64,000 bases of DNA. Source: an uncultured bacterium. Lineage in GTDB: Bacteria > Patescibacteriota > Minisyncoccia > Phycocordibacterales > CAIRYW01. Under the pieces are notes generated by a model. The model had not been told where the DNA came from. It made no database searches and saw only the letters and a list, made by a program, of their open reading frames with translations. The position numbers were made by a program, and so were the translations under genes. The stretch covers positions 4,352 to 68,351 of the forward strand of contig CAVYBO010000001.1 in the NCBI GenBank assembly GCA_963766885.1, given 5' to 3'. Shown here piece after piece: positions 1 through 64,000 of the stretch. Every line of letters starts with the position of its first letter. Positions within the stretch are counted from its first letter, which is position 1.

Positions 1-89
1 AGCTATTGATTAGATTACGTCTTTGCTATATATAAAAATTGGCCTCGAACTAAATCGAGACCATCTTGCGCGATCAAATGAGCACTCAG

Positions 90-599
90 CTAAACTTCAG
101 TGGTAGCCTCAGCCGGGTCTGGAATTTCTGCTCCGTTGGCTGCGATTGCAGTGATTTCAGCGGGTGCCGCAGTTTGTGCCGGAGCAACTTCGGCTTCAGT
201 TCCAGAAGCCTTGTGGCTAGCCAGCGCGGCCTCGATGAGTTTGAGGACGTTGGGAGACGAATCGGTCCCACCTTTGTTTCCGAAGTTTGCACCGTTGTTT
301 ATGAACCCCCCTGGCCCGGTGAAGAGCTTGTCCACAAGCACTGTGGCCCCTTGTTCAAAGACAACCTTGCCGGCCATAATTTGGGCACAGTCGGCTTTGG
401 CACCCTTCATGACAGTAAGGACTCCCCTGATGACGACGTTCCCCTCAAGGAGACCGCCTTCTTCGACGGTGACGTCGCTCAGGCTGATTGTATCGGCGCC
501 AAGCACCCCACCCTTTCGGACGATGAGAGGATGTTCGAGTGATACGCTACCCCCGATTTTCATTCCAGGGCTAACGATTCCATAATTTGCAATATCCAT
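90..599 (-). CDS. Bactofilin-like cytoskeletal protein (beta-helical G/V-rich repeats, Ala/Pro-rich tail); GC-rich relative to the rest of the window
   Basis: 169-aa ORF with repeated GxVxG-type hydrophobic pattern typical of bactofilin/CcmA; local GC about 60%. Confidence 0.55.
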   Translation of the reverse strand: MDIANYGIVSPGMKIGGSVSLEHPLIVRKGGVLGADTISLSDVTVEEGGLLEGNVVIRGVLTVMKGAKADCAQIMAGKVVFEQGATVLVDKLFTGPGGFINNGANFGNKGGTDSSPNVLKLIEAALASHKASGTEAEVAPAQTAAPAEITAIAANGAEIPDPAEATTEV

Positions 600-784
600 A
601 ACTGGCGTTGAATTTACTACTTATTTCGAAAATGTCAAGCAATTTTAGGGTTTTGGTAATTTAGGTGTCATTAGCACTTGCTTTTTTATTTATTATGTGA
701 TATAATAGGGTAAGGTTCATTGAAAGTCGTTTTTAATTTTGTTTGCGTAAGCGATCTGATTCTAACTAATATTTTGGAATTAGA

Positions 785-1480
785 TTGCTTATGCAAAACA
801 AAACCCTACATAACCGCGGCAACGCGGTACGCACGTCCATCGTGCAATTCGTTGTGATCGCGATCGCTTTGACCGCTTTCACCTTCAACACCAACTCCGC
901 ATTCGCCTCCGATCGTCGTCTGGTTCATCACCGCGTCGCCGATGGGATGCTTGCGGTCGGTGATCCCACCGAAGCGGGTTTGCCGCCCCTCACATGGACA
1001 CCGGCCACGCCGATTACTCTGGCCGAGAAGTATGCCGCGGCATACGTAATCCAGCATCAGTTGGACTACCGCGGGCTGCGGGCGGGCATCCATGTGGATG
1101 CGGAAGCAACGGACAAGAAACAGGCCGTTCTTGATTACAACCTTCTGATCAACTCAGCTACGGCTGCAATAGCTTCCTTATCCGGCACCAACGGAGACCC
1201 GGTGGCTTCCGCGGGGTATGCGATGGTTCTTCGCTCGGCGGCGAATGGCAATGAAAAAATGGCTCATCGGCTCAATGCTCAGGGCTGCCGTAATGGATCA
1301 GCGGCGATCGCGGTCAGCTACAGGATTGCTGCGGCCTCTCTGGCCGGTGTGTTGCATATCGAAGGTGAACCAACGGCCGACGCAAATCCAACTTCGGCAC
1401 CTACCGAACCGAACCCACCGGCGACCCCGGCGGCGCCTGCAACGGCAGACGGAGGCACGTTGCCACCGGCACCTCAATAG
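785..1480 (+). CDS. Hypothetical secreted/membrane protein with Pro/Thr/Ala-rich C-terminus; GC-rich
   Basis: 231-aa ORF, N-terminal hydrophobic segment, no recognisable domain. Confidence 0.4.
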   Translation: MLMQNKTLHNRGNAVRTSIVQFVVIAIALTAFTFNTNSAFASDRRLVHHRVADGMLAVGDPTEAGLPPLTWTPATPITLAEKYAAAYVIQHQLDYRGLRAGIHVDAEATDKKQAVLDYNLLINSATAAIASLSGTNGDPVASAGYAMVLRSAANGNEKMAHRLNAQGCRNGSAAIAVSYRIAAASLAGVLHIEGEPTADANPTSAPTEPNPPATPAAPATADGGTLPPAPQ

Positions 1481-1502
1481 GTGAAACGACTAAAACTCAT
1501 CA

Positions 1503-1546
1503 AAACGGCGCAGGTTCTACGGAACTTGCGCCGTTTAAGTTTTTTA
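1503..1546 (+). terminator. Rho-independent terminator after the GC-rich gene
   Basis: aacggcgcag...tgcgccgtt hairpin followed by a T-run. Confidence 0.6.
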
Positions 1547-1582
1547 TACATCTTGAAATTTTCGATATGCTAAAATTGTTTT

Positions 1583-2038
1583 ATGAGAATTATTTCCAAA
1601 AATCCTGAGCAGACCGAAGATGTTGCCATAAAAATTTTGCGTAAAATTATGGCCCTTCCAGAACCAAAAGAAGCAGTGGTGCTTGCGCTCTCTGGAGATT
1701 TGGGCGCGGGCAAAACTACATTCTCGCAATTTTTGGGCAAAAGACTCGGAGTAAAAAACACAATGCAGAGTCCGACTTTTCTTTTGATAAAGCGATACGA
1801 AACATTTAATCCTTTTTTTGAAAATTTTTTTCATATTGATGCGTACAGAATTGAGAAGGAAGACGAAATTGCAAAGTTGGGTTTTGATAAAATCACAAAA
1901 AATCACAAAAATATTGTTGTTATTGAATGGCCGGAAAAAATCCAAAATATTTTGCCCTCTGACGCACTTCAAATTAATTTTAGACACGGCAATGATGAAA
2001 ATGAGAGAATAATAGAAATTCCAGATGAGCTCTACTAA
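1583..2038 (+). CDS. tsaE: tRNA threonylcarbamoyladenosine biosynthesis ATPase TsaE
   Basis: Walker A GDLGAGKTT and SPTF motif; about 150 aa. Confidence 0.75.
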   Translation: MRIISKNPEQTEDVAIKILRKIMALPEPKEAVVLALSGDLGAGKTTFSQFLGKRLGVKNTMQSPTFLLIKRYETFNPFFENFFHIDAYRIEKEDEIAKLGFDKITKNHKNIVVIEWPEKIQNILPSDALQINFRHGNDENERIIEIPDELY

Positions 2039-4409
2039 AAATAAAAAAATATTAGTGCTTTTGGATGTTCACGCCATTATTCACCGCGCGTATCATGCGC
2101 TGCCGGATTTCTCTTCAAGTAGCGGCGAGCCGACAGGAGCTCTGTACGGGCTTTCAACAATGCTGCTTAGAATCATTGAAGAATTCAAGCCGGATTTTTT
2201 GGCTGCCTGTTATGATTTGCCGAAGCCGACATACAGGCATGAAGCTTACGCCGATTATAAAGGAGGTAGAAGAAAAACTGATGATGCTTTAATTGCCCAG
2301 ATAAAAAGAAGTAATGAAATTTTTGAAGCCTTTTCCATTCCAGAATATTCGCTAGAAGGATTTGAAGCTGACGATATGCTCGGCACTATTGTTGAAAAAA
2401 TGAAAAACAGAGATGATGTGGAAATTATTATTGCCTCCGGCGATATGGATACTTTGCAATTAGTTTCTCCAAAGGTAAAAGTTTTTACATTGCGCAAAGG
2501 AATCAAGGACACGATTTTGTATGGCGAAGAGCAGGTGGTGGAGCGTTACGGTTTTACACCGAAATTCGTACCGGATTTCAAAGGACTTTCTGGAGATCAG
2601 TCTGACAATATAATCGGTGTGCCGGGAATTGGAGAAAAAACAGCCACGAATTTAATTCAAAATTTTGGAACAGTGGAAGAAATTTATGCGGCGTTGGAAA
2701 GCGGGGAAGAAAAAAGATTTGCTAAAGCCGGAGTAAAAGAGCGAATCATAAATCTGCTCAAAGAAAATAAGGAAGAAGCCGAGTTTAGCAAAATGCTTGC
2801 AACCATTCGCAAGGACGCGCCGATTGATTTTGTTTTGCCAAAAAAAGATTGGAAAGAAAATGTTTCTCTTCCAGAAATAAAGAAAATATTTACCGAGCTT
2901 GAATTTAGAAGTCTTATACCAAGAATTGAAAAACTTTTTGGAGAACAGAATTCTGAACAAAGCGAAGAAGATAAAGAAGAAAAAGCTGCAGAGAGACCAA
3001 GCGATGAAGAATTAAAGAAAGCTGGCATAGCGCTCTGGCTTTTGGATTCTTCGATTATTGATCCGCAAGAATCGGATGTTATTGAATATGGAAGAAGAAA
3101 ACATCAGACAAATAATTTTTTCGATGCAGCAAAAAAAATTTTGGAGGATTTGAAAAAAGAAAATTTATGGAAAGTTTATGAAGAAATAGAATTACCGCTG
3201 ATTCCTATAATTGAAGAAATGGGTAAGTCTGGAGTATTGATTGATCAGAAATATTTGAATGAGCTATCGCAGAAATATAATAAAAAACTTAAAGATTTAG
3301 AAAAAGAAATCTGGAAATTATGCGGAGTAGAATTTAACCTTAATTCTCCAAAGCAGCTTTCTGAAGTGCTTTTTATGACACTTGGATTGAAATTAAAAAA
3401 TGGCAAAAAGACTGCGGGAGGCGTGGCATCAACCAAAGAGAGTGAGCTAGAAAAAATGAAAGACATGCACCCATCAATTCCGCTTATTCTTGAGTACCGC
3501 GAATTTGCAAAGCTTGTAGGCACGTACGTGGATGCGATTCCTAAACTTATTGCTTCCGATGGAAGACTGCACGCCAAATTTATTCAAACCGGTTCAGCAA
3601 CAGGCAGGTTTTCTTCCAAAGATCCAAATTTACAAAACATCCCAATCAAGACTGAAGCAGGATATGCAATCAGGCGCGCTTTTATTGCGGATAAAGGCAG
3701 AAAGCTTTTAGTTTTTGATTATTCACAGATTCAACTACGCATCGCAGCTTTTCTTTCTGGGGATGAAAAATTAATTGAAATTTTCAAAGCTGGCGAAGAT
3801 ATTCACACGGCTGTGGCATCACAGGTTTTTAAAGTACCGCTTAAAGATGTTGATAGGGAAATGAGACGCAAAGCCAAGGTGATAAATTTTGGAATTCTGT
3901 ATGGAATGGGAGTTAACGCTCTTAAAAAGAATTTAAATTCTACATTGGTTGAAGCCAAGAAATTTTATGAAGAATATTTTGTAACTTTCAAAACTCTGGC
4001 AAAGTATTTGGAAGATACAAAAATTAAAGCCGCAAGAACTGGCTACACAGAAACCTTTTTTGGCAGAAAAAGAAAATTTGAGAGTTTGAATTCTAAAATT
4101 CCATTTATTCGCGCAGCAGCAGAAAGAATGGCGATTAACGCGCCGATTCAGGGGACTGAAGCAGACATTGTAAAAATTGCTATGATTCGCGTGCATGAGT
4201 TTCTAAAAAAAGAAAAGCTTTTAGGCAAAGCGGAGCTTAATATGCAAGTTCACGACGAATTAGTTTATGAAGTAGACAAAGAGCAGGTAGATTATTTGAA
4301 AGAAAAAATAGAAAATATTATGGAAAGCATTTTGCCTTTGAGCGAAACTATGGGTGTGCCGATTTTGGCCACTGCAATTGAAGCGGATGATTTGGCAGAT
4401 GCTAAATAA
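2025..4409 (+). CDS. polA: DNA polymerase I (5'-3' exonuclease plus family A polymerase domain)
   Basis: 794 aa; motif A DYSQIQLR; motif C QVHDELVYEV; N-terminal FEN-like domain. Confidence 0.9.
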   Translation: MSSTKNKKILVLLDVHAIIHRAYHALPDFSSSSGEPTGALYGLSTMLLRIIEEFKPDFLAACYDLPKPTYRHEAYADYKGGRRKTDDALIAQIKRSNEIFEAFSIPEYSLEGFEADDMLGTIVEKMKNRDDVEIIIASGDMDTLQLVSPKVKVFTLRKGIKDTILYGEEQVVERYGFTPKFVPDFKGLSGDQSDNIIGVPGIGEKTATNLIQNFGTVEEIYAALESGEEKRFAKAGVKERIINLLKENKEEAEFSKMLATIRKDAPIDFVLPKKDWKENVSLPEIKKIFTELEFRSLIPRIEKLFGEQNSEQSEEDKEEKAAERPSDEELKKAGIALWLLDSSIIDPQESDVIEYGRRKHQTNNFFDAAKKILEDLKKENLWKVYEEIELPLIPIIEEMGKSGVLIDQKYLNELSQKYNKKLKDLEKEIWKLCGVEFNLNSPKQLSEVLFMTLGLKLKNGKKTAGGVASTKESELEKMKDMHPSIPLILEYREFAKLVGTYVDAIPKLIASDGRLHAKFIQTGSATGRFSSKDPNLQNIPIKTEAGYAIRRAFIADKGRKLLVFDYSQIQLRIAAFLSGDEKLIEIFKAGEDIHTAVASQVFKVPLKDVDREMRRKAKVINFGILYGMGVNALKKNLNSTLVEAKKFYEEYFVTFKTLAKYLEDTKIKAARTGYTETFFGRKRKFESLNSKIPFIRAAAERMAINAPIQGTEADIVKIAMIRVHEFLKKEKLLGKAELNMQVHDELVYEVDKEQVDYLKEKIENIMESILPLSETMGVPILATAIEADDLADAK

Positions 4410-4427
4410 AACAGATAAAATATAAAG

Positions 4428-5141
4428 ATGATTTATTTTTTTTCAGGAGAAAACAGCATAAAAAGTTTTGATAAGGGCACGGCGCTTTTTAAGAATTTGC
4501 AGGACAAAAAACCCGATGCTACTTTTCTGTCTTTTGATGCAGAAAGTATTTCAGAAGACACCCTTGGCGAGCTGATTGCATCCCAAGGCCTTTTTGAAAA
4601 AAAAGTCGTGGCACTGTTTAAAAATATTTTAGCCAAGACTGATTTGAAAAAAGAAATCCTAAAAAGAGTTTCTGATTTTAAGGATTCACAAAATATTTTT
4701 GTTTGGATTGAAAAAGATATTACACCAGCAGAAGAAAAAGCGCTTACAGAAGCTGCAGAAAAAAGCATAATTTCGCAATCTGAAAAGCAGACTAAACCGG
4801 AATTTAATATTTTTTCTTTAACAGAAAGTTTTGGTCAGAGAAACAAGATTAAACTTTGGACTCTGCTTTTGGATGCGCTTGCTCAAGGTAAAGCAGCTGA
4901 AGAAATTCACGGCACGCTTTTTTGGCAGGCCAAAGCAATATTGCTCGCAAAGCTTGAGAAAACAGCTGATGATGCAGGGCTTAAACCATTTTCATACACA
5001 AAAGCAAAAGGTTTCGGCAAAAACTTTTCTGATGAAGAAATAAAAATAGTGATAAAAAAATTAGTGCAAATGTATCACGAAGCGCATCTTGGAAATACAA
5101 ATTTTGAATTGGCTTTGGAAGATTTTGCGTTGTCAATTTGA
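4428..5141 (+). CDS. holA: Putative DNA polymerase III delta subunit
   Basis: 237 aa; N-terminus resembles delta subunits (MIYFFSGEN...). Confidence 0.4.
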   Translation: MIYFFSGENSIKSFDKGTALFKNLQDKKPDATFLSFDAESISEDTLGELIASQGLFEKKVVALFKNILAKTDLKKEILKRVSDFKDSQNIFVWIEKDITPAEEKALTEAAEKSIISQSEKQTKPEFNIFSLTESFGQRNKIKLWTLLLDALAQGKAAEEIHGTLFWQAKAILLAKLEKTADDAGLKPFSYTKAKGFGKNFSDEEIKIVIKKLVQMYHEAHLGNTNFELALEDFALSI

Positions 5142-5178
5142 TTTATTTTGAAATAAAAATTAGGAGCTTTGCTTGCTC

Positions 5179-5391
5179 CTATGCGAAATCGTTGGCCATT
5201 GCCGCAATCATAGATTGGTATAGATTATTTTCATCCAATCTCATTCTCTCGCAATCAGCTCGGGAGACATACACTATGTCATCTCCGACAAGCCTTTTAC
5301 TATGAAAGGCGGTAAATGGCCAAGCTTCAAAGTTAGGGTTTTGGAAGATTCCGAAGAGTACTTCCCCAGGGGAAAAAATATCACTAGGCAT
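5179..5391 (-). CDS. Small hypothetical protein (moderately GC-rich islet beside tRNA-Lys)
   Basis: 70-aa ORF only. Confidence 0.25.
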   Translation of the reverse strand: MPSDIFSPGEVLFGIFQNPNFEAWPFTAFHSKRLVGDDIVYVSRADCERMRLDENNLYQSMIAAMANDFA

Positions 5392-5472
5392 TCTAAAGTC
5401 TGATATTAACTCCGAATTATTTATTAAGCAAGTAAAAATTAAGTATAAAAATTGTCCTATTACTAGGACTTT

Positions 5473-5748
5473 CTATTCCACCAAGCACCACGTAGCGATG
5501 GGGAGGCTTTGAGTTACTTCACATTCCCATTCCGGATGTTGCCCAAAAAGCTCGAGGATTTCGTCTGTTCTTAGTCGGCGTTTCTCGTCGATGACTTCAA
5601 CACAGGCATCGGCGATTGTTTTGCGCATAGCGCTCCAGCTTATCTCGTCGTGAACACTTCCTTCACTAGGGGATACGACAACTGGACTATCATTGTCTGG
5701 CGGTTGCGAAGTTCCTGGTTGTATAAGAACAATTGGTTTCAGCTTCAT
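5473..5748 (-). CDS. Small hypothetical protein (moderately GC-rich islet beside tRNA-Lys)
   Basis: 91-aa ORF only. Confidence 0.3.
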   Translation of the reverse strand: MKLKPIVLIQPGTSQPPDNDSPVVVSPSEGSVHDEISWSAMRKTIADACVEVIDEKRRLRTDEILELFGQHPEWECEVTQSLPIATWCLVE

Positions 5749-5879
5749 TGTTTCTCATATTACACATACATAACTTTTTTTCAAGCTTCAGTAAAAATTT
5801 CTACTCAAAAGAAAAAGGTTTATTAAAAGTTTAACAAAATCAGTTTTTCTGATATATTTTGTTGCACGCGCTTAAGTGA

Positions 5880-5952
5880 CCGCCCATAGCTCAGCTGGTA
5901 GAGCAGATCCCTCTTAAGGATAAGGTCGTTGGTTCGATCCCAACTGGGCGGA
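5880..5952 (+). tRNA. tRNA-Lys (anticodon CTT)
   Basis: Manual cloverleaf: acceptor ccgccca/tgggcgg, T-loop ttcgatc, anticodon loop ctCTTaa; no encoded CCA. Confidence 0.8.
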
Positions 5953-5964
5953 TAAAATAAAAAA

Positions 5965-5992
5965 AACAGAAGGCCGAGCCCTCTGTTTTTTT
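5965..5992. terminator. Imperfect hairpin plus T-run between tRNA-Lys and the convergent secreted-protein gene
   Basis: acagaaggccgagccctctgttttttt. Confidence 0.4.
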
Positions 5993-6014
5993 GGTTAATA
6001 ATTTTTGGTTATGA

Positions 6015-7049
6015 TTAGAATCCGAAGAGATTTTTGAAGAAGTTGCCGATTGATCCAAAGAATCCTCCCATTCCTCCTGGTCTAGAACCATTACCATTTG
6101 AAGCGCTTGCGCTTCCTTGATCCATAACTGAAGTTGCAGTTACTGAAGTACCGTTCACTGTTCCTTGAACAATGACTTTGTCACCAGTTGAAACATTAGA
6201 AACTGTTGCGCTTGAATTGCCCTTGACTTGTATTTTGGCGTTTGTTGCATCAATAGCGTATGTAACATTGCCGCTGTTGGTAAGAGTGATTGTTGAACCG
6301 CTTACAGAAGATACTGTTCCGGCAAGAACTGGTTCGCCGTTTCCCTGAATTTGTGGACCAGAACCAGCTCCGTTTCCTTGCATAACTCCGTCTCGGATTT
6401 TTGTTGCGGTAACGGATGTTCCGCTAACAGTTCCCTGAACTGCAATTGTGTCGCCGACTGCGATACTTGCGACTGTAGTTGTTGCGCCGTTTTTCATAAC
6501 TGTTGCGTTTGTTGCATCAACTGTGTATGTGGTTGGCGTTGTGCTTTGATTTGGTCCCATACCGTTGCTTGTAACTGTAATAGTGTTGCCACTAACTGAA
6601 GCAACAGTTCCAACTACAGCTGGTCTCATTCCCATACCTCTTCCCATTCCGCCTTTGAATTGCCCGTCATTGATTTTTGTAGCAGTTACGCTTGTTCCGC
6701 TAACAGTTCCCTGAACCATCACAGTGTCGCCAACTGCAATTGCAGAAACAGAGCTTGCGCTTCCGCTTTTCATTACAGTAGCGTTTGTTGCATCTACTGT
6801 ATAAGTTGTTGCGGTTGTGTTTGTTCCAAAACCTTTGCTTGTAACTGTCAGAGTGTTGCCGCTAACTGATGCAACTGTTCCAAAAACCCCATTTCGAGGC
6901 GTGTTTGGTCCGCCCATCATACCGCTATGTCCTTGTCCACCTTGCCAAGGTCCGCCCTGAGTGCTCTGAGCAGAAGCTGGTGTTGCCGCTAATATAGCAA
7001 CAAGAGCCAAAGCTCCAGATATTCCGATAATATATTTTTTATTTAACAT
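6015..7049 (-). CDS. Secreted protein with three tandem ~85-aa repeats (GTVASVSGNT.TVTS...YTVDATNATVMK...AVGD...VQGTVSGTSVTATKI)
   Basis: Signal peptide ending in ASAQ; three near-identical internal repeats at protein and DNA level; Gly-rich ends. Confidence 0.6.
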   Translation of the reverse strand: MLNKKYIIGISGALALVAILAATPASAQSTQGGPWQGGQGHSGMMGGPNTPRNGVFGTVASVSGNTLTVTSKGFGTNTTATTYTVDATNATVMKSGSASSVSAIAVGDTVMVQGTVSGTSVTATKINDGQFKGGMGRGMGMRPAVVGTVASVSGNTITVTSNGMGPNQSTTPTTYTVDATNATVMKNGATTTVASIAVGDTIAVQGTVSGTSVTATKIRDGVMQGNGAGSGPQIQGNGEPVLAGTVSSVSGSTITLTNSGNVTYAIDATNAKIQVKGNSSATVSNVSTGDKVIVQGTVNGTSVTATSVMDQGSASASNGNGSRPGGMGGFFGSIGNFFKNLFGF

Positions 7050-7164
7050 AATTAATTATTTATTTTCCGATTTTCCTAATACTAACTGAATTAATCGACA
7101 TTAATTCTCGTAATAAGGTATACGGTCTTAGATGTAATAAAGTTTCAAAAATTTAAGGATTAAT

Positions 7165-7569
7165 TTAGAGAGGCAAATCCGCGCCACCAAATCCTGGTCC
7201 TGTGAAAATAAGAGAAATTAAAATTACAAGAAGCAAAACATAAGTATTTATATTTCGAGAAATCAGATCTGGCCTGAAGATTTTGATTATTATTGCCACA
7301 AGCATGAGTACAGCAAGTGAAAGAGCGGCTATTTGAGTCCATGCCCCGGCAATCAGAAGCACTCCGGCGGCAAGTTCAATTGCTGACATAAAATACAAAA
7401 ACCACTTTGCCGGTCGTAGTCTTGCCTCTGTAAATAATCTGATTCTTTCCTCACGTTTGTCTTCTAGGTTTTCGTATGCAAATATAAGAGTGTAAATTCC
7501 GGCCACAACACGAAGAATGGCTGGGGAAACTGTTTGAAAAGAAAGCAAGTATGGAAACGCGCTTAACAT
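7165..7569 (-). CDS. DoxX-family-like small membrane protein; start moved to the internal ATG at 7569
   Basis: Four predicted TM segments; the ORF-track start at 7689 would overlap the next gene. Confidence 0.45.
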   Translation of the reverse strand: MLSAFPYLLSFQTVSPAILRVVAGIYTLIFAYENLEDKREERIRLFTEARLRPAKWFLYFMSAIELAAGVLLIAGAWTQIAALSLAVLMLVAIIIKIFRPDLISRNINTYVLLLVILISLIFTGPGFGGADLPL

Positions 7570-7597
7570 AAAAACTATTATACACATATTACAAAAT

Positions 7598-8068
7598 ATG
7601 AAAACTTCATATTTAATTTTGCACAACGTCCGGAGCGAGTACAACGTCGGCTCAATTTTTCGTACGGCAGACGGCGTTGGCGTGTCCAAAATATTTTTAG
7701 CAGGCTACACGCCGGCGCCAATTGATAAATTTGGCAGGCCGGTGAAAGAAATTTCCAAAACTGCGCTTGGGGCAGAAAAGACAATTCCTTGGGAACAAGA
7801 AAAAAACATTTCCAAACTCCTCAAAAATTTAAAAAAACAAAAATTTCAAATCATTGCAATCGAACAAGCCAAAAATTCCGTTGATTACAAAAAAATCAAA
7901 CCCAAATTTCCAGTAGCTTTTATTTTGGGCAACGAAGTCAAAGGAATCTCCAAATCAGTTTTAAATCTCTGTGATGTTATTGCTGAGATTCCAATGAAGG
8001 GGAAGAAGGAATCTCTCAACGTTTCCGTTTCTGCAGGCGTGGCGCTGTTTAGGATTTTAAATGTATAA
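7598..8068 (+). CDS. SpoU/TrmH-family RNA 2'-O-methyltransferase
   Basis: 156 aa; SPOUT motifs FILGNEVKGIS and NVSVSAGVALF. Confidence 0.7.
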   Translation: MKTSYLILHNVRSEYNVGSIFRTADGVGVSKIFLAGYTPAPIDKFGRPVKEISKTALGAEKTIPWEQEKNISKLLKNLKKQKFQIIAIEQAKNSVDYKKIKPKFPVAFILGNEVKGISKSVLNLCDVIAEIPMKGKKESLNVSVSAGVALFRILNV

Positions 8069-8980
8069 CTTCTGATGAATATCGCAAAAGTGTGCGGAGC
8101 GAGTGGCAATGACTTTGCGGACGATTTTTCCTTTACATCCTTTGATTAAACATTTTTTTCCGGTGCGGCGGTAGGCAATATGCTTGTTTTGAAATTCTCC
8201 TCGCGTGCCTTCAATGTTTCTATAATCGCTCATTGAATCTCCGCCAAAATCAATCCCTTTTTTCAAAACATTTTGTGCCTCAAGAAAAAGTTTCTGCAAT
8301 ATTTTATCTGGAATTTTTGCAGGCGCGGATTCTGGATGAATTCCAGCTCGGCAAAGCGCTTCGTCAGAATAAATATTTCCAATTCCGGCGATGATGCTTT
8401 GGTCCATCAATACTTGCTTGATTTTGCCTCTGGATTTTTTCAAAAGTCTTTCTTTGAATTTTTGATAAGTGAGATTTTTATCCAATGCATCCGGACCGAT
8501 GTTTTCAAGATGGGATGTTTTTTCCAAATCAGATTTTTTGAAAAGCGTTACTTTAGCAAACCGGCGCATATCGGAGAGAGCCAAGCTTTTGCCATTTGAA
8601 AAAGTAAAAAGAAGCCGGATAAATCTATTGAACGGATCTTTCAGTGCCTCTGGAGAAATTGCTCTCCAAGGATCTTTTTTGCTTTTTGAATCAAATTCAT
8701 ATTTTCCATAAAGCAGGTGGCCTGTCATCTTCATATGAACAAGCACAACCAAATCTCCAGACAAGAAAATCAAAATATTTTTTGCCTGTCTTTTCGCCTC
8801 AATAATTTTTTTGCCTATAATTTGTTTTTTGAAATTAGCAAAAAACTTTGAGTCTTTGATGTTGTCTTTACCTGTGTGATACGCGCCTCCATAATTTGTC
8901 CAAACATCTTTTATAACAAGACCTTTTAGATACAGGTTTATCCCATTAACTGTGGTTTGTACTTCAGGCAGCTCGGGCAT
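8057..8980 (-). CDS. mutM: Formamidopyrimidine-DNA glycosylase (Fpg/Nei family)
   Basis: N-terminal MPELPEV; C-terminal zinc finger with CxxC pairs. Confidence 0.8.
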   Translation of the reverse strand: MPELPEVQTTVNGINLYLKGLVIKDVWTNYGGAYHTGKDNIKDSKFFANFKKQIIGKKIIEAKRQAKNILIFLSGDLVVLVHMKMTGHLLYGKYEFDSKSKKDPWRAISPEALKDPFNRFIRLLFTFSNGKSLALSDMRRFAKVTLFKKSDLEKTSHLENIGPDALDKNLTYQKFKERLLKKSRGKIKQVLMDQSIIAGIGNIYSDEALCRAGIHPESAPAKIPDKILQKLFLEAQNVLKKGIDFGGDSMSDYRNIEGTRGEFQNKHIAYRRTGKKCLIKGCKGKIVRKVIATRSAHFCDIHQKLYI

Positions 8981-8982
8981 AA

Positions 8983-9594
8983 TTATTCTTCAAAAATCGG
9001 TGGAGTGATCTGATATTTTTCCGGATGTCGAAAAATATCTTTCAGTTTTTTGATTTCTCCACGCATCAGGAATTCCTCAACAAATGTTGGTTTGAGATAA
9101 AGCTTTTTATTTTGGACCATGTCAATAAATTTATCAAAGCTCACTTTAAAAGGTTTGATTTTTTCTCCCGGCTCAAGACGTTGGCCGACTTTTTTGAGTG
9201 GATCTTTGGCAATAAATACATAATGAACTTTTTCAATATCTATTACTCTTTTTTCAAAATATACCAAATAATAATTTTTGTATGACCAGCCGATCTCTTC
9301 CTCCACTTCTCTTTGTACCGCTTCAAAAATATTTTCCCCTTCTTCAATTCCGCCTGCAGGGAGTGTCAGGTGTTCTTTTAGCCAATGAGGTTGCTTTTCC
9401 TTTATCAAAATAATTTTATCCTTTTCTACAATAATTGCGCTCAAAGAGTCTCTTCTTTTTATCATTTCAAAAGTCGCAACTTCACCGTTAAAAAGTCTTT
9501 GTTCCCATTGATAGACATGAAATCTTTCTCCATGGAAGACTTTTTTGGCGTGTTTAGGGATTATGTTTTTTATTTTTTTTGTTTTGTTTTTCAT
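8983..9594 (-). CDS. NUDIX hydrolase
   Basis: Nudix box GGIEEGENIFEAVQREVEEEIG. Confidence 0.7.
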   Translation of the reverse strand: MKNKTKKIKNIIPKHAKKVFHGERFHVYQWEQRLFNGEVATFEMIKRRDSLSAIIVEKDKIILIKEKQPHWLKEHLTLPAGGIEEGENIFEAVQREVEEEIGWSYKNYYLVYFEKRVIDIEKVHYVFIAKDPLKKVGQRLEPGEKIKPFKVSFDKFIDMVQNKKLYLKPTFVEEFLMRGEIKKLKDIFRHPEKYQITPPIFEE

Positions 9595-10158
9595 TTATTT
9601 GCCAAGAATTTTAAGTGCGGCTTTGATTCTGTCTTCTGTGCTCGTTAGGGAATCAGGTATTGCTTTGAGGGCATCGCGGGATTCTTTTTGGCTGTAGCCC
9701 AAACTTTTAAGCGCTTCCACGGCTTCCACTTCGCTTTTTAGCGACACGCTTTCTTCTTCATTATTGAATTTGCCTTTCAGTTCCAAAACAATTTTCTCGG
9801 CGATTTTTCTTCCAATTCCGGAAACTTTTGTCAGGTGCGAAATGTCTCCGCTTGAAGCCGCTTTTTTAAGTGATTCAATTGAAGCAATATTTAAAATATT
9901 CATAGCGCTCTTTGGTCCAACGCCGGAAATGGAAATCAAAAGTCCAAAAAAATCCCTCTCGTCGCGTGTTTCAAATCCATACAAGTCATGCGCGTCTTCC
10001 CGAATGTGCTCATGAATCCAAAACTCTAATTCTTGATCAAGTCTGCTCTTTTCAATTAGGCTCGAGAGAGCGAAAATTTTGTATCCTATGCCATTAAGCA
10101 GAATAATTAAATTTTTTTCTTCTTTGCTCCAAACCTTTCCTTGGATGTAGGCAATCAT
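9595..10158 (-). CDS. ruvA: Holliday junction branch-migration protein RuvA
   Basis: MIAYIQGKV N-terminus, HhH GVGPKSAMNIL, C-terminal domain III. Confidence 0.8.
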   Translation of the reverse strand: MIAYIQGKVWSKEEKNLIILLNGIGYKIFALSSLIEKSRLDQELEFWIHEHIREDAHDLYGFETRDERDFFGLLISISGVGPKSAMNILNIASIESLKKAASSGDISHLTKVSGIGRKIAEKIVLELKGKFNNEEESVSLKSEVEAVEALKSLGYSQKESRDALKAIPDSLTSTEDRIKAALKILGK

Positions 10159-10228
10159 AGTCGTTCTAGTATACCCAAAATTATTTTATTGCCAAAATCC
10201 CTGCTTTTTGCTAGGATAAGCGCCACAT

Positions 10229-10492
10229 ATGCCAATTACATCATCAGCAAAAAAAGCCATCCGAAACTCTGCAAAGAAGCAGGTTTTTAACATTCGCCGG
10301 AAAAAGGCTGTTGAAAGCACTCTTAAAGAAATCCGAATTCTCATCAAAGAAGGCAAAAAAGAAGAAGCTAAAAAAGCCTTTGTTAAGTTTCAAAAAGCCA
10401 TAGACAAAGCTGCCAAGGAGCATACTCTTTCCAAAAACACTGCATCCAGAAAGAAATCCAGAGTTTCTGCGATGATCAAAAAGGCTAAATAA
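10229..10492 (+). CDS. rpsT: 30S ribosomal protein S20
   Basis: 87 aa basic protein with SAKKAIR/KKAVES... S20 pattern. Confidence 0.8.
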   Translation: MPITSSAKKAIRNSAKKQVFNIRRKKAVESTLKEIRILIKEGKKEEAKKAFVKFQKAIDKAAKEHTLSKNTASRKKSRVSAMIKKAK

Positions 10493-10502
10493 TCTCTTTG
10501 CC

Positions 10503-10574
10503 GCTCCCATCGTTCAATGGATAGGACGCATCCTTGCGGAGGATGCGATGTAGGTTCGATTCCTACTGGGAGCA
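10503..10574 (+). tRNA. tRNA-Arg (anticodon GCG)
   Basis: Manual cloverleaf: acceptor gctccca/tgggagc, anticodon arm catcc-ttGCGga-ggatg, T-arm gtagg-ttcgatt-cctac. Confidence 0.65.
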
Positions 10575-10639
10575 AAATTAAGCGAAGCTTTATTTTCCCC
10601 CAAGTAAAGACACTCACGTGTCTTTCGGGTAGGAATCGA

Positions 10640-10710
10640 AGACCTTTTGAGCATATTTTATGAGCTTGCGAAATAAAATATCCAAAAGGTGTACTGATCC
10701 TGTAAGGATC
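10640..10710 (+). ncRNA. Copy A of a conserved structured intergenic element (long hairpin accttttg...caaaaggt, then gtactg plus small hairpin with tgtaa loop)
   Basis: Three copies in the window (10640, 18565, 58238) with compensatory changes in two stems. Confidence 0.45.
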
Positions 10711-10755
10711 GATATTCCTGCTAGGAAGATTGATTTATTTTGATATAATAAACGA

Positions 10756-11055
10756 ATGAAAAATGGTAGAAAAATTTTTGATACGATTACAAAATCTTGT
10801 TCGGTATTAATGCTTTTAATTGGAATTTCTTATTTTGCAATTACTATAATAGCTCTGTCTATGGTTATTCCTTCATATGGTGATGATGGAGCCAATGCAA
10901 TAATTGCTGCTGTTATTATTTTCTGGGGTTTGGTAGCGGTTGCTCTTAGTTTTACTAAAAAAACAGAAGCAGCTGCTGTGATTATTTTAGGCACTTTAAT
11001 TATTCTAGGTATTAATTATGGGAATAAATATGAAATAATCCCTAATTTATGGTAA
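10756..11055 (+). CDS. Small integral membrane protein
   Basis: 99 aa, three hydrophobic segments. Confidence 0.4.
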   Translation: MKNGRKIFDTITKSCSVLMLLIGISYFAITIIALSMVIPSYGDDGANAIIAAVIIFWGLVAVALSFTKKTEAAAVIILGTLIILGINYGNKYEIIPNLW

Positions 11056-11079
11056 TTAAGTTTGTTATATAATTAACTC

Positions 11080-11676
11080 ATGATCGCGTTGAGTACAGAC
11101 TACAGATTAGGTAAAAGAGCTTTTGTTGTTTTGGCTTGCAGGAGCACCATCATCGCTATATTTTTATTTATCATCGCGGTTATCTTGCTTTTGTCAGGTC
11201 CAGCTTTGATTGAAATAGTAAATAAAATTATTATAGCTGCTTCCGGTCAAAATGATGCTACGGTGAATTCTTCACATTTGGTATTTTTTGCGATAGCTGT
11301 TGTTTTTCTCCTGTCGTTTTTGATTTTTGCAATCGGGGTTTTTATTAATTATCTGCAGTATAATTTTTTCACATTCAGGTTTGAGGAATTTGATATAAAG
11401 CTAAAAAAAGGAATTTTCAATATTTCTGAAACTTCAATTCCATATCGCCAGATTCAGGATGTGGACGTTACGCGCGATATTTTTTATAGAATGTTTGGTG
11501 TTAGCAGGTTGGTTTTGCTTACCGCGGGACATGATGATCCGGGTGATGATGATAATTCAGATACGGTGTTTGATCCAATTGATAATTCCTTAGCAGAAGA
11601 TATACGCCTATTGCTTCAGCAAAAAATCGGCGTGCAGATTGTGGAGAGCCAAGCAGATGCCAAACAATCGCAATAA
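11080..11676 (+). CDS. Membrane protein with bacterial PH (bPH_2/YdbT-like) domain
   Basis: Two N-terminal TM segments followed by a DUF304-like region. Confidence 0.45.
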   Translation: MIALSTDYRLGKRAFVVLACRSTIIAIFLFIIAVILLLSGPALIEIVNKIIIAASGQNDATVNSSHLVFFAIAVVFLLSFLIFAIGVFINYLQYNFFTFRFEEFDIKLKKGIFNISETSIPYRQIQDVDVTRDIFYRMFGVSRLVLLTAGHDDPGDDDNSDTVFDPIDNSLAEDIRLLLQQKIGVQIVESQADAKQSQ

Positions 11677-11677
11677 T

Positions 11678-12145
11678 TTAGAAACCCAGAGACTCCATTA
11701 TTTTGTGGGAAAATGGTTCAACGTTTTTTTCTTCTACCACATGATTTAACAGATGACTTCTGATTTCGGTTGAATTGTAATAATCAGTTTCAATCGGAAT
11801 GACAAGCAGGGAACTGATTGCTTTGTCTATTTTTAAAATTAATTTTGGAGCGGAGTATTTGTTATCCTCAACCCAAAAGGTTTTTATATTTTGAAACGGA
11901 TATGTGGTGTCATTCAGATGAATTCCTTTTTCATCAATTTTGACTTCAAGGATTTTTGGCTCTTTGTTGCCAAGAAAGCCCACCATAAATCCTGCGATGA
12001 TTATAAAAATGGCGAAAAGAGCGTCACTGTATATTATTGATATTATTGCAATTGAAACAGTGATAATGCCAACAGCCCAAAACCAGTCTGCCGTCTTTTT
12101 TTTGTATTGAAACTCGTATGTTTCCCAAGAAATATTCTCTTTCAT
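11678..12145 (-). CDS. Membrane protein with bPH_2 (YdbS-like) domain
   Basis: 155 aa, two TM segments plus a PH-like C-terminal region. Confidence 0.4.
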   Translation of the reverse strand: MKENISWETYEFQYKKKTADWFWAVGIITVSIAIISIIYSDALFAIFIIIAGFMVGFLGNKEPKILEVKIDEKGIHLNDTTYPFQNIKTFWVEDNKYSAPKLILKIDKAISSLLVIPIETDYYNSTEIRSHLLNHVVEEKNVEPFSHKIMESLGF

Positions 12146-12194
12146 TAAAAAAATTATATCATAAAATTATTTGCTTTTAGGATAAAGGGGAGTA

Positions 12195-12665
12195 ATGTGT
12201 ATGTTAGTTATGAGTATCCTTGAAAGATTAGGTCTGACAGCAGAAGATGTGAAGGCTGCTACCACTAAATACATTCCAAAATCCTCCCCAACAGATAAAG
12301 AGACTTATCCAAAGTCTCCGGTAAAGCCCAAGAAATCACAAGAGTCTCAAGAAGTTAAGCAACCAAAACCTCAGACTGCTGTAAAGGAGTCGCTTCCCCC
12401 TCTCAGCTCAGAAAGGGTCGAATACGATGTCATTTTGGTGATCGAAGGACGAGGGCACATACCGCTTCGCCAAGTTGGCAGCAATGAGGAGTCAGTCTAT
12501 TCTCTGAGTGAGGGGACTCACAAGTTCCGTCGAGTATTTATTGATAAAGTTCCTTGGCTCGCGGTAAAGGGCTTATCAATTCCTGGTGAATGGGGACTGA
12601 CCATTGCTGAACTTCAAAAGCTGAAGTCTCATCTGCCGGAAGGTATTGAGGATATCACATTTTAA
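12195..12665 (+). CDS. Hypothetical protein (Lys/Pro-rich linker)
   Basis: 156-aa ORF; GC higher than neighbours. Confidence 0.35.
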   Translation: MCMLVMSILERLGLTAEDVKAATTKYIPKSSPTDKETYPKSPVKPKKSQESQEVKQPKPQTAVKESLPPLSSERVEYDVILVIEGRGHIPLRQVGSNEESVYSLSEGTHKFRRVFIDKVPWLAVKGLSIPGEWGLTIAELQKLKSHLPEGIEDITF

Positions 12666-12715
12666 CCACCTCGCACACTGATGCGGGGAATTTTTTATAT
12701 AAATAAAAAGCAAAA

Positions 12716-12740
12716 GCCGCTCGGCCGGAGGCCGAGCGGC
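12716..12740. terminator. Strong bidirectional hairpin between convergent genes
   Basis: gccgctcggcc-gga-ggccgagcggc. Confidence 0.6.
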
Positions 12741-12753
12741 TCTGTCCAAATGA

Positions 12754-13011
12754 CTACTTTGTCATTGGTCTTGCTATGTTGACGACAAGCTTTCTGCCAT
12801 CCATCTCCTGTCCGTTGAACATTTCAATGGCTTTGTTTGCAGAATCCTCATCAGCCATTTCAACGAAACCGAAGCCCTTGCTTCTTCCGCTGTCTCGGTC
12901 AGTTATGACCTTGGCAGAAGTTACAGAACCAGCGGCTGCGAAATAAGCTTTGAGAGCGTTATCATCAGCTTTGTAGGAAAGATTTCCTACATAGAGTCTA
13001 TTGCCTTGCAT
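12754..13011 (-). CDS. RRM-type RNA-binding protein
   Basis: RNP motifs LYVGNL and KGFGFVEM; start set at MQGNRLYVGNL (the ORF-track start at 13053 is possible). Confidence 0.7.
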   Translation of the reverse strand: MQGNRLYVGNLSYKADDNALKAYFAAAGSVTSAKVITDRDSGRSKGFGFVEMADEDSANKAIEMFNGQEMDGRKLVVNIARPMTK

Positions 13012-13192
13012 ATTTTTCAATTTTTGAAATTGATTTCGACCCCTGAAACTCACACGACCTGGGCGAAGCCAAAATTCGTAGATAATTTAGGATATTTAAA
13101 TATTAACATCCAAATTAAATCAAAACAACAGAGTGGTATAAACAGGTTATTTTCTGTAGAATAAGCCTTAATTACAGGTTAATTTAAAAATT

Positions 13193-13591
13193 ATGTTAAA
13201 AGGATTTCAACAGTTTATCTTGAGGGGGAATGTGGTGGATTTGGCGGTCGGTGTTGTGATGGGCGCGGCTTTTGGCACAGTGGTTACGGCTATGGTAAAA
13301 GATTTGCTTACGCCTCTTATCGGCGCCATTGCCAGAGTGCCGGATTTTTCTGGACTTGTTTTTACTCTAAACGGCAGCAAGTTTAATTACGGAGATTTTA
13401 TTAATGCAACAATCTCTTTTATTCTTATCGCGGCTTCAATTTACTTTTTTGTCATTATGCCGATGAACGCGCTCTTAAAAAAATTAAAGCGAGACGAACC
13501 GCTGGTTGTGACAACCAAAAAGTGTAAAGAATGCTTAAGTGAAATTCCTCTTGAGGCAAAACGCTGCGCGTTTTGTACAGAGCCTCAATAA
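13193..13591 (+). CDS. mscL: Large-conductance mechanosensitive channel MscL with an extra C-terminal Cys4 zinc-ribbon-like tail
   Basis: NVVDLAVGVVMGAAFG signature; C-terminus CKECLSEIPLEAKRCAFC. Confidence 0.8.
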   Translation: MLKGFQQFILRGNVVDLAVGVVMGAAFGTVVTAMVKDLLTPLIGAIARVPDFSGLVFTLNGSKFNYGDFINATISFILIAASIYFFVIMPMNALLKKLKRDEPLVVTTKKCKECLSEIPLEAKRCAFCTEPQ

Positions 13592-13846
13592 TTTCAGTAT
13601 TTTTTAGAATATTAATTTATTGATCGGACAAATAGACTTTAATTTAGTTTATTGATAACTTACAATCAGAAAAATACTCTACCTGAAAGCAATGAAATCT
13701 ATAAGATTTTGGTACAGAGACGTGCCAGGATTTGAAAATGCTCGGCACGCATCAGTTTCTAATCACGCGATCAAATTTTTTCGAAAAATGCCTTTCGAAA
13801 ATAATTCTAAACATGCGGTTCTGACACCTGTTTATACTTTAATTAC

Positions 13847-13933
13847 TGGGCGGAGGAGGTGGGACTCGAACCCACAAACGCTTTCGCGTTCCAGTTTTCA
13901 AGACTGGTGGAATAACCGTTATCCGACTCCTCC
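13847..13933 (-). tRNA. tRNA-Ser (anticodon TGA), type II with long variable arm, encoded CCA
   Basis: Reverse complement folds: acceptor ggaggag/ctcctcc, anticodon arm ccagt-ctTGAaa-actgg, T-arm gggttcgagtccc, 3' gcca. Confidence 0.8.
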
Positions 13934-14404
13934 ATTTTTATTTTTCAACCAACTTTTTTCCAAAAAATGTTCTTCGTAATGGCAATTGGGACAGATGAGC
14001 TCCAAGTTTTCAAGAATATTATTGTTCCTGTTCTTGTCTTTGTGGTGAATTTGTAATATCTCAAATTTGGCATAATCGCATCTTTCACATCGCTTACCTC
14101 TATCTTCTAGAAGTCTAAGTTTGAGGGCCCTTTGGGATTTTACTTTATCCTTCGGACTATTGATTTTATACTTTATGCCGTCCCTATGAATATTTGCGCA
14201 ACTTCTACCGCATGTCTTTTTGTTGAATTGAGACAAAATCAATTTACCACAGACTAAACAAGGATGTTCCTTTCTGTTTGATTTGCCATAACAAGTCACG
14301 CTACAAAATATGCGACCTTTTTCTATTTCACACGGTCTTCTGTAAATGAGCTTACCACAAACTTGGCAATTTGCATTCGGTTTTCTGGTGTAACTCTCAG
14401 CCAC
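13919..14404 (-). CDS. HNH endonuclease with N-terminal Cys-rich zinc-finger repeats; 3' end overlaps the 5' end of tRNA-Ser
   Basis: HNH motif ...QIHHKDKNRNNNILENLELICPNCH; multiple CxxC pairs. Confidence 0.65.
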   Translation of the reverse strand: MAESYTRKPNANCQVCGKLIYRRPCEIEKGRIFCSVTCYGKSNRKEHPCLVCGKLILSQFNKKTCGRSCANIHRDGIKYKINSPKDKVKSQRALKLRLLEDRGKRCERCDYAKFEILQIHHKDKNRNNNILENLELICPNCHYEEHFLEKSWLKNKNGGVG

Positions 14405-14479
14405 CAGTCCAGTCTACCACAAAATCTCGAAAATATATAATCATTTTTGCTTTCTTTTCAATTGTTGTATGCTTTGGCT

Positions 14480-14863
14480 ATGAAATATTTAGGCATAGAT
14501 TTTGGATCCAAAAGAGTGGGAATTGCCATGTCTGACGACGACGGCAAGATGGCTTTTCCAAAAACTGTTCTTGCAAACGATAAGAATTTAATTGAAAGTA
14601 TTAAAAAAATCTGCATCGAAGAAAAAATCGGTGCGATTGTTTTGGGAGAATCAAAAGATTTTGATATGAAAGATAATATGATTATGGAAGAAATCAGGAA
14701 GTTTAAAACAGAAATTGAATCAGAAACTTTTCTTGAAGTTATTTTTGAACCAGAATTCCTGACTTCAGCAGAAGCTGAGAGACTGCAAGGCAAAACCAAG
14801 CTTTTGGACGCTTCCGCCGCAGCCCTTATATTAAAAAGCTATTTGGACAAAAGGGCTGGTTAA
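14480..14863 (+). CDS. ruvX: Putative pre-16S rRNA nuclease / Holliday-junction-resolvase-like YqgF (RuvX)
   Basis: MKYLGIDFGSKRVGIAMSD N-terminus; start moved to the internal ATG. Confidence 0.75.
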   Translation: MKYLGIDFGSKRVGIAMSDDDGKMAFPKTVLANDKNLIESIKKICIEEKIGAIVLGESKDFDMKDNMIMEEIRKFKTEIESETFLEVIFEPEFLTSAEAERLQGKTKLLDASAAALILKSYLDKRAG

Positions 14864-15085
14864 TTATAAAAGACAGTTATACCCAAGGGTGGAACAGTAT
14901 GCACAAATGATCCAGTAATTTCACTAGCTCCTTCATTTACATTAAATAGTGCAAGTATTGCAGAATCAGGGAACAACCAAAGCGGTTCAACTCAGTCAAC
15001 CTCCACAATTACAGCCATATTTAGCTTTGGAATAGCGGCAAATGGCAAGAATACATACTTCGCTACACAAGCTTCAACTAGCCCG

Positions 15086-15478
15086 ATGTTTGTGTTCCAG
15101 GTGTTTAACAGTGCTGGTCAAGATATTACATCCAATATTGTAGGAAAAAGCTCTGGTTTTGTTGTCCCAACCGGAACTGCGTTTGTAAACCAAGGGACAA
15201 ATGGTTTTTATCTGCCAGGCGGACAATCAGGAACACTAAGTAACATTACTTTTAGTTTTGCTGGAAGAGGCGCAAATGGGCAACCATTAAATAATGGTTA
15301 TTACTCTGTTGCAATCAAACAGATTAATTACAATGGAAATCAGTCTGTACAAGGACAATCTTCATGGAAGACTCCAATGGTTACTGTTTCTTATGCGCCA
15401 ACAAATTCCACAAACCTTGCTTCCGCAGAACAAGCGCTCAATGAAATAATTGCCGAGTTTGAAGCAATAATTAAATAA
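15086..15478 (+). CDS. Ser/Thr/Asn-rich hypothetical protein; the reading frame is open from 14864 with no ATG, so the true start may be upstream or non-canonical
   Basis: 130-aa ORF; in-frame upstream extension of about 74 codons without a stop. Confidence 0.35.
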   Translation: MFVFQVFNSAGQDITSNIVGKSSGFVVPTGTAFVNQGTNGFYLPGGQSGTLSNITFSFAGRGANGQPLNNGYYSVAIKQINYNGNQSVQGQSSWKTPMVTVSYAPTNSTNLASAEQALNEIIAEFEAIIK

Positions 15479-15499
15479 ATTTTCAAGCTCTGCTTCCAA

Positions 15500-15527
15500 A
15501 CCCTCCGCTTAGGCGGAGGGTTTTTTT
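15500..15527 (+). terminator. Rho-independent terminator
   Basis: ccctccgcttaggcggaggg plus T-run. Confidence 0.65.
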
Positions 15528-15563
15528 GTTTTTAAATTACTGATTTTGTAGTACAGTTTATGT

Positions 15564-15890
15564 ATGATCACATATGATGAATTCAAAAAAGTGGAAATGA
15601 AAGTCGGCAAAATTATTTCTGCAGAAATTATTCCTGATACTGATAAACTGCTTAAACTTTCAGTTGATTTTGGGGAAGAGGCGCCTCGTCAGATTGTTTC
15701 AGGTATTGCCACACACTTTCCTGATTGCCAAACACTCATTGGCAGAAAGGTGATGTTTGTGACAAATTTGGAACCAAGGACAATCAGGGGATTTGAAAGC
15801 CGAGCGATGATTTTGGGGGTTGGTGAAAACGAAACTTTTTCCCTGCTTTACCCAAAAGACGAAACTCCGCAAGGATCCGCCGCAAGGTAA
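15564..15890 (+). CDS. tRNA-binding protein (CsaA/Trbp111-like OB-fold)
   Basis: EMKVGKIISAE...SVDFGEE...QIVSGIATHF. Confidence 0.65.
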   Translation: MITYDEFKKVEMKVGKIISAEIIPDTDKLLKLSVDFGEEAPRQIVSGIATHFPDCQTLIGRKVMFVTNLEPRTIRGFESRAMILGVGENETFSLLYPKDETPQGSAAR

Positions 15891-15925
15891 TTTGAAATAG
15901 TTGATTTCAAGATATAATAATAGAG

Positions 15926-16984
15926 ATGAAATTGCTTAATGGTTTTTCACATAGTTCAATCGGCCGTATTTTAAAGGTTTCGCCATCGCCGTTTTTTTTG
16001 AATATTTCTTATGCTGGCATCGACTTTTCTTCGGAATCCATCAAGTACGTGGATTTTGTGGTTGATACCAAAGGATTAAAGCTCAAAAAATTTGGAGCTA
16101 AGGAGATTACGGAGAAAGATTTTTTTGCTTCAGAGGAGGCAAAGAATTTTTTGAAGGAAATATCCAAAAAAAGCATCAAATTCGCCAAAGTCGTGGTCCC
16201 AGAACAGCTTTCGTACATCTTTACCATTCCTTTGGAAGGGGAGATTGACTCGGCGCGAGAAGAAATCGAATTTCATATCGAAGAAAATGTTCCTATTTCG
16301 CTGAAAGATGCGGTTTTTGATTATGTTGCCTATTTTGAGGCTGGTAAAAAATGGGCGGCTGTAACCGTCATTGCCTCAGATGTCATAAATAATTTTGAAA
16401 ATTTTCTTAATCAAGCGGGGATTGAGCCGATATCCTTTTTGTCCGAATCGGCAGCAATCTCCAGAAATTTGATTCTTAAAAATCAAAAAGGCATTTCACT
16501 GATCGCTCATATCTGCAGAGATAAAACTGTTGTCATTATAAGCAAAGACGGCATTGTAAAGTTCAGTTCAGTCATTCAATCTGGAGGAGAGATTCTTTCT
16601 GAAGCAATTTCCAAATATTTAAATGTCGGGATGGATCAGGCGGAAAAAATCAAAAACGAACAGGGATTCAACATGAACACCGAAGATCACAACAGCTTTA
16701 TGGCTTTGGGCAATGCCATTTCAATTATCCGAGATGAAATTGAGAGAGTGATAATTTATTGGCAGACTCATAACGCAAGCGACGGCGCCATCGAAAAAGT
16801 CATTCTCTCGGGTTCAAACGCACTGATGCCGGGCTTGCCGGAATATTTGAGCGAAAGTTTGCGGATAAAAGTCGAAAAGGGAGAAGCTTGGATTAATTTT
16901 CCAAGATACAAAGACGAAGTGCCGGTTATTCCTTTTAAAGATTCGCTCAGCTTTACTCCGTCGCTCGGGCTTTTTGTGGAATAA
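15926..16984 (+). CDS. pilM: Type IV pilus assembly protein PilM-like (actin-like ATPase fold)
   Basis: 352 aa; followed by two single-TM proteins in PilN/PilO positions. Confidence 0.5.
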   Translation: MKLLNGFSHSSIGRILKVSPSPFFLNISYAGIDFSSESIKYVDFVVDTKGLKLKKFGAKEITEKDFFASEEAKNFLKEISKKSIKFAKVVVPEQLSYIFTIPLEGEIDSAREEIEFHIEENVPISLKDAVFDYVAYFEAGKKWAAVTVIASDVINNFENFLNQAGIEPISFLSESAAISRNLILKNQKGISLIAHICRDKTVVIISKDGIVKFSSVIQSGGEILSEAISKYLNVGMDQAEKIKNEQGFNMNTEDHNSFMALGNAISIIRDEIERVIIYWQTHNASDGAIEKVILSGSNALMPGLPEYLSESLRIKVEKGEAWINFPRYKDEVPVIPFKDSLSFTPSLGLFVE

Positions 16985-16999
16985 ATATTTTGAAAAAAT

Positions 17000-17530
17000 A
17001 TGTTTTGGCTTTTACCAGAAAATCATAGAAAAAAGTTAATCAGGGAATATCGCCTGCGCTTGGCGATCATGTTTTTTCTTTCGCTTAATATTCTGGCTGT
17101 ATGTGCGCTAATATTTTTTATCCCTGTTTATACCAAAGTGCATTGGCTTCAGAAAAATGCTTCTTTTGTTGAAAATAATTTGGAATCAAACATAAAATCA
17201 GAAAATAACCCAAGCGTTTCCAAAGCCGTAGAGGATATAAAATCAAACATGAATATTGCGGCTTTAGATAATCGGAGCGCCGTTTCTCCGATTATTGCGG
17301 TGATACAAGTCAAAAACAGCGGCATAGCGATTACAAGTTTTGTTTATTCATACAATTCAAGCGGCAGTTCGCTGGCTGTTTCTGGTGTTGCTACTGACAG
17401 GCAAGCTCTGACAGATTTCAAAAACAATCTTGAATCGCAAAAAATATTTGAAACAGTGGACTTGCCGATTTCCAATTTTGCCAAGGATTCAGATCTTCCT
17501 TTTTCTTTAACCGTAACAGGAACATTTTGA
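17000..17530 (+). CDS. PilN-like single-pass membrane protein
   Basis: N-terminal TM, position after the pilM-like gene. Confidence 0.4.
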   Translation: MFWLLPENHRKKLIREYRLRLAIMFFLSLNILAVCALIFFIPVYTKVHWLQKNASFVENNLESNIKSENNPSVSKAVEDIKSNMNIAALDNRSAVSPIIAVIQVKNSGIAITSFVYSYNSSGSSLAVSGVATDRQALTDFKNNLESQKIFETVDLPISNFAKDSDLPFSLTVTGTF

Positions 17531-17531
17531 T

Positions 17532-18110
17532 ATGAAAAAAAAGATAACCATATTAATATTTTTGATAATAACCTTCTGTATTTTGGTTGGCCTGTATGTT
17601 TGGCTTGTTTTAAAGATTCAAAACACACTTGCTTCAGTTGAAGGATTCTATTCGGATATTGCCCTTAGCCAGACAAAAGACACCAGCCTCCAAAATTTAA
17701 ATAGGAATAGCCGGACAATTATCAAGGAAGACGCGGAAATCCAATCTCTCTTTGTCCAAGATCAGTCTGCGCCGGATTTTATCCAGTCAATTGAGACTAT
17801 GATGCAAGACTTAAAAATTGATGGGGCTATAAAATCAGTTTCAAATGAACAGGAGCCTGAGCTGACGCCGCTTTCCAAAGACGAGCTTGAGGTGTCCATA
17901 GAAGCCGACTCGTCATATTCCAATCTGCTTAATTTCGTTTCTCTCTTGGAAAATTTGCCTTATAAATCCTATGTTACTTCTGTTTCATTGCAAAAGAACA
18001 CAGAAACAGACCAAAAAACCGGCGCTGTTATTATAACTAAAAATGCTCCTTGGATACTAGACGTTACTTTGAATGTGGATGAAACAATTACTTCTCAAAA
18101 CCAAGTCTAA
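17532..18110 (+). CDS. PilO-like single-pass membrane protein
   Basis: N-terminal TM, operon context. Confidence 0.35.
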   Translation: MKKKITILIFLIITFCILVGLYVWLVLKIQNTLASVEGFYSDIALSQTKDTSLQNLNRNSRTIIKEDAEIQSLFVQDQSAPDFIQSIETMMQDLKIDGAIKSVSNEQEPELTPLSKDELEVSIEADSSYSNLLNFVSLLENLPYKSYVTSVSLQKNTETDQKTGAVIITKNAPWILDVTLNVDETITSQNQV

Positions 18111-18123
18111 ATCAAATTAAAAT

Positions 18124-18444
18124 ATGAAATCAGGTAAATTTAAAAATAAATTAGAAAAAATCAAAAGGACATTCAGGTCTTTGACAGAGCCTGATGCTGA
18201 CCGCGATTGGGTAATAATTTTATCTGTTTTTTTTGTGCTGTTTATCGCCGTGGCTTGCTGGAGCGCTGCGGCATATTACTTTTTATTTCAGCCGTCAAAT
18301 GATGCGGGCAATTCCATGGTTGCTTCATATCAAATCTTTAACAACAAAAAAGTGGAGGATATTTTAAATTCCTATCAAAAAAGGCAAAATGATTTTCAAA
18401 ATTTATCGGCGACAGCAACGCCTTTTGTTGACCCATCGCTCTAA
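18124..18444 (+). CDS. Small membrane protein
   Basis: 106 aa, one TM. Confidence 0.3.
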   Translation: MKSGKFKNKLEKIKRTFRSLTEPDADRDWVIILSVFFVLFIAVACWSAAAYYFLFQPSNDAGNSMVASYQIFNNKKVEDILNSYQKRQNDFQNLSATATPFVDPSL

Positions 18445-18466
18445 ATCTGGCAATATAGTTTGCATC

Positions 18467-18538
18467 GCTTCCGTAGTTCAATGGATAGAACAGAGCTCTT
18501 CTAAGGCTTTGATGTAGGTTCGATTCCTACCGGAAGCA
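18467..18538 (+). tRNA. tRNA-Arg (anticodon TCT)
   Basis: Cloverleaf: acceptor gcttccg/cggaagc, anticodon loop ctTCTaa, T-arm gtagg-ttcgatt-cctac; backbone near-identical to tRNA-Arg(GCG) at 10503. Confidence 0.8.
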
Positions 18539-18564
18539 AAATTAAGCGAAGCTGTATTTTGCGA

Positions 18565-18634
18565 AGACCCTTTGAGCCTAAAATTGAGTTTATGAAAATT
18601 TTAGCCAAAAGGTGTACTGAAACTGTAAGTTTCG
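18565..18634 (+). ncRNA. Copy B of the conserved structured intergenic element
   Basis: accctttg...caaaaggt outer stem, ctaaaatt/aattttag inner stem, gtactg, gaaac-tgtaa-gtttc hairpin. Confidence 0.45.
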
Positions 18635-18746
18635 AATTTTCTACCGGAAACATCTGTTGATGAGATTTTGAGATACAAAAAATTATACTAAATTCCTACT
18701 TTAAGCTAAAATTTAGCTAATAATAACTAAACATTTATATAAATAA

Positions 18747-19358
18747 ATGAGAAAAATTTTACTATCAATAGTTTCTATTCTCCTAATAATTGTAATTGTT
18801 GAGTTTCAATCCTGTAGTTTTATATCAACTTTTTGGTCAAATTTGCTATCGAGCGCTACAATTACGATTCTATTTGGAATCTTCATCGATCAATTTACTG
18901 AACTTACAAAGAAACCTTCATTAAGAATGGTAATAAAACAAGGTAGGTCTTATTCAGATAGAATAGTTCTTACTTGTAGAGAGGATGGAAATTACGAGAC
19001 ATCTTTTAGAATAGCAATCAGAAATGATGGAAATAAAATGCTGAAACCAGCAGAAGGATATTGGCATTTTTACTTACCAAATGCTCAAGACGTTAAACCT
19101 GATGGTGAAGCAGCTAAATTTGTTAGTTCTGATAATGACCATATTCGTAACTGCATTGATTTACCCATTTTTCCGAAATCATTTTTGGATGTAGGACCAG
19201 AATTTAAAATTACTATTCCCAAAGCCGACGTTGAAACATTTAAGGTTTACTATTTTTTTGAGACTAACTACGGTTACTTTCCTAAGACTATATCAATGGA
19301 CCAAAATACAGGTCTTATTGAATTCAATAGAATGACAAAGATTCCTATTAAGTATTAA
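18747..19358 (+). CDS. Membrane-anchored hypothetical protein (first gene of the R-M islet)
   Basis: 203 aa, two N-terminal TM segments. Confidence 0.4.
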   Translation: MRKILLSIVSILLIIVIVEFQSCSFISTFWSNLLSSATITILFGIFIDQFTELTKKPSLRMVIKQGRSYSDRIVLTCREDGNYETSFRIAIRNDGNKMLKPAEGYWHFYLPNAQDVKPDGEAAKFVSSDNDHIRNCIDLPIFPKSFLDVGPEFKITIPKADVETFKVYYFFETNYGYFPKTISMDQNTGLIEFNRMTKIPIKY

Positions 19359-19464
19359 CTAATCAGGAGAAGTATTTCAGCCAATATATAAATTGGTATA
19401 ATGAAAACTGCTTACAATAAGCTCCCTCGCTTTTTTCTGACCTAAAAAATGATAAAATAATATT

Positions 19465-21039
19465 ATGCCTTTAGTATCAATCCCAGAAGCATCTAAATGG
19501 GCAACTGATTATCTTGCCAAAGAAGTGTCGCCAACAAACATTTCTTATCTTGTTCAATATGGCAAGGTTAAAAAGCATGGTGAAAATGGTTCAACTCTTG
19601 TTGATTTGGGTGATCTAAAAAAATATTATGAATCGTATAATGGAAAGCGTGAAATAAGCTGGAAAAAAAATCTTGGTGATGATTTAAACTGGACATTATC
19701 TTTTGATAATCTTCGGGAAAAAGATACAACGAAACATGTTCATAGGCTCCATCCTTACAAAGGAAAATATATTCCTCAACTTGTTGAATATTTTATAGAT
19801 AAACACATTGACGATTTTAAAAAAGAAAAATATTTTAATCCTGGAGACATTATCCTTGATCCATTTTTAGGTTCTGGAACAACAATCATTCAATCACTAG
19901 AAACCGGTCTTCATGCAATTGGTGTTGATGTTTCAGAATTTAATTGCATGATTTCTAGTTGTAAGGCATCGGTTTATGACAATAAATATTTAGAAAATAC
20001 AATCAAGAAAATGCTATTTTCACTTGATACATTCGAGCAGGACAACAAAATTGAAGATTTTGAAAATGAGCTTTTAGCAGAGCTAGCAAAATTTAATGGA
20101 GTACATTTTCCTGGTTATGATTTTAAATACAAAGTTAATCAAGGAAACTTCAATGAAAATAAATTTGCAGTAGAAAAAGAAAAAGAATTTTTACCCGTAT
20201 ATAAAAAATTACTTAAAAAATATTCAATTAAACTGAAACAAGAAAAATCTAATTCTTTTTTAGATATCTGGTTTATGGATAATGTTCGTAAGGAGATAGA
20301 CTATGTATTTGAATCTATTAAGCAAGAAAAAGATGTCAAAACTAGAAAAATCCTTGCTCTTATTTTAAGTCGAACAATTAGATCGTGTCGTGCAACAACT
20401 CATAGCGATTTAGCCACACTAAAAGAACCACAACTTACAACTTATTATTGCTATAAACATAAAAAAATTTGTAAACCTCTTTTTTCAATAAAAACAATGC
20501 TGAATCGTTATGCGTTTGATACTTTAAATCGTATTAAAGAATTTAATAGCTTACGTAAGCCAGTACACTACTCTGTTCTAACTGGAGACTCGAGAACAGT
20601 AAACATCTTTGATAAAATAGAAAAGCAAAATCCAGAATTATCTAAAATTCTTAAGAAGCAAAAAATCGCGGGCATTTTCTGCTCTCCTCCATATGTTGGA
20701 CAGATTGATTATCACGAACAGCACGCTTATGCTTACGATCTTCTAGGATTCAAGCGAAAGGATGAATTAGAAATAGGTCCTCTATATAAAGGACAAGGAT
20801 TAGAAGCAAGACGATCATATGTTCAAGGAATTGCAGATGTATTAAACAACTGTAAGAATTACCTCAAGGATGATTTTGACGTTTTTCTTGTTGCAAATGA
20901 TAAATATAATCTTTATCCAGAAATTGCAGAAAAGTCTGGAATGAAAATTGTAAATAAATTCAAGCGGCCAGTGTTGAATAGAACGGAAAGAGATCGAAAT
21001 CCTTATTCAGAAATAATTTTTCATTTCAAATCAAAATAA
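19465..21039 (+). CDS. DNA methyltransferase (N6-adenine or N4-cytosine family)
   Basis: Motif I ILDPFLGSGTT and motif IV CSPPYVGQIDY separated by a putative TRD. Confidence 0.8.
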   Translation: MPLVSIPEASKWATDYLAKEVSPTNISYLVQYGKVKKHGENGSTLVDLGDLKKYYESYNGKREISWKKNLGDDLNWTLSFDNLREKDTTKHVHRLHPYKGKYIPQLVEYFIDKHIDDFKKEKYFNPGDIILDPFLGSGTTIIQSLETGLHAIGVDVSEFNCMISSCKASVYDNKYLENTIKKMLFSLDTFEQDNKIEDFENELLAELAKFNGVHFPGYDFKYKVNQGNFNENKFAVEKEKEFLPVYKKLLKKYSIKLKQEKSNSFLDIWFMDNVRKEIDYVFESIKQEKDVKTRKILALILSRTIRSCRATTHSDLATLKEPQLTTYYCYKHKKICKPLFSIKTMLNRYAFDTLNRIKEFNSLRKPVHYSVLTGDSRTVNIFDKIEKQNPELSKILKKQKIAGIFCSPPYVGQIDYHEQHAYAYDLLGFKRKDELEIGPLYKGQGLEARRSYVQGIADVLNNCKNYLKDDFDVFLVANDKYNLYPEIAEKSGMKIVNKFKRPVLNRTERDRNPYSEIIFHFKSK

Positions 21040-21042
21040 TTT

Positions 21043-21822
21043 ATGGCTTTATCTAAAGAACAAACAAAAAGTGTAGAAGAAGTTTTGAAGGCAAGTTTGC
21101 GTAATAAGTTTCAAAACTATAAACCTGAACCAGCATCAATGCCTTTTCATACTCGTTTGCTTGGCAAAGACAGACTTGCTTTGTATTCTTTTATCCATTC
21201 ATTAAATACAAATTTTGGTACAAGTATATTTGAGCCAGTTGGCTTAGCGTTAGCACAAAAGAATTTTAAAATGGCAGCTTCACAAGCTACAGCTGGAGAT
21301 CAAATTAGTACAGAGGCACAGGTTGAAATTCAAAAAATTATTGATGGTCTTATTACCGCGACAAATTCTCCAAGCAAAACAGAAGAAATTGAAAGGATAC
21401 GCAAAGTTTGTCAAACGGGTGAAATGATTAAGGTTAAGCCGACAAAAGTTGATTTGATGTTTGAATCAAAGGACGGCGCATATTTTTTATTTGATATCAA
21501 AACAGCAAAACCAAATGCTGGCGGCTTTAAAGAATTTAAGCGCACACTTCTTGAATGGGTTGCTGTCGTTTTGGCAAATAAACCAGATGCGAAAATAAAT
21601 ACTTTTATTGCAATTCCTTATAATCCTTATGAGCCAGAACCATATACTCGTTGGACAATGCGAGGAATGCTTGATCTGGAAAATGAACTTAAAGTCGCAG
21701 ATGAGTTTTGGGATTTTCTTGGTGGTAAAAATACTTATAAAGATTTACTCGACTGTTTTGAAAGAGTTGGTATTGAGTTGAGAGATGAAATTGATACTTA
21801 CTTTAAGCGCTTCAATAAATAA
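21043..21822 (+). CDS. Putative cognate type II restriction endonuclease (by position only)
   Basis: 259-aa ORF 4 nt downstream of the MTase; no motif I can name confidently. Confidence 0.35.
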   Translation: MALSKEQTKSVEEVLKASLRNKFQNYKPEPASMPFHTRLLGKDRLALYSFIHSLNTNFGTSIFEPVGLALAQKNFKMAASQATAGDQISTEAQVEIQKIIDGLITATNSPSKTEEIERIRKVCQTGEMIKVKPTKVDLMFESKDGAYFLFDIKTAKPNAGGFKEFKRTLLEWVAVVLANKPDAKINTFIAIPYNPYEPEPYTRWTMRGMLDLENELKVADEFWDFLGGKNTYKDLLDCFERVGIELRDEIDTYFKRFNK

Positions 21823-21972
21823 ACCACATGACCGAAGAATTATTTGAATTCGCAAAAGACAATGATTTGAGTTTTGATGAAGCGATTGAGGTGCAGGAGG
21901 TTGCTGACGACCAAAGCTTGGATTTGGATGAGGCATATGAGATTTGGCAAGGAAATCAATAGAGAATCAATA

Positions 21973-22392
21973 ATGAGGAAACGCATAGCACTTTATAAAC
22001 TCAAATTTCCGCGTATTTTTAAGGTGCGCAGGCGAAAGGTGAGAAGCAAAAAACCAAGCGCCAAGTATCTGAAGTTCAAAGACGCTGCTCAACAACTAGC
22101 AGAGGAGAAAATTGAAAAGTTTAATAAAATTTACAATTTTAAGTTGGGTAAAATAAGTATCAAAAATCAAAAGACTCGTTGGGGCAGCTGTTCGAGCAAA
22201 GGGAATATAAATTTTAATTACAAGATCGCGCTTTTGCCCGAGAGAATTTGCGACTATATTGTGGTTCACGAGCTTTGTCATCTGGGAGAATTTAATCACT
22301 CTAGAAAATTTTGGAATTTGGTGGCTGTAGCCGTGCCCGATTATGCAGATATTAGGGCGCAATTGAAAAGAAGTGACTTAAGGTTTTATTAG
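21973..22392 (+). CDS. YgjP/DUF45-like metal-dependent hydrolase (HExxH)
   Basis: VVHELCHLGEFNHS motif; start moved to the internal ATG. Confidence 0.5.
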   Translation: MRKRIALYKLKFPRIFKVRRRKVRSKKPSAKYLKFKDAAQQLAEEKIEKFNKIYNFKLGKISIKNQKTRWGSCSSKGNINFNYKIALLPERICDYIVVHELCHLGEFNHSRKFWNLVAVAVPDYADIRAQLKRSDLRFY

Positions 22393-22472
22393 TATGTAAA
22401 GAAAGTGGCAGACAATCGTCTTCACTTATAAGTAGCAAAGGTCGATTTATAAGCCATAAATCGCACAAATAT

Positions 22473-22652
22473 ATGACATGGCAAGGATGGATAAATTTTG
22501 TCGTGGGTCTTTGGGTTATTATTACTCCTTTTCTCGGTATGTCCATGAGTTCTCTAGCCACTAATCTTGTAGTTTCTGGAATCATCGTTGCAGTACTATC
22601 ACTTTGGGAGGAATTCCAATACAAAGACATCAGAATGCACGTTCACGGATAA
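22473..22652 (+). CDS. Small two-TM membrane protein, not in the ORF track (59 aa)
   Basis: MTWQGWINFVVGLWVIITPF...; more plausible than the antisense 92-aa ORF 22352..22630. Confidence 0.35.
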   Translation: MTWQGWINFVVGLWVIITPFLGMSMSSLATNLVVSGIIVAVLSLWEEFQYKDIRMHVHG

Positions 22653-22721
22653 TTCTGCTGTTCCAAAAAGCCGCCTCCAAAAAGAGAGGCAGCTTTTTGG
22701 TGCGCGGATTTAGAATAATTT

Positions 22722-23327
22722 TTAAGCCGCTTCGATACTGGCGAATTTAGTAAAAACTATAAGACGATGATCATACGTTGATTTGTCAGCAGTCAATTTA
22801 CCGGCGCAAGTGATCAAGTTTAGTTCACGTATATTTCCGTTTTGGCCAAAAAGTGTTGATGCCGAAAGGGAAGCAAGCGCATAGGTGTTTGCAGCGGACA
22901 CTTTAAAATCAAGTTTCTGATTTTGGTCGGTGATGACGAATATATCATCGCCAGGTTTCAAATCTTTAAGACTATTAAATGCGGCAAATACGTGGGCGTC
23001 AAAAACAGAAGTGCCGATATTGCCTGGAACCGTGCCGTATTTGTACCAGCCGACATTTTTGGTTTTTCCGTTCGGAACAGCCATGTTACCGTTTTGGTCT
23101 TTTCCAACAGCCTGCACGGGTGAATTCAAATTTAATGAAGGAATAATGACTCTTACAGGATTGCCTAAATTGGCGGCAATATTTTTTGCCAAAGGAAGAG
23201 CTATTTTTTGCAAAGTGGGCAAAGTTGAAGCTGTAGCGGTTTCTTTGATGGGAAAAACAGCAAAAAACAGCACTGTTATTATAAAAAAAAGGCCCCATCG
23301 GGCGATCTTTGATACCTTCGTGTACAT
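22722..23327 (-). CDS. Sortase family transpeptidase
   Basis: N-terminal TM; catalytic LITCAG (TLxTC) motif near the C-terminus. Confidence 0.7.
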   Translation of the reverse strand: MYTKVSKIARWGLFFIITVLFFAVFPIKETATASTLPTLQKIALPLAKNIAANLGNPVRVIIPSLNLNSPVQAVGKDQNGNMAVPNGKTKNVGWYKYGTVPGNIGTSVFDAHVFAAFNSLKDLKPGDDIFVITDQNQKLDFKVSAANTYALASLSASTLFGQNGNIRELNLITCAGKLTADKSTYDHRLIVFTKFASIEAA

Positions 23328-23435
23328 ATTTGTATCGAATATTATAAACCACCTGTGGGTTTTGTATAGCTGTAATTATTAGTTTTTTGGAGCGTCTATA
23401 AGGGTGATAAAGGTCGTATTAATAGCTTAATTAAC

Positions 23436-23885
23436 ATGACCATGAAATTCACATCAATACTTTCTATCACGCTGATTGCTTCTGTTCTAGCTTTTGCTGG
23501 ATTAGCAAGTGCGCAAACCACAACAACTGTTACTATGCCTATTCTCTATAATGCTGATGGACAAGCGGTAAATACTTCAGGCGGAACATTGCCAGCAGGA
23601 ACTTACTATCTAGCATCTGGAGAAGTCGGTCCTGTAACTTATTATGGAGACGGTACTTACTATAACTCTGCAGCAGGAGTGTTCGGCGGCAGTGTCTATA
23701 ATGCAACCGGAGAAGCGGGTACGTTCACTGTGCCAGCAATGACCTCAACTGCAAGCGTCGGTATTCCAAACACTGGAGCAGGGGGTGATGCAATAGGCGT
23801 GTGGGTAACACTTGCTATTTCGGCTCTAGCTAGTATCGCAGGGGCTCTATATTTATCTCGCTCTCGTTATGAATTCACAAAGTAG
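23436..23885 (+). CDS. Sortase substrate: secreted protein with C-terminal IPNTG sorting signal, TM and basic tail
   Basis: Signal peptide; ...IPNTGAGG...hydrophobic...SRSRYEFTK. Confidence 0.65.
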   Translation: MTMKFTSILSITLIASVLAFAGLASAQTTTTVTMPILYNADGQAVNTSGGTLPAGTYYLASGEVGPVTYYGDGTYYNSAAGVFGGSVYNATGEAGTFTVPAMTSTASVGIPNTGAGGDAIGVWVTLAISALASIAGALYLSRSRYEFTK

Positions 23886-24567
23886 AGTTAAATATATCCT
23901 AGCAAGCGTGATCACGATCACCGGAGTGGTCGTGTTTGCGTTTGTATTTGTGAACGCAGCTATTTATACGCCAAATGGAGACACTGACGGACTTCAAGTC
24001 CCAACAACCACAACAGAAACTGCAAAAAATGATCCACTGTTGGCAATTCAGAATGTTAATAATAATGTCGCTGCTGTTGAAAGTGCTTCTGTAGCGCCTG
24101 CTGTCCCATCTGCTCCAAGTAATTTTCCTGATAAAATTTTAATACCTAAAATTTCTGTTGACGCCAGCATACAATATGTCGGTTTGACTACTAAAAACAA
24201 TTTGGCAGTGCCAAGCAATTTCATAGACACTGCCTGGTACGAGGACGGTCCGGTTCCAGGTCAAAATGGTACTGCAATTATTGATGGTCATCTTGACGAT
24301 GGTCTCGGCTTTCCTGCTGTCTTTTGGAATCTTTCTAAGCTTAGTGTGGGCGATGAAATTGATATTACTACAAACGGAGGGAGGACTTTGCGTTTTGCTG
24401 TTACCCAAACCGATACATACAATTACAATGATCCGAATGCTTCGGCGGAAATATTTGCTCAAAGCAATGCGCCGACCATTCGCTTAATTACCTGTGCCGG
24501 AAGCTGGGTAGAATCGGCAAAAATGTACAACGAGCGAACAGTTGTTACTGCGCAGTTAATAAATTAA
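23869..24567 (+). CDS. Sortase family transpeptidase (second copy)
   Basis: N-terminal TM; IRLITCAG motif. Confidence 0.7.
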   Translation: MNSQSRVKYILASVITITGVVVFAFVFVNAAIYTPNGDTDGLQVPTTTTETAKNDPLLAIQNVNNNVAAVESASVAPAVPSAPSNFPDKILIPKISVDASIQYVGLTTKNNLAVPSNFIDTAWYEDGPVPGQNGTAIIDGHLDDGLGFPAVFWNLSKLSVGDEIDITTNGGRTLRFAVTQTDTYNYNDPNASAEIFAQSNAPTIRLITCAGSWVESAKMYNERTVVTAQLIN

Positions 24568-24595
24568 ATTTTTTAAAAAATATTAAATAAGCTAT

Positions 24596-24626
24596 AAAAA
24601 GCATCCCGCATCCGGGGTGCTTTTTA
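24596..24626 (+). terminator. Rho-independent terminator
   Basis: aagcatcccg...cggggtgcttttt. Confidence 0.6.
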
Positions 24627-24901
24627 GGAGGTTATTCTACCTTAGTCTATGCCACACGTGGGTGCTTAAGGAATAGTCCAAGGACTACTGCGATATAATG
24701 CTCCCTTTTGTATTAAAGCAACAAAGGCGAATAGCTCTCCTACTTGTATATACGTACAGGAAGAGGATTTTTTACATTAACAAGAGAATATTTTGTGTTC
24801 TAATTTCAAGAATTTTTTATGCTAAAATTATACTACAAGCAATTTCTAGAATTGGTACCACATAACTTTGCGGTAAGAGATGATATTTTTATTCGTCTAC
24901 C

Positions 24902-25417
24902 ATGAAAGAGAAAAATAAAAAGAGATTCGAAAGCCTTTATGCAAAACAGTCTGATGCGATATATCGTTTCTGTCTCTTTCGTGTGTCGGATAAAGAAAAG
25001 GCTCTTGAGATAATGCAAGAATGTTTTTTAAAGTTTTGGGTTTTGCTCTCTGAAAACAAAAAAGATATTAATAGCGATAAAACCATGCTCTTTACGATAG
25101 CTAGAAATATGGTTATAGACTGGTACAGAAAGAAAAAAGCTGTTTCTCTGGAAGCTATGGCTGAGCAAGACGACGGAATTGTTGAAATCTTGGATGATCA
25201 CTTTTACGCGGATGTTTCGATGCAGGTGGAAGGAAAGTTTGCATTGGATAAAATAAATGAGCTTTCTCCATCCTACAGAAGTGCGGTTTACTTGCGATTT
25301 GTTGAAGGAATCGGACCCAGTGAAATTGCTGAAATAATGGGAGAAAGTTCAAACTCTGTGTCTGTAAAAATAAACAGGGGGATAAATGAATTGAGAAAAA
25401 AGCTCGGATATCAATAA
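24902..25417 (+). CDS. ECF-type RNA polymerase sigma-70 factor
   Basis: Region 2 IARNMVIDWYRKKK; region 4 HTH EIAEIMGESSNSVSVKINRG. Confidence 0.75.
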   Translation: MKEKNKKRFESLYAKQSDAIYRFCLFRVSDKEKALEIMQECFLKFWVLLSENKKDINSDKTMLFTIARNMVIDWYRKKKAVSLEAMAEQDDGIVEILDDHFYADVSMQVEGKFALDKINELSPSYRSAVYLRFVEGIGPSEIAEIMGESSNSVSVKINRGINELRKKLGYQ

Positions 25418-25426
25418 ATTAAGAAA

Positions 25427-26470
25427 ATGACCAACGATAATAATTTTAAAAAAAGAATAGAAGCGATAAAGTCCGTTAAATTGACGACTTCTGAAAAGGA
25501 GCAGGCGCTTAAAAGTATAATGAGCCAGATTGACGAGATGAAACTCGTGGAAAGCCCATATTTAGAGTTTTTTCAATACTTAAATAAAAAACCTGCGTAT
25601 GCCTATGTTGCGGCTTTGGTTTTGATTGCACTAATAGGTGGAAGTACTTCCTATGCCTCAGAAGCCGCATTGCCTGGAGATATTTTGTATCCAGTAAAAG
25701 TAGATGTCACTGAACCAATAGAAGGAGTGTTTACTTTGGGAGCTGCTGCCCAGGCTAATTGGCATGAAGAATTGGTAGAAAAAAGGCTTCAAGAATCGGA
25801 AACTCTTGCTCAAAATAATATGCTAAGTGCAAGCAACACGGATTCTATAAATATAAATGTTCAAACCTCAATAAAATCATTTGATAACGACATATCTAAT
25901 CTGGATAAAACTGATCCTGTAGAAGCCGACCAAGTAAAGATAAATTTTTTGACTAAAGCGGATATTTATTCAAAAATCTTACAAAAACTGAACTCAAATG
26001 AAAAACAGGTCTCCAATATTCAATCAATAAGAAATAATTTAAACCAAGCTATAGAAAACACATTTTTAGTTTCTTTGGAAGGAGATTCAACAAATACACC
26101 TATTGTTTCAGAGAGGGTAAATTATAATACTGAGTCGAAAGGAGACTATTACAAGCCGGCAAATAATATTGGCAATATAGAAAAAACTCAAATTACAACA
26201 GATGAATATAGTGCTAAATCCCCGATTGTTAGCACTACCACGAACCTAAATGCGTCTACTTCGACTTTTAATGCGGCGAGTTCTTCCCTGCAGATGTCTA
26301 ATACAAATATCCAAAGTAATGTTTCTGCGGGGATTTCTGGAACAGCGAGTAATTCCAGTTCAGTAACAAACTCGCCAATTCTAAGCACTCCACTCGGTAA
26401 TTCCTCTCCAGGCGCTGTAACCAGGCCCGCTCAGGCTACAACAAACTTAGTCAACAGTATTCTAAAATAA
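25427..26470 (+). CDS. Putative anti-sigma factor / single-pass membrane protein with Ser/Thr/Asn-rich extracytoplasmic region
   Basis: Immediately downstream of the ECF sigma gene; TM near residue 60. Confidence 0.4.
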   Translation: MTNDNNFKKRIEAIKSVKLTTSEKEQALKSIMSQIDEMKLVESPYLEFFQYLNKKPAYAYVAALVLIALIGGSTSYASEAALPGDILYPVKVDVTEPIEGVFTLGAAAQANWHEELVEKRLQESETLAQNNMLSASNTDSININVQTSIKSFDNDISNLDKTDPVEADQVKINFLTKADIYSKILQKLNSNEKQVSNIQSIRNNLNQAIENTFLVSLEGDSTNTPIVSERVNYNTESKGDYYKPANNIGNIEKTQITTDEYSAKSPIVSTTTNLNASTSTFNAASSSLQMSNTNIQSNVSAGISGTASNSSSVTNSPILSTPLGNSSPGAVTRPAQATTNLVNSILK

Positions 26471-26479
26471 TTTTTTTAA

Positions 26480-26605
26480 TTATTTAGACTTTTTAGCAGT
26501 CTTTTTCTCAAGCATTAGCTTCTTAGCAGCATGTCTTTTGGCTGTCTTGTGGCTATGCTTGAAGGCTTTCTTTGAGCTAACTCCGTGATTTATTCTTTTT
26601 ACCAT
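26480..26605 (-). CDS. Small highly basic protein (41 aa), possibly ribosomal; not in the ORF track
   Basis: MVKRINHGVSSKKAFKHSHKTAKRHAAKKLMLEKKTAKKSK. Confidence 0.3.
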   Translation of the reverse strand: MVKRINHGVSSKKAFKHSHKTAKRHAAKKLMLEKKTAKKSK

Positions 26606-26694
26606 ATGAATTTATTTGTTAATTGTAAATGCTAATTATACTACGCAATTGGAAAAAAAATTTATAAAAAATTCCATCTTTGCATTCGATGGAC

Positions 26695-26937
26695 TTAATC
26701 GAAGAACTGATGGCTGAAATACAAGCCGTCATCCCTAGAAGCGTCTAGGAAGAAGTGTCCAAGTATCTCAGCTTCTTCGTAAAGATGTAATTCAGGGAAT
26801 TTTCTGTGGAAGAAATCAAGCAAGAATTTGTGAAGCGGATAATCAGTTTCCAATTCATAGAATCCAAAACCTGATATATTGACCTTGGTCCCAGCTTTCA
26901 ACACTAGCTTGTGGTCTTCAAGAACAGTTTTGTACAT
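26695..26937 (-). CDS. Hypothetical protein
   Basis: 80-aa ORF. Confidence 0.3.
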   Translation of the reverse strand: MYKTVLEDHKLVLKAGTKVNISGFGFYELETDYPLHKFLLDFFHRKFPELHLYEEAEILGHFFLDASRDDGLYFSHQFFD

Positions 26938-27035
26938 AAAAATTTAATCTATTTATATCACAATAAGTTAAATATGTAAAGTTAAAATTGATAAATTCCA
27001 CTCCGTATAGTAATCTTTACTTGTTCATTATTTTC

Positions 27036-27108
27036 GGGCGATTAGCTCAGTTGGTAGAGCAGCTCATTTACACTGAGAAGGTCACAGGTTCAAGTCCTGT
27101 ATCGCCCA
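27036..27108 (+). tRNA. tRNA-Val (anticodon TAC)
   Basis: gggcgattagctcagttggtagagc...; anticodon loop ttTACac; T-arm acagg-ttcaagt-cctgt. Confidence 0.8.
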
Positions 27109-27111
27109 CAC

Positions 27112-28053
27112 ATGCAAATAGCTACATTAGTTATAACAATTATAGGCCTAGCGTTTTTTGAAGTTGTCTCAAGTATTGATAACGCCGTGGTCAATGCCGA
27201 AGTGCTGCAAACAATGTCCAAAAAAGCCAAGAGATGGTTTCTGGTTTGGGGTGTTGTTTTTGCCGTGTTTGTTGTCCGAGGAATTCTACCTTGGGCAATT
27301 ATCTGGCTTTCAAATCCAAGTCTTGGAATTTGGGGCGCTTTTAGTGCATCTTTTTCAAATAATCCAAGCATTTTGGAATCAATAGAAAAAACTGCGCCAA
27401 CGCTTTTGGTTGCCGGCGGAATATTTTTGCTCTTCCTATTTTTTTCCTGGCTTTTTTTGGAGCCAAAGCACTACGGGCTTTTTGGGGAGAAGTTTTTTAG
27501 AGCAAAATCAGTTTGGTTTTATGGAGTTGTTTCAATAATTTTGACTGTAATTGTTTATCTGTCGCTTGAAATAAATCCAATGATGGCCTTTGGAGCAGTG
27601 GTTGGATCAACAGCATTTTTTATTACAAATGGTTTCAAACAAAATGCTGAAAAAAGCGAAAAGAAACTTTTGAGCGGCTCATACAAACGTTCGGATTTGA
27701 GTAAAATACTTTATCTTGAAATTATTGATGCAACATTCTCAATTGACGGCGTGCTCGGAGCTTTTGCCTTTACACTTTCTGTGCCGCTTATAATTATCGG
27801 CAACGGCATCGGGGCGATAATTCTGCGCAACCTGACTGTTTCAAATATAGACAGTGTCAAAAAATATATTTTTCTAAAAAACGGCGCGATGTATTCTATT
27901 TTTTTCTTGAGCGTTGTTATGCTTTTGGATTCGTTTGGGTTTGCAATGCCGCAGTGGATTTCGCCTTTGATTACAGTTACGGTGGTTGGATACTTTTTTA
28001 TCAAATCGCACAGGCATTTGAAGCGTGGCAATAAGGGAGTTTATCTGTCATAA
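27112..28053 (+). CDS. TerC/DUF475-family integral membrane protein
   Basis: 313 aa, about 8 TM; N-terminal FEVVSSIDNAVV motif. Confidence 0.45.
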   Translation: MQIATLVITIIGLAFFEVVSSIDNAVVNAEVLQTMSKKAKRWFLVWGVVFAVFVVRGILPWAIIWLSNPSLGIWGAFSASFSNNPSILESIEKTAPTLLVAGGIFLLFLFFSWLFLEPKHYGLFGEKFFRAKSVWFYGVVSIILTVIVYLSLEINPMMAFGAVVGSTAFFITNGFKQNAEKSEKKLLSGSYKRSDLSKILYLEIIDATFSIDGVLGAFAFTLSVPLIIIGNGIGAIILRNLTVSNIDSVKKYIFLKNGAMYSIFFLSVVMLLDSFGFAMPQWISPLITVTVVGYFFIKSHRHLKRGNKGVYLS

Positions 28054-28071
28054 ATATTCTGCTTAAAATAA

Positions 28072-28836
28072 ATGAACAAAATAAAAAAAGAGCCAGGAAA
28101 GAATAAAAAGATAGAAATAATTTATGAAGATAGAGACGTGGCGGTAATAAACAAGCCAGCTGGAATTTCTGTGCATTCGGACGGCAAAAATTCAGAAGAG
28201 ACTTTGGTGGACTGGATAAAAAAAGATATTCCAAAGGCAAAAAAAGTTGGAGAGAATATGTTTACTGAGGAAGGCAAGGAAATTGAACGGCCGGGAATTG
28301 TCCACAGGCTTGATAAACAGACTTCTGGGGCGCTGATTATTGCCAAAAGTCAGGAGAGCTACGAATTTCTGAAAGATCAATTCAAAGCGAGAATTATTTC
28401 CAAAATGTATATTGCCTTTGCGGATGGCGCAATCAAAACTGAGCGGGGAATCATACGCAAGCCAATTGGCAGAAGCCGAAGCGATGCTCGCAAAAGATCA
28501 ACCAAAGCGGACGAAGACAAGTTAAAAGATGCCGAGACTGTGTATAGAAATATCAAAATATCAGACGGAGTAACTCTGCTTGCCTTGTGGCCAAAAACCG
28601 GCAGAACGCATCAAATCAGGGTGCATCTCAAAAGCATTGGACATCCGGTGGTTGCAGATGCTTTGTATGGCAAAAGGCAGAATAAACTCGGATTTAAAAG
28701 GCTGGCACTTCATGCCAGAAGCATTGCTTTCCAGACTGTTTCGGGTAAAAAAATGACAATAAAAGCGCCATTTGCAGCTGATTTCCAAAAGGTTATTGCG
28801 GATTTTGATGCTTCAGAAAATGAGTTGCTAAAATAA
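28072..28836 (+). CDS. RluA-family pseudouridine synthase
   Basis: Catalytic HRLDKQTSG motif. Confidence 0.8.
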   Translation: MNKIKKEPGKNKKIEIIYEDRDVAVINKPAGISVHSDGKNSEETLVDWIKKDIPKAKKVGENMFTEEGKEIERPGIVHRLDKQTSGALIIAKSQESYEFLKDQFKARIISKMYIAFADGAIKTERGIIRKPIGRSRSDARKRSTKADEDKLKDAETVYRNIKISDGVTLLALWPKTGRTHQIRVHLKSIGHPVVADALYGKRQNKLGFKRLALHARSIAFQTVSGKKMTIKAPFAADFQKVIADFDASENELLK

Positions 28837-28893
28837 AGTCCTGTATGTTAAAGTCTTTGTCACGCTAAGTAAATTAGGCAGCAGATTAATCAG

Positions 28894-29310
28894 ATGAAAA
28901 TTATTTCACCAGTTAACATAGAAGAGAGAAAAAACCTTGATATCAGATCAGGCGACACTGTTCGCGTGTCTCAAAAAGTTCCAGACAAGGAAGGTAAATT
29001 CCGAACTCAGGTTTTTGAAGGGCTTATTATCGCAAAGAAGCACGGCACAGAGGCTGGAGGCACTTTTACTGTTCGCAGAACCGCTGGCGGATACGGAGTA
29101 GAAAAAATTTACCCCATCTATTCTCCAATGATTGAAAAAATTGAAGTCACAAAGCGCGGAAAGGTGCGCCGAGGAAAATTGTATTTCATTCGCAGAAAGG
29201 CTGTTAAAGAAATGAACAAGAGAATGAAAATGGAAATGGTAAGACCAGATAAAGCCGAGAAGGCGGCAGTGGCAGGAGTTTCGGAATCAGAAGAACCTTC
29301 GGCAGAATAA
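28894..29310 (+). CDS. rplS: 50S ribosomal protein L19
   Basis: RSGDTVRV...FEG..I....G....FTVRR...G.GVE...P..SP.I..IEV..RGKVRR.KLY. Confidence 0.85.
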   Translation: MKIISPVNIEERKNLDIRSGDTVRVSQKVPDKEGKFRTQVFEGLIIAKKHGTEAGGTFTVRRTAGGYGVEKIYPIYSPMIEKIEVTKRGKVRRGKLYFIRRKAVKEMNKRMKMEMVRPDKAEKAAVAGVSESEEPSAE

Positions 29311-29333
29311 TATTTTTCTAATTTGAATGAATC

Positions 29334-29361
29334 AAAAAGGCTCCTTTAAAGGAGCCTTTTT
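29334..29361. terminator. Bidirectional terminator hairpin overlapping the stop of the convergent transporter gene
   Basis: aaaaaggctcctttaaaggagccttttt. Confidence 0.65.
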
Positions 29362-30275
29362 GTTACAGATGACGTCAGGCTTGCAAACGATTTGATGAAT
29401 ACCAAACAAAGAGCCGCTGTTGCAATGTTAAAAATAAATTGAGCGTTAACAATTTGCTGAGAGATATTTGGTGTAATAACTCCTAGAAGTTTTTCAAAAG
29501 GCATTGCAAGCGGCAAGAAAATCAAAATTCCAAGCAAGTTAAAAATCATCTGCGCCACTGCAACTTTTTTTGCTTCGGGCTTGGCGTGCATACTTGCAAC
29601 AAGAGAAGCAGTCGGACCGCCGATAGAAGTGCCGAACATAAATCCAAGCGCTTGGGTGATGCCAAGAAGTCCGCCGGAAGCCATAATCATCACGAGGCCC
29701 ATAAGTACGGAACCCGATTGAAGTGTGGCTGTGGCAATTGCCCCGATGATGACTGTTGCGTACAAACCGTTTGAATTTTTAAGAATTGATACAACGAACG
29801 GATCGCTTTTGAGCGGAGCAATCAAGAAAGAAATAATCAAAAGACTCAAGAACATCACGCCAAAATAAAATACCGCTCGGCCGTATTTTCGAAGCCTCGA
29901 ATGCGTGTGAGAGAGAATGAAGCCGATAATCACAACCACCGGCGCGATGTATGTCATATTTAGGGCAATTAATTCTGAAGTTACAGTTGTGCCCAGGTTT
30001 ATGCCAATGACAATTCCCAAAGCATTCATAAAAGAAATAATTCCAGAGTTTACTAGGCCGACAGTTATGATTGTTGCTGCGGTACCAGATTGGATGATTG
30101 CCGCAAAAATTGCGCCGGTGATTGTGCCTTTGATGGGGGTGTTGGTCCAACCGTTGAGAATTTCTTTGAGGCGAGAACCCGCTATTTCTTCAATATGAGC
30201 GCTGAATTTTTGGATGGCAAAAATAAAAATCAGCACAAAAGCAAGAACAGTGATTATTGTGTTTGTTAAATCCAT
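29346..30275 (-). CDS. Polytopic membrane transporter (Na/Pi-cotransporter-like)
   Basis: 309 aa, about 8 TM, internal repeat of Gly/Thr/Ser-rich helices. Confidence 0.35.
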   Translation of the reverse strand: MDLTNTIITVLAFVLIFIFAIQKFSAHIEEIAGSRLKEILNGWTNTPIKGTITGAIFAAIIQSGTAATIITVGLVNSGIISFMNALGIVIGINLGTTVTSELIALNMTYIAPVVVIIGFILSHTHSRLRKYGRAVFYFGVMFLSLLIISFLIAPLKSDPFVVSILKNSNGLYATVIIGAIATATLQSGSVLMGLVMIMASGGLLGITQALGFMFGTSIGGPTASLVASMHAKPEAKKVAVAQMIFNLLGILIFLPLAMPFEKLLGVITPNISQQIVNAQFIFNIATAALCLVFIKSFASLTSSVTKRLL

Positions 30276-30353
30276 TTCGCTATTATATCAAATTTACTGT
30301 CTATCAGAATTTTAATTGAAAATATTTTGAAATTTAAGTATGATTCTTGCCAT

Positions 30354-30435
30354 GCGCCGGTGTTGAAATTGGTAGACATTTGCCCTTGAGGTGGGTAAGC
30401 CGTAAGGCGTGGAGGTTCGAGTCCTCTCCGGCGCA
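30354..30435 (+). tRNA. tRNA-Leu (anticodon GAG), type II
   Basis: Acceptor gcgccgg/ccggcgc, anticodon loop ttGAGgt, variable arm, T-arm ggagg-ttcgagt-cctct. Confidence 0.75.
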
Positions 30436-30438
30436 TCA

Positions 30439-30972
30439 TCAATTCTCCAAAACAAATCTGTATTTTTTGTTGGCCCAGATAACGCCTGCGTAATCCACTC
30501 CGATTCTCGGAGTCTTTTTTACCCGCCTGCCGGCGAGGCAGGTTTTCAATTTTGCATCTTTGCTTTTTTCAAACCACAAACCATTTTTTGGAATTGCAAT
30601 TTTGCCATTTAGTTTTTTATCAATCTTAAGTTTTTTGGTTAGACGAGCGGGGCCAGAGATTCCTTCAATTCCTCGAATCAAAACCGCTGACGGAAAATTT
30701 TTTTGTTCTGTCACAACATTGAGCATCCAATGCATTCCATAAACAAGATAAACATAAATTGTTCCTGCTTCTTCAAACATCGGGGAATTTCGCAAAGTTT
30801 TGCCTTTGGAAGAATGGCAGGCCAAATCGTGCGCGCCAACATAGGCTTCGGTTTCTGTGATTTTGAATTTCAAAACTTTTCCATTGATTTTTCGGCACAA
30901 AAAACAGCCGATAAGTTGCTCGGCAACCTTCAAGGTTTTTTGTTCAAAGAATTTTTGTGTCAGATGAGCCAT
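30439..30972 (-). CDS. mpg: 3-methyladenine DNA glycosylase (AAG/Mpg family)
   Basis: FF....L.VA..LIGC.L......G...I.ETEAY....D.A.H...G.T.RN..MF..G..YVY..YGMH..LNVV. Confidence 0.8.
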   Translation of the reverse strand: MAHLTQKFFEQKTLKVAEQLIGCFLCRKINGKVLKFKITETEAYVGAHDLACHSSKGKTLRNSPMFEEAGTIYVYLVYGMHWMLNVVTEQKNFPSAVLIRGIEGISGPARLTKKLKIDKKLNGKIAIPKNGLWFEKSKDAKLKTCLAGRRVKKTPRIGVDYAGVIWANKKYRFVLEN

Positions 30973-31059
30973 GAGGATATTCTAATCGGTTTTGGATTTA
31001 ATTAAAAATCTGCTATAAATTACAGCACTTCAAGTTATAATTAGCTTGAAAGAGTATAT

Positions 31060-31133
31060 GGCGACTATAGTTTAGTGGTAAAACTCCGGTTTGTGGAACC
31101 GGTATCGAGAGTCCGATTCTCTCTAGTCGCCCA
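31060..31133 (+). tRNA. tRNA-His (anticodon GTG) with encoded G-1; its 3' end is the anchor and core sequence of the downstream cassette array
   Basis: G-1 plus gcgacta acceptor, anticodon arm ccggt-ttGTGga-accgg, T-arm gagag-tccgatt-ctctc, 3' tagtcgc-c-ca. Confidence 0.85.
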
Positions 31134-31199
31134 TCAATGATTTTCTCCAATAAAGCCTTATACCGCTTAGACTTTTCAGTTCTAACCTGTTAGAGTTTT
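31134..31199 (+). repeat. Head type a' (copy 1 of 3): native-like flank directly after the tRNA-His 3' end
   Basis: tcaatgattttc...cttagacttttcagttctaacctgttagag; recurs at 41620 and 50035 right after a GTCGCCCA core. Confidence 0.6.
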
Positions 31200-31202
31200 G
31201 GT

Positions 31203-31898
31203 ATGGAAAGACCAGAAACAACTTTATTTATGCTGATGTCAGTGGACGGCAAAATTTCTACTGGTGATACAGATGAAATGGATGTAGATAAAGACTATCC
31301 TAAAATCACTGGTCTCAAGGAAGGACTCAAGCAGTATTACGATTTAGAGCAACAGACGGATTTGTTTTCTCTCAATACTGGTCGTGTGTTTGCAAAAATT
31401 GGTGTAAACGAAAAAACTGACGAGCCTGTTAAGTTACCAGTAAGTTTTGTAGTGATAGATAATCAACCTCATCTTACCGAGCAAGGAGTTTCATATTTAG
31501 CGAAGAAAGCAAAAAGCCTTATTATCGTAACAACAAATAAAGCTCATCCAGCATTTTCAGTAAAGGGGGGTTATAGAAATATTGAAATAATTTTTTACGA
31601 AAAAGAAATCAATTTTAGTGATTTGTTCCAAAAATTGAGAAAAGAATATAAAGTTGAAAAACTTACTATTCAATCTGGAGGAACTTTAAATACAACTCTT
31701 GTTAGGGAGGGGTTGGTAGATAGAGTTTTGTTGATAGTTGCTCCTGCATTTGTCGGAGGAAGAAATACATCTACTTTATTGGATGGCGAATCGCTCCATA
31801 CAAAGCGAGAATTGTTTAAAATAAAATCAATGGAACTTATACAAGCGAAACCACTTGAAAATAACTATTTGCTTTTGGAGTATAAGCTTAATAAATAG
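31203..31898 (+). CDS. Dihydrofolate-reductase-like (RibD C-terminal domain family) protein; unit 1 cargo
   Basis: FMLMSVDGKIS...IIVTTNKA...QSGGTLNTTLVREGLVDRVLLIVAP. Confidence 0.6.
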   Translation: MERPETTLFMLMSVDGKISTGDTDEMDVDKDYPKITGLKEGLKQYYDLEQQTDLFSLNTGRVFAKIGVNEKTDEPVKLPVSFVVIDNQPHLTEQGVSYLAKKAKSLIIVTTNKAHPAFSVKGGYRNIEIIFYEKEINFSDLFQKLRKEYKVEKLTIQSGGTLNTTLVREGLVDRVLLIVAPAFVGGRNTSTLLDGESLHTKRELFKIKSMELIQAKPLENNYLLLEYKLNK

Positions 31899-31924
31899 TG
31901 GATTGAGGTGTAGGGTAAAATACA

Positions 31925-31991
31925 GGAATATAAATACTTGCATCATTTAACCTCTCAAAAACAGTTCTAACATCCTCTACTACGTCGCCCA
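31925..31991 (+). repeat. Tail repeat L (unit 1)
   Basis: ggaatataaata...cagttctaacatcctctactacgtcgccca. Confidence 0.7.
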
Positions 31992-32042
31992 GAAAATAAA
32001 ATGTTGTGTTATTATTTTATATTATAATTATCAAATAAAATT

Positions 32043-32339
32043 ATGACTGAAAACAAAACAGAAATTGCTGAAGACAAAATTGAATGGCAAGGACAAGTAG
32101 AAAATGTTAATGCTTCAGAATTAAAAGCTGGGGTCATATACATTGATAGGAATAAAGCTAATTTTTCAGGTCCAGAAACAGAACGAAAACTAAAAATTGT
32201 GGAAATGAATTTACTGAGTGAAGAGAATGGTTATAAGTATTATGAGTTAGTTGCTGAGACCGAAGATGGTAAAACTGTTCATCCAAAAATTGGCTTCAAC
32301 GCAGAGACTTCTTTTGATGTAATTAGAAAAACTGATTAA
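32043..32339 (+). CDS. Hypothetical protein; unit 2 cargo
   Basis: 98-aa ORF. Confidence 0.4.
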   Translation: MTENKTEIAEDKIEWQGQVENVNASELKAGVIYIDRNKANFSGPETERKLKIVEMNLLSEENGYKYYELVAETEDGKTVHPKIGFNAETSFDVIRKTD

Positions 32340-32376
32340 CTGGGAAGTAGTGAATTATAGAGTAGGGTAAAAGCTC

Positions 32377-32504
32377 GGAATATAAATACTCGTATCACCC
32401 AATCTCTCAAAAACAGTTCTAACATCCTCTACTACGTCGCCCAGAATTTTTAGCCTTATATTTTAATAATATTTTCGGATGGGTCTAAAGAGAATCGGAC
32501 TTTT
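32377..32504 (+). repeat. Tail L (unit 2) plus spacer plus head R (unit 3)
   Basis: ...ctactacgtcgccca-gaatttttagccttatattttaataatattttcggat-gggtctaaagagaatcggactttt. Confidence 0.7.
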
Positions 32505-32520
32505 GATATACTTTTGTTAT

Positions 32521-33303
32521 ATGAATGAAAATATAAAAAAAGAAAAAACAACTGAAAAAACTGGTGAAGAGATTTTTTTTGAAATCCATAAAGATATTCC
32601 AAGACAAGGTCCTGGAAACGAAGAGTCAACAAAAAAGGCATTTTCTTTGCTTTCAGGTTTACCTTCAGAACCTGCTATTTTAGATGTGGGGTCTGGACCA
32701 GGATTGCAGACAATAGAATTAGCAAGGTTGAGCGGTGGAAATATAACGGCTTTGGATTACCATCAGGAATTTTTGGATGAGTTAAATTTGAACGCATCCA
32801 AAGCTGGTTTAGGAGAACATATTAAGGAAACCAAAGGTTCAATGTTTGAAATGCCATTTGGTGAAAATAATTTTGATGTTATCTGGTCAGAAGGAGCAAT
32901 CTACATTATTGGTTTTGAGAAAGGATTAAAAGAATGGAAGCCTTTTATTAAAGATGGCGGTTATATGGTCGCATCTCATATTTCTTGGCTTAAAAAAGAT
33001 GTGTCTGAAAAACCGAGAGCTTTTTGGGAAAAAAACTATCCAGCAATAGACACAGTTGAGAACAATCTACAAATTGCACAAAGTGTAGGTTATAACAACA
33101 TCGGACACTTCACCTTGCCAGAAGCGGGATGGTGGGACGGCTACTACGGACCTATGGAAGAAAATCTGAAAAGATTAAGAGTAGAACATCAGGGTAATGA
33201 ATCGGCTTTGGCAAAGATTGCGAGCACCCAAGAAGAAATTGACCTGTATAGAAATTTTGCTGATTGCTACGGATATGTTTTTTATGTTTTGCAAAAGAAC
33301 TAG
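32521..33303 (+). CDS. Class I SAM-dependent methyltransferase; unit 3 cargo. Start placed at MNEN; the ORF-track start at 32479 lies inside the repeat
   Basis: Motif I ILDVGSGPG; post-I acidic residue; methyltransferase type 11/12 pattern. Confidence 0.7.
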   Translation: MNENIKKEKTTEKTGEEIFFEIHKDIPRQGPGNEESTKKAFSLLSGLPSEPAILDVGSGPGLQTIELARLSGGNITALDYHQEFLDELNLNASKAGLGEHIKETKGSMFEMPFGENNFDVIWSEGAIYIIGFEKGLKEWKPFIKDGGYMVASHISWLKKDVSEKPRAFWEKNYPAIDTVENNLQIAQSVGYNNIGHFTLPEAGWWDGYYGPMEENLKRLRVEHQGNESALAKIASTQEEIDLYRNFADCYGYVFYVLQKN

Positions 33304-33333
33304 ACCAAAGACTCAAGGTTGGGGTAAAAGCTC

Positions 33334-33462
33334 GGAATATAGATTGTTGCATCACCCAATCTCTCAAAAACAGTTCTAACATCCTCTACTACGTCGCCCA
33401 GCATTTTTTGAGCCCTATTTTTAAGTGTATTTTCTTATGGGTCTAAAGAGAATCGGACTTTT
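33334..33462 (+). repeat. Tail L (unit 3) plus spacer plus head R (unit 4)
   Basis: Spacer identical to the copy at 34461-34522. Confidence 0.7.
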
Positions 33463-33477
33463 GGTATACTTTAGGCT

Positions 33478-33726
33478 ATGAAAAAATATTTAACTCTAAA
33501 CAATGTTTTTCAAGTCTGTTTGGTTTTCTTTACTGTATTAGGATTTTTGCTTACAGGACTAAAAAACCCTAAATGGGGTTTGATTTTTAATCTTATAGCA
33601 GAAGTCTTTTGGGTATACTCTTCTTATAGAGCTTGGAAAGAAGCCAAACAGATAGGAATATTTATTACTACTATAATCATTACAGCCGTATTGCTTTATG
33701 GAGTATTTAATTACTGGTTTCTTTAA
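33478..33726 (+). CDS. Small two-TM protein; unit 4
   Basis: 82-aa ORF. Confidence 0.3.
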   Translation: MKKYLTLNNVFQVCLVFFTVLGFLLTGLKNPKWGLIFNLIAEVFWVYSSYRAWKEAKQIGIFITTIIITAVLLYGVFNYWFL

Positions 33727-33741
33727 AAACCAATTTATTTC

Positions 33742-34332
33742 CTACAAAGAAAACAATAGCTTGGTAGCCTCATATTGTGGTCTTACTTCTTCTCTAATAT
33801 CATCAAAGAATATTTTTCTGTTGAAATCTTTTTCTATTTTAGATAAGACCCATTTTTTGAAAGCATAATAATTTCCATCATCATTTTTACCCCAGTGTTG
33901 CCAGCAAAAGAAAGTATAGAAATCTGATTGAAAATGAGCAATTGAATCTGCTGTTGCAAGAACCTTGCCTTCAAGTGTTGTTGGTAAAATTTCCTTACAG
34001 CTGTGCGGAAGAATAATTTCATAAATTATGAAATCAGTTTCCTTCTGACTAAATTTTGTCTTTTCAAGAAGTTCACGGGCAATTCCAATACTTCTTTTCT
34101 CGTGATTTTCTTCAGAGCGTAGCATAACTGCGTCGGCTATATCGTGAAGCAGAGCACCAGCAACAACTTGTTCCACATCAGCATTCTTTTCTTTAGCAAT
34201 TCTTTCAGCGTTTTTTACCACGACTAAAAGATGATTCGGATAGCCCCAGAAATTCCAATAATCAGCACTTTCAAGATTAGACTTGTAGAGCTTTTCTACT
34301 TCTTGTTTTAGATTGTTTAATCTTGCTGTCAT
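33742..34332 (-). CDS. HD-domain phosphohydrolase; unit 4, antisense to the array
   Basis: H...HD motif LLHDIADAV; 196 aa. Confidence 0.65.
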   Translation of the reverse strand: MTARLNNLKQEVEKLYKSNLESADYWNFWGYPNHLLVVVKNAERIAKEKNADVEQVVAGALLHDIADAVMLRSEENHEKRSIGIARELLEKTKFSQKETDFIIYEIILPHSCKEILPTTLEGKVLATADSIAHFQSDFYTFFCWQHWGKNDDGNYYAFKKWVLSKIEKDFNRKIFFDDIREEVRPQYEATKLLFSL

Positions 34333-34393
34333 CTATTCATTTTATCGTAAATGTTGCTATCAAGCATTATATTCAGAGATGTGATGAAATGTT

Positions 34394-34522
34394 GGAATAT
34401 AGATTGTCGCATCATTTAACCCTTCAAAAACAGTTCTAACATCCTCTACTACGTCGCCCAGCATTTTTTGAGCCCTATTTTTAAGTGTATTTTCTTATGG
34501 GTCTAAAGAGAATCGGACTTTT
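34394..34522 (+). repeat. Tail L (unit 4) plus spacer plus head R (unit 5)
   Basis: ggaatatagattgtcgcatcatttaacccttcaaaaacagttctaacatcctctactacgtcgccca ... gggtctaaagagaatcggactttt. Confidence 0.7.
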
Positions 34523-34610
34523 AAAATAATCCTTTTGTTTATATCTATGTGTAATTGGATTAAACATAACTCAAACCTAGTTGTGATTTTATTGTTATAA
34601 TTCTAACTAT

Positions 34611-36443
34611 ATGAAAAATTATAATCCTGAATTATTAGAAGGAAATAATGGAGAAAGGACCGAAGAAAAACCTGAAGAAATCACTAATAATGAAACCCTA
34701 GAACCACAAGATAATCACTCGGAATTAGTAGATTTCAGTAAAAGATATTCTCGTGCTGGACGCAAAGAAATTGCTGATGAGATTCGGGAATTACGCTTTC
34801 AATATTTCAAAAAAGAAAAGGGAAATCCAGAACGCCAGGAGACTATTGCTGGCCAAGAAAAAAGCATCGAGGCACTTCAAAAAGAAAAGGATTTGATAGA
34901 AGAAGAAATCAGAGCCTTAGAAGATGAGGTAGAGCAGCAAAAGGCTAGCCTGTGGCATAAGATTTCATCTATGTTCCGCAAGAACGAGATAGAGCAAGAA
35001 TTACAGCTTGACCCCAAGAAAAAGAAACTTGAAGATTTAAAAAAAGATATTGAAGGCAGACTTAAAATAATTGGAGAGACGGAGAGCGTAATTTTAGATA
35101 TATCTTCTCTTGATGAAGCTAAGACTAAATTGGCGGAATTTTACAAAGAACAATCGGATTTAAAATCTTCTTTTGAAAGCGAAGAAAAAGAGCGTGATAT
35201 TGAAACCCTGTCAAAAGATAAAGGATATATTTTTCTACACGGCATTCCTACAAAAAATAGGAATATGAACAACACTGCTGAAAACAATCCAGCAATGAAA
35301 ACTAGCGGAATGAGCACTGAAGATAAACTCTCTTTGCTGATGGGATTAGAGCCAACTGTTTCAGCTTCAGTATTAAAAGAGGGTCAACAAGACGCACAAA
35401 CGTATTATACTTTCGGTGTCATTCTTGGTGGAGGTAAAGTATTAAGTGCATATAAAGAAGATTCAGGCACATTGGCTGAGAGTTTGTACAGTCGAAGGTC
35501 AAAATATGATAGAGAAACTAAACAAACAAGCATTCAACCAAATATTACTGCTCATTTAGATGAAGCTGTAAACGCACCTGTAGAATCAAGAAATTGGGGA
35601 AAATACAATGAAATTGTTGTAGAGCAACCAAAAGTGGCTGGATTATATATTAATTTATCCCAACTTAATAATAATTATGACCGAATTGGGATTGGCGAAC
35701 TGAAAAGATATTCTGAGATAATGAATTTGCCAATATACGCCTTAAAAGACGGAGAAATATATCCATTTGATATTGATAGCAAAATTGGTGTGATGGATGA
35801 CGGCAGAAAATATCAAAAAGAAAATGCATTTGAGGCAGAGGGAAATAAACTTTCGCTTGATAATGTAATTGATAGCCGAAGAGAAATTGGTCAGGAAGAA
35901 AAGCTGAAGTTGGCAACTTCAGTTATAGAGAAAAATCCTTTTCAGATTAGCACCGATGGAGAATATGAACTTTATAACGCTTACTCAAGAGGAACTTACG
36001 GTATATATAATTACAGAAAAGGATACGATAATCTTTTAATGGAACAAGAGCTTCATAAGAAAAGAATAGCAGCTGGTATTGAAGAAAGTGACCCAGGAAC
36101 ACCAGAGGATGTTCTCAAAAAAATGGAAGAGCGGTTGGAAGAATTAAAACAAAGAATTGCAGATGCTACCTCCAATGAAGGTAAAAATTTTACCAATAGA
36201 GACCTTAAAAAAGAACTGATTTCTTTATATGGTTTTGCACTTAACGCACAAGAAAACGGAGATGCAAAAACTTTTGATGCAGCCAAAAATATGATTGAAA
36301 AATACGGCTCGTTTGATGAATGTGCGAATTTAATTAAAAAACGAGTAGACGAAAAAGGAGATTTCAAAACATTAGATACAGATGTGCCGATTGAGATAAG
36401 AAAAAAGATGTCAGAATTAGAAGGGGTTAGTTCTGTTACTTAA
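34611..36443 (+). CDS. Large hypothetical protein with N-terminal coiled coil; unit 5 cargo
   Basis: 610-aa ORF, no recognisable catalytic motif. Confidence 0.5.
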   Translation: MKNYNPELLEGNNGERTEEKPEEITNNETLEPQDNHSELVDFSKRYSRAGRKEIADEIRELRFQYFKKEKGNPERQETIAGQEKSIEALQKEKDLIEEEIRALEDEVEQQKASLWHKISSMFRKNEIEQELQLDPKKKKLEDLKKDIEGRLKIIGETESVILDISSLDEAKTKLAEFYKEQSDLKSSFESEEKERDIETLSKDKGYIFLHGIPTKNRNMNNTAENNPAMKTSGMSTEDKLSLLMGLEPTVSASVLKEGQQDAQTYYTFGVILGGGKVLSAYKEDSGTLAESLYSRRSKYDRETKQTSIQPNITAHLDEAVNAPVESRNWGKYNEIVVEQPKVAGLYINLSQLNNNYDRIGIGELKRYSEIMNLPIYALKDGEIYPFDIDSKIGVMDDGRKYQKENAFEAEGNKLSLDNVIDSRREIGQEEKLKLATSVIEKNPFQISTDGEYELYNAYSRGTYGIYNYRKGYDNLLMEQELHKKRIAAGIEESDPGTPEDVLKKMEERLEELKQRIADATSNEGKNFTNRDLKKELISLYGFALNAQENGDAKTFDAAKNMIEKYGSFDECANLIKKRVDEKGDFKTLDTDVPIEIRKKMSELEGVSSVT

Positions 36444-36477
36444 TTTTATGAGATTTGTCCTTTAGGAAAGAATGTCG

Positions 36478-36606
36478 GAATATAGATTGTCGCATCATTT
36501 AATCTCTCAAAAATAGTTCTAACATCCTCTACTACGTCGCCCACGGTTTTTAAGCCTTATAAAATAGGTGTGATTTGGGTGGGGGTCTAAAGAGAATCGG
36601 ACTTTG
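36478..36606 (+). repeat. Tail L (unit 5) plus variant spacer plus head R (unit 6)
   Basis: ...cgtcgccca-cggtttttaagccttataaaataggtgtgatttgggtgg-gggtctaaagagaatcggacttt. Confidence 0.7.
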
Positions 36607-36619
36607 TTATACTAAATGA

Positions 36620-37174
36620 ATGTATGAAGTAGAATCCAAAGTTGAGATTACAGATAAAGAAAAGGAAAATCTTATTACCTTATTTAAGGAGAAAAATTTT
36701 CCATTTAAAGGTACTACTCCACAGAACGATTTTTATACTGAAGCCAGAGAATCACCACACGGTAGTTATGACGTGAAAAGATACAGGGAAGAAGGCGACA
36801 AATTTATATACACAGAAAAAATATGGGAAGTGGTAGATAATAATCCAGTAAGAAAAGAAACTGAACACGAAGTTTCTAAGAATGAATTTGCATCAGCGAT
36901 TGCTCAATTTCCTAATGCCGTAAAGATAAAGAAGCAAAGAGACTGGTTTGCCGCTAATTACCAAAATACTGACATAAGTCTAACTATAGACACTGTAAAA
37001 TTTGACCACTCTCCAAACACGAGATATTTTATTGAAGCAGAAATAGATGTTCAAGACAAGAAAGATGTCAAGAAATTCAAAGACATCATTATCCAATTCC
37101 TCAAAGAATTATTGAACAAATCGGAAATCATTGAAGCTCCAGGGATGTTTACGATGGCGTTTAAAAAACAATAA
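36620..37174 (+). CDS. CYTH-domain (triphosphate tunnel metalloenzyme; CyaB/ThTPase-like) protein; unit 6
   Basis: N-terminal ExExK signature MYEVESK; size and acidic residues consistent with CYTH. Confidence 0.55.
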   Translation: MYEVESKVEITDKEKENLITLFKEKNFPFKGTTPQNDFYTEARESPHGSYDVKRYREEGDKFIYTEKIWEVVDNNPVRKETEHEVSKNEFASAIAQFPNAVKIKKQRDWFAANYQNTDISLTIDTVKFDHSPNTRYFIEAEIDVQDKKDVKKFKDIIIQFLKELLNKSEIIEAPGMFTMAFKKQ

Positions 37175-37177
37175 ATT

Positions 37178-37633
37178 ATGCGAACCATAGAAAGAAAAAT
37201 TGCTACAGCTGTAATATTTTCAGCAGACGGAAAAATATTTCAAGGCCAGAAAGACCCATCAAAAGGAGGTGTATATAGAGATGGTTATTGGCACATTCCT
37301 GGAGGTGGAATAGAAGAAGGAGAAACGGTAGAACAAGCTTTAATAAGAGAAATAAAAGAAGAAACTGGTATTGATGTATCAAATATTAAAGCTATCTTGA
37401 TTGACGATAAAGGTGAAGGGGAATCAGAAAGAACTTTGGCAAACGGAGAAAAAGTAATTGCCAAAATGAAATTCTACGTATACAAAATTGTCTTGCCAAC
37501 AAACACGGAAGATACAGAAATTCACCTTAACGATGATTTGGTTAAATATAGATGGACTGACCCAAAAGAACTTAAAAACATAAAGCTAACTCCTCCTTCT
37601 GTAGAGTTGTTTACAAAGATGGGGTACCTTTAA
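37178..37633 (+). CDS. NUDIX hydrolase; unit 6, 4 nt after the CYTH gene
   Basis: Nudix box GGGIEEGETVEQALIREIKEETGI. Confidence 0.7.
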   Translation: MRTIERKIATAVIFSADGKIFQGQKDPSKGGVYRDGYWHIPGGGIEEGETVEQALIREIKEETGIDVSNIKAILIDDKGEGESERTLANGEKVIAKMKFYVYKIVLPTNTEDTEIHLNDDLVKYRWTDPKELKNIKLTPPSVELFTKMGYL

Positions 37634-37650
37634 TGGTTGTGCAAAATGTC

Positions 37651-37762
37651 GGAATATAAATTGTCGCATCATTCAAACTCTCAAAAATAGTCCTAACATC
37701 CTCTACTACGTCGCCCACTGTTATATTAAGCTAACGTTAGTGGGCAGTAATATTTCTTTTTC
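37651..37762 (+). repeat. Tail L (unit 6) followed by head type H (hairpin gcccact-N19-agtgggc)
   Basis: Same L+H junction recurs at 47884-48080. Confidence 0.65.
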
Positions 37763-37945
37763 TGACTTTGGTATCTGCTGTTAGCCTGATTCATAACCAG
37801 CAGATATTGACTAAATAAAATATTTCAGTAAGCTATACATACAAATGAAAACAACATTTTCAATTGCAAATAACCATCATACAGCTCTTACTTCAAGAGC
37901 TGGTGTTTGCCGTTGTTAATTTCTCTCTAAGAATTTCACAAAAGT

Positions 37946-37974
37946 AAAAACGAGCTCTTGTAAGAGCTCGTTTT
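37946..37974. terminator. Palindromic hairpin plus T-run upstream of hisG
   Basis: aaaaacgagctcttgtaagagctcgtttt. Confidence 0.5.
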
Positions 37975-38021
37975 GCTATGTAGCAAAATCAGTACATTCA
38001 ACAACAAATGAAAGGATAAGT

Positions 38022-38921
38022 ATGAAACAGATACCAATAAGCGTAGTAGTACCAGACGGTTCAATGCAACCAGTTGTAATGGACCTTCTTGCAAAAGCGG
38101 GTATGCCAGTGAAAGTGAGTAAACGGAGCAAAGAGGGAAAAATCGAAGGTGGTTGGATAGACAAGTTTTTCTTCCAACGGCCACAGGAAATTCCTCTCTA
38201 TCTCAACGCTGGCAATTTCGATTTAGCAATTGTCGGCGAAGATTGGATTGCCAACTGGGGATTCAAGTTTCCGGTTCTGCTTAAACTTCCGATTGGACAA
38301 AGTGGCAACAGAAAACCTGTGAAAATTGTTCTGGCAGTAAGTCAGGACAGCGGTCTCACACTGCTTCAGAATTTTCCACAGGGCTCTGAAGTTGCAACTG
38401 AATATGTCGAGTTGGCGAAGAGGTATTTCGCCAACAGATGTAGGTCAGATATTCGCGTCATGCCATCATATGGCAACACGGAACAAAAAATCCGATTCGG
38501 AGCAACAGCAATCATTGATGTAACTGAGACGGGAGAATCGCTTCGGGAAAACAATCTTGTAATTATTGACGAGATTATGGAATCAAACACCGTTCTGGTG
38601 GCCAATCCTGCGTCTCTCAACAATGAATACATTAAGCCAAACATGGATCTCTTCACCGAACTTGTCAAAGGAGCCTTTGAGGCTTCCGGATATGTTCTGG
38701 TGGTGTCGAATGTGCCCGAAAAAGTGCTCAAGAAGGTAAGTCGCATCCTTGGCGGCTTAAAAGGTCCTTCATGCTCGCCTCTTATCGGAAAAGGAAAAGG
38801 TCGTTTTGCACTGCAGTCCGTTATTCCAAGGGAGAAAGAACAGGAGGTTGTTCGCAACCTACGGCAAATTGGAGTGACAGACATCTTTGTGATCCGAGAC
38901 ATTCCTCTCATCATGAGTTAA
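38022..38921 (+). CDS. hisG: ATP phosphoribosyltransferase, long form (HisG) with C-terminal regulatory domain; unit 7 cargo, GC-rich
   Basis: DLAIVGEDWI and ATAIIDVTETGESLRENNL segments align with HisG signature regions; 299 aa equals long-form length. Confidence 0.6.
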   Translation: MKQIPISVVVPDGSMQPVVMDLLAKAGMPVKVSKRSKEGKIEGGWIDKFFFQRPQEIPLYLNAGNFDLAIVGEDWIANWGFKFPVLLKLPIGQSGNRKPVKIVLAVSQDSGLTLLQNFPQGSEVATEYVELAKRYFANRCRSDIRVMPSYGNTEQKIRFGATAIIDVTETGESLRENNLVIIDEIMESNTVLVANPASLNNEYIKPNMDLFTELVKGAFEASGYVLVVSNVPEKVLKKVSRILGGLKGPSCSPLIGKGKGRFALQSVIPREKEQEVVRNLRQIGVTDIFVIRDIPLIMS

Positions 38922-38949
38922 TTGTTTATTTGTGCTATGACACACAAAC

Positions 38950-39139
38950 CCACCTCGTTAAAACGAAGCGGGTATTTTTTTATTTAAAACTTTTTATCAA
39001 CTTCAACTTCTCTCTAACACCTGCCATATACTCCTGATCAGAAAGTATTGTTATAAAAGGGTAACCGTAGTCGCCCAGCATTTTTAAAGCCTTATTTTTA
39101 AGTATATTTTCGGAATGGGTCTAGAGAGAATCGGACTTT
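38950..39139 (+). repeat. Tail type B (unit 7: terminator hairpin, tatttttttatttaaaac..., ...ggtaaccgtagtcgccca) plus spacer plus head R variant (gggtctagagagaatcggacttt)
   Basis: Second copy of tail B at 49905-50034. Confidence 0.65.
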
Positions 39140-39143
39140 ATTT

Positions 39144-39518
39144 CTAATGGGAATGTCCTTCCTCTCTATTCAACTCATGCACCTGATAATGCACAAGTTC
39201 TTGCAAAGCGACATATCCGAAACGAATAATTACAGCTCCGATACCTACAGTCATCCATGAACATAAAATATTCAATAGAAATGAATAAGGAATATAAAAT
39301 CTGAAAGGTGGCAGCCAATCGTGCAGAGGATTGAAAATAATCACAAAAAATAAACTAATCCAGAAAGTAAAACAAAAACCGCAGTTCAATGCTTTCCTGA
39401 AAAACCATGGAAGGGAATGTGTAAACTGTTTTAGTTTGGGTAAATCGTGTAAAAGATTTCTCCAGAGCACTGCAATTCCTGCTATCGTTAAAATTGAAAA
39501 AATATAATCTGTGAACAT
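39144..39518 (-). CDS. Hypothetical integral membrane protein; unit 8, antisense
   Basis: 124 aa, about 4 TM. Confidence 0.4.
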   Translation of the reverse strand: MFTDYIFSILTIAGIAVLWRNLLHDLPKLKQFTHSLPWFFRKALNCGFCFTFWISLFFVIIFNPLHDWLPPFRFYIPYSFLLNILCSWMTVGIGAVIIRFGYVALQELVHYQVHELNREEGHSH

Positions 39519-39612
39519 TTAATTTTGCTTTTAATAATAAATTTTTAGATTCGTATAAAAATTGCGTTCGGAATTTCTTCCAAGAACGCAGTGTATTCGT
39601 GAGGTGTGATAT

Positions 39613-40263
39613 TTACACCAAACCGATTGCTTCGCCAGCTTCAGGTGAGATGCCCATGTTGAAAGGCATCCGCAAGCCGATGAGCAACATTGACTCCGAG
39701 AGTAGGTGTGACAGGAACGCTTGCGATGCTTCACCAATTGCGGTGTCATGCAAACGAACCATGATTCCACCGATGCCTTCCGCCGTCGCAGGCGCCACAT
39801 CACATCCGCAGTCGCAGTTGTGGTTGAGCACCATGCCAGTGTTGGCGTGGATGACGGATTGGATGTGCATGAACAACCGAAACACTTTGCCGATGGCGTG
39901 CAGGTGGGTATCAACCACAAACCATGGAAACGGCAGCTTGTCCTTCTGGCTGATGATGGTCGCATGCTGCTGCGGGTTCTCACGGGTGCCGAGATAACAG
40001 AGCGAATACCAGAGCGTGGAAGGAATCCGAGCTCCGAATTGTTCCGACAACTCGGCAATTGCCCTGACCATCGCTTGCTTCAGCTTGAAATCGGGGTCAT
40101 CGTGCCTGAAGGCGAAGTGATTCGGGTCAAAGGAGTTTGTGAACCCCAGTCCGACATAGTTGAGCATCACTTCGGCGACTTCGTGCATGTCCACGGTTTC
40201 GCCTTGAATGGTGACCCTGATGCCTTCGGCCGCGAGCATGAAGCCGCGAGCACGCAGAAGCAA
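39613..40263 (-). CDS. Hypothetical protein, GC-rich; unit 8, antisense
   Basis: 216-aa ORF; overlapping + strand ORFs judged antisense artefacts. Confidence 0.4.
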   Translation of the reverse strand: MLLRARGFMLAAEGIRVTIQGETVDMHEVAEVMLNYVGLGFTNSFDPNHFAFRHDDPDFKLKQAMVRAIAELSEQFGARIPSTLWYSLCYLGTRENPQQHATIISQKDKLPFPWFVVDTHLHAIGKVFRLFMHIQSVIHANTGMVLNHNCDCGCDVAPATAEGIGGIMVRLHDTAIGEASQAFLSHLLSESMLLIGLRMPFNMGISPEAGEAIGLV

Positions 40264-40541
40264 ATCGGGGTCAATGGTTTTCTCAAGACTCGGCCATGGT
40301 TCGGGAAGCCGAACGGGTTGACGCAGGTCAACGGGACGTAATCGCTGGACGGTAGTTTGGATGTAGTGGTAGTGACGGTAGTGTAGCAGTCATTGGATTG
40401 GTTGTTTGTGTTTTTGCCTCAAGATTCAAAGACCTTGTTTTGTAAATGCAAACGATTTGCAAATACCTTGCAATACTATACACAAACAAAAATGTTAATG
40501 CAAATGGTTTGCGTTAAGAATGAGTATCGGTTACAAACGCG

Positions 40542-40670
40542 GGAATGTAGATTGTTGCATCATTTAACCTCTCAAAAACAGTTCTAACATCCTCTACTAC
40601 GTCGCCCAGCATTTTTAAAGCCTTATTTTTAAGTATATTTTCGGATAGGTCTAAAGAGAATCGGACTTTT
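40542..40670 (+). repeat. Tail L (unit 8) plus spacer plus head R (unit 9)
   Basis: gggaatgtagattgttgcatcatttaacctctcaaaaacagttctaacatcctctactacgtcgccca...aggtctaaagagaatcggactttt. Confidence 0.7.
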
Positions 40671-40729
40671 CGTGAATTTCAACTAAAAAAGTTTCAACAT
40701 CGTATCAAACACCCAGTTCATTATAGAAA

Positions 40730-41074
40730 TTGCAAAAGCAATCTATATATGTAATATGGTGGTCAGATATGATTTATTATCCAACACCAGACAAGGCCGA
40801 GAGAACCGCTCTCCAGGTTGGGGATGTTATTTCAGTAACACTGAAAGGTGATGTGTCGGTATTAAGAGATAAGAACCCTCTAAAACTCGTCGAAGACGAG
40901 GAAAGTTGTGCTGGCTACTCGTTTCTCAGTACCCTACCTGCTAAAACGAAAATCACACACGATTTTGCTTTGTTTCTAGCAAGGCAGGTGGCTTCAATTG
41001 CCAATCTCGACGTTTCTGATGACATCCAGTTCACTGACGAAGGTTACTTTGCCTTCAATGTGATTCAAAGGTGA
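40730..41074 (+). CDS. Hypothetical protein; unit 9
   Basis: 114-aa ORF. Confidence 0.35.
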   Translation: MQKQSIYVIWWSDMIYYPTPDKAERTALQVGDVISVTLKGDVSVLRDKNPLKLVEDEESCAGYSFLSTLPAKTKITHDFALFLARQVASIANLDVSDDIQFTDEGYFAFNVIQR

Positions 41075-41181
41075 GTTTACGACTCACTATTTTTTATATA
41101 TGGATTTCACAATCTTCGTTCCAACATTGTCCCAAACCTCTCGTTTGACAGAAAGAATTTTTACGTATAGAAATAGGTTAA

Positions 41182-41484
41182 ATGCGCATTGTTTATTTCA
41201 CTTACGTGGTATCCATGGGAAGCCACGGTGGAGGTTATCGTCAGGGAGGAAGCAAACTGAAACACGGTTTGTTGAATTTGAAGAAAGGGGAATTGAGCAC
41301 ATTCTCACACTGCCAACCTCAAATTGAGCAGGAGTTGCAGAGACTGAACATTCAGTTCAGTGATATCGTCTCTCCGGATAGCAAACAGTTCAACGGTTCT
41401 CTGTGTTACCAATACATCACCGATGAAGCTGAAATTCGAGAACTTCAAGAGGACACCTCCATTGAAGTCCGTATTGGCTTCTGA
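41182..41484 (+). CDS. Hypothetical protein; unit 9
   Basis: 100-aa ORF. Confidence 0.3.
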   Translation: MRIVYFTYVVSMGSHGGGYRQGGSKLKHGLLNLKKGELSTFSHCQPQIEQELQRLNIQFSDIVSPDSKQFNGSLCYQYITDEAEIRELQEDTSIEVRIGF

Positions 41485-41552
41485 CTATCGTCACAATTTG
41501 TGGCGAATTTTTTTTATTTAAATCTTACTCAACTTTAATTGTATAAAAGCTC

Positions 41553-41690
41553 GGAATATAGATTGTTGCATCATTTAACCTCTCAAAAATAGTTCTAACA
41601 TCCTCTACTACGTCGCCCATCAGTGGATTTTTCTAAAATATCCTTACTGGGCTTAGACTTTTCAGTTCTAACCAACAGGTTGTTTTTAAT
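41553..41690 (+). repeat. Tail L (unit 9) followed by head type a' (copy 2 of 3)
   Basis: ...cgtcgccca-tcagtggatttttctaaaatatccttactgggcttagacttttcagttctaacc. Confidence 0.65.
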
Positions 41691-41767
41691 TATGGGGGAA
41701 ATGTCAGATACTATTTACTTTAAAATAAGTTATACTTTTTATTATTACGAGCTTAAAAAATAATCGT

Positions 41768-42355
41768 ATGAACAATTTTGAAGGTGCTTCCACACCACCT
41801 GAAGATGAAGAAATTACCGAGAGTGAAAAAATAGAAGCAACTGATGGTTCTGAAAAACCTTTAACGTATAAAGAGAAAACAGAAAGGTTTGAAAAATTGA
41901 TGGAGGAATTAAGGGCAAGTGTTAATGGTTATGAAGAAAAATTTGAGGGTGTGTTAAATTCTATACCTTCGCCCGAAGAGTTGAGCGAACGATATACATC
42001 CCAAGTAAACAGCCCAACTGATGCACTTTCGGGAGCCAAGCTAACTGCCCAGCTTATGTTGCTAAAAGTTGATATGTTGTATCAATACAAAGAATTTGCA
42101 CGCCGTAAGAGTAATCTAATTGATAACAGCAGTAGGAGTAAGCAGGACGCTTTTACTTTTTTCAATGTTCTACCATCCGAAGGTTCAATATCAAAAATTT
42201 TAGAAGGGATGCCACACTCTATTAAAAATGAGGGTATACTGGGCAACAATCTCAATGCCTTGATAGCAGATGAAGCATCAATTTTTTCTAAATTAAAAGA
42301 ATTGAAAGATTTAGACATCTCACCTCGCATTGCTGATATGGCTTATGAATCATAG
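41768..42355 (+). CDS. Hypothetical acidic/coiled-coil protein; unit 10
   Basis: 195-aa ORF. Confidence 0.4.
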   Translation: MNNFEGASTPPEDEEITESEKIEATDGSEKPLTYKEKTERFEKLMEELRASVNGYEEKFEGVLNSIPSPEELSERYTSQVNSPTDALSGAKLTAQLMLLKVDMLYQYKEFARRKSNLIDNSSRSKQDAFTFFNVLPSEGSISKILEGMPHSIKNEGILGNNLNALIADEASIFSKLKELKDLDISPRIADMAYES

Positions 42356-42381
42356 TTAAAAATAAATCAGAATTTACTACA

Positions 42382-43050
42382 ATGAGTATGGAAATGCCGA
42401 CAACAGAAGAATCAAGCGAAGAAGAGGGCGTAATAGACTCTAATCCAGAAAATCAACCAGAAGAAACACCCGAAGTAATTGAACCAGAAGATGAAGCCAA
42501 GAAATCTGAAGTGGTAGAATCAAATCTTGATTCTAAAAAAGAAAGAGTAAGAGAAGAAGAGTTGAAGGAGGGTATCATCACTGTTAAAACTAACTTATCA
42601 AGAATTTCTGAATTATTAGGAAACCTTGCTGGTGAATTTCGTCGCAGAGATAGTGATAGATACACCAAAATAGCAAACTCAACAGACTTTGCTAGGTGCG
42701 GAGAGCAAATAACAGAATTTCTCCATACTCTTTCTGCTGACCAAGTTGATGAATCTGTGGGCAAACTAAAAAACCTTGGCACTATTGCCGATTCATTTAG
42801 TAAAACAGTTTTAAGTATGAATACAGATAATTACCGAGGCACTATAAAGGAGGATGCCGCAAGTCTTTTTAGACTTAAAAGTATTTTTGAGCAAATGCCA
42901 GAATTTATTGGTCGCCTTAAAGATTTAAGTTTCAAGTCAAATCAAAAAGAATTTACTTCTCTGTTTGATTCCTTTAGGAAAATAGGTGAAGGAACTGAAC
43001 GGGCAAAAAATTTCCTAACTAGACTTGGAAATGCAGTTAAAAGAAGATGA
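42382..43050 (+). CDS. Hypothetical acidic protein; unit 10
   Basis: 222-aa ORF. Confidence 0.4.
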   Translation: MSMEMPTTEESSEEEGVIDSNPENQPEETPEVIEPEDEAKKSEVVESNLDSKKERVREEELKEGIITVKTNLSRISELLGNLAGEFRRRDSDRYTKIANSTDFARCGEQITEFLHTLSADQVDESVGKLKNLGTIADSFSKTVLSMNTDNYRGTIKEDAASLFRLKSIFEQMPEFIGRLKDLSFKSNQKEFTSLFDSFRKIGEGTERAKNFLTRLGNAVKRR

Positions 43051-43103
43051 GTCATATTTGGGATTGCATCATATAGTGAGTTGAGAGGTGGGGTAAAACG
43101 CAG

Positions 43104-43183
43104 GAATATAGATTGTCGCATCATTCCTCCTCTCAAAAACAGTTCTAACATCCTCTACTACGTCGCCCCCAAGAGAGAATTAG
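43104..43183 (+). repeat. Tail L (unit 10, core variant GTCGCCCC) plus degenerate head R remnant (aagagagaattag)
   Basis: caggaatatagattgtcgcatcattcctcctctcaaaaacagttctaacatcctctactacgtcgccccc. Confidence 0.6.
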
Positions 43184-43251
43184 TTGAGATAAACACTCCT
43201 TCTAGGAAACTATTTCGCTTTTTTATTTTTACCTTATAATGTAATGTAAAT

Positions 43252-43698
43252 ATGAATAAGTTTTCAATCACGTCTATAATTTTTTCAGTGGTATTTTTCC
43301 TGACTATGGCTTTTCTTACAACTTACGCGATTGCTGCGTCTATCGTGAGTTCCCATATCCATGTGATCAATAGAAATACTCTTAGTAAACCTTTTTCTGG
43401 TATAGTCGAAGGAACAGTCATTGCTACATCTACAACAAGTATAACAATTGATAAAAATATATATCTTGGTAGAACTGCTTCTTCTACAGAAATGACTTTT
43501 GTTTTGATGCCAAATGTCAGGGTACACGAGTATCACGGTGAAAGTGCATCCACAGGTATATCTATAGGATCATCTGTTTCTCTTGTTTTGGAACATCTGG
43601 GTAAAGATGAGGGGAAAGTTTTTGAGATACGGGTTTTGTGGAACGGAGAACATAGAAATGTTTTTACTCATACTGGCAAGAAAGCGAATACTATATGA
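43252..43698 (+). CDS. Hypothetical secreted/membrane-anchored protein; unit 11
   Basis: 148 aa with N-terminal TM; stop overlaps the start of the next gene. Confidence 0.4.
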   Translation: MNKFSITSIIFSVVFFLTMAFLTTYAIAASIVSSHIHVINRNTLSKPFSGIVEGTVIATSTTSITIDKNIYLGRTASSTEMTFVLMPNVRVHEYHGESASTGISIGSSVSLVLEHLGKDEGKVFEIRVLWNGEHRNVFTHTGKKANTI

Positions 43699-46600
43699 GA
43701 TATATAAAGAGTTTAAAATCGATAGTAGTATTTTATTTTCTTTTTATACTACTTGTTTCTTTTGGGTGTATTTTACAACCTTCGACAGCTCATGCTGATA
43801 CGGGACTGGTTGCAGAATGGACTATGGATGATGGGTCAGGAAATATTGCATCTGATTCGTCTGGAAACGGAAATGATCTTGATATAAACGGCAGCGCCAC
43901 ATGGGTGGCAGGTAAAATTCTTGGCGCACTTTCTTTTGATGGCAGTAGTAATTACGCGCACGACGATTCAACATTTAATACTACGCCATCTTCTACCATG
44001 AGCTTGTGTGGCTGGATAAAGACCTCGTCTCCTACAGCTCAGACTATTCTCAGTTTCGGGCGTAATCCAGGTAATTTTACCAACGAGGGTATTTTTAGTG
44101 TTTTGGCCAGCGGGTCAATTCAATTTTGGGACTACAGTAATGGCGGTGGTGGTTTAGGTTTTTCGAGCAGCGCTTCTGGCAGTACGGGCATAGTCGATGA
44201 TGGAAACTGGCATTCGGTATGTTTTGTCAAAAATAATACCGCAGGCACCTATTATATTGATGGAGTAGAAAGTGGTATCACGACTGCAGCAACGAACGTA
44301 GCTTATGACAATACCGACTGGACATTAGGAAAAGATTATCGCGACAACGATAACTATTTCGATGGTCTCATGGACGATATGCGCGTCTACGACATCGCAT
44401 TATCATCCAGTCAGGTCTACTTGCTTTATGGAATAGAGGGCTATTGGAAGTTTGATGAGGGGTCAGGTACGGTAGCCAATGATTCTTCAGGAAATAATAA
44501 TACAGGCACAATTGTAGGTGATCCTACGTGGACAACAGGAAAAGTAGGATATGCTCTTAATTTTGGAAATAATCAATATGTGAGCATTGCTGGTACGCCA
44601 ATTTCTACAGCGATTGCTTCTAGTAGTCAGATGACAGCGACCGCATGGGTATATGCAAATTCTGCCACACCGTGGGGTACCATCATAAAAGATTGGCCAG
44701 ATTATTCGGGCAATGACCAGTTCCATCTGGGCTTTGAAGGAACTACGACTAAAATTTCTGCATATATTGAACAAAGCAATGGCACTATTATTGGTCCTGT
44801 GGAAAGCACGAGCACCTTACCGCTCAATAGTTGGCACCTCGTTGCTATGACTGCAAACGGAAGTTCAACTCTTCTTTATATAGACGGAACGGTGGTTGCT
44901 TCGAGTACGTATGATGGAACCTTGCACCAAGGTGGAAATTATATCGGCATTGGTGCAAAGCTCGATGACACAGGTTTACCAAATGCAGATAACCCAGGTT
45001 ATTTTGATGGAAAGATAGATGATGTTCATCTGTATGATAAAGGACTTTTGCCTGATGATATTCTCACTCTTATGGAAGCTCCACCTGCTCAAGTATCGAA
45101 CCTTCAGGCAACAGGAACATATGCGGGCGGTTTCTCTCTGACGTGGGATCCAAACCCTGTGGGCGATAATGTCACGAATTATGTAATCCAATATTCTACA
45201 GATGGGGGTAATTCTTGGACTCCCGTCGATACTAATTCTAACAGCACAAGCTATGAGTTGAGCGGTATTGGTCCCGGGGACTATCTTTTTCAAGTCAAAG
45301 CCGTCAATACTGTAGGACAGGGTCTACCGTCTACTCAAGTGGAGATCAATTCACCAGCCATTACTTACACGCTGGGTAATGATTGTCTTGCTTTGGAACA
45401 TATTACGACTAATCCGGGCGATGCATATGGGCACTACATTATGTCCTCGAACATTGACTGCTCAGTTGTTCCGAATTTTTCACCGATCAATTTTTCTGTC
45501 TCAGGTTTTGGCGGCACATTTGATGGTGCGGGTCATACGATCACCAATCTCACCATCAGCACCTCAACTATTCAGAATGTTGGATTGTTTAGCCAAATTC
45601 AAAATAGCGGTACTGTAGAAAATCTAACACTTACGAATACCAATGTCACGAGCGGCGAAGCATATTCTGGAATTTTGGCTGGCTATAACAATGGTACTCT
45701 CCAAAATATCTCGGTCTCGGGCACCTCAACTGGTGTGTATGCTGTCGGAGGTCTTGTGGGACAAAACGATGCGCTTGGGGTTATTTCTACCTCAAGTGCT
45801 GATGTGTACGTCATTGCTGATAATAATAGTGGAAATGGAAATGTGGAAGAAGTTGGAGGCTTTGCTGGAGAGAGCGAGGGATCGATCAATGGTTCCCATT
45901 CATTAGGGACAGTTACCAATGCGACGGGTTCTGAAGATTTTTATTATGTGGGAGGCTTTGCTGGCTTTCAGGGTGGTGACTTCACCGATGACTATGCTAC
46001 AGGGCCGATTATCGTAAACGCTGACTCTTCAGGAGAGTCGGATTATATCGGAGGTTTTGTGGGGTATGCCGGCAGTGCCGGATCCATAGATCATTCTTAT
46101 GCTACTGGAAATATCACTGATCCAGATGATTATGTTTATGAGATCGGTGGTTTTGTGGGGGAGTCGAGGGCTCCTCTTAGTGATGATTATGCGACGGGTA
46201 ATATATACGACGATAATGATAGTAACGTCGGCGATTCCTTCTATCTCGGTGGCTTTGCCGGTGGGAGCGATGCGGGTGCGATAAGTAATTGTTATGAGAC
46301 AGGCTCCATCACCATAGCTTTTCCTCAAGATTTTTATTATGTGGGAGGCTTTGCAGGATATACTGAGAATGACGAAATCAGCCAGTCCTACAGCACTGGC
46401 AATGCAGAAGGCAACGAAGCTGTCGCTGGTTTTTCAGGATATAATGAGGCCCTACTTTCTCAGGTCTATTCAAGTGGTAATGTCGTTATGTTTGGAAGTG
46501 GTCCGACATATGCTGGTGGTCTTGTGGCCGACAATGAGGGTGATATAAACGATGCTTTTTCCACAGGCAATATAAGTCTAGATAGCGGAGTGACGGGTAG

Positions 46601-47801
46601 TCCGACAGCGATTGGCGGACTGATCGGTAACAATTCTGATGCAAATATAAATCGAGCATATGCTTCTGGTGATATATCTGCTGGAACAAATAGTTCTTAT
46701 GTTGGTGGCCTCGTCGGGGCAGACTATCAGAATGGTAATGGTATAACAAATTCATATTCAGTCGGTACGGTAAGTGGAGGTACTGACGTTGGAGGATTGA
46801 TTGGCTTTGAATCTATTCAAAGTGCCGGCAATCCTTCATATACCGATTTGGCTTGGTACACTGGGTCGGCTAGCGATGTTGTCGGAGATTTTCTGAGTAA
46901 TAACGGCTCTACGGACAACGGTCCTATATTAAATCTTACTACTGGCGGCTATGGTACCGATGAGAATATAATATCGAATTTCTATGACACCACTGAACCA
47001 GTTTATGCGCAGGGTCAGATGGGTGCATGGGATTTCAGCTCGATTTGGGAATCCCATAAGAATACTTTTCCAACCTTTCAGTGGTTTAGCGCAGCCACTT
47101 ACACTATAACTGCAAGTGCAGGAACTGGTGGTGTCATAAGCAATGAGGGGAGTCTGTCGGTTTTAGATGGTTCAAACCAAAGTTACAATATTACTACGGA
47201 TAACGGTTACACCATTGCAGACGTACTTGTGGACGGTTTGTCTGTTGGTGCTGTTTCTAGTTATACATTCTCAAATATTAGTGCATCACACACCATCTCA
47301 GTAACTTTCTCTGCGATTTTGTCACCGAATGTTTCTCGAAGTGGAGGAAGCGTGCAAAGCCAAGTAAATAATTTAAACTCTTTTGGTGATATAGCAGCTG
47401 CTCAGGTTTTGATAAATCAGTACCCGTATCTTTTCAAAGATTCCACAGCGAGTTCTGGTACAGTTAGTTCAATCCAAGCTCAAATCGCACAACTTCAACA
47501 AGAACTAGTTTCTTTTGGAGACAGTACAACAACCACTGCAACCACAACAGAACTTTTAAGCAATGGCCCTGATTTATATTTTGGTTTAAGTAATCACAAG
47601 GTTAATCTACTACAGCAGTTTTTGGTTCTGGAAGATAAGGGGCAAGAAGCCAATGCTCTGGAGAAAAACGGTTTAACAAATTATTTCGGTAAGCTAACAA
47701 GAGCTGCTTTGGCAGAGTTTCAAAAATCAGTAAGTATAAAACCTGCCGCTGGATATTTTGGTCTGAAGACAAAGGCTTACTTGAAATTGTTAGGATATTA
47801 A
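43695..47801 (+). CDS. Giant (1368 aa) secreted surface protein: two LamG/concanavalin-like domains, an FN3 domain, about 15 GLUG-motif repeats, C-terminal peptidoglycan-binding-like domain
   Basis: Signal peptide; ...LSFDGSSNYA/NFGNNQYV (LamG-like); PPAQVSNL...YVIQYSTDGGNSWTPV (FN3); repeated VGGFAG/IGGFVG/VGGLVG; C-terminus resembles PG_binding_1. Confidence 0.6.
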   Translation: MRYIKSLKSIVVFYFLFILLVSFGCILQPSTAHADTGLVAEWTMDDGSGNIASDSSGNGNDLDINGSATWVAGKILGALSFDGSSNYAHDDSTFNTTPSSTMSLCGWIKTSSPTAQTILSFGRNPGNFTNEGIFSVLASGSIQFWDYSNGGGGLGFSSSASGSTGIVDDGNWHSVCFVKNNTAGTYYIDGVESGITTAATNVAYDNTDWTLGKDYRDNDNYFDGLMDDMRVYDIALSSSQVYLLYGIEGYWKFDEGSGTVANDSSGNNNTGTIVGDPTWTTGKVGYALNFGNNQYVSIAGTPISTAIASSSQMTATAWVYANSATPWGTIIKDWPDYSGNDQFHLGFEGTTTKISAYIEQSNGTIIGPVESTSTLPLNSWHLVAMTANGSSTLLYIDGTVVASSTYDGTLHQGGNYIGIGAKLDDTGLPNADNPGYFDGKIDDVHLYDKGLLPDDILTLMEAPPAQVSNLQATGTYAGGFSLTWDPNPVGDNVTNYVIQYSTDGGNSWTPVDTNSNSTSYELSGIGPGDYLFQVKAVNTVGQGLPSTQVEINSPAITYTLGNDCLALEHITTNPGDAYGHYIMSSNIDCSVVPNFSPINFSVSGFGGTFDGAGHTITNLTISTSTIQNVGLFSQIQNSGTVENLTLTNTNVTSGEAYSGILAGYNNGTLQNISVSGTSTGVYAVGGLVGQNDALGVISTSSADVYVIADNNSGNGNVEEVGGFAGESEGSINGSHSLGTVTNATGSEDFYYVGGFAGFQGGDFTDDYATGPIIVNADSSGESDYIGGFVGYAGSAGSIDHSYATGNITDPDDYVYEIGGFVGESRAPLSDDYATGNIYDDNDSNVGDSFYLGGFAGGSDAGAISNCYETGSITIAFPQDFYYVGGFAGYTENDEISQSYSTGNAEGNEAVAGFSGYNEALLSQVYSSGNVVMFGSGPTYAGGLVADNEGDINDAFSTGNISLDSGVTGSPTAIGGLIGNNSDANINRAYASGDISAGTNSSYVGGLVGADYQNGNGITNSYSVGTVSGGTDVGGLIGFESIQSAGNPSYTDLAWYTGSASDVVGDFLSNNGSTDNGPILNLTTGGYGTDENIISNFYDTTEPVYAQGQMGAWDFSSIWESHKNTFPTFQWFSAATYTITASAGTGGVISNEGSLSVLDGSNQSYNITTDNGYTIADVLVDGLSVGAVSSYTFSNISASHTISVTFSAILSPNVSRSGGSVQSQVNNLNSFGDIAAAQVLINQYPYLFKDSTASSGTVSSIQAQIAQLQQELVSFGDSTTTTATTTELLSNGPDLYFGLSNHKVNLLQQFLVLEDKGQEANALEKNGLTNYFGKLTRAALAEFQKSVSIKPAAGYFGLKTKAYLKLLGY

Positions 47802-47883
47802 ACTTTTTAAAATAATGTAATTACTTTCCGGATTACCTGGTTACTGGAGACGAGAAAGGGATTAAACAACACTTGCTATAGTT

Positions 47884-48080
47884 GGAATGTAAATCGTTGT
47901 ATCATCTAACCTCTCAAAAACAGTTCTAACATCCTATCACAAGGGCACTTCTTGCTTACGGCAGTAGCTGATACCCGAGAGCGGTACTAATTCACTATGT
48001 TCATAAGTAAACAAAGTCGTCTACTACGTCGCCCACTGTTATATTAAGCTAACGTTAGTGGGCAGTAATATTTCTTTTTC
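47884..48080 (+). repeat. Tail L (unit 11) interrupted by an 85-nt insertion (47936-48020), followed by head type H (copy 2)
   Basis: cagttctaacatcct | atcacaagggcac...aaagtcgt | ctactacgtcgccca-ctgttatattaagctaacgttagtgggcagtaatatttctttttc. Confidence 0.65.
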
Positions 48081-48167
48081 TAACAATTTTCTATAGAAAT
48101 CTTTAATAATTTTTTTTGTTGATTCTCAATTTACCTGGTGGTAGTATGGCCGAGGTAAATTTGAACT

Positions 48168-49514
48168 ATGAAAAAAATAACCTATCGATATCACCACCGA
48201 GGGGTCGTTACCGGAGGTATTTACCCACCGGACCGATTTCTCTACACGGATCCAAAGACAGGAGAGATCTTGCTTGTGGAAAGGGATGAAACCTACATCA
48301 AGCGGAAAATTGGCACTGGGCGCGACGCACAAAATCATTTCGACGGACTTCGGTTTGGACCGCAGCGTCGGAATTATCCGAACAACTCGGGTGTCTGGCT
48401 CTGGAGGCAATTCATTCTCCCAGGTTTTCCGAAAGAGGCAATTGTCTCCTTGAACGAAGGTCAGACGGATCTTTTCGAGGTTCCCGGCTGGCTGAAAAAG
48501 GAGATTGGTCTCAACAACCTCTTCATCAAGATGGAGGGGCGGTCGCCGAGCGAGAGCTTCAAAGACAGGGGAATGCCTGTGGCGGTGTCGGACGCACTCC
48601 GACTCCAGCTTCTCAATCCGGAACATCCGATCGTCGGAGTGTGTTGTGCTTCCACCGGGGATACTTCGGCTGCGGCGGCAATATATGCTGCTTACTGTCG
48701 GGACAAACTTTCCTGCGTGGTCTTACTTCCGTTTGAGAATATTTCAGACTCGCAACTCTTTCAGGCTATTGCTCACCGCGCCAATGTCATTGCGGTAAAG
48801 CACCCTGACGGTTTTGATGGCTGTATGTATCTCATCAGGGAGTTTCAAAGAGACCATCCGGAATATGTTCTCGTCAACAGCGCGAATGACATGCGCGTCG
48901 TGGGACAGGAGACTATCGGACTCGAGATCATTCAGGACTTGGAGTGGAAGGCTCCGGACTGGATTGCGATTCCCGTCGGTAACGGCGGTAATCTCACTGC
49001 ACTCATGATCGGCCTGCTCCGGGCAAAAGAGTTCGGTCTGATTGATCGTCTGCCGGGCATCATCGCGGCCCAAACCGAATCTGCCGATACTCTGGTGCGC
49101 TGGCAAGGAAGCGGCTATCAGCAGTATCAACCGGGAAAGTTGCAAAAGTCCGTGGCAACCGCCATGAACATCAACGATCCGGTTTCCTTTCCGCGCATCA
49201 AATCTCTTCACGATCAATTCAACATCCACTTCATTGCGGCTGGCGAATTTCAGATCAAGAAAACATGGGCGCGGTTCATGGGAGCGGGTGCAAACATCTG
49301 TCCACAGAGCGCTGTTGCTCTTTCGGCGGTGTTGCAAGCGCGAGCAGTCGGAGTGGTCAAAGAGGACGACATGATCGTTTCAATTTCTACGGCGTCTGGG
49401 ATTAAGTTTTCGGAGGCTGGAATAGCGTGGCACAAGTCTGCTGTTGACGATTCTTGTAACCCATACAAGGTGGTCTCCGGCAATCTGCACGAAATTGAAG
49501 CGGCGCTAAAGTAG
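48168..49514 (+). CDS. Threonine-synthase-like PLP-dependent (fold type II) enzyme; unit 12 cargo, GC about 55%
   Basis: SFKDRG lysine motif at about residue 110; 448 aa; Gly-rich PLP-phosphate loop. Confidence 0.6.
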   Translation: MKKITYRYHHRGVVTGGIYPPDRFLYTDPKTGEILLVERDETYIKRKIGTGRDAQNHFDGLRFGPQRRNYPNNSGVWLWRQFILPGFPKEAIVSLNEGQTDLFEVPGWLKKEIGLNNLFIKMEGRSPSESFKDRGMPVAVSDALRLQLLNPEHPIVGVCCASTGDTSAAAAIYAAYCRDKLSCVVLLPFENISDSQLFQAIAHRANVIAVKHPDGFDGCMYLIREFQRDHPEYVLVNSANDMRVVGQETIGLEIIQDLEWKAPDWIAIPVGNGGNLTALMIGLLRAKEFGLIDRLPGIIAAQTESADTLVRWQGSGYQQYQPGKLQKSVATAMNINDPVSFPRIKSLHDQFNIHFIAAGEFQIKKTWARFMGAGANICPQSAVALSAVLQARAVGVVKEDDMIVSISTASGIKFSEAGIAWHKSAVDDSCNPYKVVSGNLHEIEAALK

Positions 49515-49618
49515 GTAATTGCAAACTCGGTTTGCTGCGCAGATTAAACGCTGCGCAATTTTTATTATTTGAATATTCCTTGTAATTTTAAATGTAAAAT
49601 GTATAGTTTTGTCTGAAT

Positions 49619-49885
49619 ATGAATATAAGCCTTGGAGCACTTTTACGTTCATCCACGGAGGGAAAAGAATCCGTCGAAGTGGCGGGCGGCACTGTCAAGG
49701 AAGCAATCGCCGATCTTAATCGCCAGTTTCCTGGCTTGCAAGATCGCATTTGCAAGGAGGGCAAGATCAGCCGGCACGTCATTTTCTACGTCAATGATGA
49801 GGACATTCGTTTTCTCGATGGCGAGGATACCGTTCTCAAGGAAAGTGACGAGCTTTCCCTTATGGCAGCCGCCGCTGGTGGCTAA
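49619..49885 (+). CDS. ThiS/MoaD-like ubiquitin-fold sulfur-carrier protein ending in Gly-Gly; unit 12
   Basis: 88 aa, C-terminus ...AAAGG; beta-grasp-like pattern. Confidence 0.5.
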   Translation: MNISLGALLRSSTEGKESVEVAGGTVKEAIADLNRQFPGLQDRICKEGKISRHVIFYVNDEDIRFLDGEDTVLKESDELSLMAAAAGG

Positions 49886-49904
49886 AACAATTCTTTATTT
49901 CGAA

Positions 49905-50100
49905 CGAACAACTCGCGATGCAAAGCGAGTATTTTTTTATTTAAAACCCGCAATCAATTTTAATTTTTCTCTCACGCCAGCCATATATTCTTGATCTGAA
50001 AGAATTGTTATAAAAGGGTAACCGTAGTCGCCCATCAATGATTTTTCCTGAAATATCCTTACTAGACTTAGACTTTTCAGTTCTAACCTGTTAGGCTTTT
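49905..50100 (+). repeat. Tail type B (unit 12) followed by head type a' (copy 3 of 3)
   Basis: actcgcgatgcaaagcgagtattttttt...ttataaaagggtaaccgtagtcgccca-tcaatgatttttcc...cttagacttttcagttctaacctgttaggc. Confidence 0.65.
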
Positions 50101-50103
50101 GGT

Positions 50104-50622
50104 ATGAAAAAGATTTACATAACAGGAGTTTCTGGAACTGGTAAAACAACCCTAGCAAAAGAGCTAGAGAAAAAAGGATTTTACACTATCAGCATTGATG
50201 AGGTTGATAATTTATGTTCGTGGGTCAATCAAGAGACTGGTAAGAAGGACGGAGGAAAGAACACAGAACTGACATTGGAGTTCGTAGATAAGCACGACTG
50301 GATTTGTGATATTGAATACTTAAATAAGCTTTTAGATAAAGATGTTGATACGGCATTCGTCTTAGGTATGGCAGGAAATCAAAATGATTTTTTGCATATC
50401 TTTGACAAAATTTTACTCCTACAATGTAGTCCAGAAACTTTTTGTAAAAGAATTGAAAACAGAACTGATAATGAATTTGGTAAAGACCCGAAAATTCAAC
50501 AACAAATTTTAGCTCGTTATAAACCATATGCAGAGGAGATGATAGCAAAGGGTGCGATTTCAATTAACACCGAAAATTCTGTGGATGAGGTTGTTGAGGA
50601 TGTTCTTAAACAAACTATATAA
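50104..50622 (+). CDS. P-loop NTPase / nucleotide-kinase-like protein; unit 13
   Basis: Walker A GVSGTGKTT within the first 20 residues; 172 aa. Confidence 0.5.
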   Translation: MKKIYITGVSGTGKTTLAKELEKKGFYTISIDEVDNLCSWVNQETGKKDGGKNTELTLEFVDKHDWICDIEYLNKLLDKDVDTAFVLGMAGNQNDFLHIFDKILLLQCSPETFCKRIENRTDNEFGKDPKIQQQILARYKPYAEEMIAKGAISINTENSVDEVVEDVLKQTI

Positions 50623-50652
50623 AAGAAAGATTACAAAGATTCGGAAAAAGCT

Positions 50653-50719
50653 GGAATATAAATTGTCGCATCATCTAACCTCTCAAAAACAGTTCTAACA
50701 TCCTCTACTACGTCGCCCA
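50653..50719 (+). repeat. Tail L (unit 13); last repeat of the array
   Basis: ctggaatataaattgtcgcatcatctaacctctcaaaaacagttctaacatcctctactacgtcgccca. Confidence 0.7.
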
Positions 50720-50730
50720 GTAAAAAATAA

Positions 50731-51087
50731 TTAATTTTTTCCAAGATCTTCGGGATTTTCTGTGTCTGGCGGAAGCATCTTATCCCTTAGGCCCCAGGAC
50801 TTGTCTTCTACGATTTCAGATTCGTTTGAAAGTCCCTTAATTGTGTTTGTACAAGCATGAAGTTGCTTCATAATCTCCTGAAGTTTTTCGTTTGCTCCTG
50901 GAATTCTACCTCCAGAATCTGCCAGCTCCATTTGAAGAACATTAAATTCTTCTAAAGCTTTTTGAAATTGTTCTGATTTTTCTGACAAGCCTGCGTTTAT
51001 TTGCTGGAGCAAAGAAGCTAAATCGGCTAATCTTTTTTCAAAAGAGTTTGTTACTATTTCTTCAAATTTGTTTTCTTCTTGATTCAT
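50731..51087 (-). CDS. Hypothetical coiled-coil protein
   Basis: 118-aa ORF. Confidence 0.35.
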   Translation of the reverse strand: MNQEENKFEEIVTNSFEKRLADLASLLQQINAGLSEKSEQFQKALEEFNVLQMELADSGGRIPGANEKLQEIMKQLHACTNTIKGLSNESEIVEDKSWGLRDKMLPPDTENPEDLGKN

Positions 51088-51122
51088 ATTATTTTAATTA
51101 TACACATCTATAAAAAATTCGC

Positions 51123-51347
51123 TCAGGCCTTAGGCTTGAGCGACAGAGCTTTGAGATTCTCATAGATTTTCCTTCGAAAGTTCATGTATTTGATAGTTGC
51201 CTGAAGCAGAGAGATATTTTCACTCATTGCAATAGACAGTATCTGCGTCATTATTACAATCTCACCATCTTTCAATCCCATACACTCCAAATCCTTGGCG
51301 AATTCCAAAATGTCGGAGTAAGTCATCGTTTTTAGATCTAGACTCAT
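51123..51347 (-). CDS. Hypothetical small protein
   Basis: 74-aa ORF. Confidence 0.3.
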   Translation of the reverse strand: MSLDLKTMTYSDILEFAKDLECMGLKDGEIVIMTQILSIAMSENISLLQATIKYMNFRRKIYENLKALSLKPKA

Positions 51348-51402
51348 TCTATAAAAACCTTATTAAAAAAACACAATCTTAGCAATCTGCTATAATAATT
51401 TT

Positions 51403-51633
51403 ATGAATATAATAATTTATACAAAAACAGGATGTCCTTGGTGCAAAGGGGCTTTGGATTTTTTAAAAGAAAAAAATATTCCATTTGAGGAAAGAGAAGT
51501 GAGAGGAAACAAGGAATATTTTGATGAATTAGTTGCAAAGTCTGGACAGGACAAAACACCTACGCTTGATATTGACGGATTTATTTTGGCAGATTCAGAC
51601 AAAGATCAGATCGAAAAATACTTAAAAACTTAG
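51403..51633 (+). CDS. Glutaredoxin/NrdH-like thiol-disulfide oxidoreductase
   Basis: CPWC active site near the N-terminus; 76 aa. Confidence 0.7.
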   Translation: MNIIIYTKTGCPWCKGALDFLKEKNIPFEEREVRGNKEYFDELVAKSGQDKTPTLDIDGFILADSDKDQIEKYLKT

Positions 51634-51735
51634 ACCCAAACTGAGTTTGGGTCTTTTGTGGGGGATGAGAATAATGAAAAATGTGCTTCTCACCATTGTA
51701 GACGTAAGTATAAACAAAATCTTACAGAGAAGAAA

Positions 51736-52806
51736 TCAAAGAATCGGTTCGTACTCTTTTTTTCTGAAAAAGTATCCTTCTACTGAATTATTGTCGTAGC
51801 CATACATCACCAAAGCAATTGGAATGCCAATAAGGATTATGTGAGGCCACACGACTTCACCAAAGAAATAAAGTGAGAGCATCAGCCAGAATTCAAAGAA
51901 AAGTGCAGCAAAGCGGATTTCAATTCCTAAAATAATAAATGTGCCGATTAGTATTTCTATAATTGCCGCGCCAAGGACAAGAAAATGAGGTTCAAATCCC
52001 AAAATCTTATCCAGGTGATATTTCTCAACTGTAAAAAGGCCGAGATTGTTGTAAACCACTTTGGCATATGCAGAAGCAAAAATAAGCGAGATGCCAAAAC
52101 AGACGCGCAGTATTGCAAAGCTTTTTGGCGCTACAAAGTCAGAAATTTTCTGGAATAGAGAATTTGGATCCCTGTTAATAACTTTATTTTTTGAAAAATA
52201 ATTATCAAGACTCCAATTGTGCGCGCCAAGCACAAGAAGCACGATAATCTCACCTAGATAGTTTATGTAGGTTAGCATATACCATCCGTGGAACCAGACG
52301 GCAACGCAGTACATGCAAAGAGCGATAAGCGCTGCCAGCCTGGCAAAAAATCCGGTAATTGTCAGGATGCCGATTATGACAAGAATGGCAGTAATAATAG
52401 GTGCAAGCGATCCATAGGTATTTACCAGAGGCAGTTCAGGTCCGTAGCTTGCCTGATAATATGCAGCAGCCAAAAAAGAAAGGCCGACAGTCACTCTGGC
52501 AACAAACGGCGCATAAGGGCGCAGCTTAATAAAAATTGGATCAATAATACGCTCAAGAAATCGCATGATTGAGATAAAAAAGACACAGAAGATCGCGAGA
52601 ATACAAATGAATGCCCAGAAAATAAATTCGTGCAAATTTTTAAGAGCCACTGCAAGCATATTGAAAGGCGGCATGCCGACAGCTTTGGCAATTTCAGCGG
52701 AACTCAAAACATAGACTTCATGTGCGGAAACAAGAATTGGAAAAAGCATAGTAAAAAAGCTTGCAAAGAAAACTATGATTTTTTTCTTGCTGGCAGAAAA
52801 TTTCAT
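51736..52806 (-). CDS. Polytopic integral membrane protein, function unknown
   Basis: 356 aa, at least 9 TM. Confidence 0.4.
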   Translation of the reverse strand: MKFSASKKKIIVFFASFFTMLFPILVSAHEVYVLSSAEIAKAVGMPPFNMLAVALKNLHEFIFWAFICILAIFCVFFISIMRFLERIIDPIFIKLRPYAPFVARVTVGLSFLAAAYYQASYGPELPLVNTYGSLAPIITAILVIIGILTITGFFARLAALIALCMYCVAVWFHGWYMLTYINYLGEIIVLLVLGAHNWSLDNYFSKNKVINRDPNSLFQKISDFVAPKSFAILRVCFGISLIFASAYAKVVYNNLGLFTVEKYHLDKILGFEPHFLVLGAAIIEILIGTFIILGIEIRFAALFFEFWLMLSLYFFGEVVWPHIILIGIPIALVMYGYDNNSVEGYFFRKKEYEPIL

Positions 52807-52875
52807 TGGCTTAATTCTACATTAGTGCGAGGTTTAATAAAAGATTGGAATTTTTAAATTTGATATACTTTCCTT

Positions 52876-53310
52876 ATGAAATATTCAGATTTTTTAGAAC
52901 AAAACAAGGACCGAACCTGTCCATTTTGTAGTATCAAACCAGATGAAAAATTTTTGGAAAACGAATCTGCTTTTTTGACATACGCTCTGGCTCCGTACCA
53001 CAAAGATCATTTGCTTGTCGTTACAAAACGACACTTTGACCAGCTTTTGGATGCTACACCGGAAGAAGCCAAAGATATTGATGAACTTGAAAGCAAAGGC
53101 ATAAAAATCCTGCACAATTTGGGGTACAAGAATATTTCAATAATTGTCAGAGAGGGAGAAGACACGGGTAAAAGTGTTGAGCACATTCACTATCACATTA
53201 TTCCAGACACTCGGATTGGGGACTTGGATCACGACAATGATGCGCGGCCAATTCTTAGCAGCGAGGAAATTGAAGCACTTGGGAAGCGAATCAGATCTGT
53301 AATTTCTTAA
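52876..53310 (+). CDS. HIT-family nucleotide hydrolase/transferase
   Basis: Histidine triad HIHYHIIP. Confidence 0.65.
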   Translation: MKYSDFLEQNKDRTCPFCSIKPDEKFLENESAFLTYALAPYHKDHLLVVTKRHFDQLLDATPEEAKDIDELESKGIKILHNLGYKNISIIVREGEDTGKSVEHIHYHIIPDTRIGDLDHDNDARPILSSEEIEALGKRIRSVIS

Positions 53311-53318
53311 ATAGATTT

Positions 53319-54413
53319 ATGAATAGATACTTTATTTTCATCGCGCTGTTTATTATCTTGTACATTCTTGCGGTAATGCATTTTGTTGTATTTGAGGGAA
53401 TTATTCTTGGCTTTTTGATAAAAAATTCGACTGTGGTTTTAGGAGTCAAAATATTTTTTTCTGTTATGACATTGAGTTTTGTTTTAGCTTCGGTTTTGAC
53501 CAGGAATTTTAATAATCTTTTTACTCGTTGGCTTTATAGGGTTTCTGCAGTATGGCTCGGATTTCTTTTCTATTTTTTTCTGGCTTCTGTAATCTATATT
53601 TTGTATTTGGCAGCATTTCCAGTTTCCATCTATTTTGCAGGTATTCTTTTTGTCATAGCGTTTTTGATAAGCATTTACGGATTGGTTCATGCCAATTCAA
53701 TCAAAATCAAAGGGGTGAATATCACACTTCAAAATCTGCCGGAAAATTGGATTGGAAGAAAAGCTATGTTTGTGAGCGATGTCCATTTAGGTCAGGTGCG
53801 AGGCAGAAACTTTGCCGTAAAAGTTTGCAAGGAAATAGGAAAAATAAATCCAGATATTGTTTTTATCGGCGGAGATATGTTTGACGGAGTGAAAGTTGAT
53901 GAAGAAAAAATTGTGGAACCTTTTTCGCAAACCCATCCTCCTCTTGGAATTTATTTTGTTTCCGGAAACCATGAAGAATTTGAAGATAATTCAAAATATC
54001 TTTCAGCGCTTGGCAACGCTGGAATAAAAGTTCTGGAAAATGAAGCGGTTGATGTGGAGGGTGTACAAATTATTGGTGCTGACTATCAGACTACCGATTC
54101 TAGAGAAAAATTTGAAAATGTTTTAAATAAAATACAAATTGATTATTCCATTCCAAGCATTCTTTTGAAGCACGTGCCGATGCATATTGATGTTGCGGAG
54201 AAAAAAGGAATTTCACTTCAGCTTTCTGGACATACTCACAAGGCTCAAGTTTTTCCCTTTAGTCTGCTTACACCTTTTATTTTTAAAGGCTTTGATTATG
54301 GGCTTAAAAACTCTGGTAATTTGCAAGTTTACACTTCAAGCGGGGCGGGCACTTGGGGTCCGCCTCTTCGAGTTGGCACGGATTCGGAAATTGTCAGTAT
54401 CATTTTTAATTAA
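53319..54413 (+). CDS. Membrane-anchored calcineurin-like metallophosphoesterase
   Basis: Four N-terminal TM segments; GDMFDG and GNHE motifs. Confidence 0.65.
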   Translation: MNRYFIFIALFIILYILAVMHFVVFEGIILGFLIKNSTVVLGVKIFFSVMTLSFVLASVLTRNFNNLFTRWLYRVSAVWLGFLFYFFLASVIYILYLAAFPVSIYFAGILFVIAFLISIYGLVHANSIKIKGVNITLQNLPENWIGRKAMFVSDVHLGQVRGRNFAVKVCKEIGKINPDIVFIGGDMFDGVKVDEEKIVEPFSQTHPPLGIYFVSGNHEEFEDNSKYLSALGNAGIKVLENEAVDVEGVQIIGADYQTTDSREKFENVLNKIQIDYSIPSILLKHVPMHIDVAEKKGISLQLSGHTHKAQVFPFSLLTPFIFKGFDYGLKNSGNLQVYTSSGAGTWGPPLRVGTDSEIVSIIFN

Positions 54414-54507
54414 TCTATCCAAAGTTTCTTCTTGTGTTTTCTTAGTTTTGTTGTATAAATTGAAAGCAAATGCCAAGCAATATGTTTGGCAAACAGTTTT
54501 TTAACTT

Positions 54508-54987
54508 ATGAATAAAAATAAGATTGCAAATATCTTAGGACAATTGCTGTTGATGACGGAAAGAACCAGAGAATTCGGGTGTGAACTAGATGATCTGGTT
54601 GTGGCAATTTGTTGGGCGGAACTGATCCACGAAAAAACTTTTACAATAGAAGGTTATTGCGAAAGCAAGGAGTGGAGAGTCTGTCAGGGGTGCGCCGGTG
54701 TGCATCCTATAACGGTTGGGTTTGACGTTGTAGCTCTTTATCCTGGAGGTAAAGAGAGATCTTCGACTGCAAGTGTGATGAGAACGCTTGGAGTGAATCA
54801 TGGTGTTGGTCACTATAGGCCTCCGTTTTCGTGGATAATCGCTGAGAAATCTTACTACATTGAATGGCTTACTTTTGATTCGAGCATTGGTTTGGGAAAT
54901 GTGCTCGGTGCCCTGGATCTGGAATTAAACTGCAGGAAGGTTTTCATCGGATATCCGGAGCACGCCGTTCATTATGTTGGTTTGTAG
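54508..54987 (+). CDS. Hypothetical Cys/His-containing protein, GC higher than surroundings
   Basis: 159-aa ORF. Confidence 0.3.
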   Translation: MNKNKIANILGQLLLMTERTREFGCELDDLVVAICWAELIHEKTFTIEGYCESKEWRVCQGCAGVHPITVGFDVVALYPGGKERSSTASVMRTLGVNHGVGHYRPPFSWIIAEKSYYIEWLTFDSSIGLGNVLGALDLELNCRKVFIGYPEHAVHYVGL

Positions 54988-55043
54988 GAGCTGGCGCATT
55001 AGCGCCAATTTTTTTTGTCCAAAATATGTGATAAAGTTTCAAT

Positions 55044-55958
55044 ATGGTAAAAAGCAGTCCAAAAATACTTGACGGCAAAAAGCTTTCCGAAGAAATAGCC
55101 AAATCGCTAAAGAAAAAAATATCTTTATTAAAGGGCCTGCCAACACTTGCGATTATTCAAGTTGCCGACGAAAAGGCTTCAAATTCATATATTGCAAGAA
55201 AAAAGAGTTTTGCAGACAAAATTGGCGCCAAAGTCCATCATATTGTCTTGTCAAAAAACATTTCAAATCAGGCGCTTATCGATTTGATTAAAGAATTGAA
55301 TGCAAGAGAGGATATTCACGGAATTATTGTCCAGTTGCCGATTCCAAAACAGCTAAATAGATATGAGATTATGGAATCAATTGATCCTCTCAAAGACGTG
55401 GATGGATTAAATTCCAAAAACGCCGGACTCCTTTACGAATCTGCTTTTGGCGGACAAGATCCTCGCAAAGTTCCGCAAGGTTTGCTTCCGGCTACAGCCA
55501 AAGGAGTTTTAACGCTTCTGAAAAAAAATAAAATTCAATTGGAAGGAAAACGCGCTCTTGTAATTGGCAGGTCACTTTTGGTTGGCAAGCCAGTTGCGAT
55601 GCTTTTGATTCGTGAAAATGCAACAGTTACAATTGCTCACAGAAAGACTAAAAATTTGAAAGAGCTTTGTAAAGAAAGCGATATTATTATTGCTGCGGCA
55701 GGAAAAGCAGGGCTTATTGGAAAAGATAGTTTGAAGAAAGGGCAGGTGGTTGTGGATGTTGGCACAAACGCTGTAAAAGGCCCAAAGACAATTGAAGAAG
55801 TGGCCAAGACAAAAATGGTTGGAGATGTGAATTTTGAAGAAGCCAAGAAGATCGTGGCGGCAATTTCTCCTGTGCCTGGAGGAGTAGGGCCAATGACTGT
55901 AGTGTCGCTTTTTGAAAATTTAGTTGAAGCGTATAATTTAAATGCTCGGAGCCAGTAA
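55044..55958 (+). CDS. folD: Bifunctional methylenetetrahydrofolate dehydrogenase/cyclohydrolase
   Basis: FolD-length 304 aa; Rossmann VIGRSLLVGKP and catalytic N-terminal lysine region. Confidence 0.85.
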   Translation: MVKSSPKILDGKKLSEEIAKSLKKKISLLKGLPTLAIIQVADEKASNSYIARKKSFADKIGAKVHHIVLSKNISNQALIDLIKELNAREDIHGIIVQLPIPKQLNRYEIMESIDPLKDVDGLNSKNAGLLYESAFGGQDPRKVPQGLLPATAKGVLTLLKKNKIQLEGKRALVIGRSLLVGKPVAMLLIRENATVTIAHRKTKNLKELCKESDIIIAAAGKAGLIGKDSLKKGQVVVDVGTNAVKGPKTIEEVAKTKMVGDVNFEEAKKIVAAISPVPGGVGPMTVVSLFENLVEAYNLNARSQ

Positions 55959-56104
55959 AACTGAGGGAATACGCGCGACTTTTGCGGAGCAAAACGAAGT
56001 GCGTGTTTCCGAAGTTTGGTAGCCTTGGGATCACAGTCTTCGTTCGCCTACGGCGAAGTCGTCTGTAATCCCTCGGCTAATTATCAACTAAACAAATTAA
56101 ATAT

Positions 56105-56905
56105 ATGAACGACAATATTTTACATTCAAAAAAGTTTGAAAAAGTAGTTATCGGATTACTTGCAATTATTACTGTATTTTTTATTTTTGAAATTATTTCA
56201 ATTGCTTGGGGATTTTTTCAAACAAATCCTGCATCACCCGTTAACACTATTTCAGTTTCTGGTACTGGCAAAGTTTACGCAGTTGCAGACATTGCAGAGT
56301 TTACTTTTTCTGTTGATGAAACTGCGGATACTGTGGCAGACGCGCAGTCAAAGGCTACGGACATCGGCAACAAAGCAATTGATTATTTGAAACAGCAAGG
56401 AATTGCAGCAACAGATATTCAAGCAAGCGGTTACAATGTTAATCCACAATATTCTGATGACACTGCAGTGCCTTGCCCAGCGATTTATCCTTCAAATTGC
56501 CCCCCATCAACTGGTGGAAAATTGATCGGCTATGAAGTCACAGAATCTGTGAATGTAAAAGTTCGCGACATTTCCAAAGCCGGAAGCATTCTTTCTGGAA
56601 TCGGCTCAATTGGCGTGACAAATATTTCTGGACTTTCATTTACTATTGATAATGATGAGACACTGAAAGAACAAGCTCGTGAGGCAGCAATCACAGATGC
56701 CAAAGCGCAAGCGCAAAAGTTGGCAAGCGATCTTGGTGTTCGTTTGGGTAAAGTGACAAGTTATTCAGAAAACGGCAACGGACAAATTTATACTCCTCAA
56801 GCAATGGCAGTTGGCGCTGTATCATCAGCAGCATCTGCTCCAGAACTTCCTGCAGGCCAAAATCAAATTGAAGTTGATGTGCAGGTGATATATCAGATTA
56901 AGTAA
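56105..56905 (+). CDS. SIMPL-domain (DUF541) secreted protein
   Basis: N-terminal TM; ISVSGTGKVYAVADIAEFTFSV...AQSKAT... pattern of SIMPL proteins. Confidence 0.6.
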   Translation: MNDNILHSKKFEKVVIGLLAIITVFFIFEIISIAWGFFQTNPASPVNTISVSGTGKVYAVADIAEFTFSVDETADTVADAQSKATDIGNKAIDYLKQQGIAATDIQASGYNVNPQYSDDTAVPCPAIYPSNCPPSTGGKLIGYEVTESVNVKVRDISKAGSILSGIGSIGVTNISGLSFTIDNDETLKEQAREAAITDAKAQAQKLASDLGVRLGKVTSYSENGNGQIYTPQAMAVGAVSSAASAPELPAGQNQIEVDVQVIYQIK

Positions 56906-56935
56906 CTAGTTCTATTAAAAGCGCTTGTTTTTTCT

Positions 56936-56978
56936 AGAAAAGGGGGTATATTTGTATATACCCCAGCAGGGGTTTTTT
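56936..56978 (+). terminator. Rho-independent terminator
   Basis: gggggtatatttgtatatacccc plus T-run. Confidence 0.55.
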
Positions 56979-56997
56979 AGTTAGAATTTAAGTAAAA

Positions 56998-57183
56998 ATG
57001 AGCAAAATAGGCGATTATATAAAGGAATCAAAGACTGAATTGAGCCATGTAAACTGGCCAACGCGGAACCAAACAATGATGTTTTCGGCGTTGGTTATCG
57101 TAATATCTGTTGTTGGGGGGCTTTATCTTGGATTTTTCGATTCAACATTCAAATTACTTATTGAAAAAATCTTAAGCATCTAA
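56998..57183 (+). CDS. secE: Preprotein translocase subunit SecE
   Basis: 61 aa, single C-terminal TM, directly upstream of nusG. Confidence 0.6.
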   Translation: MSKIGDYIKESKTELSHVNWPTRNQTMMFSALVIVISVVGGLYLGFFDSTFKLLIEKILSI

Positions 57184-57186
57184 ATT

Positions 57187-57729
57187 ATGTCAAAACAAGC
57201 AGAAGGAGAAAGAAATTGGTACGCGATCCACACCTACGCAGGTTATGAAAACGCCGTTGCCAAAAACTTGAAGCAAAGAATAGAATCTCTAGGAATGGAA
57301 GACAAAATTTTTAATGTTATCGTGCCTACAGAAAAAAAGATCAAAGTTAAAGCAAACAAAAGAGTGGAGGAAGAAGAAAAAATTTATCCTGGATACGTTT
57401 TGGTGGATATGATTGTGACTGATGATTCTTGGTATGTGGTCAGAAACACTCCGCGCGTTACAGGATTTGTTGGATCAGGAGTTTTTCCAGTGCCGCTTGA
57501 TAAATCAGAAGTAGATGAATTGTTCCGCAGAATGGAAAATTCAACTCCAAAACACAATATTGATTTGGACGTTGATGATGCTGTAACGATTGTTGACGGG
57601 CCTTTCAAGGACTTGGAGGGCAAAGTTGGCGATGTGGACCAAGAAAGAGGCAAGATCAAAGTGCTTGTTTCGATGTTCGGCAGAGAGACGCCAGTTGAAT
57701 TGGACTTTTTGCAAGTCAAAAAGATTTAA
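57187..57729 (+). CDS. nusG: Transcription termination/antitermination factor NusG
   Basis: NGN domain WYAIHTYAGYE; C-terminal KOW GPFKDLEGKV. Confidence 0.85.
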   Translation: MSKQAEGERNWYAIHTYAGYENAVAKNLKQRIESLGMEDKIFNVIVPTEKKIKVKANKRVEEEEKIYPGYVLVDMIVTDDSWYVVRNTPRVTGFVGSGVFPVPLDKSEVDELFRRMENSTPKHNIDLDVDDAVTIVDGPFKDLEGKVGDVDQERGKIKVLVSMFGRETPVELDFLQVKKI

Positions 57730-57802
57730 GATACATTAGTAACGCCCGTCCGTAATAAGGAGCTTCTCGGGCCAGAAAATAAAATAGAATAAACAGAATA
57801 AA

Positions 57803-58225
57803 ATGGCAAAAAAAATAACAAAACAATTAAAACTGATGATTCCTGGAGGCAAAGCCGTGCCTGGACAGCAGCTTGGTCCTGCGCTAGGAAGTGCTGGAAT
57901 CAACATCGGAGAATTCGTAAAAAGATTTAACGACGAAACCAAAACTCGCGTAGGAGAGACTGTACCGACAATCGTAAATGTTTTTGAAGATAGAACTTAC
58001 GCCATGGTCTACAAGACAGAGCCTGCAAGCCAGATGGTCATCAAAGCAATCGGCATTGAAAAAGGCTCTGGAGAAAATACAAAGAAGAAAGTCGGTAAAA
58101 TTTCCAAATTAAAGATCAAAGAAATCGCAGAAAAGAAAATGGTAGACCTGAATGCAAAAGACCTAGCTGGCGCAATAAAGATTATTGAAGGAACTTGTAG
58201 GAGTATGGGCGTCGAAGTGATATAG
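57803..58225 (+). CDS. rplK: 50S ribosomal protein L11
   Basis: L11 N-terminal PGGKA.PGQQLGPALG plus C-terminal domain; 140 aa. Confidence 0.9.
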   Translation: MAKKITKQLKLMIPGGKAVPGQQLGPALGSAGINIGEFVKRFNDETKTRVGETVPTIVNVFEDRTYAMVYKTEPASQMVIKAIGIEKGSGENTKKKVGKISKLKIKEIAEKKMVDLNAKDLAGAIKIIEGTCRSMGVEVI

Positions 58226-58237
58226 ATCACTTTGGCG

Positions 58238-58307
58238 GACCTTTTGAGATATTTTGGAGAACTTTGTTCGAACAAAATATCCAAAAGGTGTACTGCTCCT
58301 GTAAGGA
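58238..58307 (+). ncRNA. Copy C of the conserved structured intergenic element, in the slot where rplA would be expected
   Basis: accttttg/caaaaggt outer stem, atatttt/aaaatat inner stem, gtactg, ctcc-tgtaa-ggag hairpin. Confidence 0.45.
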
Positions 58308-58340
58308 GTTGAGGTGGTAGCGTAAATAAAAAATTGAAAT

Positions 58341-58369
58341 TAAGCCGCGCCCTTCGGGCGCGGCTTTTT
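58341..58369 (+). terminator. Strong rho-independent terminator
   Basis: aagccgcgcccttcgggcgcggctttttt. Confidence 0.75.
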
Positions 58370-58421
58370 TGTTTGACAATTTTTATTTTACAGAATAACC
58401 TGTAAACAAGGAGAATGAATA

Positions 58422-58811
58422 ATGAACATTAAAGATGTCCTTTTAAAACAGGCTCAACCGTCAGATTCTGAAGTCGTTTCCAAAGCTTTGGAACATCATC
58501 CTCAACTCAAAGGCCACAAGGTCTTTTTGCAACTGGAAGACCTCCGGAAGTTTTTGGACACTCACAACCAAAACAAGCATTCGTGGAAGACTCTCGATGA
58601 GCTTGCCGAAAAGGCAAAGGGTCTTTGGCGTCTGATAAGCGTTTGGTCCAAGCAAGGTCCTCCCGAAAACGAAATGAGATTTTGGTCAGTTCGTGAGGAA
58701 GAGGACTCCCCATCCAACGATTGGTGGGGGAGTTACCATCTCTACTTTTGTCTCGCGATTTCTATGGACGAAGACGTCGAGATATTCAAAGTGAAGGTTG
58801 AAGAGTTCTAA
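58422..58811 (+). CDS. Hypothetical protein (GC higher than surroundings)
   Basis: 129-aa ORF. Confidence 0.3.
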   Translation: MNIKDVLLKQAQPSDSEVVSKALEHHPQLKGHKVFLQLEDLRKFLDTHNQNKHSWKTLDELAEKAKGLWRLISVWSKQGPPENEMRFWSVREEEDSPSNDWWGSYHLYFCLAISMDEDVEIFKVKVEEF

Positions 58812-58844
58812 GCTAGTACCACTTAATAAAATAGGTGGGATTTT

Positions 58845-59342
58845 TTATTTCAAAACTTTATACTCCAAAAATATTGTGCCAGTTGGAGTTGTGGATTCGG
58901 AAACCAGTTCTAATTTTGTGGGAATATTTTCATTAAACAATTTTATTCCCTCGCCAAAAATTACAGGCTCAATTGTCAGATAAATTGTGTCCACTGTTCC
59001 TGACTTTATAAACTTTGTATAAATTGAAGATCCTCCGCAGATTGCAACTTCTTTAAATCCTCGAGTTTCTAATTTTTCAATCAAATCTTTTGGTTCATCA
59101 TCTGTGGATTCTGTGCCTTCAAATTTTTTGGACCTAGAATAAATAATATTGAGCCTATCTTTTAGCGGACGGTTAAAAGTCTCGTATGTTGTGGCGCCCA
59201 TCACCACAACTCCGGCACGTTTGGTAATTTCCATAAAGCGTTTTTTGTCCTCAGGACTGCTCCAGCTTGTGGAAACCTGCTCTTTGCTTTGAGCAATAAA
59301 TCCGTCAGCGGTAATCGCTGCGATAATAAAAGTTTTAATCAT
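58845..59342 (-). CDS. folA: Dihydrofolate reductase
   Basis: IAAITADGFIAQ...VVVMGATTYETF...ICGGSSIY; 165 aa; beside dut-dcd-thyA. Confidence 0.65.
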   Translation of the reverse strand: MIKTFIIAAITADGFIAQSKEQVSTSWSSPEDKKRFMEITKRAGVVVMGATTYETFNRPLKDRLNIIYSRSKKFEGTESTDDEPKDLIEKLETRGFKEVAICGGSSIYTKFIKSGTVDTIYLTIEPVIFGEGIKLFNENIPTKLELVSESTTPTGTIFLEYKVLK

Positions 59343-59387
59343 ATTTTCATAATAGCAAATTTACTCGAAATTTTCTTGTGATATCAT

Positions 59388-61106
59388 TTGGAAATTATGA
59401 CGCAAGAAGAAGCACTCTCAATCCTAAAAACTGGCGCAAATGTTTTCCTGACGGGAGAACCTGGCTCTGGAAAGACGCATACGATAAATCAGTATTCGGA
59501 GTATCTCAAAGCTCACAACGTTGAACCTGCTATTACAGCTTCTACAGGAATTGCTGCCACGCACATTGGAGGACTTACAATTCACTCGTGGAGCGGGATA
59601 GGCATCAAAAACCAACTAACAGAATATGATTTGGATAAAATCGCTTCAAGTGAATATATTTCCAAGCGGGTCCGCAAAGCCAAGGTTTTGATTATTGATG
59701 AAATTTCAATGCTTGCTCCAGACACGCTTTTGATGGTTGATGCAGTTTGCAGGGAGGTAAAGCAAACTAGCGAACCGTTTGGCGGACTGCAGATTATTTT
59801 TGTCGGAGATTTTTTTCAGCTTCCACCAATTGTCAGAAGGAATTTTGACGATGATCACAATCAAGAAATATTTCCAGACCAAGACAGAGGCAGGTTTGCT
59901 TTTGAATCTAGCGCCTGGAAAAGGGCCAATCCTGCAGTTTGCTATCTTTCAGAACAACATAGGCAGGAAGATAAAGTTTTTTTGGAATTGCTGACTTCTA
60001 TCCGAAAAAATTTATGGAAAGACGCGCATAAGGAAATTCTTGAAAGAAGAAAAATCAGTCTTAAAGAAGTTTCTCTAAACACACCAAAACTCTTTTCACA
60101 CAATATTGATGTTGATAAGGTCAACTATGATGAGCTTACAAAAATTTCCGGCGACTCTGAGGTTTTTACAATGCTTGAGGAGGGAAACGGGGTATTGGTT
60201 TCAATTCTGAAGAAAGGATGTCTTTCGCCGGAAAGGCTGTCTCTCAAAGTTGGTGCTTCGGTAATGTTTACTAAAAATAATCACAAGGAAGGCTATATGA
60301 ACGGCACGCTTGGCAATATTGAAAGTTTTTCTCCATTTACAAACAATCCAATTGTCAAAATAAGAAACGGAAAACTGATTGAAGTTGAAAGAGCTGACTG
60401 GAATATAGAAGACAACGGAAAGATAAGGGCAAAAATAAGCCAGCTTCCACTTCGTCTCGCCTGGGCTATAACTGTCCACAAGAGCCAAGGTATGAGCCTG
60501 GATGAAGCTGTGATGGATTTGAGCCGGGTTTTTGAATACGGTCAAGGTTATGTAGCCCTTTCTAGAGTGCGGTCGCTTTCAGGACTCTATCTTTTAGGTT
60601 TGAATGAAAAGGCGCTCAAAGTGCATCCGGACGTTTTCGAGCAAGATGTTTTGTTTAGGGAGAGCTCGAAAGAGGCCAAAGAAGCATTTGAAAAAATGCC
60701 AAAAGATGACTTAGAAATAATCCAAAAAAATTTTATTCTTTTTTGCGGAGGCACAGTCGGAGTTTCTAGTGCGGAAGATTTAAAAAATAAAAAGGAGAAA
60801 ATTAGCACGTATAAAATTACTTTGAGTTTATGGATGGAAGACAAGACTATCAAAGAAATCGCCAAGATAAGAAAATTAAAAGAAAGAACAATTTTTGATC
60901 ATATCGAATATCTTTTTGAAAGAAAAGAAATTGAAAGGCATCAAATTCTGCGTTTAGTTACTCCGAAGCTCAAAAAAGCTTTGCCTGAGATAAATAAAAT
61001 TTTTGAAGAGATGGGAAAAGAAAAACTTACTCCTGTTTTTGAAAAAATGAATGGAGAGATTTCCTATGAAGAACTTAGAATTGCGAGAATGCTTTCTAAT
61101 ATTTAA
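59388..61106 (+). CDS. PIF1/RecD-family ATP-dependent DNA helicase with C-terminal HTH-like extension
   Basis: Walker A GEPGSGKTHT; motifs VLIIDEISML and TVHKSQGMSLD. Confidence 0.7.
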   Translation: MEIMTQEEALSILKTGANVFLTGEPGSGKTHTINQYSEYLKAHNVEPAITASTGIAATHIGGLTIHSWSGIGIKNQLTEYDLDKIASSEYISKRVRKAKVLIIDEISMLAPDTLLMVDAVCREVKQTSEPFGGLQIIFVGDFFQLPPIVRRNFDDDHNQEIFPDQDRGRFAFESSAWKRANPAVCYLSEQHRQEDKVFLELLTSIRKNLWKDAHKEILERRKISLKEVSLNTPKLFSHNIDVDKVNYDELTKISGDSEVFTMLEEGNGVLVSILKKGCLSPERLSLKVGASVMFTKNNHKEGYMNGTLGNIESFSPFTNNPIVKIRNGKLIEVERADWNIEDNGKIRAKISQLPLRLAWAITVHKSQGMSLDEAVMDLSRVFEYGQGYVALSRVRSLSGLYLLGLNEKALKVHPDVFEQDVLFRESSKEAKEAFEKMPKDDLEIIQKNFILFCGGTVGVSSAEDLKNKKEKISTYKITLSLWMEDKTIKEIAKIRKLKERTIFDHIEYLFERKEIERHQILRLVTPKLKKALPEINKIFEEMGKEKLTPVFEKMNGEISYEELRIARMLSNI

Positions 61107-61107
61107 A

Positions 61108-61527
61108 TTATTTTCCTGTACTGCCAAAAGCCCCTGTGCCTCGCGCAGAATCTGAAAGCTCGGTAACTTCTTCAAGCTCTGCGATTGCAACAGGAAAGAT
61201 TACAAGTTGAGCTATTTTGTGTCCTTTTTCAACTGTGTATGGCTTGTCGCTTAAATTTACCAGATGCACATTGTATTCGCCTCTGTATCCAGCGTCAAAA
61301 ACTCCGCCCATGGTATGAAGTCCGGCTTTTGAAATTGAAGATTTGTCTTTAACAATCGCTGCAAATCCTTCAGGGAATTCCAAAGCAAAGCCATTAAAAA
61401 ATCGTGCGTGCTCTCCCGGTTGAATCGTCTGAGTTTCCAAAGCATACAAATCCAAACCCACATCTCCAGGCAGCGCGTACGAAGGAAGCTTGGCTTCAGG
61501 ATTGAGTTTTTTGATCTTGATTTTCAT
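61108..61527 (-). CDS. dut: dUTP diphosphatase
   Basis: Motifs GVFDAGYRGE and RGTGAFGSTG. Confidence 0.85.
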   Translation of the reverse strand: MKIKIKKLNPEAKLPSYALPGDVGLDLYALETQTIQPGEHARFFNGFALEFPEGFAAIVKDKSSISKAGLHTMGGVFDAGYRGEYNVHLVNLSDKPYTVEKGHKIAQLVIFPVAIAELEEVTELSDSARGTGAFGSTGK

Positions 61528-61539
61528 TAGTTGAAAACT

Positions 61540-62223
61540 TTACTTAACTGGTTTTTTCTTGATGTCACGATCAGAGTAGAGTTTTGGGAGCATCATTTCT
61601 GGTTTCCAGCTTTTTTTCATCTTGTTAACATCAGTTGAAGAATTGTATTTGCCACTGACGTTGTAATCCTTACCCAGGATTTCTCCTGTTTCAAAAAACA
61701 CAATCTGCGCGATTCGTCTGCCAACAACCAAAGGGATTGAATAGTGCTTTGAATTATTGGTAATTTCCATTGTCCATCTGTTGGTATAGCCAACATCACC
61801 CCATCCTGCGCATTTGCAGACTTCTATAAAGCTTCTACCCAAAGATGATCGTGCTTTCATCATTGTGGTGATGTGATTTTTACCTCCGATAAATTCGTTG
61901 GTATGTGCCAGAATCGTTTCTCCAGGTTCAAGTACGATTACTTTTTCTTCAGGATTTATTCCAGTGAAATCAAATTTATATTTACTGAATATTTCTTTTG
62001 CAGTTGCAGCTTTTTTGGGTTTTGTGCCCCATACTCGGTCAACGTGGGATTTGTCGTATATATTGTAGATAGTTTGAAAATGTTTTGGTGGCTGCTGCGG
62101 AAAAAAATATTCACCAAGCGTCACATCATAGCTTGAAGTGGCAAGATTTTCTTTGACGAAAGGAAAAATTACCACGTTTCCATTTTTCATTTCTTCTAGA
62201 ATTTTTTTGTCTGAAAGCGCCAT
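61540..62223 (-). CDS. dcd: dCTP deaminase-like protein (dUTPase superfamily)
   Basis: N-terminal ILSDKKILEEMKNG and dUTPase-fold pattern; 227 aa; adjacent to dut. Confidence 0.6.
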   Translation of the reverse strand: MALSDKKILEEMKNGNVVIFPFVKENLATSSYDVTLGEYFFPQQPPKHFQTIYNIYDKSHVDRVWGTKPKKAATAKEIFSKYKFDFTGINPEEKVIVLEPGETILAHTNEFIGGKNHITTMMKARSSLGRSFIEVCKCAGWGDVGYTNRWTMEITNNSKHYSIPLVVGRRIAQIVFFETGEILGKDYNVSGKYNSSTDVNKMKKSWKPEMMLPKLYSDRDIKKKPVK

Positions 62224-62260
62224 AGGCTACTATTGTTGCAGAACTCAATTTAAAACACAA

Positions 62261-63193
62261 CTACACAGCAATCGGAGCTTTTATGGCAGGATGCGGATCG
62301 TAATTTAGGAGTTCGATGTCTTCAAGTTTGAAGTCAAAAAGGCTTTTTACATTTGGATTTAGTTTTACTGTTGGAGCTGCTTTCGGCTCTCTCTGAAGCT
62401 GTTCGTTCACTTGATCAATGTGGTTTAAATAAATATGCGTGTCACCTCCAGTCCAAATAAAATCTCCCGGCTGTAATCCTGATACGTGAGCAATCATAAT
62501 TGTAAGCAAAGCGTAGGAAGCGATATTAAAAGGAACACCAAGAAAAGTATCACAGCTTCGCTGGTAGAGGTGACACGAAAGTTTTCCATCAGAAACAAAA
62601 AATTGAAACAAACAATGGCAGGGAGGCAAGCCCGCTTTTGCCATCTCATCAATTTCTGCAGGATTCCATGCGCTGATAATAATTCTTCTAGAGTCTGGAT
62701 TTTTTTTGAGAGTTTCCAAAACTTCTGTTAGCTGATCAATTTCTTTGCCATCGGGAGTCTGCCATCTTCTCCATTGTTTGCCGTAAACAGGGCCCAAATC
62801 TCCCCACTTTTTGGAAAATTCTTCATTATTTAGAATTTTGTCGGTGAATTCTTTTTTCTGAGCTTTCCAGTCTTCGCTATTAACTTCTGGAATCGGCATA
62901 TTGTTTGCTTTGAGATACCACTTGAAAGGCCATTCATCCCAAATGTGATTATTATTTTCAAGCAGAGTTTTGAGTTTTGTATCTCCTGCTATAAACCATA
63001 AAAGCTCAGAAACAACTAATCTAAAAGCAATTTTTTTTGTAGTAAGCAAAGGAAAGTTTTTGCTTAAATCAAATCTCATTTGTGTACCAAAAAGAGCGAT
63101 AGTTCCTGTGCCCGTACGGTCACCTTTTTTTTCTCCCTCGGAAAGTATACGTTTTAAGAGGTTGTGATATTCAATATCGTGTGGATTATTCAT
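62261..63193 (-). CDS. thyA: Thymidylate synthase
   Basis: Catalytic PPCH motif ([12 protein letters not shown]); 310 aa. Confidence 0.9.
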
Positions 63194-63363
63194 GTATTTA
63201 TTTTATCACTAAACATTCTTTACAAAAAACTTCCAAAACACTTTTATTTTTTAGTCAATGTAATCTGGTTTTAATCGAAACGTATTATGACCTTAGTGCC
63301 CTTTAAAAAACACAAAGTTTTGTAACATTCACACACATCAAATTTCAATACTGTACCGCCAAA

Positions 63364-63843
63364 ATGAAAAAACAGACTCACAACTTATGCTTCGATCAAA
63401 GAAGAATCGAAGAGGTGGAAAATATTTCCAAAAGAAAGAAGGTTTCAAGGAAACTAAAGAACTACCTGATAGAAATGGTTTCCAAACCAGCGTGGCCTAG
63501 GGAAATAATGCTCCCATCTACCCACGACAATGTCGCAGCTCTACTGATATGTGAACCCGGAGGCGAAATCGGGAATCTGACAATTTCAGATGAACTCCAT
63601 CTATTTTTTGATGGAATGATCATAATTGAAAGATGGCCGTATATTGCCAATGGTGGTTTAGAACGGACGGCTTTTAAGCTCTTGAAAATCCGGAAGGTCA
63701 AGGTTAGTGGGCAATTAGTGGAAGTGCTGCTTGAGGAACCAGAGAGTGGATGTCAAAGCGCTGGGTTGCGCAGGAGGTTTGATTTTTCAGACCATACCGG
63801 GGAACCGGTTATTAAAGAGGTTAGTCATCCACTGCTTGAGTAA
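63364..63843 (+). CDS. Hypothetical protein
   Basis: 159-aa ORF. Confidence 0.3.
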   Translation: MKKQTHNLCFDQRRIEEVENISKRKKVSRKLKNYLIEMVSKPAWPREIMLPSTHDNVAALLICEPGGEIGNLTISDELHLFFDGMIIIERWPYIANGGLERTAFKLLKIRKVKVSGQLVEVLLEEPESGCQSAGLRRRFDFSDHTGEPVIKEVSHPLLE

Positions 63844-64000
63844 GAGCCGTTTACGGCTCATTTTTTATTTATGTTAAAATTCAAGTATGATTTAAGTGCT
63901 TAAAATTCGGATTTGCGATATTTACAGGAAGCGAATTTTTAACTAAATAAAATATTATGAAAGACAAACAAATTGAATCACTCATAAAAAAGGAAAAAGC

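Follow-up and report, generated by a model that had tools for sequence, protein, structure and literature searches.

Thirteen small gene cassettes arrayed in tandem behind a tRNA-His gene of a Paceibacterota bacterium, with att-like sequences at their boundaries

Integrons comprise an integrase (IntI), an attI site and an array of cassettes with attC sites, which are imperfect palindromes that fold as single strands with extrahelical bases; cassette boundaries show a GTTRRRY core and an RYYYAAC inverse core, and intI and attI lie beside the first cassette. The closest known systems to the locus described here are the tandem island arrays at tRNA and tmRNA genes, together with cis-mobilizable elements. 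In Dehalococcoides, islands at ssrA (tmRNA) lie in tandem after the complete gene, are bounded by same-strand repeats of its 3' end and carry extra conserved sequence beside the repeat; the repeat is 20 bp with crossover in the T-loop, each island runs to many kb, and a serine recombinase (DsiB) module is found in 16 while 15 of 31 have no integration module and were proposed to be cis-mobilizable (McMurdie et al. 2011, PMC3146451). The tycheposons of Prochlorococcus use tRNA genes as integration sites and have nothing but partial tRNA copies between them, newcomers displacing older elements outward, with remnants and extra partial tRNAs scattered; they carry integrase and replication genes and have attachment motifs of ~40 nt (Hackl et al., bioRxiv 10.1101/2020.12.28.424599). 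The CIMEs of streptococcal ICE/IME accretion are described, in passages of PMC5704250 and PMC3146451, as att-bounded elements in tandem which lack integrase and transfer genes and rely on a foreign recombinase.

We analysed a 64-kb window (the whole stretch of DNA under study, numbered from its first letter), in which 13 head-to-tail cassettes span 31134-50719, directly 3' of a tRNA-His gene whose own 3' end appears to be the attB-like anchor of the array. Each cassette is organised as a head, then 1-3 genes, then a tail, the tails falling into two families (A and B) and the heads into three (H1, H2 and H3) plus two singletons. Cassette lengths range from 452 to 4866 bp and GC content from 31.6 to 48.2%, compared to 38.3% in both flanks; all genes are on the tRNA strand in 11 of the 13 cassettes, and mobility genes are found in none (0/13). 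The features are as follows.

31061-31133, plus strand: tRNA-His (GUG) with G-1 encoded (ARAGORN; Rfam tRNA, 64.7 bits).
31126-31133, plus strand: terminal GTCGCCCA of tRNA-His, made up of acceptor 3' strand 68-72, discriminator C73 and 2 nt beyond.
31134-31991, plus strand: cassette C1, 858 bp, 34.4% GC; H2 head (31134-31205, the sequence immediately 3' of the tRNA), RibD_C/DHFR-family gene (31203-31898), tail A, core.
31925-31991, plus strand: the stretch originally flagged, being the type-A tail of C1 with its core (31984-31991).
31992-32443, plus strand: C2, 452 bp, 31.6% GC; unique head, 98-aa ORF with no family match (32043-32339), long-form tail A with the D-arm-like TAGGGTAAAAGCTCGG at 32363, core.
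32444-33400, plus strand: C3; H1 head with inverted tRNA-His T-arm copy (32482-32507), class I methyltransferase gene (32524-33303), tail A, core.
33401-34460, plus strand: C4; H1 head, 82-aa ORF (33478-33726, plus strand), HD-domain gene (33742-34332, minus strand), tail A, core.
34461-36543, plus strand: C5; H1 head, promoter-like GATTTTATTGTTATAAT (34585-34610), gene for a 610-aa coiled-coil protein (34611-36443), tail A, core.
36544-37717, plus strand: C6; H1 variant head with inverted copy TGGGGGTCTAAAGAGAATCGGACT (36580-36603, 21/24 to the tRNA end), CYTH gene (36620-37174), NUDIX gene (37178-37633), tail A, core.
37718-39077, plus strand: C7, 41.2% GC; H3 head with a hairpin, GCCCACTG..TAGTGGGC, that takes in part of the core, HisG gene (38022-38921) followed by a terminator-like hairpin, tail B, core.
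39078-40608, plus strand: C8, 44.7% GC; H1 head (inverted copy 16/16 at 39122), two minus-strand ORFs with no family matches (124 aa, 39144-39518; 216 aa, 39613-40263), tail A, core.
40609-41619, plus strand: C9; H1 head, small ORFs with no matches (40730-41074, 41182-41484), tail A, core.
41620-43169, plus strand: C10; H2 head, genes for two acidic proteins (195 aa and 222 aa), tail A, variant core GTCGCCCC (43162-43169).
43170-48035, plus strand: C11; unique head beginning CAAGAGAGAAT, which is inverted ATTCTCTCT, 148-aa ORF, gene for a 1368-aa LamG/FN3/GLUG surface protein (43695-47801), tail A split by an ~85-nt insertion (47936-48020), core.
48036-50034, plus strand: C12, 48.2% GC; H3 head, gene for a PLP-dependent enzyme (PALP; 48168-49514), tail B, core.
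50035-50719, plus strand: C13; H2 head, AAA_18 nucleotide-kinase-like gene (50104-50622), tail A, last core (50712-50719).
Right of C13: chromosomal flank, with a convergent 118-aa gene whose stop is at 50731.

The preliminary description held that the tails end, in the same orientation, in a copy of the tRNA-His 3' end, and the counts bear this out: the octamer GTCGCCCA occurs 13 times where 0.69 copies are expected (maximum 3 in 100 shuffles), and within the window all 13 copies are on the plus strand and confined to 31126-50719, while a 14th junction, at 43162, has the variant core GTCGCCCC. As same-strand boundary repeats these begin with the intact tRNA-His at one end and continue with 13 further cores, all on the plus strand, 12 of which are intact. 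The octamer was also said to lie at every unit boundary, and in an alignment of 13 junctions it was indeed the sole invariant block, with the switch of tail type to head type falling precisely upon it; the ending ascribed to the type-B tails (...ccgtaGTCGCCCA) is present at 39070 and 50027. At the core, tail A is joined to H1, H2, H3 or a unique head, tail B to H1 or H2, and the tRNA to H2, and the tRNA, the two tail families and every head family have exactly 8 bp in common. The view that GTCGCCCA is a putative att core at the unit boundaries is supported, because the core is invariant and marks the exact crossover between families of tails and heads that assort independently. In C7 and C12 an H3 head and a B tail occupy the two ends of one cassette, as would be expected if tail, core and head were one site on a circle.

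Conservation of the 10 A tails is graded, being 96-100% in the 30 nt adjoining the core and 84-91% at -60 to -30, and reaching background beyond -80; distal tail positions show 10-25% divergence, and whole A tails differ pairwise at 6-19 of 72 positions. This core-proximal gradient, with the core intact in 12/13, argues for constraint and not recent duplication. The conserved arms measure ~70 nt on the left (tail) and 50-70 nt (~65 nt) on the right (head). A heptamer that had been reported upstream of every core did not hold up as such, as it is absent before the tRNA core and mutated at 37710 (TCCTAAC) and 50027 (CTCTCAC); it is a component of the type-A tail repeat, at -19, and independently of that repeat it is also seen at +47 in H2 heads, at +43 in one H3 head and at -58 in one B tail. 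The YTCTAAC motif is found in four unrelated arm families. The B tails open with terminator-like hairpins, and the tails gave zero matches to tRNA-like RNAs in Rfam at E<=10. Gene conversion could be an alternative source of similarity between repeats within one array.

An inverted T-arm segment of tRNA-His had been claimed for each junction, and here the segment itself proved real and specific but is found in only 6 of 13 heads, namely the H1 heads after the cores at 32436, 33393, 34453, 36536, 39070 and 40601; the three H2, two H3 and two unique heads are without it. The reverse complement of the H1 heads scored 29-34 against tRNA-His (null 12 +/- 1.9, maximum 24 in 1000) and 10-18 against six other tRNAs. 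The T-arm matches are 16/16 at 39122, 15/16 at four other heads and 21/24 at 36580-36603, and the inverted T-arm stays conserved (15-16/16) while neighbouring tail positions diverge. Comparable inverted T-arms, ~55-60 nt past a t(m)RNA end, were found in two unrelated places. The inverted T-arm may be a recombinase binding site, but as 7 of 13 cassettes do not have it, it is not required for a junction. The H2 heads equal the trailer of tRNA-His itself, and the H1 heads are similar to the layout of the native tRNA-Arg trailer. A tRNA-primed reverse transcription scheme, with H1 as primer-binding site, was not supported, as only 6/13 heads are of this kind, the scanned window ORFs include no reverse transcriptase and the inverted core is mutated.

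The junctions had been proposed to fold as single strands in the manner of attC, but neither the top nor the bottom strands folded better than shuffles (z -1.4 to +2.4), and 13 of 16 whole-junction folds had a positive z; the sole fold standing out was a small H3-specific hairpin (z -2.55). RNAalifold on 10 tails gave -0.76 kcal/mol with 0 compensatory pairs. The best dyad symmetry around the core was 8-10 of 14, which is the level of shuffles, in all 11 of the 11 junction types tested, and no inverted core-binding sites were found beside the core in the junctions tested. The symmetry looked for as the mark of a simple tyrosine or large serine recombinase site was thus not found, and a transposon with terminal inverted repeats or target-site duplication was rejected on inspection, since where heads start and tails end the sequences do not form inverted repeats.

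Relatives with a 63-68% identical flanking MPG have tRNA-His near MPG, in the gene order L19 - tRNA-Leu - tRNA-His ... MPG - (PAP2) - SIMPL, and both array flanks agree with this conserved synteny. The array is absent from these relatives, and no arrays were found at their tRNA-His genes when these were reached via the flanking MPG. An ortholog of the C5 protein (73% aa identity) lies in a second genome directly 3' of tRNA-Gln, and behind the ortholog the T-arm, acceptor and trailer of tRNA-Gln recur as a direct repeat that has diverged (score 32 vs 16.5 +/- 2.2, 0/500); this locus appears to be a repeat-flanked single-gene insert at tRNA-Gln. In a third genome a C5-type gene lies within an ordinary secY-adk-map context. 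When sister copies of the tails and heads were sought in GTDB genomes, JGI metagenomes and IMG/VR, exact words of 18-22 nt from tail A, H1, H2 and H3 returned chance matches only (high-GC or unrelated); blastn of the array repeats against phages and plasmids returned nothing, and nhmmer profiles run on 33 loci matched only a unitig of the same organism (L015) and chance-hit loci. The resemblance of tail A to sequence after a RibD_C gene in another locus (L020) was not significant. Neither a circular form nor an empty site nor a different order of the array was seen, and no parent element for the cassettes was found in genome, metagenome, phage and plasmid searches.

The 54 ORFs scanned in the window (all those of >=250 aa and every array ORF judged a gene) yielded no recombinase of the tyrosine or serine type, no transposase and no reverse transcriptase, and these included no intI or Phage_integrase gene adjoining the array; integrase genes are present in 0/13 units, and sequence searches of Pfam, PHROGs, NCBIfam and the PDB for a recombinase hidden among the unannotated cassette proteins were negative. 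The recombinase is therefore hypothetical. On balance we think it probable that the boundaries in the array are hybrid att sites, produced by successive rounds of conservative site-specific recombination with an 8-bp overlap, by a recombinase encoded elsewhere. One partner would be a circular cassette whose tail, core and head form an attP of ~145 bp, and the other would be the tRNA-His 3' end or the core of an existing array junction; the 8-bp core would be the overlap (strand-exchange) region, and the ~70-nt tails and 50-70-nt heads would be P and P' arms bound as duplex. The tRNA would never be damaged because crossover would fall within tRNA positions 68-73 plus 2 nt, and the enzyme would have to work in trans because none was found among the scanned ORFs of the array and of the remaining window. 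The circular intermediates, the type of recombinase and whether the system is still active are matters of inference, and what was observed is the anatomy, the exact switch, the core-proximal conservation, the mixed composition, the array-free relatives and the lack of folding.

The enzyme is most likely to be of the heterobivalent tyrosine integrase type using asymmetric tRNA-gene 3' ends. The integrase of phage mv4 integrates at the tRNA-Ser 3' end with a 215-bp attP and degenerate core sites, having a 7-8 bp overlap, barely symmetric core-binding sites and arm sites at the attP ends (bioRxiv 10.1101/2023.11.06.565760), and an "asymmetric 3'-end" sublocation within tDNA, at which inverted core sites are weak, is described in a passage of 10.1101/2020.11.02.365908 that cites Williams 2002. 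The shared 8-bp core is compatible with an overlap region of 6-8 bp that is identical in both partners, and the missing dyad symmetry fits both this sublocation and the degenerate core sites of mv4 Int. Against the mechanism run the lack of a recombinase among the scanned ORFs, of circles, empty sites or other array orders, of these tails or heads in any second genome searched, and of inverted core-binding sites; 13/13 units are without an integrase, 452-bp units are atypical for tRNA-integrated islands, and gene conversion may also have kept the repeats alike.

The array might instead be a fossil, in which tandem tRNA-His islands, once autonomous, have had their integrases and most of their content deleted and are now immobile, and this we consider unlikely. 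Such remnants are known for tycheposons and ssrA islands, and in its favour are the one decayed core (GTCGCCCC at 43162), the ~85-nt insertion within one tail, the lack of a recombinase in the 13 units and among the scanned window ORFs, and the lack of sister copies in the searches. However, independent deletions would not spare complete tails and heads in 13 units yet remove every mobility gene, the conservation of the 30 core-proximal nt (96-100%) and of the core (12/13) set against the 10-25% divergence of the distal tail does not suit such decay, and units of 452-1000 bp with one intact gene resemble designed cargo rather than debris. It seems distinctly improbable that there was no dedicated recombinase, and that the junctions are decayed copies of the whole tRNA-His locus, each a pseudo-tRNA tail with a trailer-like head, between which (~150-bp repeats) homologous recombination or unequal crossing-over made the array grow and reshuffle. 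Two long-form A tails are collinear with the full tRNA-His outside the core (13.5 vs 3.8 +/- 1.8, 0/500; 10.0, 6/500), the D-arm-like 16-mer at 32363 is at the expected position, the H2 and H1 heads match or resemble native tRNA trailers (of tRNA-His and tRNA-Arg respectively) and neighbouring junctions are sometimes the closest (99-nt exact identity, 33393 vs 34453), all of which would suit this explanation, but the stretch common to tail A and the tRNA is, at 8-10 bp, too short for homologous recombination, yet the joins of tRNA to H2, A to H3 and B to H1 are exact at the core. In addition, 8/10 tails are without significant tRNA similarity, and the tails share derived features, suggesting that they spread as copies of one diverged ancestor and not by independent decay of tRNA duplicates.

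An integron-type system, with attC-like junctions folding as single strands and an IntI-like enzyme, is largely refuted and in our estimation very improbable: an array of small cassettes that mostly point the same way, have no recombinase gene and share conserved elements at their boundaries would fit it, as would the H3 hairpin taking in part of the core (z -2.55), but both strands fold at shuffle level, there is no conserved or covarying pairing, the core GTCGCCCA is not GTTRRRY, the tails are without a TGGGCGAC-type inverse core, and no intI adjoins the array. There is similarly little chance of a role at the RNA level, in which tails mimic a tRNA 3' end for the cutting of transcripts ("tRNA punctuation") or heads are terminators. 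The core does copy the acceptor 3' strand and discriminator, a hypothetical tRNA-His-H1 transcript would form a hairpin of -54 kcal/mol followed by U's, and the B tails start with terminator-like hairpins; however, the tails have no 5' acceptor partner and no tRNA-like match at E<=10, there is no consensus structure, internal H1 junctions are unfolded, and such a role would not account for heads and tails assorting independently at the core. Least credible is an assembly artefact, in which a metagenome assembler joined unrelated fragments via a shared repeat. The source is a metagenome-assembled contig and a short-read unitig ends at repeats, but the junctions are individually different, the flanks fit the synteny of relatives, and that independent Logan unitig, which spans 34493-36533 and ends inside an H1 head and a tail A, is identical over 2041 nt. 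Ordinary reads bridge the junctions because the longest exact stretch shared between any two is 99 nt (33393/34453) and most are <=62 nt.

Gene exchange in bacteria of the candidate phyla radiation is poorly understood because of their tiny genomes and few recognised mobile elements. A tentative, wider reading, which we regard as possible, is that some Paceibacterota (candidate phyla radiation) have a tRNA-anchored, integron-like means of capture in which promoter-bearing single genes lie between a pseudo-tRNA tail and a trailer-like head, with a recombinase in trans acting on duplex sites to insert and shuffle them at an 8-bp core at the tRNA 3' end, and with cargo that includes, besides accessory genes, ordinary chromosomal genes of sister lineages (the DHFR-family gene and the 610-aa protein). 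If this is true, the principle of the cassette array was invented independently, by a distinct mechanism, in ultra-small genomes, and cassette-style capture is possible with ordinary duplex att sites instead of folded attC. The same genes beside different tRNAs in different genomes hint that genes of this group may often move in this way. The ~145-bp site and the tRNA end would be a concrete substrate for identifying the recombinase, and metagenome-assembled genomes can be searched by the rule of at least 3 same-strand tRNA 3'-end copies, 0.4-5 kb apart.

The array shares with phage mv4 a crossover, here presumed, at the very 3' end of a tRNA gene, a short overlap and little symmetry, but mv4 is a whole phage that encodes its own int and here there are sites alone. 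As a rule a CIME locus consists of one or two ICE derivatives in decay; the array shares with them att-like boundaries, an absent integrase and tandem units at one site, but consists of 13 mini-cassettes for which no parent element was found in the searches. As in tycheposon arrays, sites are in tRNA genes, units are parted by partial tRNA copies and genomes are streamlined, whereas the units here are one-to-few-gene cassettes without integrase and replication genes. Accretion islands are recognised by an intact tRNA with same-strand repeats and by insertion into conserved synteny with foreign composition, all of which are found here, and by an integrase (Tyr/Ser) in some units, which is found in 0/13. 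The Dehalococcoides ssrA islands share the t(m)RNA anchor, tandem units, same-strand 3'-end repeats and flanking conserved sequence, but in our array the core is 8 bp and lies at the very 3' end, unit size is 0.45-4.9 kb with a recombinase in 0/13, and conservation extends over far longer arms (~70 and ~65 nt). Unlike integrons, the array has no folded attC, no GTTRRRY and no adjacent intI, its platform is a tRNA 3' end, its recombination site is split into tail and head around the core, and at least some of its cassettes have their own promoter-like element. It is like integrons in outline, having a fixed chromosomal platform, a short common core and small, mostly co-oriented, recombinase-less cassettes of heterogeneous origin, and in function the array resembles an integron.

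The window has a GC content of 38.6% and, from its genes (including PolA, L19, PilM, DUF5666/5667 and sortases), looks like a chromosome segment of a candidate-phyla-radiation (CPR) bacterium; its nearest protein relatives carry Parcubacteria/Paceibacterota annotation, and those window proteins that were looked up were all singletons at 90% identity. The tRNA-His gene ends in GTCGCCCA, made up of acceptor positions 68-72, the discriminator C73 and two further bases, and this octamer was found 13 times in the window compared to 0.69 expected (maximum of 3 in 100 shuffles), with every copy on the + strand between 31126 and 50719. A relaxed search added one extra copy, the variant core GTCGCCCC at 43162, and 12 of the 13 cores outside the tRNA are intact. 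The core repeat is real and non-random, and the proposal in the preliminary description that the octamer is a core at unit boundaries was borne out, as it is also the sole invariant block in an alignment of the 13 junctions; the segment flagged there, 31925-31991, is the first repeat past tRNA-His. The 14 cores delimit 13 units, the cassettes C1-C13, of 452-4866 bp, and the sequences to the left (tails) and right (heads) of the cores fall into families as follows:

31061-31133, + strand: tRNA-His(GUG), found by ARAGORN and Rfam
left of core, 11 copies: tail type A, ending CAGTTCTAACATCCTCTACTAC
left of core, 2 copies: tail type B, ending GGGTAACCGTA
right of core: heads of family H1 (6 copies), H2 (3), H3 (2) and unique (2)

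The H2 family takes in the sequence directly 3' of tRNA-His, H2 heads being the present trailer of the tRNA, and the last core leads into the chromosomal flank. Tail and head families mix freely (tRNA|H2, A|H1, A|H2, A|H3, A|unique, B|H1 and B|H2), and in the junction alignment the switch between families falls exactly at the octamer edges. An H3 head and a B tail are always found on one unit (C7 and C12), which fits a tail-core-head site on a circular form.

Pairwise comparison of ten A tails gave 6-19 differences over 72 positions, so they are not recent copies; their identity is 96-100% in the 30 nt beside the core, 84-91% at -60 to -30 and at background beyond -80, a gradient indicative of a sequence-specific function with the core at its centre. 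Around the core, none of the junction types showed dyad symmetry. The A tail of C11 is split by an insertion of about 85 nt (47936-48020, between AACATCCT and TCTACTAC) with no obvious terminal repeats.

It had been suggested from the sequence that the junctions might fold as single strands in the manner of integron attC sites, and this did not hold: single-stranded DNA folds of top and bottom strands gave z-scores of -1.4 to +2.4 against dinucleotide shuffles, 13 of 16 whole-junction folds were less stable than the shuffles, RNAalifold on the ten A tails gave -0.76 kcal/mol with no compensatory pairs, and an Rfam search of the tails at E<=10 gave no tRNA-like fold. The sole standout hairpin lies in the H3 head (GCCCACTG..TAGTGGGC, z -2.55). 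With folds no better than shuffles and no covariation, attC-like single-strand sites were rejected, suggesting that the sites most likely act as duplex DNA. The low structure of most junctions (e.g. 32356-32505 and 34373-34522, with z reaching the upper end of this range) could stem from selection against secondary structure or from nothing more than A/T-tract composition.

In all six H1 heads, the T-loop, 3' T-stem and acceptor strand of tRNA-His recur in inverted orientation 37-40 nt past the core (16/16 positions matching at 39122, 15/16 in each of four further heads and 21/24 at 36580-36603). Local alignment scores of this inverted segment against tRNA-His were 29-34, compared to a null of 12 +/- 1.9 (maximum 24 in 1000), 10-18 against six other tRNAs and 11-15 in forward orientation; within these heads the inverted core is mutated in every case (TGGGTCTA instead of TGGGCGACTA). 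The inverted T-arm piece is therefore real and specific to tRNA-His, but it is present at 6 of 13 junctions and not at each, as had been claimed. Likewise the heptamer reported upstream of every core does occur as part of tail A, at -19, but is absent or mutated at three cores. The heptamer, YTCTAAC, is a candidate protein-binding motif because it recurs in H2, one H3 head and one B tail.

The long-form A tails at 32436 and 33393 are collinear with the whole of tRNA-His outside the core (scores 13.5, 0/500, and 10.0, 6/500, compared to 3.8 +/- 1.8), with a D-arm-like TAGGGTAAAAGCTCGG at the expected position that is, within 3 edits, the only window match besides tRNA-His; similarity was not significant for the other eight A tails. 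The layout of the H1 head is also that of the trailer of tRNA-Arg(GCG) (window 10503-10645), where an inverted 12/12 copy of that gene's own T-arm (GGTAGGAATCGAA, 10628-10641; alignment 24 against a null of 11.6 +/- 2.0, 0/300) lies about 55 nt past the gene and is followed by CCTTTTG, with no direct repeat of the tRNA-Arg(GCG) end downstream. With moderate support, we infer a whole "tRNA-His gene plus trailer" locus as the ancestor of each junction, decayed except where needed.

C5 has an identical counterpart in an independent Logan unitig that breaks within the flanking repeats, and the longest exact stretch common to two junctions is 99 nt, so the array is not an assembly artefact. In relatives reached through MPG, a gene in the array's flank (63-68% identity), tRNA-His is kept in the same neighbourhood with no array and no repeats of its end, the array being an insertion relative to this synteny. 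Exact words of tail A gave nothing beyond chance matches in GTDB species genomes, JGI metagenomes and IMG/VR, and the same held for those of H1, H2 and H3 in IMG/VR; blastn against phages and plasmids gave nothing, and profile searches of 33 loci and the window outside the array gave only the organism's own unitig L015 and loci from the exact-word scan. On a Logan contig of one relative (SRR22388038, L016 10519-12476; MPG 66% identical) tRNA-His is followed by an HTH_17 excisionase-like gene, Fic, NUDIX, two small ORFs and then MPG, with no repeat of the tRNA-His end and no integrase on the contig. A restriction-modification pair just downstream of tRNA-Arg(UCU) (window 18467-21822), with no repeat of that tRNA's end seen, may be another tRNA-associated islet:

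19465-21039: N6_N4 DNA methylase of the pair
21043-21822: TdeIII-type endonuclease of the pair

The units are heterogeneous, with GC contents of 31.6-48.2% compared to 38.3% in both flanks, and in 11 of 13 every gene lies on the tRNA strand. Annotated cargo includes RibD_C/DHFR-family, methyltransferase, HD-domain, CYTH and NUDIX, HisG, PLP-dependent enzyme and nucleotide-kinase-like proteins and a 1368-aa LamG/GLUG surface protein; ten ORFs across six cassettes had no match in any library searched, and two unannotated cassette proteins had no meaningful PDB sequence match. The surface protein (LamG/FN3/GLUG, in C11) has a periodic repeat of ~96-102 nt (GLUG motifs) at 45740-46450. The type-B cassettes (H3 head, B tail) have GC contents of 41% and 48%, above the flanks, as are C8 and C11, and their cargo is of amino-acid-metabolism type: HisG (ATP phosphoribosyltransferase, 38022-38921), a cassette gene which adjoins tRNA-His, and a 448-aa PLP-dependent enzyme (48168-49514). 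Both genes are atypical cargo in CPR genomes, and a different lineage may have been their donor.

Two cassette genes were traced into other genomes. The 610-aa protein of C5 is a member of a small family in Paceibacterota (13 homologs), and its nearest relative (73% identity; L033 4567-6690, ENA ERZ28573551 scaffold_18245) lies directly 3' of tRNA-Gln(UUG), and downstream of it the T-arm, acceptor, CCA and trailer of tRNA-Gln recur as a diverged direct repeat (47-nt local alignment 32 compared to 16.5 +/- 2.2, 0/500; similarity over ~85 nt at ~75% identity). A promoter-like GATTTTATTGYTATAAT at this ortholog is conserved at 21/26 positions with window 34585-34610, and no integrase was found on the 10.9-kb contig; the second-closest relative (69% identity) follows secY-adk-map as an ordinary gene. 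The RibD_C/DHFR-family gene of C1 (31203-31898) has 70-77% identical homologs across Parcubacteria and is found 0.07-5.8 kb 3' of a t(m)RNA in 5/5 genomes inspected (the window, L020 9811-10696, L023, L026 and L027), the t(m)RNA differing (His, Ser-UGA, Ser-GCU, tmRNA and Glu) and the wider context being otherwise not conserved; at the Ser-GCU locus a large serine recombinase lies beside the tRNAs. In L026 (JGI Ga0376277_0002315, reverse strand 6677-6880) the tmRNA is followed by a mini-insert of ~160 nt, bounded by the 21-nt direct repeat TCGATTCCGCCCATCTCCAC; the insert holds a terminator hairpin and, at +60, the inverted T-arm copy GGAATCGAAC, and looks as if the P' and P arms of a lost element had fused. 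These loci support the idea that in this group single genes move into the 3' ends of tRNAs, without demonstrating movement of the array itself.

No integrase, resolvase, transposase or reverse transcriptase was found among 54 window ORFs searched against Pfam (cassette ORFs without a Pfam match also against PHROGs and/or NCBIfam), a set covering all ORFs of >=250 aa, whichever array ORFs were taken as genes, and ten selected ORFs of 187-259 aa from beyond the array. We propose that circular cassettes carrying a tail-core-head site would recombine with the core at the tRNA-His end or at an existing junction, that tails and heads would be the P and P' arms, and that strand exchange inside the 8 bp, by an enzyme provided in trans, would leave the tRNA intact and generate hybrid junctions. 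The data show the anatomy of the sites, the precise switch point, the constraint, the heterogeneity of the units, their insertion relative to synteny and the lack of folding; we infer the circles, the class of enzyme and any present activity of the array. A hypothetical transcript joining tRNA-His (31061-31133) in silico to an H1 head (39078-39150 or 33401-33475) would form a hairpin of -54 kcal/mol into which the T-arm and acceptor strand are drawn, destroying the cloverleaf, compared to -35 kcal/mol with the cloverleaf intact at the native tRNA|H2 junction. The unit beside tRNA-His has an H2 head and all six H1 cassettes are internal to the array, and H1 units may thus be tolerated at internal positions only.

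Among documented systems, the nearest are the tandem ssrA islands of Dehalococcoides and tycheposon arrays (10.1101/2020.12.28.424599). The ssrA islands have 20-bp repeats; a serine-recombinase module is present in 16 of them and missing from the other 15, which have been proposed to be cis-mobilizable (PMC3146451). Unlike these systems, the window array has its 8-bp core at the very 3' end, its conserved arms are long, its units go down to 452 bp and 0/13 of them carry a recombinase. It resembles an integron in function and lacks three of the four features that define one (attC folding, core sequence and adjacent intI). A core without a dyad is unlike simple Cre/Xer-type or large-serine-recombinase sites and accords with tRNA integration sites of the "asymmetric 3' end" class (10.1101/2020.11.02.365908); it also fits the site design of phage mv4 Int, which acts at the tRNA-Ser 3' end, where the overlap is 7-8 bp and the core sites are degenerate, and whose 215-bp attP has arm sites at its ends (10.1101/2023.11.06.565760). 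We classify the array as a tRNA-anchored tandem accretion of att-bounded elements with integron-like organisation.

Follow-up and report, generated by a model that had tools for sequence, protein, structure and literature searches.

The two GC-richer metabolic units of the window, the 64,000-nucleotide stretch of DNA from an uncultured member of the Patescibacteria analysed here, are precise site-specific insertions into an array of small gene cassettes behind a tRNA-His gene. One unit (37718-39077) carries a long-form hisG, the other (48036-50034) a ThrC-like gene together with a ThiS/MoaD-like gene. In our judgement the chances are slightly better than even that both are non-autonomous cassettes of one class, tail B, which would have kept the attP arms of a tRNA-His-targeting element and be moved in trans.

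A cassette array anchored at tRNA-His

The array and its anchor are located as follows:

31061..31133, + strand: tRNA-His (GTG), detected by ARAGORN and scoring 64.7 bits with the Rfam tRNA model; left anchor of the array
31134..50719, + strand: array of 13 cassettes, 19.6 kb; a copy of the core closes each cassette

The predicted recombination core, GTCGCCCA, is the last 8 nt of tRNA-His (31061-31133) and bounds both GC-richer units. Thirteen exact copies, the tRNA's own included, are found in the window against 0.69 expected, all on the + strand; they start at 31126, 31984, 32436, 33393, 34453, 36536, 37710, 39070, 40601, 41612, 48028, 50027 and 50712. A mutated copy, GTCGCCCc, occupies 43162-43169. 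As in tRNA-integrative elements, the inserted DNA begins at the 3' end of the tRNA gene and direct repeats of that end stand at both borders. To the left of the array lie an MPG glycosylase gene and tRNA-His, and to the right a gene for an unknown 118-aa protein and a DoxX gene.

The cassettes are 452-4866 bp long and mostly contain one or two genes, mostly on the + strand, with three ORFs on the - strand. According to Pfam, their cargo comprises RibD_C, SAM-MTase, HD, CYTH plus NUDIX, HisG, a 1368-aa LamG/GLUG protein, PALP plus ThiS, an AAA_18 kinase and proteins of unknown family. No replication module (primase or helicase) was found in the array; a PIF1-like helicase gene (59388-61106) sits 8.7 kb outside it. 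PilM/PilN-like proteins are also encoded in the window. We found no published account of such arrays.

Both units are precise insertions at the core

The junctions entered by the two units are composed of the following elements:

37647..37717, + strand: tail A and core that close the CYTH/NUDIX cassette upstream; left side of the junction entered by the hisG cassette
37718..37762, + strand: head B (also H3) of the hisG cassette, CTGTTATATTAAGCTAACGTTAGTGGGCAGTAATATTTCTTTTTC; contains the 10-bp palindrome CTAACGTTAG plus AGTGGGC, inverted relative to the core
39078..39139, + strand: H2-type head of the next cassette; right half of the junction interrupted by the hisG cassette
47880..48035, + strand: tail A of the LamG-protein cassette with its core (48028-48035); left half of the junction entered by the thrC cassette
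48036..48080, + strand: head B (H3) of the thrC/thiS cassette, defined by repeat comparison
50035..50110, + strand: H1-type head of the last cassette (AAA_18 kinase), defined by repeat comparison and junction reconstruction

The two units share a head and a tail that occur nowhere else in the window. The head repeat (37699-37766 and 48017-48084) is 97% identical over 68 nt and includes the 22-mer TTAAGCTAACGTTAGTGGGCAG, found exactly twice in the window with 0 expected. The tail repeat (38966-39080 and 49923-50037) is 84% identical over 115 nt; its final 25 nt, ATAAAAGGGTAACCGTAGTCGCCCA, are the same in both copies and are likewise found exactly twice. An intrinsic terminator, then TATTTTTTTATTTAAAAC, precedes each B tail. 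The hairpin proposed for head B is a 7-bp inverted repeat, GCCCACT ... AGTGGGC, of which the left arm shares bases with the junction core. A reading of the sequence alone had already proposed this distinct head and tail and placed the units correctly, and the repeat comparisons bear it out; it missed the tRNA-His anchor, the logic of the array, the coding nature of the tails and the link to an integrase gene.

Removing the hisG unit in silico, together with one copy of the core, yields an ordinary junction of tail A, core and H2 head, and removing the thrC unit in the same way yields an ordinary junction of tail A, core and H1 head. Across the breakpoint, the restored junctions are near-identical to intact junctions elsewhere in the array. 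Thus, both units are precise site-specific insertions, and the proposal that one vehicle delivered unrelated cargo, as a second class apart from the commoner tail-A units, is supported. The surrounding junctions carry marks of their own: the tail A of the LamG cassette is broken by an insert of ~85 nt (47936-48020), the H2 head at 39078..39139 holds a degenerate inverted copy of the tRNA-His T-arm and acceptor (GGGTCTAGAGAGAATCGGAC), and the H1 head type is also found directly 3' of the real tRNA-His (31134-31211).

Precise joining might also be sought in homologous recombination, with the junction repeats (70-150 nt) and tRNA-His serving as portable homology by which RecA loops transformed cassettes in and out. 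The repeats within the array are long (up to 150 nt, 60-89% identity), tail A is conserved across the CPR (Patescibacteria), PilM/PilN-like proteins are encoded in the window and there is no recombinase in cis, all of which would suit such shuffling. However, the B units share just 8-10 bp with their target on each side, too short for RecA-mediated exchange, yet they sit exactly at the core. Homology alone would moreover leave unexplained why the breakpoint is the 3' end of a tRNA, and why tail ends track each genome's own tRNA-His (see below). We regard this mechanism as improbable.

Other kinds of mobile element were considered and rejected. We dismissed the idea that tRNA-His primes a retroelement whose primer-binding site would be the minus-strand TGGGCGAC, because neither a reverse transcriptase nor any supporting feature was found. 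Insertion 3' of a fixed short sequence is a trait shared with PATEs, but an IS200/IS605-type element or PATE is not favoured since no TnpA was found, tail A has no hairpin and the hairpin of tail B is the terminator of the cargo, ~95 nt from the end.

Searches for an excised circle, an empty site or a strain polymorphism retrieved none. A 1982-bp unit-matching Logan contig stops where repeats break assemblies; the ThrC-like (P0126) and NUDIX proteins were found in short Logan contigs only, from the same sample, and these contigs end where repeats interrupt assembly and do not represent circles. In exact look-ups, neither the window's HisG nor the identical database entry P0001 nor the kinase was on record.

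Tails evolve as coding sequence and point to a possible integrase gene

Both B tails contain an open frame on the minus strand, separated from hisG in the first unit by a hairpin:

38948..38973, scoring on both strands: terminator-like hairpin between hisG and the minus-strand tail ORF
38983..39081, - strand: tail B open frame of the hisG unit, MLGDYGYPFITILSDQEYMAGVREKLKLIKSFK; crosses the core (39070-39077), with its ATG in the next cassette's head
49940..50035, - strand: tail B open frame of the thrC unit, MGDYGYPFITILSDQEYMAGVREKLKLIAGFK; crosses the core (50027-50034), with an ATG made of the core and the first base of the next head

The tails are under coding-type constraint. Between the two tail B copies there are 17 nucleotide differences, which in the minus-strand frame amount to 12 synonymous and 3 non-synonymous codon changes. 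In tail A, variability is 3-periodic (entropy 0.54, 0.41 and 0.91 at the three codon positions), and 35 of the 36 copies keep the same frame open; no consensus RNA fold was obtained from 30 copies. A tail B peptide profile retrieved 37 cluster representatives from 1.84e9 proteins, all of which have the motif at their C-terminus, and 3 of the 37 run upstream in frame into a common region. A full-length parent integrase gene would be expected to end in ...LTILSDxEYMAGVxEK... or ...GDVVEDVRTVFERL...

Could the minus-strand frames simply be genuine small genes, for instance for addiction, regulatory or RiPP-like peptides whose N-terminus is conserved and whose C-terminus varies, so that they overlap the junction only secondarily? 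The open frame and its synonymous-biased divergence would be expected of such genes; most copies have a usable ATG, GTG or TTG, in H2 heads the ATG is preceded, at 8 nt, by an AAGG motif, and gene callers sometimes predict them. Against this, the conserved part begins exactly at the tRNA-derived core, then come a few random-looking codons; some copies have no start codon, a terminator hairpin lies directly upstream of the tail micro-ORF in other CPR genomes, and the relatives of tail B are the C-terminal ends of longer frames. A consensus scan found no promoter for the micro-ORF in the H2 head. We give this possibility little credence, and rejected RiPP-like precursor peptides in particular, since the variable C-termini resemble translation running on into cargo DNA.

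Decayed integrase remnants adjoin tails in three loci (L044, L045 and L084). In L045, a 195-aa open frame matches positions 457-566 of 651 of the integrase profile phrog_95 (E = 8.7e-5, 22 bits). From three decayed fusions and this one modest profile match, we infer that the tail would be the C-terminus of an integrase, which may have been a large serine recombinase. A full-length integrase ending in either the tail A or the tail B peptide was not found. For tail A, 5.8e9 proteins yielded only 5 short ones (32-60 aa) and no fusion to any longer frame was seen; a role as the N-terminus of a long protein was discarded because only these 5 short proteins were found and no long frame reads into tail A in 24 loci. 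The remnants had no match in Pfam or the PDB, the remnant P0281 had none in phages, and tblastn with the remnants revealed nothing further in any fetched locus. Viral contigs contained neither a family member with the tail B motif nor the exact head B 24-mer, plasmids and phages gave no match to the tail B consensus peptide, and back-translated N-terminal tail B matched nothing in metagenomes.

No recombinase is encoded in cis. None of the non-nested ORFs of at least 80 aa searched in the window has a recombinase domain. Near the 24 related CPR arrays (96 ORFs of at least 180 aa), no recombinase was present among the 25 most frequent of 91 Pfam families, and a crude recombinase motif screen of these 24 loci (~170 kb) was also negative. 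An element-encoded integrase is absent from the window and was not seen around the 24 arrays, and the decayed remnants of L044, L045 and L084 are all that was seen of one.

Related arrays are linked to tRNA-His in other CPR genomes

The tail A set comprises 24 CPR loci from Saccharibacteria, Nomura-, Kaiser- and Paceibacteria, 9 of which contain tRNA-His. In all 9, tail A plus core is co-oriented with tRNA-His and lies 0.8-2.5 kb downstream of it. Some of the CPR loci contain arrays of at least 2, and A and B tails are found in one array in L008, L034, L037 and L052. For tail B, counted over 16 metagenome loci with 17 true tail-B ORFs plus L045, tRNA-His (GTG) is convergent to the tail B ORF at a distance of 0.3-6.6 kb in 6 loci. 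The class also recurs with other cargo: in L008 it accompanies an AIR-synthase-like gene, in L045 GDH/ApbE/oxidoreductase genes.

Tail ends can resemble the tRNA-His of the genome in which they are found. In L059 and L066, the tail end is an exact 7-8 nt copy of the genome's own tRNA-His 3' end, and in L077 an imperfect ~28-nt copy; in L045, L065 and L076, no copy of the own tRNA-His end was found at the tail. A TTAAKCKAAC motif, to be compared with head B, lies 9-10 nt past tRNA-His in L066 and L077. Neither the tRNA-flanking structured repeat nor the elements downstream of tRNA-His in other CPR loci matched an Rfam family.

Cassettes have been exchanged horizontally between distant CPR lineages. 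Tail-adjoining cargo proteins are 89-96% identical between genomes whose housekeeping proteins are at 56-64%, and DNA homology between such genomes spans cargo, tail and core.

These observations bear on whether the array is a fossil, in which complete elements entered at tRNA-His and later lost their integrase by deletion, so that heads and tails are dead att scars and nothing moves. The integrase remnants abutting tails in L044, L045 and L084 could be read in this way, as could the mutated core at 43162-43169, the tail A with its insert of ~85 nt and the tail ORFs that have no start codon. On the other hand, no intact integrase was seen in the 24 tail-A CPR loci (~170 kb) and tblastn with the remnants adds nothing, while the units are pared down to a neat order of head, leader, gene, terminator and tail, a minimal architecture that independent deletions would rarely repeat. 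Moreover, one head is found at 97% identity on two unrelated cargos, and distant lineages share near-identical cargo-plus-tail segments. A fossil array is in our opinion unlikely, and the cassettes may still be mobile.

After the core, many CPR loci show a palindrome and then the core again in inverted form, and head B contains a small version of this arrangement. As in integrons and CALINs, the arrays are long and consist of short units, most of them in the same orientation, with one or two accessory genes each, a site at every junction and no recombinase inside. A true integron-like system would employ an IntI-type tyrosine recombinase encoded elsewhere, acting on junctions folded as single-stranded attC-like hairpins. 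We hold this to be very improbable, and an integron attC array was rejected: no IntI, attI or Pc is adjacent and the array is anchored at a tRNA gene. The junctions do not qualify as attC, having no R''/L''/L'/R' palindrome and no conserved fold (tail A in 30 copies), and do not satisfy the R''/R' consensus RYYYAAC...GTTRRRY; in head B, the AGCTAAC/GTTAGTG pair is adjacent and off the attC consensus, and unit boundaries fall after GTCGCCCA. Unlike integron cassettes, these units have tails that evolve as coding sequence and carry their own leaders and terminators, and the B units also an internal promoter-like site; the site itself would derive from a tRNA 3' end and integrase-coding sequence.

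Cargo and origin of the two units

The genes and leader carried by the two units are:

37845..37974, + strand: hisG leader, a 24-codon ORF, MKTTFSIANNHHTALTSRAGVCRC, then a terminator-like hairpin (37947-37974)
38022..38921, + strand: long-form HisG, ATP phosphoribosyltransferase, 299 aa, identified by Pfam and TIGRFAM profiles
48168..49514, + strand: ThrC-like PLP enzyme, 448 aa (PALP, 1.3e-44; TIGR00260)
49619..49885, + strand: ThiS/MoaD/SAMP1-like sulfur carrier, 88 aa (ThiS PF02597, 2.9e-12)

HisG contains both the catalytic HisG domain (PF01634, 2e-34) and the regulatory HisG_C domain (PF08029, 1.6e-12), as does the long form, and scores 131 bits with TIGR00070 (cutoff 75.75) and 57 bits with TIGR03455 (cutoff 40). 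Its leader, for which no Rfam family was found, is ~90% identical to the leader in L001, although the HisG proteins are only 71% identical. The second unit pairs a member of the threonine synthase family, barely above the TIGR00260 (thrC) cutoff with 174.4 bits against 167.1, with a Gly-Gly beta-grasp partner whose C-terminus, ...AAAGG, fits the sulfur-carrier type. The thiS-like gene is served by a promoter-like site of its own (49580-49607), with terminators at 49536-49557 and 49911-49930. The pair may act in sulfur transfer, for example in homocysteine or cysteine synthesis from a thiocarboxylated carrier.

The GC content is 38.6% for the window, 41.2% for the hisG unit and 48.2% for the thrC/thiS unit, and the coding sequences of hisG, the thrC-like and the thiS-like gene have 45, 52 and 51%, respectively. 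The units had been described as about 50-55% GC in a ~33% GC genome and ascribed to a GC-richer donor. They are GC-richer, but the window stands at 38.6% and only the coding sequences of the second unit reach 50%. A horizontal origin is plausible because the GC content is above the host's and because the tRNA-like end of the B tail, CCGTAGTCGCCCA, fits the canonical tRNA-His T-stem CCCGGTAGTCGCCC (L076/L077) better than the window's own CTCTCTAGTCGCCC; a donor outside the host lineage is not indicated. Wherever the source is named, the best matches of both HisG and the ThrC-like protein (60-71% identity) belong to Patescibacteria and not to another phylum.

The closest hisG adjoins hisS in a housekeeping context; its contig has 34% GC, and the same leader lies upstream of the gene. 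Given this context and the patescibacterial best matches, orphan long-form hisG is a recurrent CPR gene, and its isolation, previously considered odd, is common in Patescibacteria and no peculiarity of the present genome. Neither cores nor tails were found around the hisG homologues (L001-L004) or the thrC homologues (L041 and L042).

A proposed origin of the cassettes and comparison with known systems

In the scenario that we narrowly favour, the att core of an ancestral autonomous element would have been located inside the 3' end of its own integrase gene, on the opposite strand. With the core so placed, integration would split the gene, and its C-terminal codons would come to lie at the distal end of the insert, so that the tail would represent the last ~30 codons of the integrase gene, and head and tail the two arms of attP. 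Having lost the integrase body and kept both arms, the cassettes would be movable only in trans, by an integrase encoded elsewhere. A tail-B unit consists, in order, of a head of 45 nt, a regulatory leader that belongs to the cargo, one or more cargo genes, an intrinsic terminator, a ~100-nt tail and the 8-bp core. Both units entered by site-specific recombination at copies of GTCGCCCA, inside an older array of tail-A cassettes that would have grown by accretion behind tRNA-His.

Several parts of this scenario have precedents. Tycheposons and tRNA-linked islands of Prochlorococcus insert site-specifically at tRNA 3' ends and are flanked by partial-tRNA repeats; successive integrations push older inserts outward, building niche-adaptive metabolic islands in a streamlined genome without the usual gene-transfer machinery, and the defining feature of tycheposons is a tyrosine or large serine recombinase of their own, usually accompanied by a replication module (bioRxiv 10.1101/2020.12.28.424599). 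The CPR units share the tRNA 3'-end insertion, the partial-tRNA repeats and the stacked metabolic cargo. They differ in having neither recombinase nor replication module, in being far smaller (0.45-4.9 kb), in using tRNA-His only and in their patescibacterial host; their distal arm would also differ, being the 3' end of an integrase gene.

The CIMEs of Streptococcus thermophilus are non-autonomous elements without a recombinase of their own, flanked by the att sites of an autonomous ICE, tandem at one chromosomal site and mobilisable by a relative's integrase (accretion-mobilisation). They are few and large, lie at the 3' end of the protein gene fda and need tyrosine integrases and conjugation, whereas here 13 small cassettes stand behind a tRNA gene in a pattern conserved across several CPR lineages. 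The CPR units likewise lack recombination genes, and their putative tie to an autonomous element is through tail B relatives fused to integrase remnants. In Myxococcus phage Mx8 (intP/attP, tRNA-Asp gene) and Sulfolobus SSV1, the att core lies inside the integrase ORF, so that on entry into a tRNA gene the integrase is split or given a new tail, and part of its coding sequence stays behind at the far junction. Both are complete viruses with tyrosine integrases, whereas the CPR cassettes keep just the fragment and the arms, joined to cargo, and the putative enzyme may be more like a large serine recombinase. Finally, the pdif modules of Acinetobacter plasmids are discrete gene modules with short recombination sites and a recombinase encoded elsewhere; pdif sites are XerC/D dif-like 28-mers in alternating orientation on plasmids, whereas the CPR sites are chromosomal direct repeats of a tRNA end.

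More broadly, and as a tentative proposal that we would put at somewhat less than an even chance, the arrays could reflect an integron-like capture system found across the CPR lineages. Recombinase-less single-gene cassettes, with at least two kinds of attP arm (tail A and tail B) taken from the 3' end of an integrase gene, would be placed one after another behind tRNA-His by an integrase acting in trans. They would pass between classes as far apart as Saccharibacteria and Paceibacteria, supplying these minimal genomes with metabolic accessory genes such as hisG, thrC/thiS, purM-like and purD-like genes, kinases and NUDIX genes.

Implications for gene exchange in the CPR

The CPR represent a large share of bacterial diversity, with genomes of ~1 Mb and a patchy, puzzling metabolic gene content, and to our knowledge a general route by which they exchange genes has yet to be described. 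Since related arrays are found in many CPR lineages, cassettes of this kind may be a common route for the trade of metabolic genes. If portable one-gene cassettes with standard ends accumulate at tRNA-His and can be near-identical across distantly related classes, this conserved docking site would explain the patchiness of CPR metabolism. Tail A, tail B and the core would provide a sequence handle for mining the CPR mobile gene pool from metagenomes, and a compact integrase/att pair might serve genetic work in organisms for which few tools exist. Orphan pathway genes such as hisG would thus be recast as circulating accessory genes with their own regulatory leaders.

The B units belong to a tRNA-His-anchored array

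The tRNA-His(GTG) gene ends in the motif (...gtcgccca) that also closes the two B units, the hisG and thrC units, an anchor overlooked by the sequence-only reading. The last 8 nt of the gene, hereafter the core (GTCGCCCA), occur 13 times in the window (0.69 expected), on the + strand only and within 31126-50719. A fourteenth copy carries one substitution (GTCGCCCc) and lies behind a complete tail A, so that an apparent 6.4-kb unit is really two. The cores divide the 19.6 kb downstream of tRNA-His into 13 units of 452-4866 bp, with one to a few genes each.

31061-31133, tRNA-His(GTG) gene
31134-50719, array of 13 cassettes
37718-39077, hisG unit
48036-50034, thrC unit
37699-37766 and 48017-48084, copies of head B (repeat family D13)
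38966-39080 and 49923-50037, copies of tail B (repeat family D7)
43162-43169, core with one substitution

The cargo includes RibD_C, SAM methyltransferase, HD, CYTH+NUDIX, HisG, ThrC-like+ThiS, an AAA_18 kinase, a LamG/GLUG/fn3 protein and several unknowns. The conserved 3' end preceding the core is tail A (~65-70 nt, ...GGAATATAgATTGTcGCATCATTTAACCTCTCAAAAACAGTTCTAACATCCTCTACTAC) in 11 units and tail B in the hisG and thrC units. Every core then leads into a head, of which there are a few types: H1, also found directly behind the genuine tRNA-His; H2, in which the T-arm and acceptor of tRNA-His recur in inverted, degenerate form; and H3, or head B, the head already described from the sequence, which is partnered with tail B in both of its two occurrences. 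The LamG/GLUG cassette (43695-47801) encodes a 1368-aa surface-type protein (two Laminin_G_3, fn3, four GLUG), outsized for the array. RibD_C/DHFR-like reductases occur twice, in the first cassette after tRNA-His (31203-31898) and outside the array in the thyA-dcd-dut neighbourhood (58845-59342).

The earlier proposal that two units with unrelated cargo share a head and a tail proved real: the heads are 97% identical over 68 nt and the tails 84% over 115 nt. A 22-mer of head B and the final 25 nt of tail B each have exactly two copies in the 64-kb window (0 expected). One unit encodes a long-form HisG (HisG and HisG_C domains); the other a ThrC-like PLP enzyme, scoring barely over the TIGR00260 cutoff, and a ThiS/MoaD/SAMP1-like protein with a Gly-Gly terminus. 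The units had also been described as ~50-55% GC in a ~33% GC genome. These figures were imprecise: the window has 38.6%, the whole units 41.2% (hisG) and 48.2% (thrC), and the coding sequences 45% (hisG), 52% (thrC-like) and 51% (thiS-like).

The B units are site-specific insertions

When the hisG unit and one core were deleted in silico, the joined flanks (37630-37717 plus 39078-39145) matched an intact junction at 40521-40676 near-perfectly over the breakpoint. Deleting the thrC unit likewise gave a near-perfect alignment to the junction at 41549-41697. The inserted DNA is identical to its target in the core only (8 nt, or 10/11 counting TAnGTCGCCCA), a pattern that marks site-specific recombination at the core rather than homologous exchange. 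Judged from these junctions, both B units are precise insertions. RecA-mediated shuffling, for which the repeats would provide portable homology, is improbable, as homologous recombination alone leaves the B insertions unexplained. Just ahead of the target core of the thrC cassette, tail A is broken by a ~85-nt insert (ATCACAAGGGCACTTCTTGCTTACGGCAGTAGCTGATACCCGAGAGCGG..., 47936-48020).

Tails are constrained as protein-coding sequence

Tail A yielded no consensus RNA structure. Variation along it follows a 3-nt period (mean entropy 0.54/0.41/0.91 at minus-strand codon positions 1/2/3). This minus-strand frame is uninterrupted in 35 of 36 copies, and the remaining five frames are stop-rich. The peptide reads (M/L/V)GDVVEDVRTVFERLxDxxIYIP..., then a few variable codons. 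In tail B, M(L)GDYGYPFITILSDQEYMAGVREKLKLI(K/A)(S/G)FK, the 17 nt differences between copies alter 12 codons synonymously and 3 non-synonymously. The tail frames open with xTG GGC GAC, the tRNA-derived core in reverse complement, and the few codons just after it run antisense to a T-loop and acceptor sequence that has diverged.

A tail B peptide profile run against 1.84e9 representative proteins (E < 1e-3) recovered 37 clusters, nearly all of 30-120 aa, with the C-terminal motif (W/L/M)G-x6-8-(L/I)T(I/V)L(S/C/Y)DxEYMAGV(R/K)EK(L/I)xLI. In three database proteins (P0251, P0281, P0282) this motif extends in frame upstream into a common region, ...RKIVxAVKSPIVxAL.... The metagenome contig L045 keeps 195 aa of this frame open, with a match to positions 457-566 of 651 in the PHROG 95 'integrase' profile (E = 8.7e-5, a modest 22 bits). 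Pfam and PDB searches of the integrase remnants gave no match; the length of the profile, together with a coiled-coil-like segment, would point to a large serine recombinase. An AbiEii-type gene pair lies directly behind a decayed integrase remnant ending in the tail B motif on two unrelated metagenome contigs, L045 (6459-8489) and L084 (5729-7426). This arrangement resembles what decay would leave of the left end of a formerly autonomous element, possibly of the same kind on both contigs and equipped with a defence or addiction module. In the collections searched, no intact integrase ended in tail A or tail B, and we saw no case of tail A fused to a longer protein. That the tail micro-ORFs are autonomous micro-genes would suit their open frame and mostly synonymous divergence; given the in-frame extensions of tail B, we consider it doubtful and favour an origin of the tails in an integrase C-terminus.

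Arrays and tails in other genomes

Scanning GTDB species genomes with a pattern for the end of tail A plus core retrieved 24 CPR loci (Saccharibacteria, Nomura-, Kaiser- and Paceibacteria, 'Parcubacteria'), together with chance matches in GC-rich genomes. In all nine loci whose 8-kb span includes tRNA-His, this gene lies 0.8-2.5 kb upstream of tail A in the same orientation; several loci contain 2-4 tails. The genes from tRNA-His to the tails vary by genome: AIR-synthase-like, radical SAM, DUF4419, Band 7, APH kinase and PurD-like (the last label assigned by eye from sequence only). Where cargo recurs, its proteins share 89-96% identity, against 56-64% for housekeeping proteins (MscL, others) of the same genomes, and the DNA homology spans cargo, tail and core. 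This is direct evidence that cargo-plus-tail segments were exchanged horizontally among distant CPR lineages. A crude motif screen found no recurrent recombinase around the CPR arrays, and the Pfam families reported for 96 surrounding ORFs of at least 180 aa included no recombinase domain.

In ten loci (L005, L009, L010, L012, L015, L017, L018, L019, L028, L037), a terminator palindrome and then a ~170-nt element come after tRNA-His and after many of the tail A cores (e.g. L028, oriented 3950-4125 and 5434-5610). The element begins with the tRNA-His 3' end in reverse complement (TGGGCGGCTA...GGAATCGAA) and closes with a direct copy (...CCCGGTAGCCGCCCA), and its sequence follows each genome's own tRNA-His. 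The two ends could pair as an acceptor/T-stem mimic; the element is either an RNA gene of a new type or a MITE-like unit. The H2 heads of the window carry a degenerate piece of it.

Metagenomes searched with the back-translated tail B motif contained 17 true family ORFs in 16 contigs of 37-57% GC. In six contexts of sufficient length (L045, L059, L065, L066, L076, L077), a tRNA-His(GTG) gene lies convergent to the tail B ORF, 0.3-6.6 kb off, the geometry of the window. Tail B ends in a 7-8 nt copy of the 3' end of that genome's own tRNA-His in two of the six (L059 CGCCCCA, L066 GCACCCC) and has an imperfect ~28-nt copy, T-loop to 3' end, in L077; none was found in L045, L065 or L076. A motif TTAAKCKAAC, 9-10 nt past the core in head B and past tRNA-His in L066 and L077, could belong to the other att arm, a reading based on just three independent cases. 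Four loci combine tail A and tail B in one array and on one strand: L008 (Nomurabacteria), L034 and L037 (both Saccharibacteria), and L052. The idea that one scaffold carries different cargo gained from these searches: beside hisG and thrC+thiS in the window, tail B units hold AIR-synthase-like (L008) and GDH/ApbE/oxidoreductase genes (L045).

Cargo origin

The window flanks are typical of Patescibacteria/CPR (PolA, RuvA, Fpg, PilM/N, sortases, DUF5666/DUF5667, NusG, L11, L19, ThyA) and also include a TdeIII restriction-modification system. With the genome's own entry excluded, the best HisG matches are 57-71% identical and the best ThrC-like matches 60-71%. Wherever a source was named it was Patescibacteria for HisG, and Pacebacteria, Saccharibacteria, Parcubacteria or Minisyncoccia for ThrC-like; checking the cargo for a donor phylum thus indicated no other phylum. 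The cassettes most likely came from other CPR bacteria, perhaps ones richer in GC than the host. The tRNA-like end of tail B (CCGTAGTCGCCCA) suits the tRNA-His of other CPR genomes (L076, L077 and L019, CCCGGTAGTCGCCC) better than the resident one (CTCTCTAGTCGCCC), which would be consistent with import.

The orphan hisG had been taken as an oddity of one genome, a view that did not hold. The closest homologue (P0002, 71%) lies on another contig (34% GC) among housekeeping genes (rpoC, dnaG, rpoD, a uvrD-like gene and hisS); that contig contains no cores or tails. Upstream of the window's hisG (37845-37974) lies a 24-codon ORF, MKTTFSIANNHHTALTSRAGVCRC (shared pattern MK..FSIANNHHTALTSRAGVC.C), then a terminator-like hairpin. 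The same leader precedes the closest hisG (L001 9293-9430) with ~90% DNA identity, versus 71% between the HisG proteins. It matched no Rfam family and may be a His-responsive attenuator with just two His codons. From this context and the common leader, orphan long-form hisG with its two-His-codon leader is a recurrent CPR gene.

Other sequences of note in the window

A structured repeat, GACCTTTTGAG...(hairpin)...CCAAAAGGTGTACTG-(hairpin), without a match in Rfam, occurs three times: after tRNA-Arg(GCG) (10575-10730), after tRNA-Arg(TCT) (18539-18660) and between rplK and the next gene (58226-58320). Both tRNA-Arg-linked copies have an inverted T-arm piece of that tRNA just upstream, and the first terminates in a tRNA-Arg-like 3' end. 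The tRNA-Arg genes (10502-10596, 18466-18560) share the tRNA body and downstream flank AAAATTAAGCGAAGCT(T/G)TATTTT (81% identity, 95 nt), which may reflect a duplication or a further insertion system linked to tRNA genes. A type II restriction-modification pair that looks complete (19465-21822; N6_N4 DNA methylase, 524 aa; TdeIII-family endonuclease, 5.7e-95) follows closely on tRNA-Arg(TCT) with its flanking repeat, where the GC content of the window is at its lowest (27-34%). Window positions 1-1500 reach 53-59% GC, with overlapping ORFs on both strands (66-599); no Rfam family matched there, nor any Pfam family the 231-aa ORF at 785-1480.

A model for cassette formation

We propose that in an ancestral autonomous element the last ~30 codons of the integrase gene crossed the attP core, a copy of the tRNA-His 3' end on the strand opposite to the integrase reading. 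Each integration, whether into tRNA-His or into a core copy already present, would part the integrase body, left beside the proximal core, from its C-terminal codons beside the distal core, and successive integrations would pile units outward. The cassettes would be derivatives that lack the integrase body and retain the distal arm (tail), core and proximal arm (head), and could excise and reinsert only with an integrase supplied in trans. The model would account for the exact core duplications and their single orientation, for the association of head B with tail B, for the protein-like constraint seen in the tails (acting in autonomous relatives) and for the match of the core to each genome's own tRNA-His in loci with a recognisable copy. 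We infer that the cassettes still move; no circle junction or empty-site variant was retrieved, and a fossil array that no longer moves is an unlikely, though the least unlikely, alternative.

Mx8 and SSV1 carry attP inside the integrase gene, a likeness to the arrangement proposed here. As an array of small cassettes without a recombinase, the system functionally resembles integrons and CALINs; the defining integron features, IntI and attC, were not found, so that the array is not a member of that family and a true integron-like system is very improbable. The accretion of tRNA-targeting integrative elements mechanistically recalls tycheposon islands and CIMEs beside ICEs; the cassettes have neither integrase nor replication module and are not tycheposons. 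Full-text literature searches turned up no account of cassette arrays at tRNA-His in CPR bacteria, which is not proof of novelty. The array matters for its apparent breadth over the CPR and for its bearing on how minimal genomes acquire metabolic genes.

Follow-up and report, generated by a model that had tools for sequence, protein, structure and literature searches.

Repeated heads behind a tRNA-His core as probable 5' modules of single cassettes in a Paceibacterota gene array

The DNA analyzed here (the window, 64,000 nucleotides) belongs to a bacterium of the Paceibacterota (Patescibacteria/CPR); its PolA shares 72% identity with Candidatus Paceibacterota proteins. Near the middle of the window, ARAGORN identified a tRNA-His(GTG) gene, the last 8 nt of which read GTCGCCCA (31126-31133) and constitute the first core of an array of repeated units. 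Exact GTCGCCCA occurs 13 times in the 64-kb window (0.69 expected), every copy lying on the + strand within 31126-50719, and a fourteenth core at 43162-43169 reads GTCGCCCC. Because the cores are preceded by one of two kinds of conserved tail, L1 or L2, the array resolves into 13 units, referred to as cassettes, each consisting of a head, one or more cargo genes and a tail that ends in the core (Table 1). Unit lengths range from 452 to 4866 bp (0.45-4.9 kb). We propose that the 3' end of tRNA-His is the primary recombination site of the array.

Table 1. Coordinates of the tRNA-His cassette array and its component sequences in the 64-kb window
Feature	Position	Strand	Remarks
tRNA-His(GTG)	31061-31133	+	ARAGORN; Rfam tRNA model 64.7 bits; G-1 at 31060
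13-cassette array	31134-50719	+	bounded by 13 exact GTCGCCCA and one GTCGCCCC
Cassette 1	31134-31991	+	
Cassette 2	31992-32443	+	
Cassette 3	32444-33400	+	
Cassette 4	33401-34460	+	
Cassette 5	34461-36543	+	
Cassette 6	36544-37717	+	
Cassette 7	37718-39077	+	
Cassette 8	39078-40608	+	
Cassette 9	40609-41619	+	
Cassette 10	41620-43169	+	
Cassette 11	43170-48035	+	
Cassette 12	48036-50034	+	
Cassette 13	50035-50719	+	
Head A, copy 1	31134-31202	+	before RibD_C gene, ATG 31203
Copy 1, -35-like TAGACT	31168-31173	+	proposed, inferred from sequence
Copy 1, AGTTCTAAC box	31178-31186	+	
Copy 1, TG	31188-31189	+	proposed
Copy 1, -10-like TAGAGT	31191-31196	+	proposed
Head A, copy 2	41620-41690	+	cargo ORF from 41768
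Head A, copy 3	50035-50103	+	before P-loop kinase gene, ATG 50104
Copy 3, TG	50089-50090	+	proposed
Copy 3, -10-like TAGGCT	50092-50097	+	proposed
Head B	32444-32506	+	
Head B	33401-33464	+	one of six
Head B	34461-34523	+	
Head B	36544-36607	+	
Head B	39078-39140	+	
Head B	40609-40672	+	
Head C	37718-37786	+	always paired with tail L2
Head C	48036-48102	+	always paired with tail L2
L1 tail	31913-31991	+	nhmmer
L1 tail	32365-32443	+	nhmmer
L1 tail	33321-33400	+	nhmmer
L1 tail	34383-34460	+	nhmmer
L1 tail	36465-36543	+	nhmmer
L1 tail	37639-37717	+	nhmmer
L1 tail	40532-40608	+	nhmmer
L1 tail	41541-41619	+	directly upstream of head A copy 2
L1 tail	43090-43169	+	nhmmer
L1 tail, split	47881-48035	+	81-nt insert; nhmmer E 5.7e-14
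L1 tail	50643-50719	+	nhmmer
L2 tail	49920-50034	+	directly upstream of head A copy 3
L2 tail, second copy	38964-39077	+	84% identical

Pfam assigned the cargo to RibD_C, SAM methyltransferase, HD, CYTH plus NUDIX and HisG proteins, a 1368-aa Laminin_G/GLUG surface protein, PALP plus ThiS, and a P-loop kinase, while several cassette ORFs had no Pfam match. PADLOC defence-system models returned generic domain-level matches only. The GC content of individual cassettes varies between 0.316 and 0.482 (flanks 0.38), all 10 cargo proteins tested (10/10) were singletons at 90% identity, and the window has no cargo in common with the other arrays described below. This GC spread (0.32-0.48), together with the singleton and unshared cargo, indicates a mixed origin of the cassettes. 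The sole other contig with one of the tested cargo proteins was the Logan unitig L004 (964 bp), which is broken at tails; in the source sample, run ERR11630394 contains the same cassette. For the window genome, which has no close database relative, neither excised circles nor empty sites nor within-population variants were seen. An MPG glycosylase gene adjoins tRNA-His, and its 66-68% identical relatives have other neighbours. The window also codes for a homologue of the type IV pilus protein PilM. An Rfam E-value scan of the 30-52 kb region found two tRNAs and no other known RNA family.

The window contains 11 L1 and 2 L2 tails, each ending at a core. The L1 consensus spans ~80 nt (GGAATATAGAT..ATC..CTCTCAAAAACAGTTCTAACATCCTCTACTAC, followed by the core), and the ten intact L1 tails were recognized by nhmmer with E-values of 1e-22 to 1e-25. 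A shorter element, the 9-mer AGTTCTAAC, occurs 13 times in the window (0.45 expected), in all cases on the + strand and inside the array, with 10 copies in tails and 3 in the heads that we designate A. Being common to heads A and L1 tails, this box may be a protein-binding site for both. Note that a derivation of the tail from a decayed tRNA-His was also considered. A D-loop-like GGTAAAAC and T-arm-like boxes are visible by eye, and the likeness has a p of ~0.04-0.06; the global alignment was marginal (80 and 124 of 2000 shuffles scored equally well), and a tRNA origin of the tail is therefore not claimed.

The three heads A directly follow exact GTCGCCCA cores (31126-31133, 41612-41619 and 50027-50034), start at 31134, 41620 and 50035, respectively, and are ~70 nt long. 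An initial annotation of this DNA, made by eye, had reported that the ~65 nt behind tRNA-His recur at the latter two positions and had proposed pairwise alignment of the copies. The recurrence was borne out: over ~72 nt, gapped identity was 62/74 (84%) for copies 1 and 3, 58/74 (78%) for copies 2 and 3, and 54/75 (72%) for copies 1 and 2. The copies were alignable with scores of 27-46, compared to a mean of ~-6 (sd ~4) and a maximum of 8 for mononucleotide shuffles. All three heads contain the 22-mer CTTAGACTTTTCAGTTCTAACC without mismatch (31166, 41652 and 50067), and it was found nowhere else in the 64-kb window when up to 3 mismatches were allowed (0 expected). The sequences upstream of the three cores differ, consisting of the tRNA, an L1 tail and an L2 tail, respectively, and the proteins encoded downstream are mutually unrelated.

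The same spacing to a downstream ATG had been noted for every copy. This applies to copies 1 and 3, in which the distance from core to ATG is 69 nt (ATG at 31203 and 50104), but not to copy 2. Here the likeness to the other copies is lost after ...TCTAACC, so that the 5' two thirds are conserved and the part with the -10 and the ATG has diverged. The closest ATG (41692) lies 72 nt off and opens a frame of 23 codons only; the real cargo ORF begins at 41768. For the 5' part of copy 2, folding into a small hairpin is possible (dG -8.2 kcal/mol, z -1.1). The tight inverted repeat TCTAAC-ct-GTTAGA described for copy 1 lies at 31182-31195; copy 3 has an imperfect version, and copy 2 has AACC-aaca-GGTT instead.

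The 3' half of the window heads A aligns with heads in other arrays (two in L008 and one each in L010, L040 and L046). TGnTAnnnT, followed by 6-7 nt and ATG, is present in 7/8 aligned short A heads, and (A/T)AGAC(T/A) precedes it at a spacing of 17 nt in each such head. The distance between this promoter-like motif and the ATG is thus fixed. Over all junctions, TGnTAnnnT was found 5-9 nt before the ATG in 18/42 junction-proximal ORFs, as opposed to 9/58 control ORFs (Fisher p = 0.003). Note that the motif is short and also present in 16% of the control ORFs. A generic sigma-70 promoter scan showed no enrichment (44 found vs 49 expected) and was uninformative; the promoter argument therefore rests on the geometry of TGnTAnnnT relative to the ATG. 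Judged from this geometry, head A may be the promoter of a leaderless cassette gene. Its expression signals would be a -35-like box, a 17-nt spacer containing AGTTCTAAC, an extended -10 (TGnTAnnnT), 6-7 nt and the ATG. The exact 22-mer would then correspond to the -35-like box plus spacer, with TCTAAC-ct-GTTAGA overlapping the extended -10, and each head-A cassette would be transcribed from its own promoter as a leaderless mRNA. Head A copy 2, without the -10 and ATG part, speaks against the promoter reading. The AGTTCTAAC box and the T-arm-like boxes of other head classes may bind a recombinase as well.

The tail proved to be widely distributed. An exact tail 25-mer matched one contig in a genome collection (L001, a Tara Oceans MAG), in which tRNA-His is followed by one cassette (a Fic protein and a 156-aa ORF) and then by the same tail end. 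Exact tail 25- and 29-mers had no match in JGI metagenomes. The gapped pattern CAGTTCTAAC-N12-GTCGCCC matched 48 metagenome contigs, 26 of which (26/48) were kept on the basis of at least 8/12 matching unspecified bases and conservation of the entire tail. By gapped pattern and nhmmer profile of the window tails, the tail is thus present in at least 27 contigs (26 metagenome contigs and the MAG), with up to 6 tails per contig. The last 40 nt of the 53 unique tails are at least 90% conserved, and RNAalifold found no consensus structure for these 53 tails on either strand. In 11 of these contigs tRNA-His lies directly upstream of the first cassette on the same strand. Altogether, tRNA-His heads 12 arrays, and in all 12 the heads start exactly behind the core at the tRNA. 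Each unit, like tRNA-His, ends in (GT)CGCCCA in every genome. Since some local tRNAs end in TAGCCGCCCA while the tails still end in ACGTCGCCCA, the core in common is CGCCCA (6 nt). Tail plus head had no match in phage, plasmid and IMG/VR collections; two IMG/VR matches to the gapped pattern were chance matches. Cassette arrays at tRNA-His in CPR bacteria are not described in the full-text literature searched (with incomplete journal coverage), and the arrangement, present in many uncultured Patescibacteria, is apparently so far undescribed.

Four kinds of head occur in the window: A (three), B (six), C (two) and the unique heads of the other units. Across all arrays, the first ~100 nt behind the core fall into recurrent classes. 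Class A is characterized by a short palindrome/hairpin, a TTTNAGTTCTRRC box ~45 nt from the core and the promoter-like end, with an additional T-arm-like inverted box in long versions. Heads of class B are T-rich at the start and carry an inverted T-arm-like box, in many cases along with TGGTATACT. In class T, a strong hairpin precedes a stretch that repeats the acceptor and T arm of tRNA-His in inverted form. A 13-mer of the tRNA-His T arm recurs, inverted and exact, in all six window heads B (7 copies vs 0.06 expected), and in 3/6 (those at 32444, 33401 and 36544) TGnTATACT comes after this box, a few nt ahead of an ATG. The first 10-16 nt of the heads are variable, and the junction consensus is conserved left of the core only.

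Head A had been taken initially for a tRNA-proximal flank sequence. This description does not hold, as head A is the 5' module of one cassette class and is found mostly at internal junctions. By motif count there are 17 unique class-A heads, 4 behind the tRNA and 13 internal, and the cargo is forward in 12/13 scorable cases. Conversely, class A directly follows tRNA-His in the window, L038/L046, L039 and L051, class B in L053, and class T in L012, L022, L030 and L049. Classes A, B and T are all present behind internal tails as well. In L008 and L024 the same kind of head recurs at consecutive or alternating internal junctions, the consecutive class-A cassettes of L008 being 629 bp apart.

These observations bear on the suggestion in the initial annotation that the three heads mark composite elements (31134-41619, 41620-50034 and 50035-50719). 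In that case head A would form the left boundary of a large element integrating as a whole at tRNA-His, with three such super-elements nested in the window. We consider this very unlikely, even though head A follows the tRNA and recurs twice, each of the two proposed large units contains one head-C/tail-L2 cassette, and blocks of 2-4 cassettes common to related arrays suggest that blocks can be inherited or moved together. Each head-A cassette closes at the next tail and core (31991, 43169 and 50719). The first cassette is a complete 858-bp unit and the third presumed element a single cassette of 685 bp; these two of the three head-A cassettes are single-gene. In other genomes, tRNA-His is followed by other head classes, and class-A heads are located at 13 internal junctions, including the consecutive ones in L008. 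From 50720 onward, behind the last core, the chromosomal flank bears no likeness to head A. Furthermore, single cassettes are exchanged between arrays, the breakpoints lying at the core, as detailed below.

Comparison of related arrays from other organisms revealed mosaicism with breakpoints at the core. L021 and L038 have one 796-bp cassette in common (91% identity), with differing neighbours, and the homology stops exactly at the downstream core. L024 and L038 have two adjacent cassettes in common and differ in the cassettes upstream. Between L038 and L046, identity is 99.8% over the tRNA and four cassettes, with divergence from a core onward. The homology between shared cassettes begins ~36 nt inside the upstream tail. 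L022 and L010 contain mini-cassettes of ~200 bp with a tail identical to the tRNA end. Given single cassettes in common next to different neighbours, with homology ending at the core, composite elements are unnecessary. The mosaicism suggests that the cassettes are individually mobile, and multi-cassette blocks possibly move together as well (two cassettes in L024/L038, four in L038/L046).

The alternative offered initially, that the head is part of a mobile promoter/attI-like module, comes closer to the evidence. In its favour, the promoter-like 3' half recurs at a fixed 6-7 nt before the ATG, and L049 and L053 have the same cargo behind heads of different classes. In these two arrays the cargo, -10 box and tail are common at 88% identity, indicating that the 5' part of the head is exchangeable. 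The head is, however, not attI-like in the strict sense, because the primary integration site is not defined by the head.

Could the arrays have arisen by homologous exchange, without a dedicated recombinase? Tails and heads would then be conserved intergenic expression or processing modules, ordinary homologous recombination would involve the ~80-nt tails and the conserved tRNA gene, for instance once DNA has been taken up, and the heads A would be paralogous promoters. The tails have the length and conservation (at least 90% over 40 nt in 53 copies) needed for such exchange, homology starting ~36 nt inside the upstream tail fits crossovers in the tails as well as in the core, the PilM homologue makes DNA uptake possible, and no recombinase lies near any of the ~27 arrays. 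Nevertheless, tails end in the 3' 6-8 nt of tRNA-His in every genome, even in the TAGCCGCCCA/ACGTCGCCCA cases, and heads begin exactly after the core at the tRNA in 12/12 arrays. An identity of 6-8 nt is typical of the overlap region of tyrosine recombinases but too short for homologous recombination. Moreover, the acquisition of tails by unrelated cargo is left unexplained, and the tails are devoid of RNA or DNA secondary structure suggestive of a terminator or processing signal. We thus regard this explanation as unlikely as a whole; homologous exchange between tails is a possible contributor that leaves the core unexplained.

Site-specific recombination in the core is suggested by the identity of the core with the last 6-8 nt of the tRNA, its single orientation and the location of the breakpoints. 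We consider it probable that the heads are the 5' modules of separate cassettes of the same class in an integron-like array at tRNA-His, with the recombinase encoded elsewhere. According to this model, a site-specific recombinase with its gene at another genomic location would cross over within the core, pairing the tRNA end or any tail end with the tail-core-head site of a free cassette. Insertion, excision and shuffling of cassettes, singly or in blocks, would thereby become possible, and the head would move along with the downstream cargo.

Searches for the recombinase gene were negative. Pfam analysis of nearly all window ORFs of at least ~190 aa and of the cassette ORFs detected no recombinase and no Phage_integrase match. 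Among the 25 most frequent of 66 families matched by ~90 ORFs of other loci, there was no recombinase. Neither the 64-kb window nor ~350 kb of related loci contained a tyrosine recombinase, serine recombinase or Y1 transposase. Probing 1944 six-frame ORFs (window plus 54 loci) by phmmer with XerD, gamma-delta resolvase and IS608 TnpA, the family membership of each probe being confirmed by Pfam, gave E-values of 0.24 or worse (best for XerD-type 0.24, for IS608 TnpA 0.88). An NCBIfam search returned no recombinase, a 610-aa cargo protein matched no solved structure, and the ~27 array loci contained no integrase-bearing "parent" element. A two-armed core site of a classical tyrosine recombinase is not visible at the junctions. 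With no recombinase gene found, both the enzyme and the chemistry of the crossover are therefore wholly inferred.

We also evaluated a single-strand mechanism, either with attC-like hairpins and an IntI-like enzyme or with non-autonomous IS200/IS605-type elements and an HUH transposase. Insertion always 3' of one short sequence and in one orientation would be consistent with such a mechanism, as would the inverted tRNA-His T arm or acceptor end in class B and T heads and the long palindromes that class T forms with the tRNA end. When single-stranded DNA folds were calculated for 8 window junctions, z-scores ranged from -2.2 to +2.1. In head C the core is part of a small hairpin (z -1.0 and -2.2), as expected for this mechanism, whereas class A and B junctions folded no better than shuffled sequence (-1.1 to +2.1). 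No consensus structure emerged for the 53 tails on either strand, R''/R' boxes (RYYYAAC / GTTRRRY) are absent, and no IntI-, Xer- or Y1-transposase-like ORF was found in the window and 54 loci. We consequently assign a single-strand mechanism only a slim probability.

As for an assembly artefact, the array is rich in repeats, and the 964-bp unitig L004, from the same sample, breaks at tails. Repeats in the MAG contig might thus have been mis-joined or collapsed, rendering head order and copy number unreal. However, the same architecture is present in independent assemblies of many samples, in every case bounded on one side by tRNA-His. Moreover, the cargo is unique to each cassette, and the head-A copies differ among themselves. 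Mis-ordering of cassettes is possible in MAG assembly, yet it would not create heads. An artefact of this kind is therefore highly improbable.

Among known systems, the integron-like array shares several properties with sedentary chromosomal integrons and CALINs (attC clusters lacking an integrase): small cassettes in one direction, mostly with one or two genes, diverse and largely uncharacterised cargo, a conserved recombination site per cassette with a short core crossover, and shuffling of single cassettes. As in CALINs, there is no adjacent integrase. There are also differences. In integrons attI is located, with Pc, next to intI, the gene of a tyrosine recombinase with an IntI-specific insertion, while the array uses the 3' end of tRNA-His as its primary site and no IntI was found. 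attC, an imperfect palindrome that folds into a hairpin as single-stranded DNA, is conserved in structure rather than sequence; in contrast, the array site is a linear conserved sequence of ~80 nt without hairpin or R''/R' boxes, and its core is GTCGCCCA instead of the integron R' (GTTRRRY). Integron cassettes are mostly promoterless and driven by Pc, whereas many array cassettes appear to have their own promoter-like head. The host also differs, being a Patescibacteria lineage.

Tandem tRNA-targeting elements (genomic-island accretion, CIMEs and the tycheposons of Prochlorococcus with their integrase-less remnants) resemble the array in integrating at a tRNA 3' end, in that each unit ends in a tRNA-derived core, and in that units without integrase need an enzyme in trans. 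In contrast to these elements, the array units are 0.45-4.9 kb in size and free of mobility genes, the tRNA-derived repeat comprises 6-8 nt rather than tens of nt, and the ~80-nt tail is conserved across genera and not detectably tRNA-derived. Autonomous members of such elements carry a tyrosine or large serine integrase beside the att site; none was found in the window or the ~27 loci. Xer modules (Acinetobacter plasmid pdif and IMEX at dif) likewise consist of small cargo modules with short sites and are moved by a housekeeping recombinase encoded elsewhere, just as the array has no linked enzyme gene. However, the 28-nt dif-like site with inverted arms (11-6-11) is not visible at array junctions, pdif sites alternate in orientation while the array sites are all direct, and Xer modules are anchored at dif instead of tRNA-His. 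PATEs, non-autonomous elements of the IS200/IS605 type, are recognized by a subterminal hairpin at either end together with a Y1 HUH transposase gene in the genome. For the array, this comparison covered the tails, which are without hairpin, and the ORFs of the window and 54 loci, in which the IS608 TnpA probe found nothing.

We are evenly divided on whether the arrays represent a gene-capture platform of the Paceibacterota that is analogous to integrons, with a tRNA-His site, a linear site of ~80 nt, cassettes with their own promoters, and an unlinked recombinase, perhaps of an unrecognised family. If so, head A in its three copies would serve one widespread class of cassettes as expression module. 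The repeated head itself would be more ordinary, a promoter/5' module shared by three cassettes rather than the boundary of a larger element. The genomes of CPR/Patescibacteria are tiny, the organisms are regarded as host-dependent symbionts, and how they gain and exchange accessory functions is poorly understood. A tRNA-His cassette array would provide a dedicated route of gene flux in the CPR radiation. It would also constitute a second, independently built answer to the problem solved by integrons, and comparison of the two would show which features are essential to cassette systems. In practical terms, the conserved 29-40-nt end of the tail offers a handle for PCR or read mining of CPR cassette pools in metagenomes. 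The cargo found across the arrays comprises nucleotide and cofactor enzymes, kinases, methyltransferases, Fic, HD and NUDIX proteins, and the 1368-aa surface protein.

In each class B head of the window, 13 nt of the T arm of the genome's own tRNA-His (AGTCCGATTCTCT) recur exactly in inverted orientation, and in one of these heads the match extends to 17 nt. The host tRNA has an unusual T loop, TCCGA, which falls within the copied stretch, whereas class B heads of other genomes have TTCGA. This suggests that head B and the host tRNA have co-evolved.

In the contigs L038 and L046 the first four cassettes are 99.8% identical, yet the tRNA-His T stems differ in a compensatory manner (CCGGG/CCCGG vs CAGAG/CTCTG). 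This looks like a transfer between backgrounds, either of the array or of the tRNA's 3' part. In the single-cassette array of L001, a Tara Oceans contig, the 18 nt 3' of the core (ATAAGATGACTTTCAGTT) are the same at both ends, and the flanking repeat is 26 nt long, not 8. A gene for a YibE/F-like membrane protein adjoins tRNA-His on its upstream side, in divergent orientation, in three arrays (L039, L049 and L053), and in L022 such a gene lies a few kb past the array. It is a conserved neighbour of the arrays and no recombinase.

A second cassette family combines head C with tail L2. Its two members in the window encode HisG and PALP plus ThiS, have a higher GC content (0.41 and 0.48), and in this family the core sits within a small hairpin (GCCCACT..AGTGGGC). 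One L2-like tail was found in L027. Cassette 11 encodes a protein with Laminin_G_3, fn3 and GLUG domains, its gene containing internal repeats of ~96-102 nt; the cargo of this cassette is thus a large surface protein. L022 and L010 hold mini-cassettes of ~200 bp without an ORF. In these a class T head is joined to a tail with the same sequence as the end of the tRNA (...CCCAGTAGCCGCCCT), and they may be empty or remnant cassettes.

In one L1 tail of the window, an insert of 81 nt separates ...AGTTCTAACATCCT from TCTACTACGTCGCCCA. Tails broken 3' of the same AGTTC box, with differing inserts, occur in L029 (two), L022 and L030. The interrupted tails may represent a longer variant of the site, or the tail may be a target for insertions.

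The region directly downstream of tRNA-Arg(TCT) holds a 203-aa ORF without a family match and genes for an N6/N4 DNA methyltransferase and a TdeIII-type restriction enzyme. It has a GC content of 0.32, compared to 0.386 (about 0.38-0.39) across the whole window, and resembles a small island in its own right, at a tRNA gene other than tRNA-His.

Positions of features in the window and in related arrays
Feature	Location	Strand or orientation
Inverted T-arm 13-mers in heads B	32489-32501, 33447-33459, 34507-34519, 36591-36603, 39125-39137, 40655-40667	minus
17-nt T-arm match	39121-39137	
Head C/tail L2 cassettes	37718-39077, 48036-50034	
1368-aa protein, cassette 11	43695-47801	
Internal repeats, cassette 11	45835-46357	
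Interrupted L1 tail	47881-48035	
203-aa ORF (no family match), N6/N4 DNA methyltransferase, TdeIII-type restriction enzyme	18467-21822	
tRNA-His T-stem comparison	L038 1-121, L046 1-120	
Ends of single cassette	L001 2681-2708, 4264-4291	
Mini-cassettes	L022 176-373, L010 about 60-160	oriented
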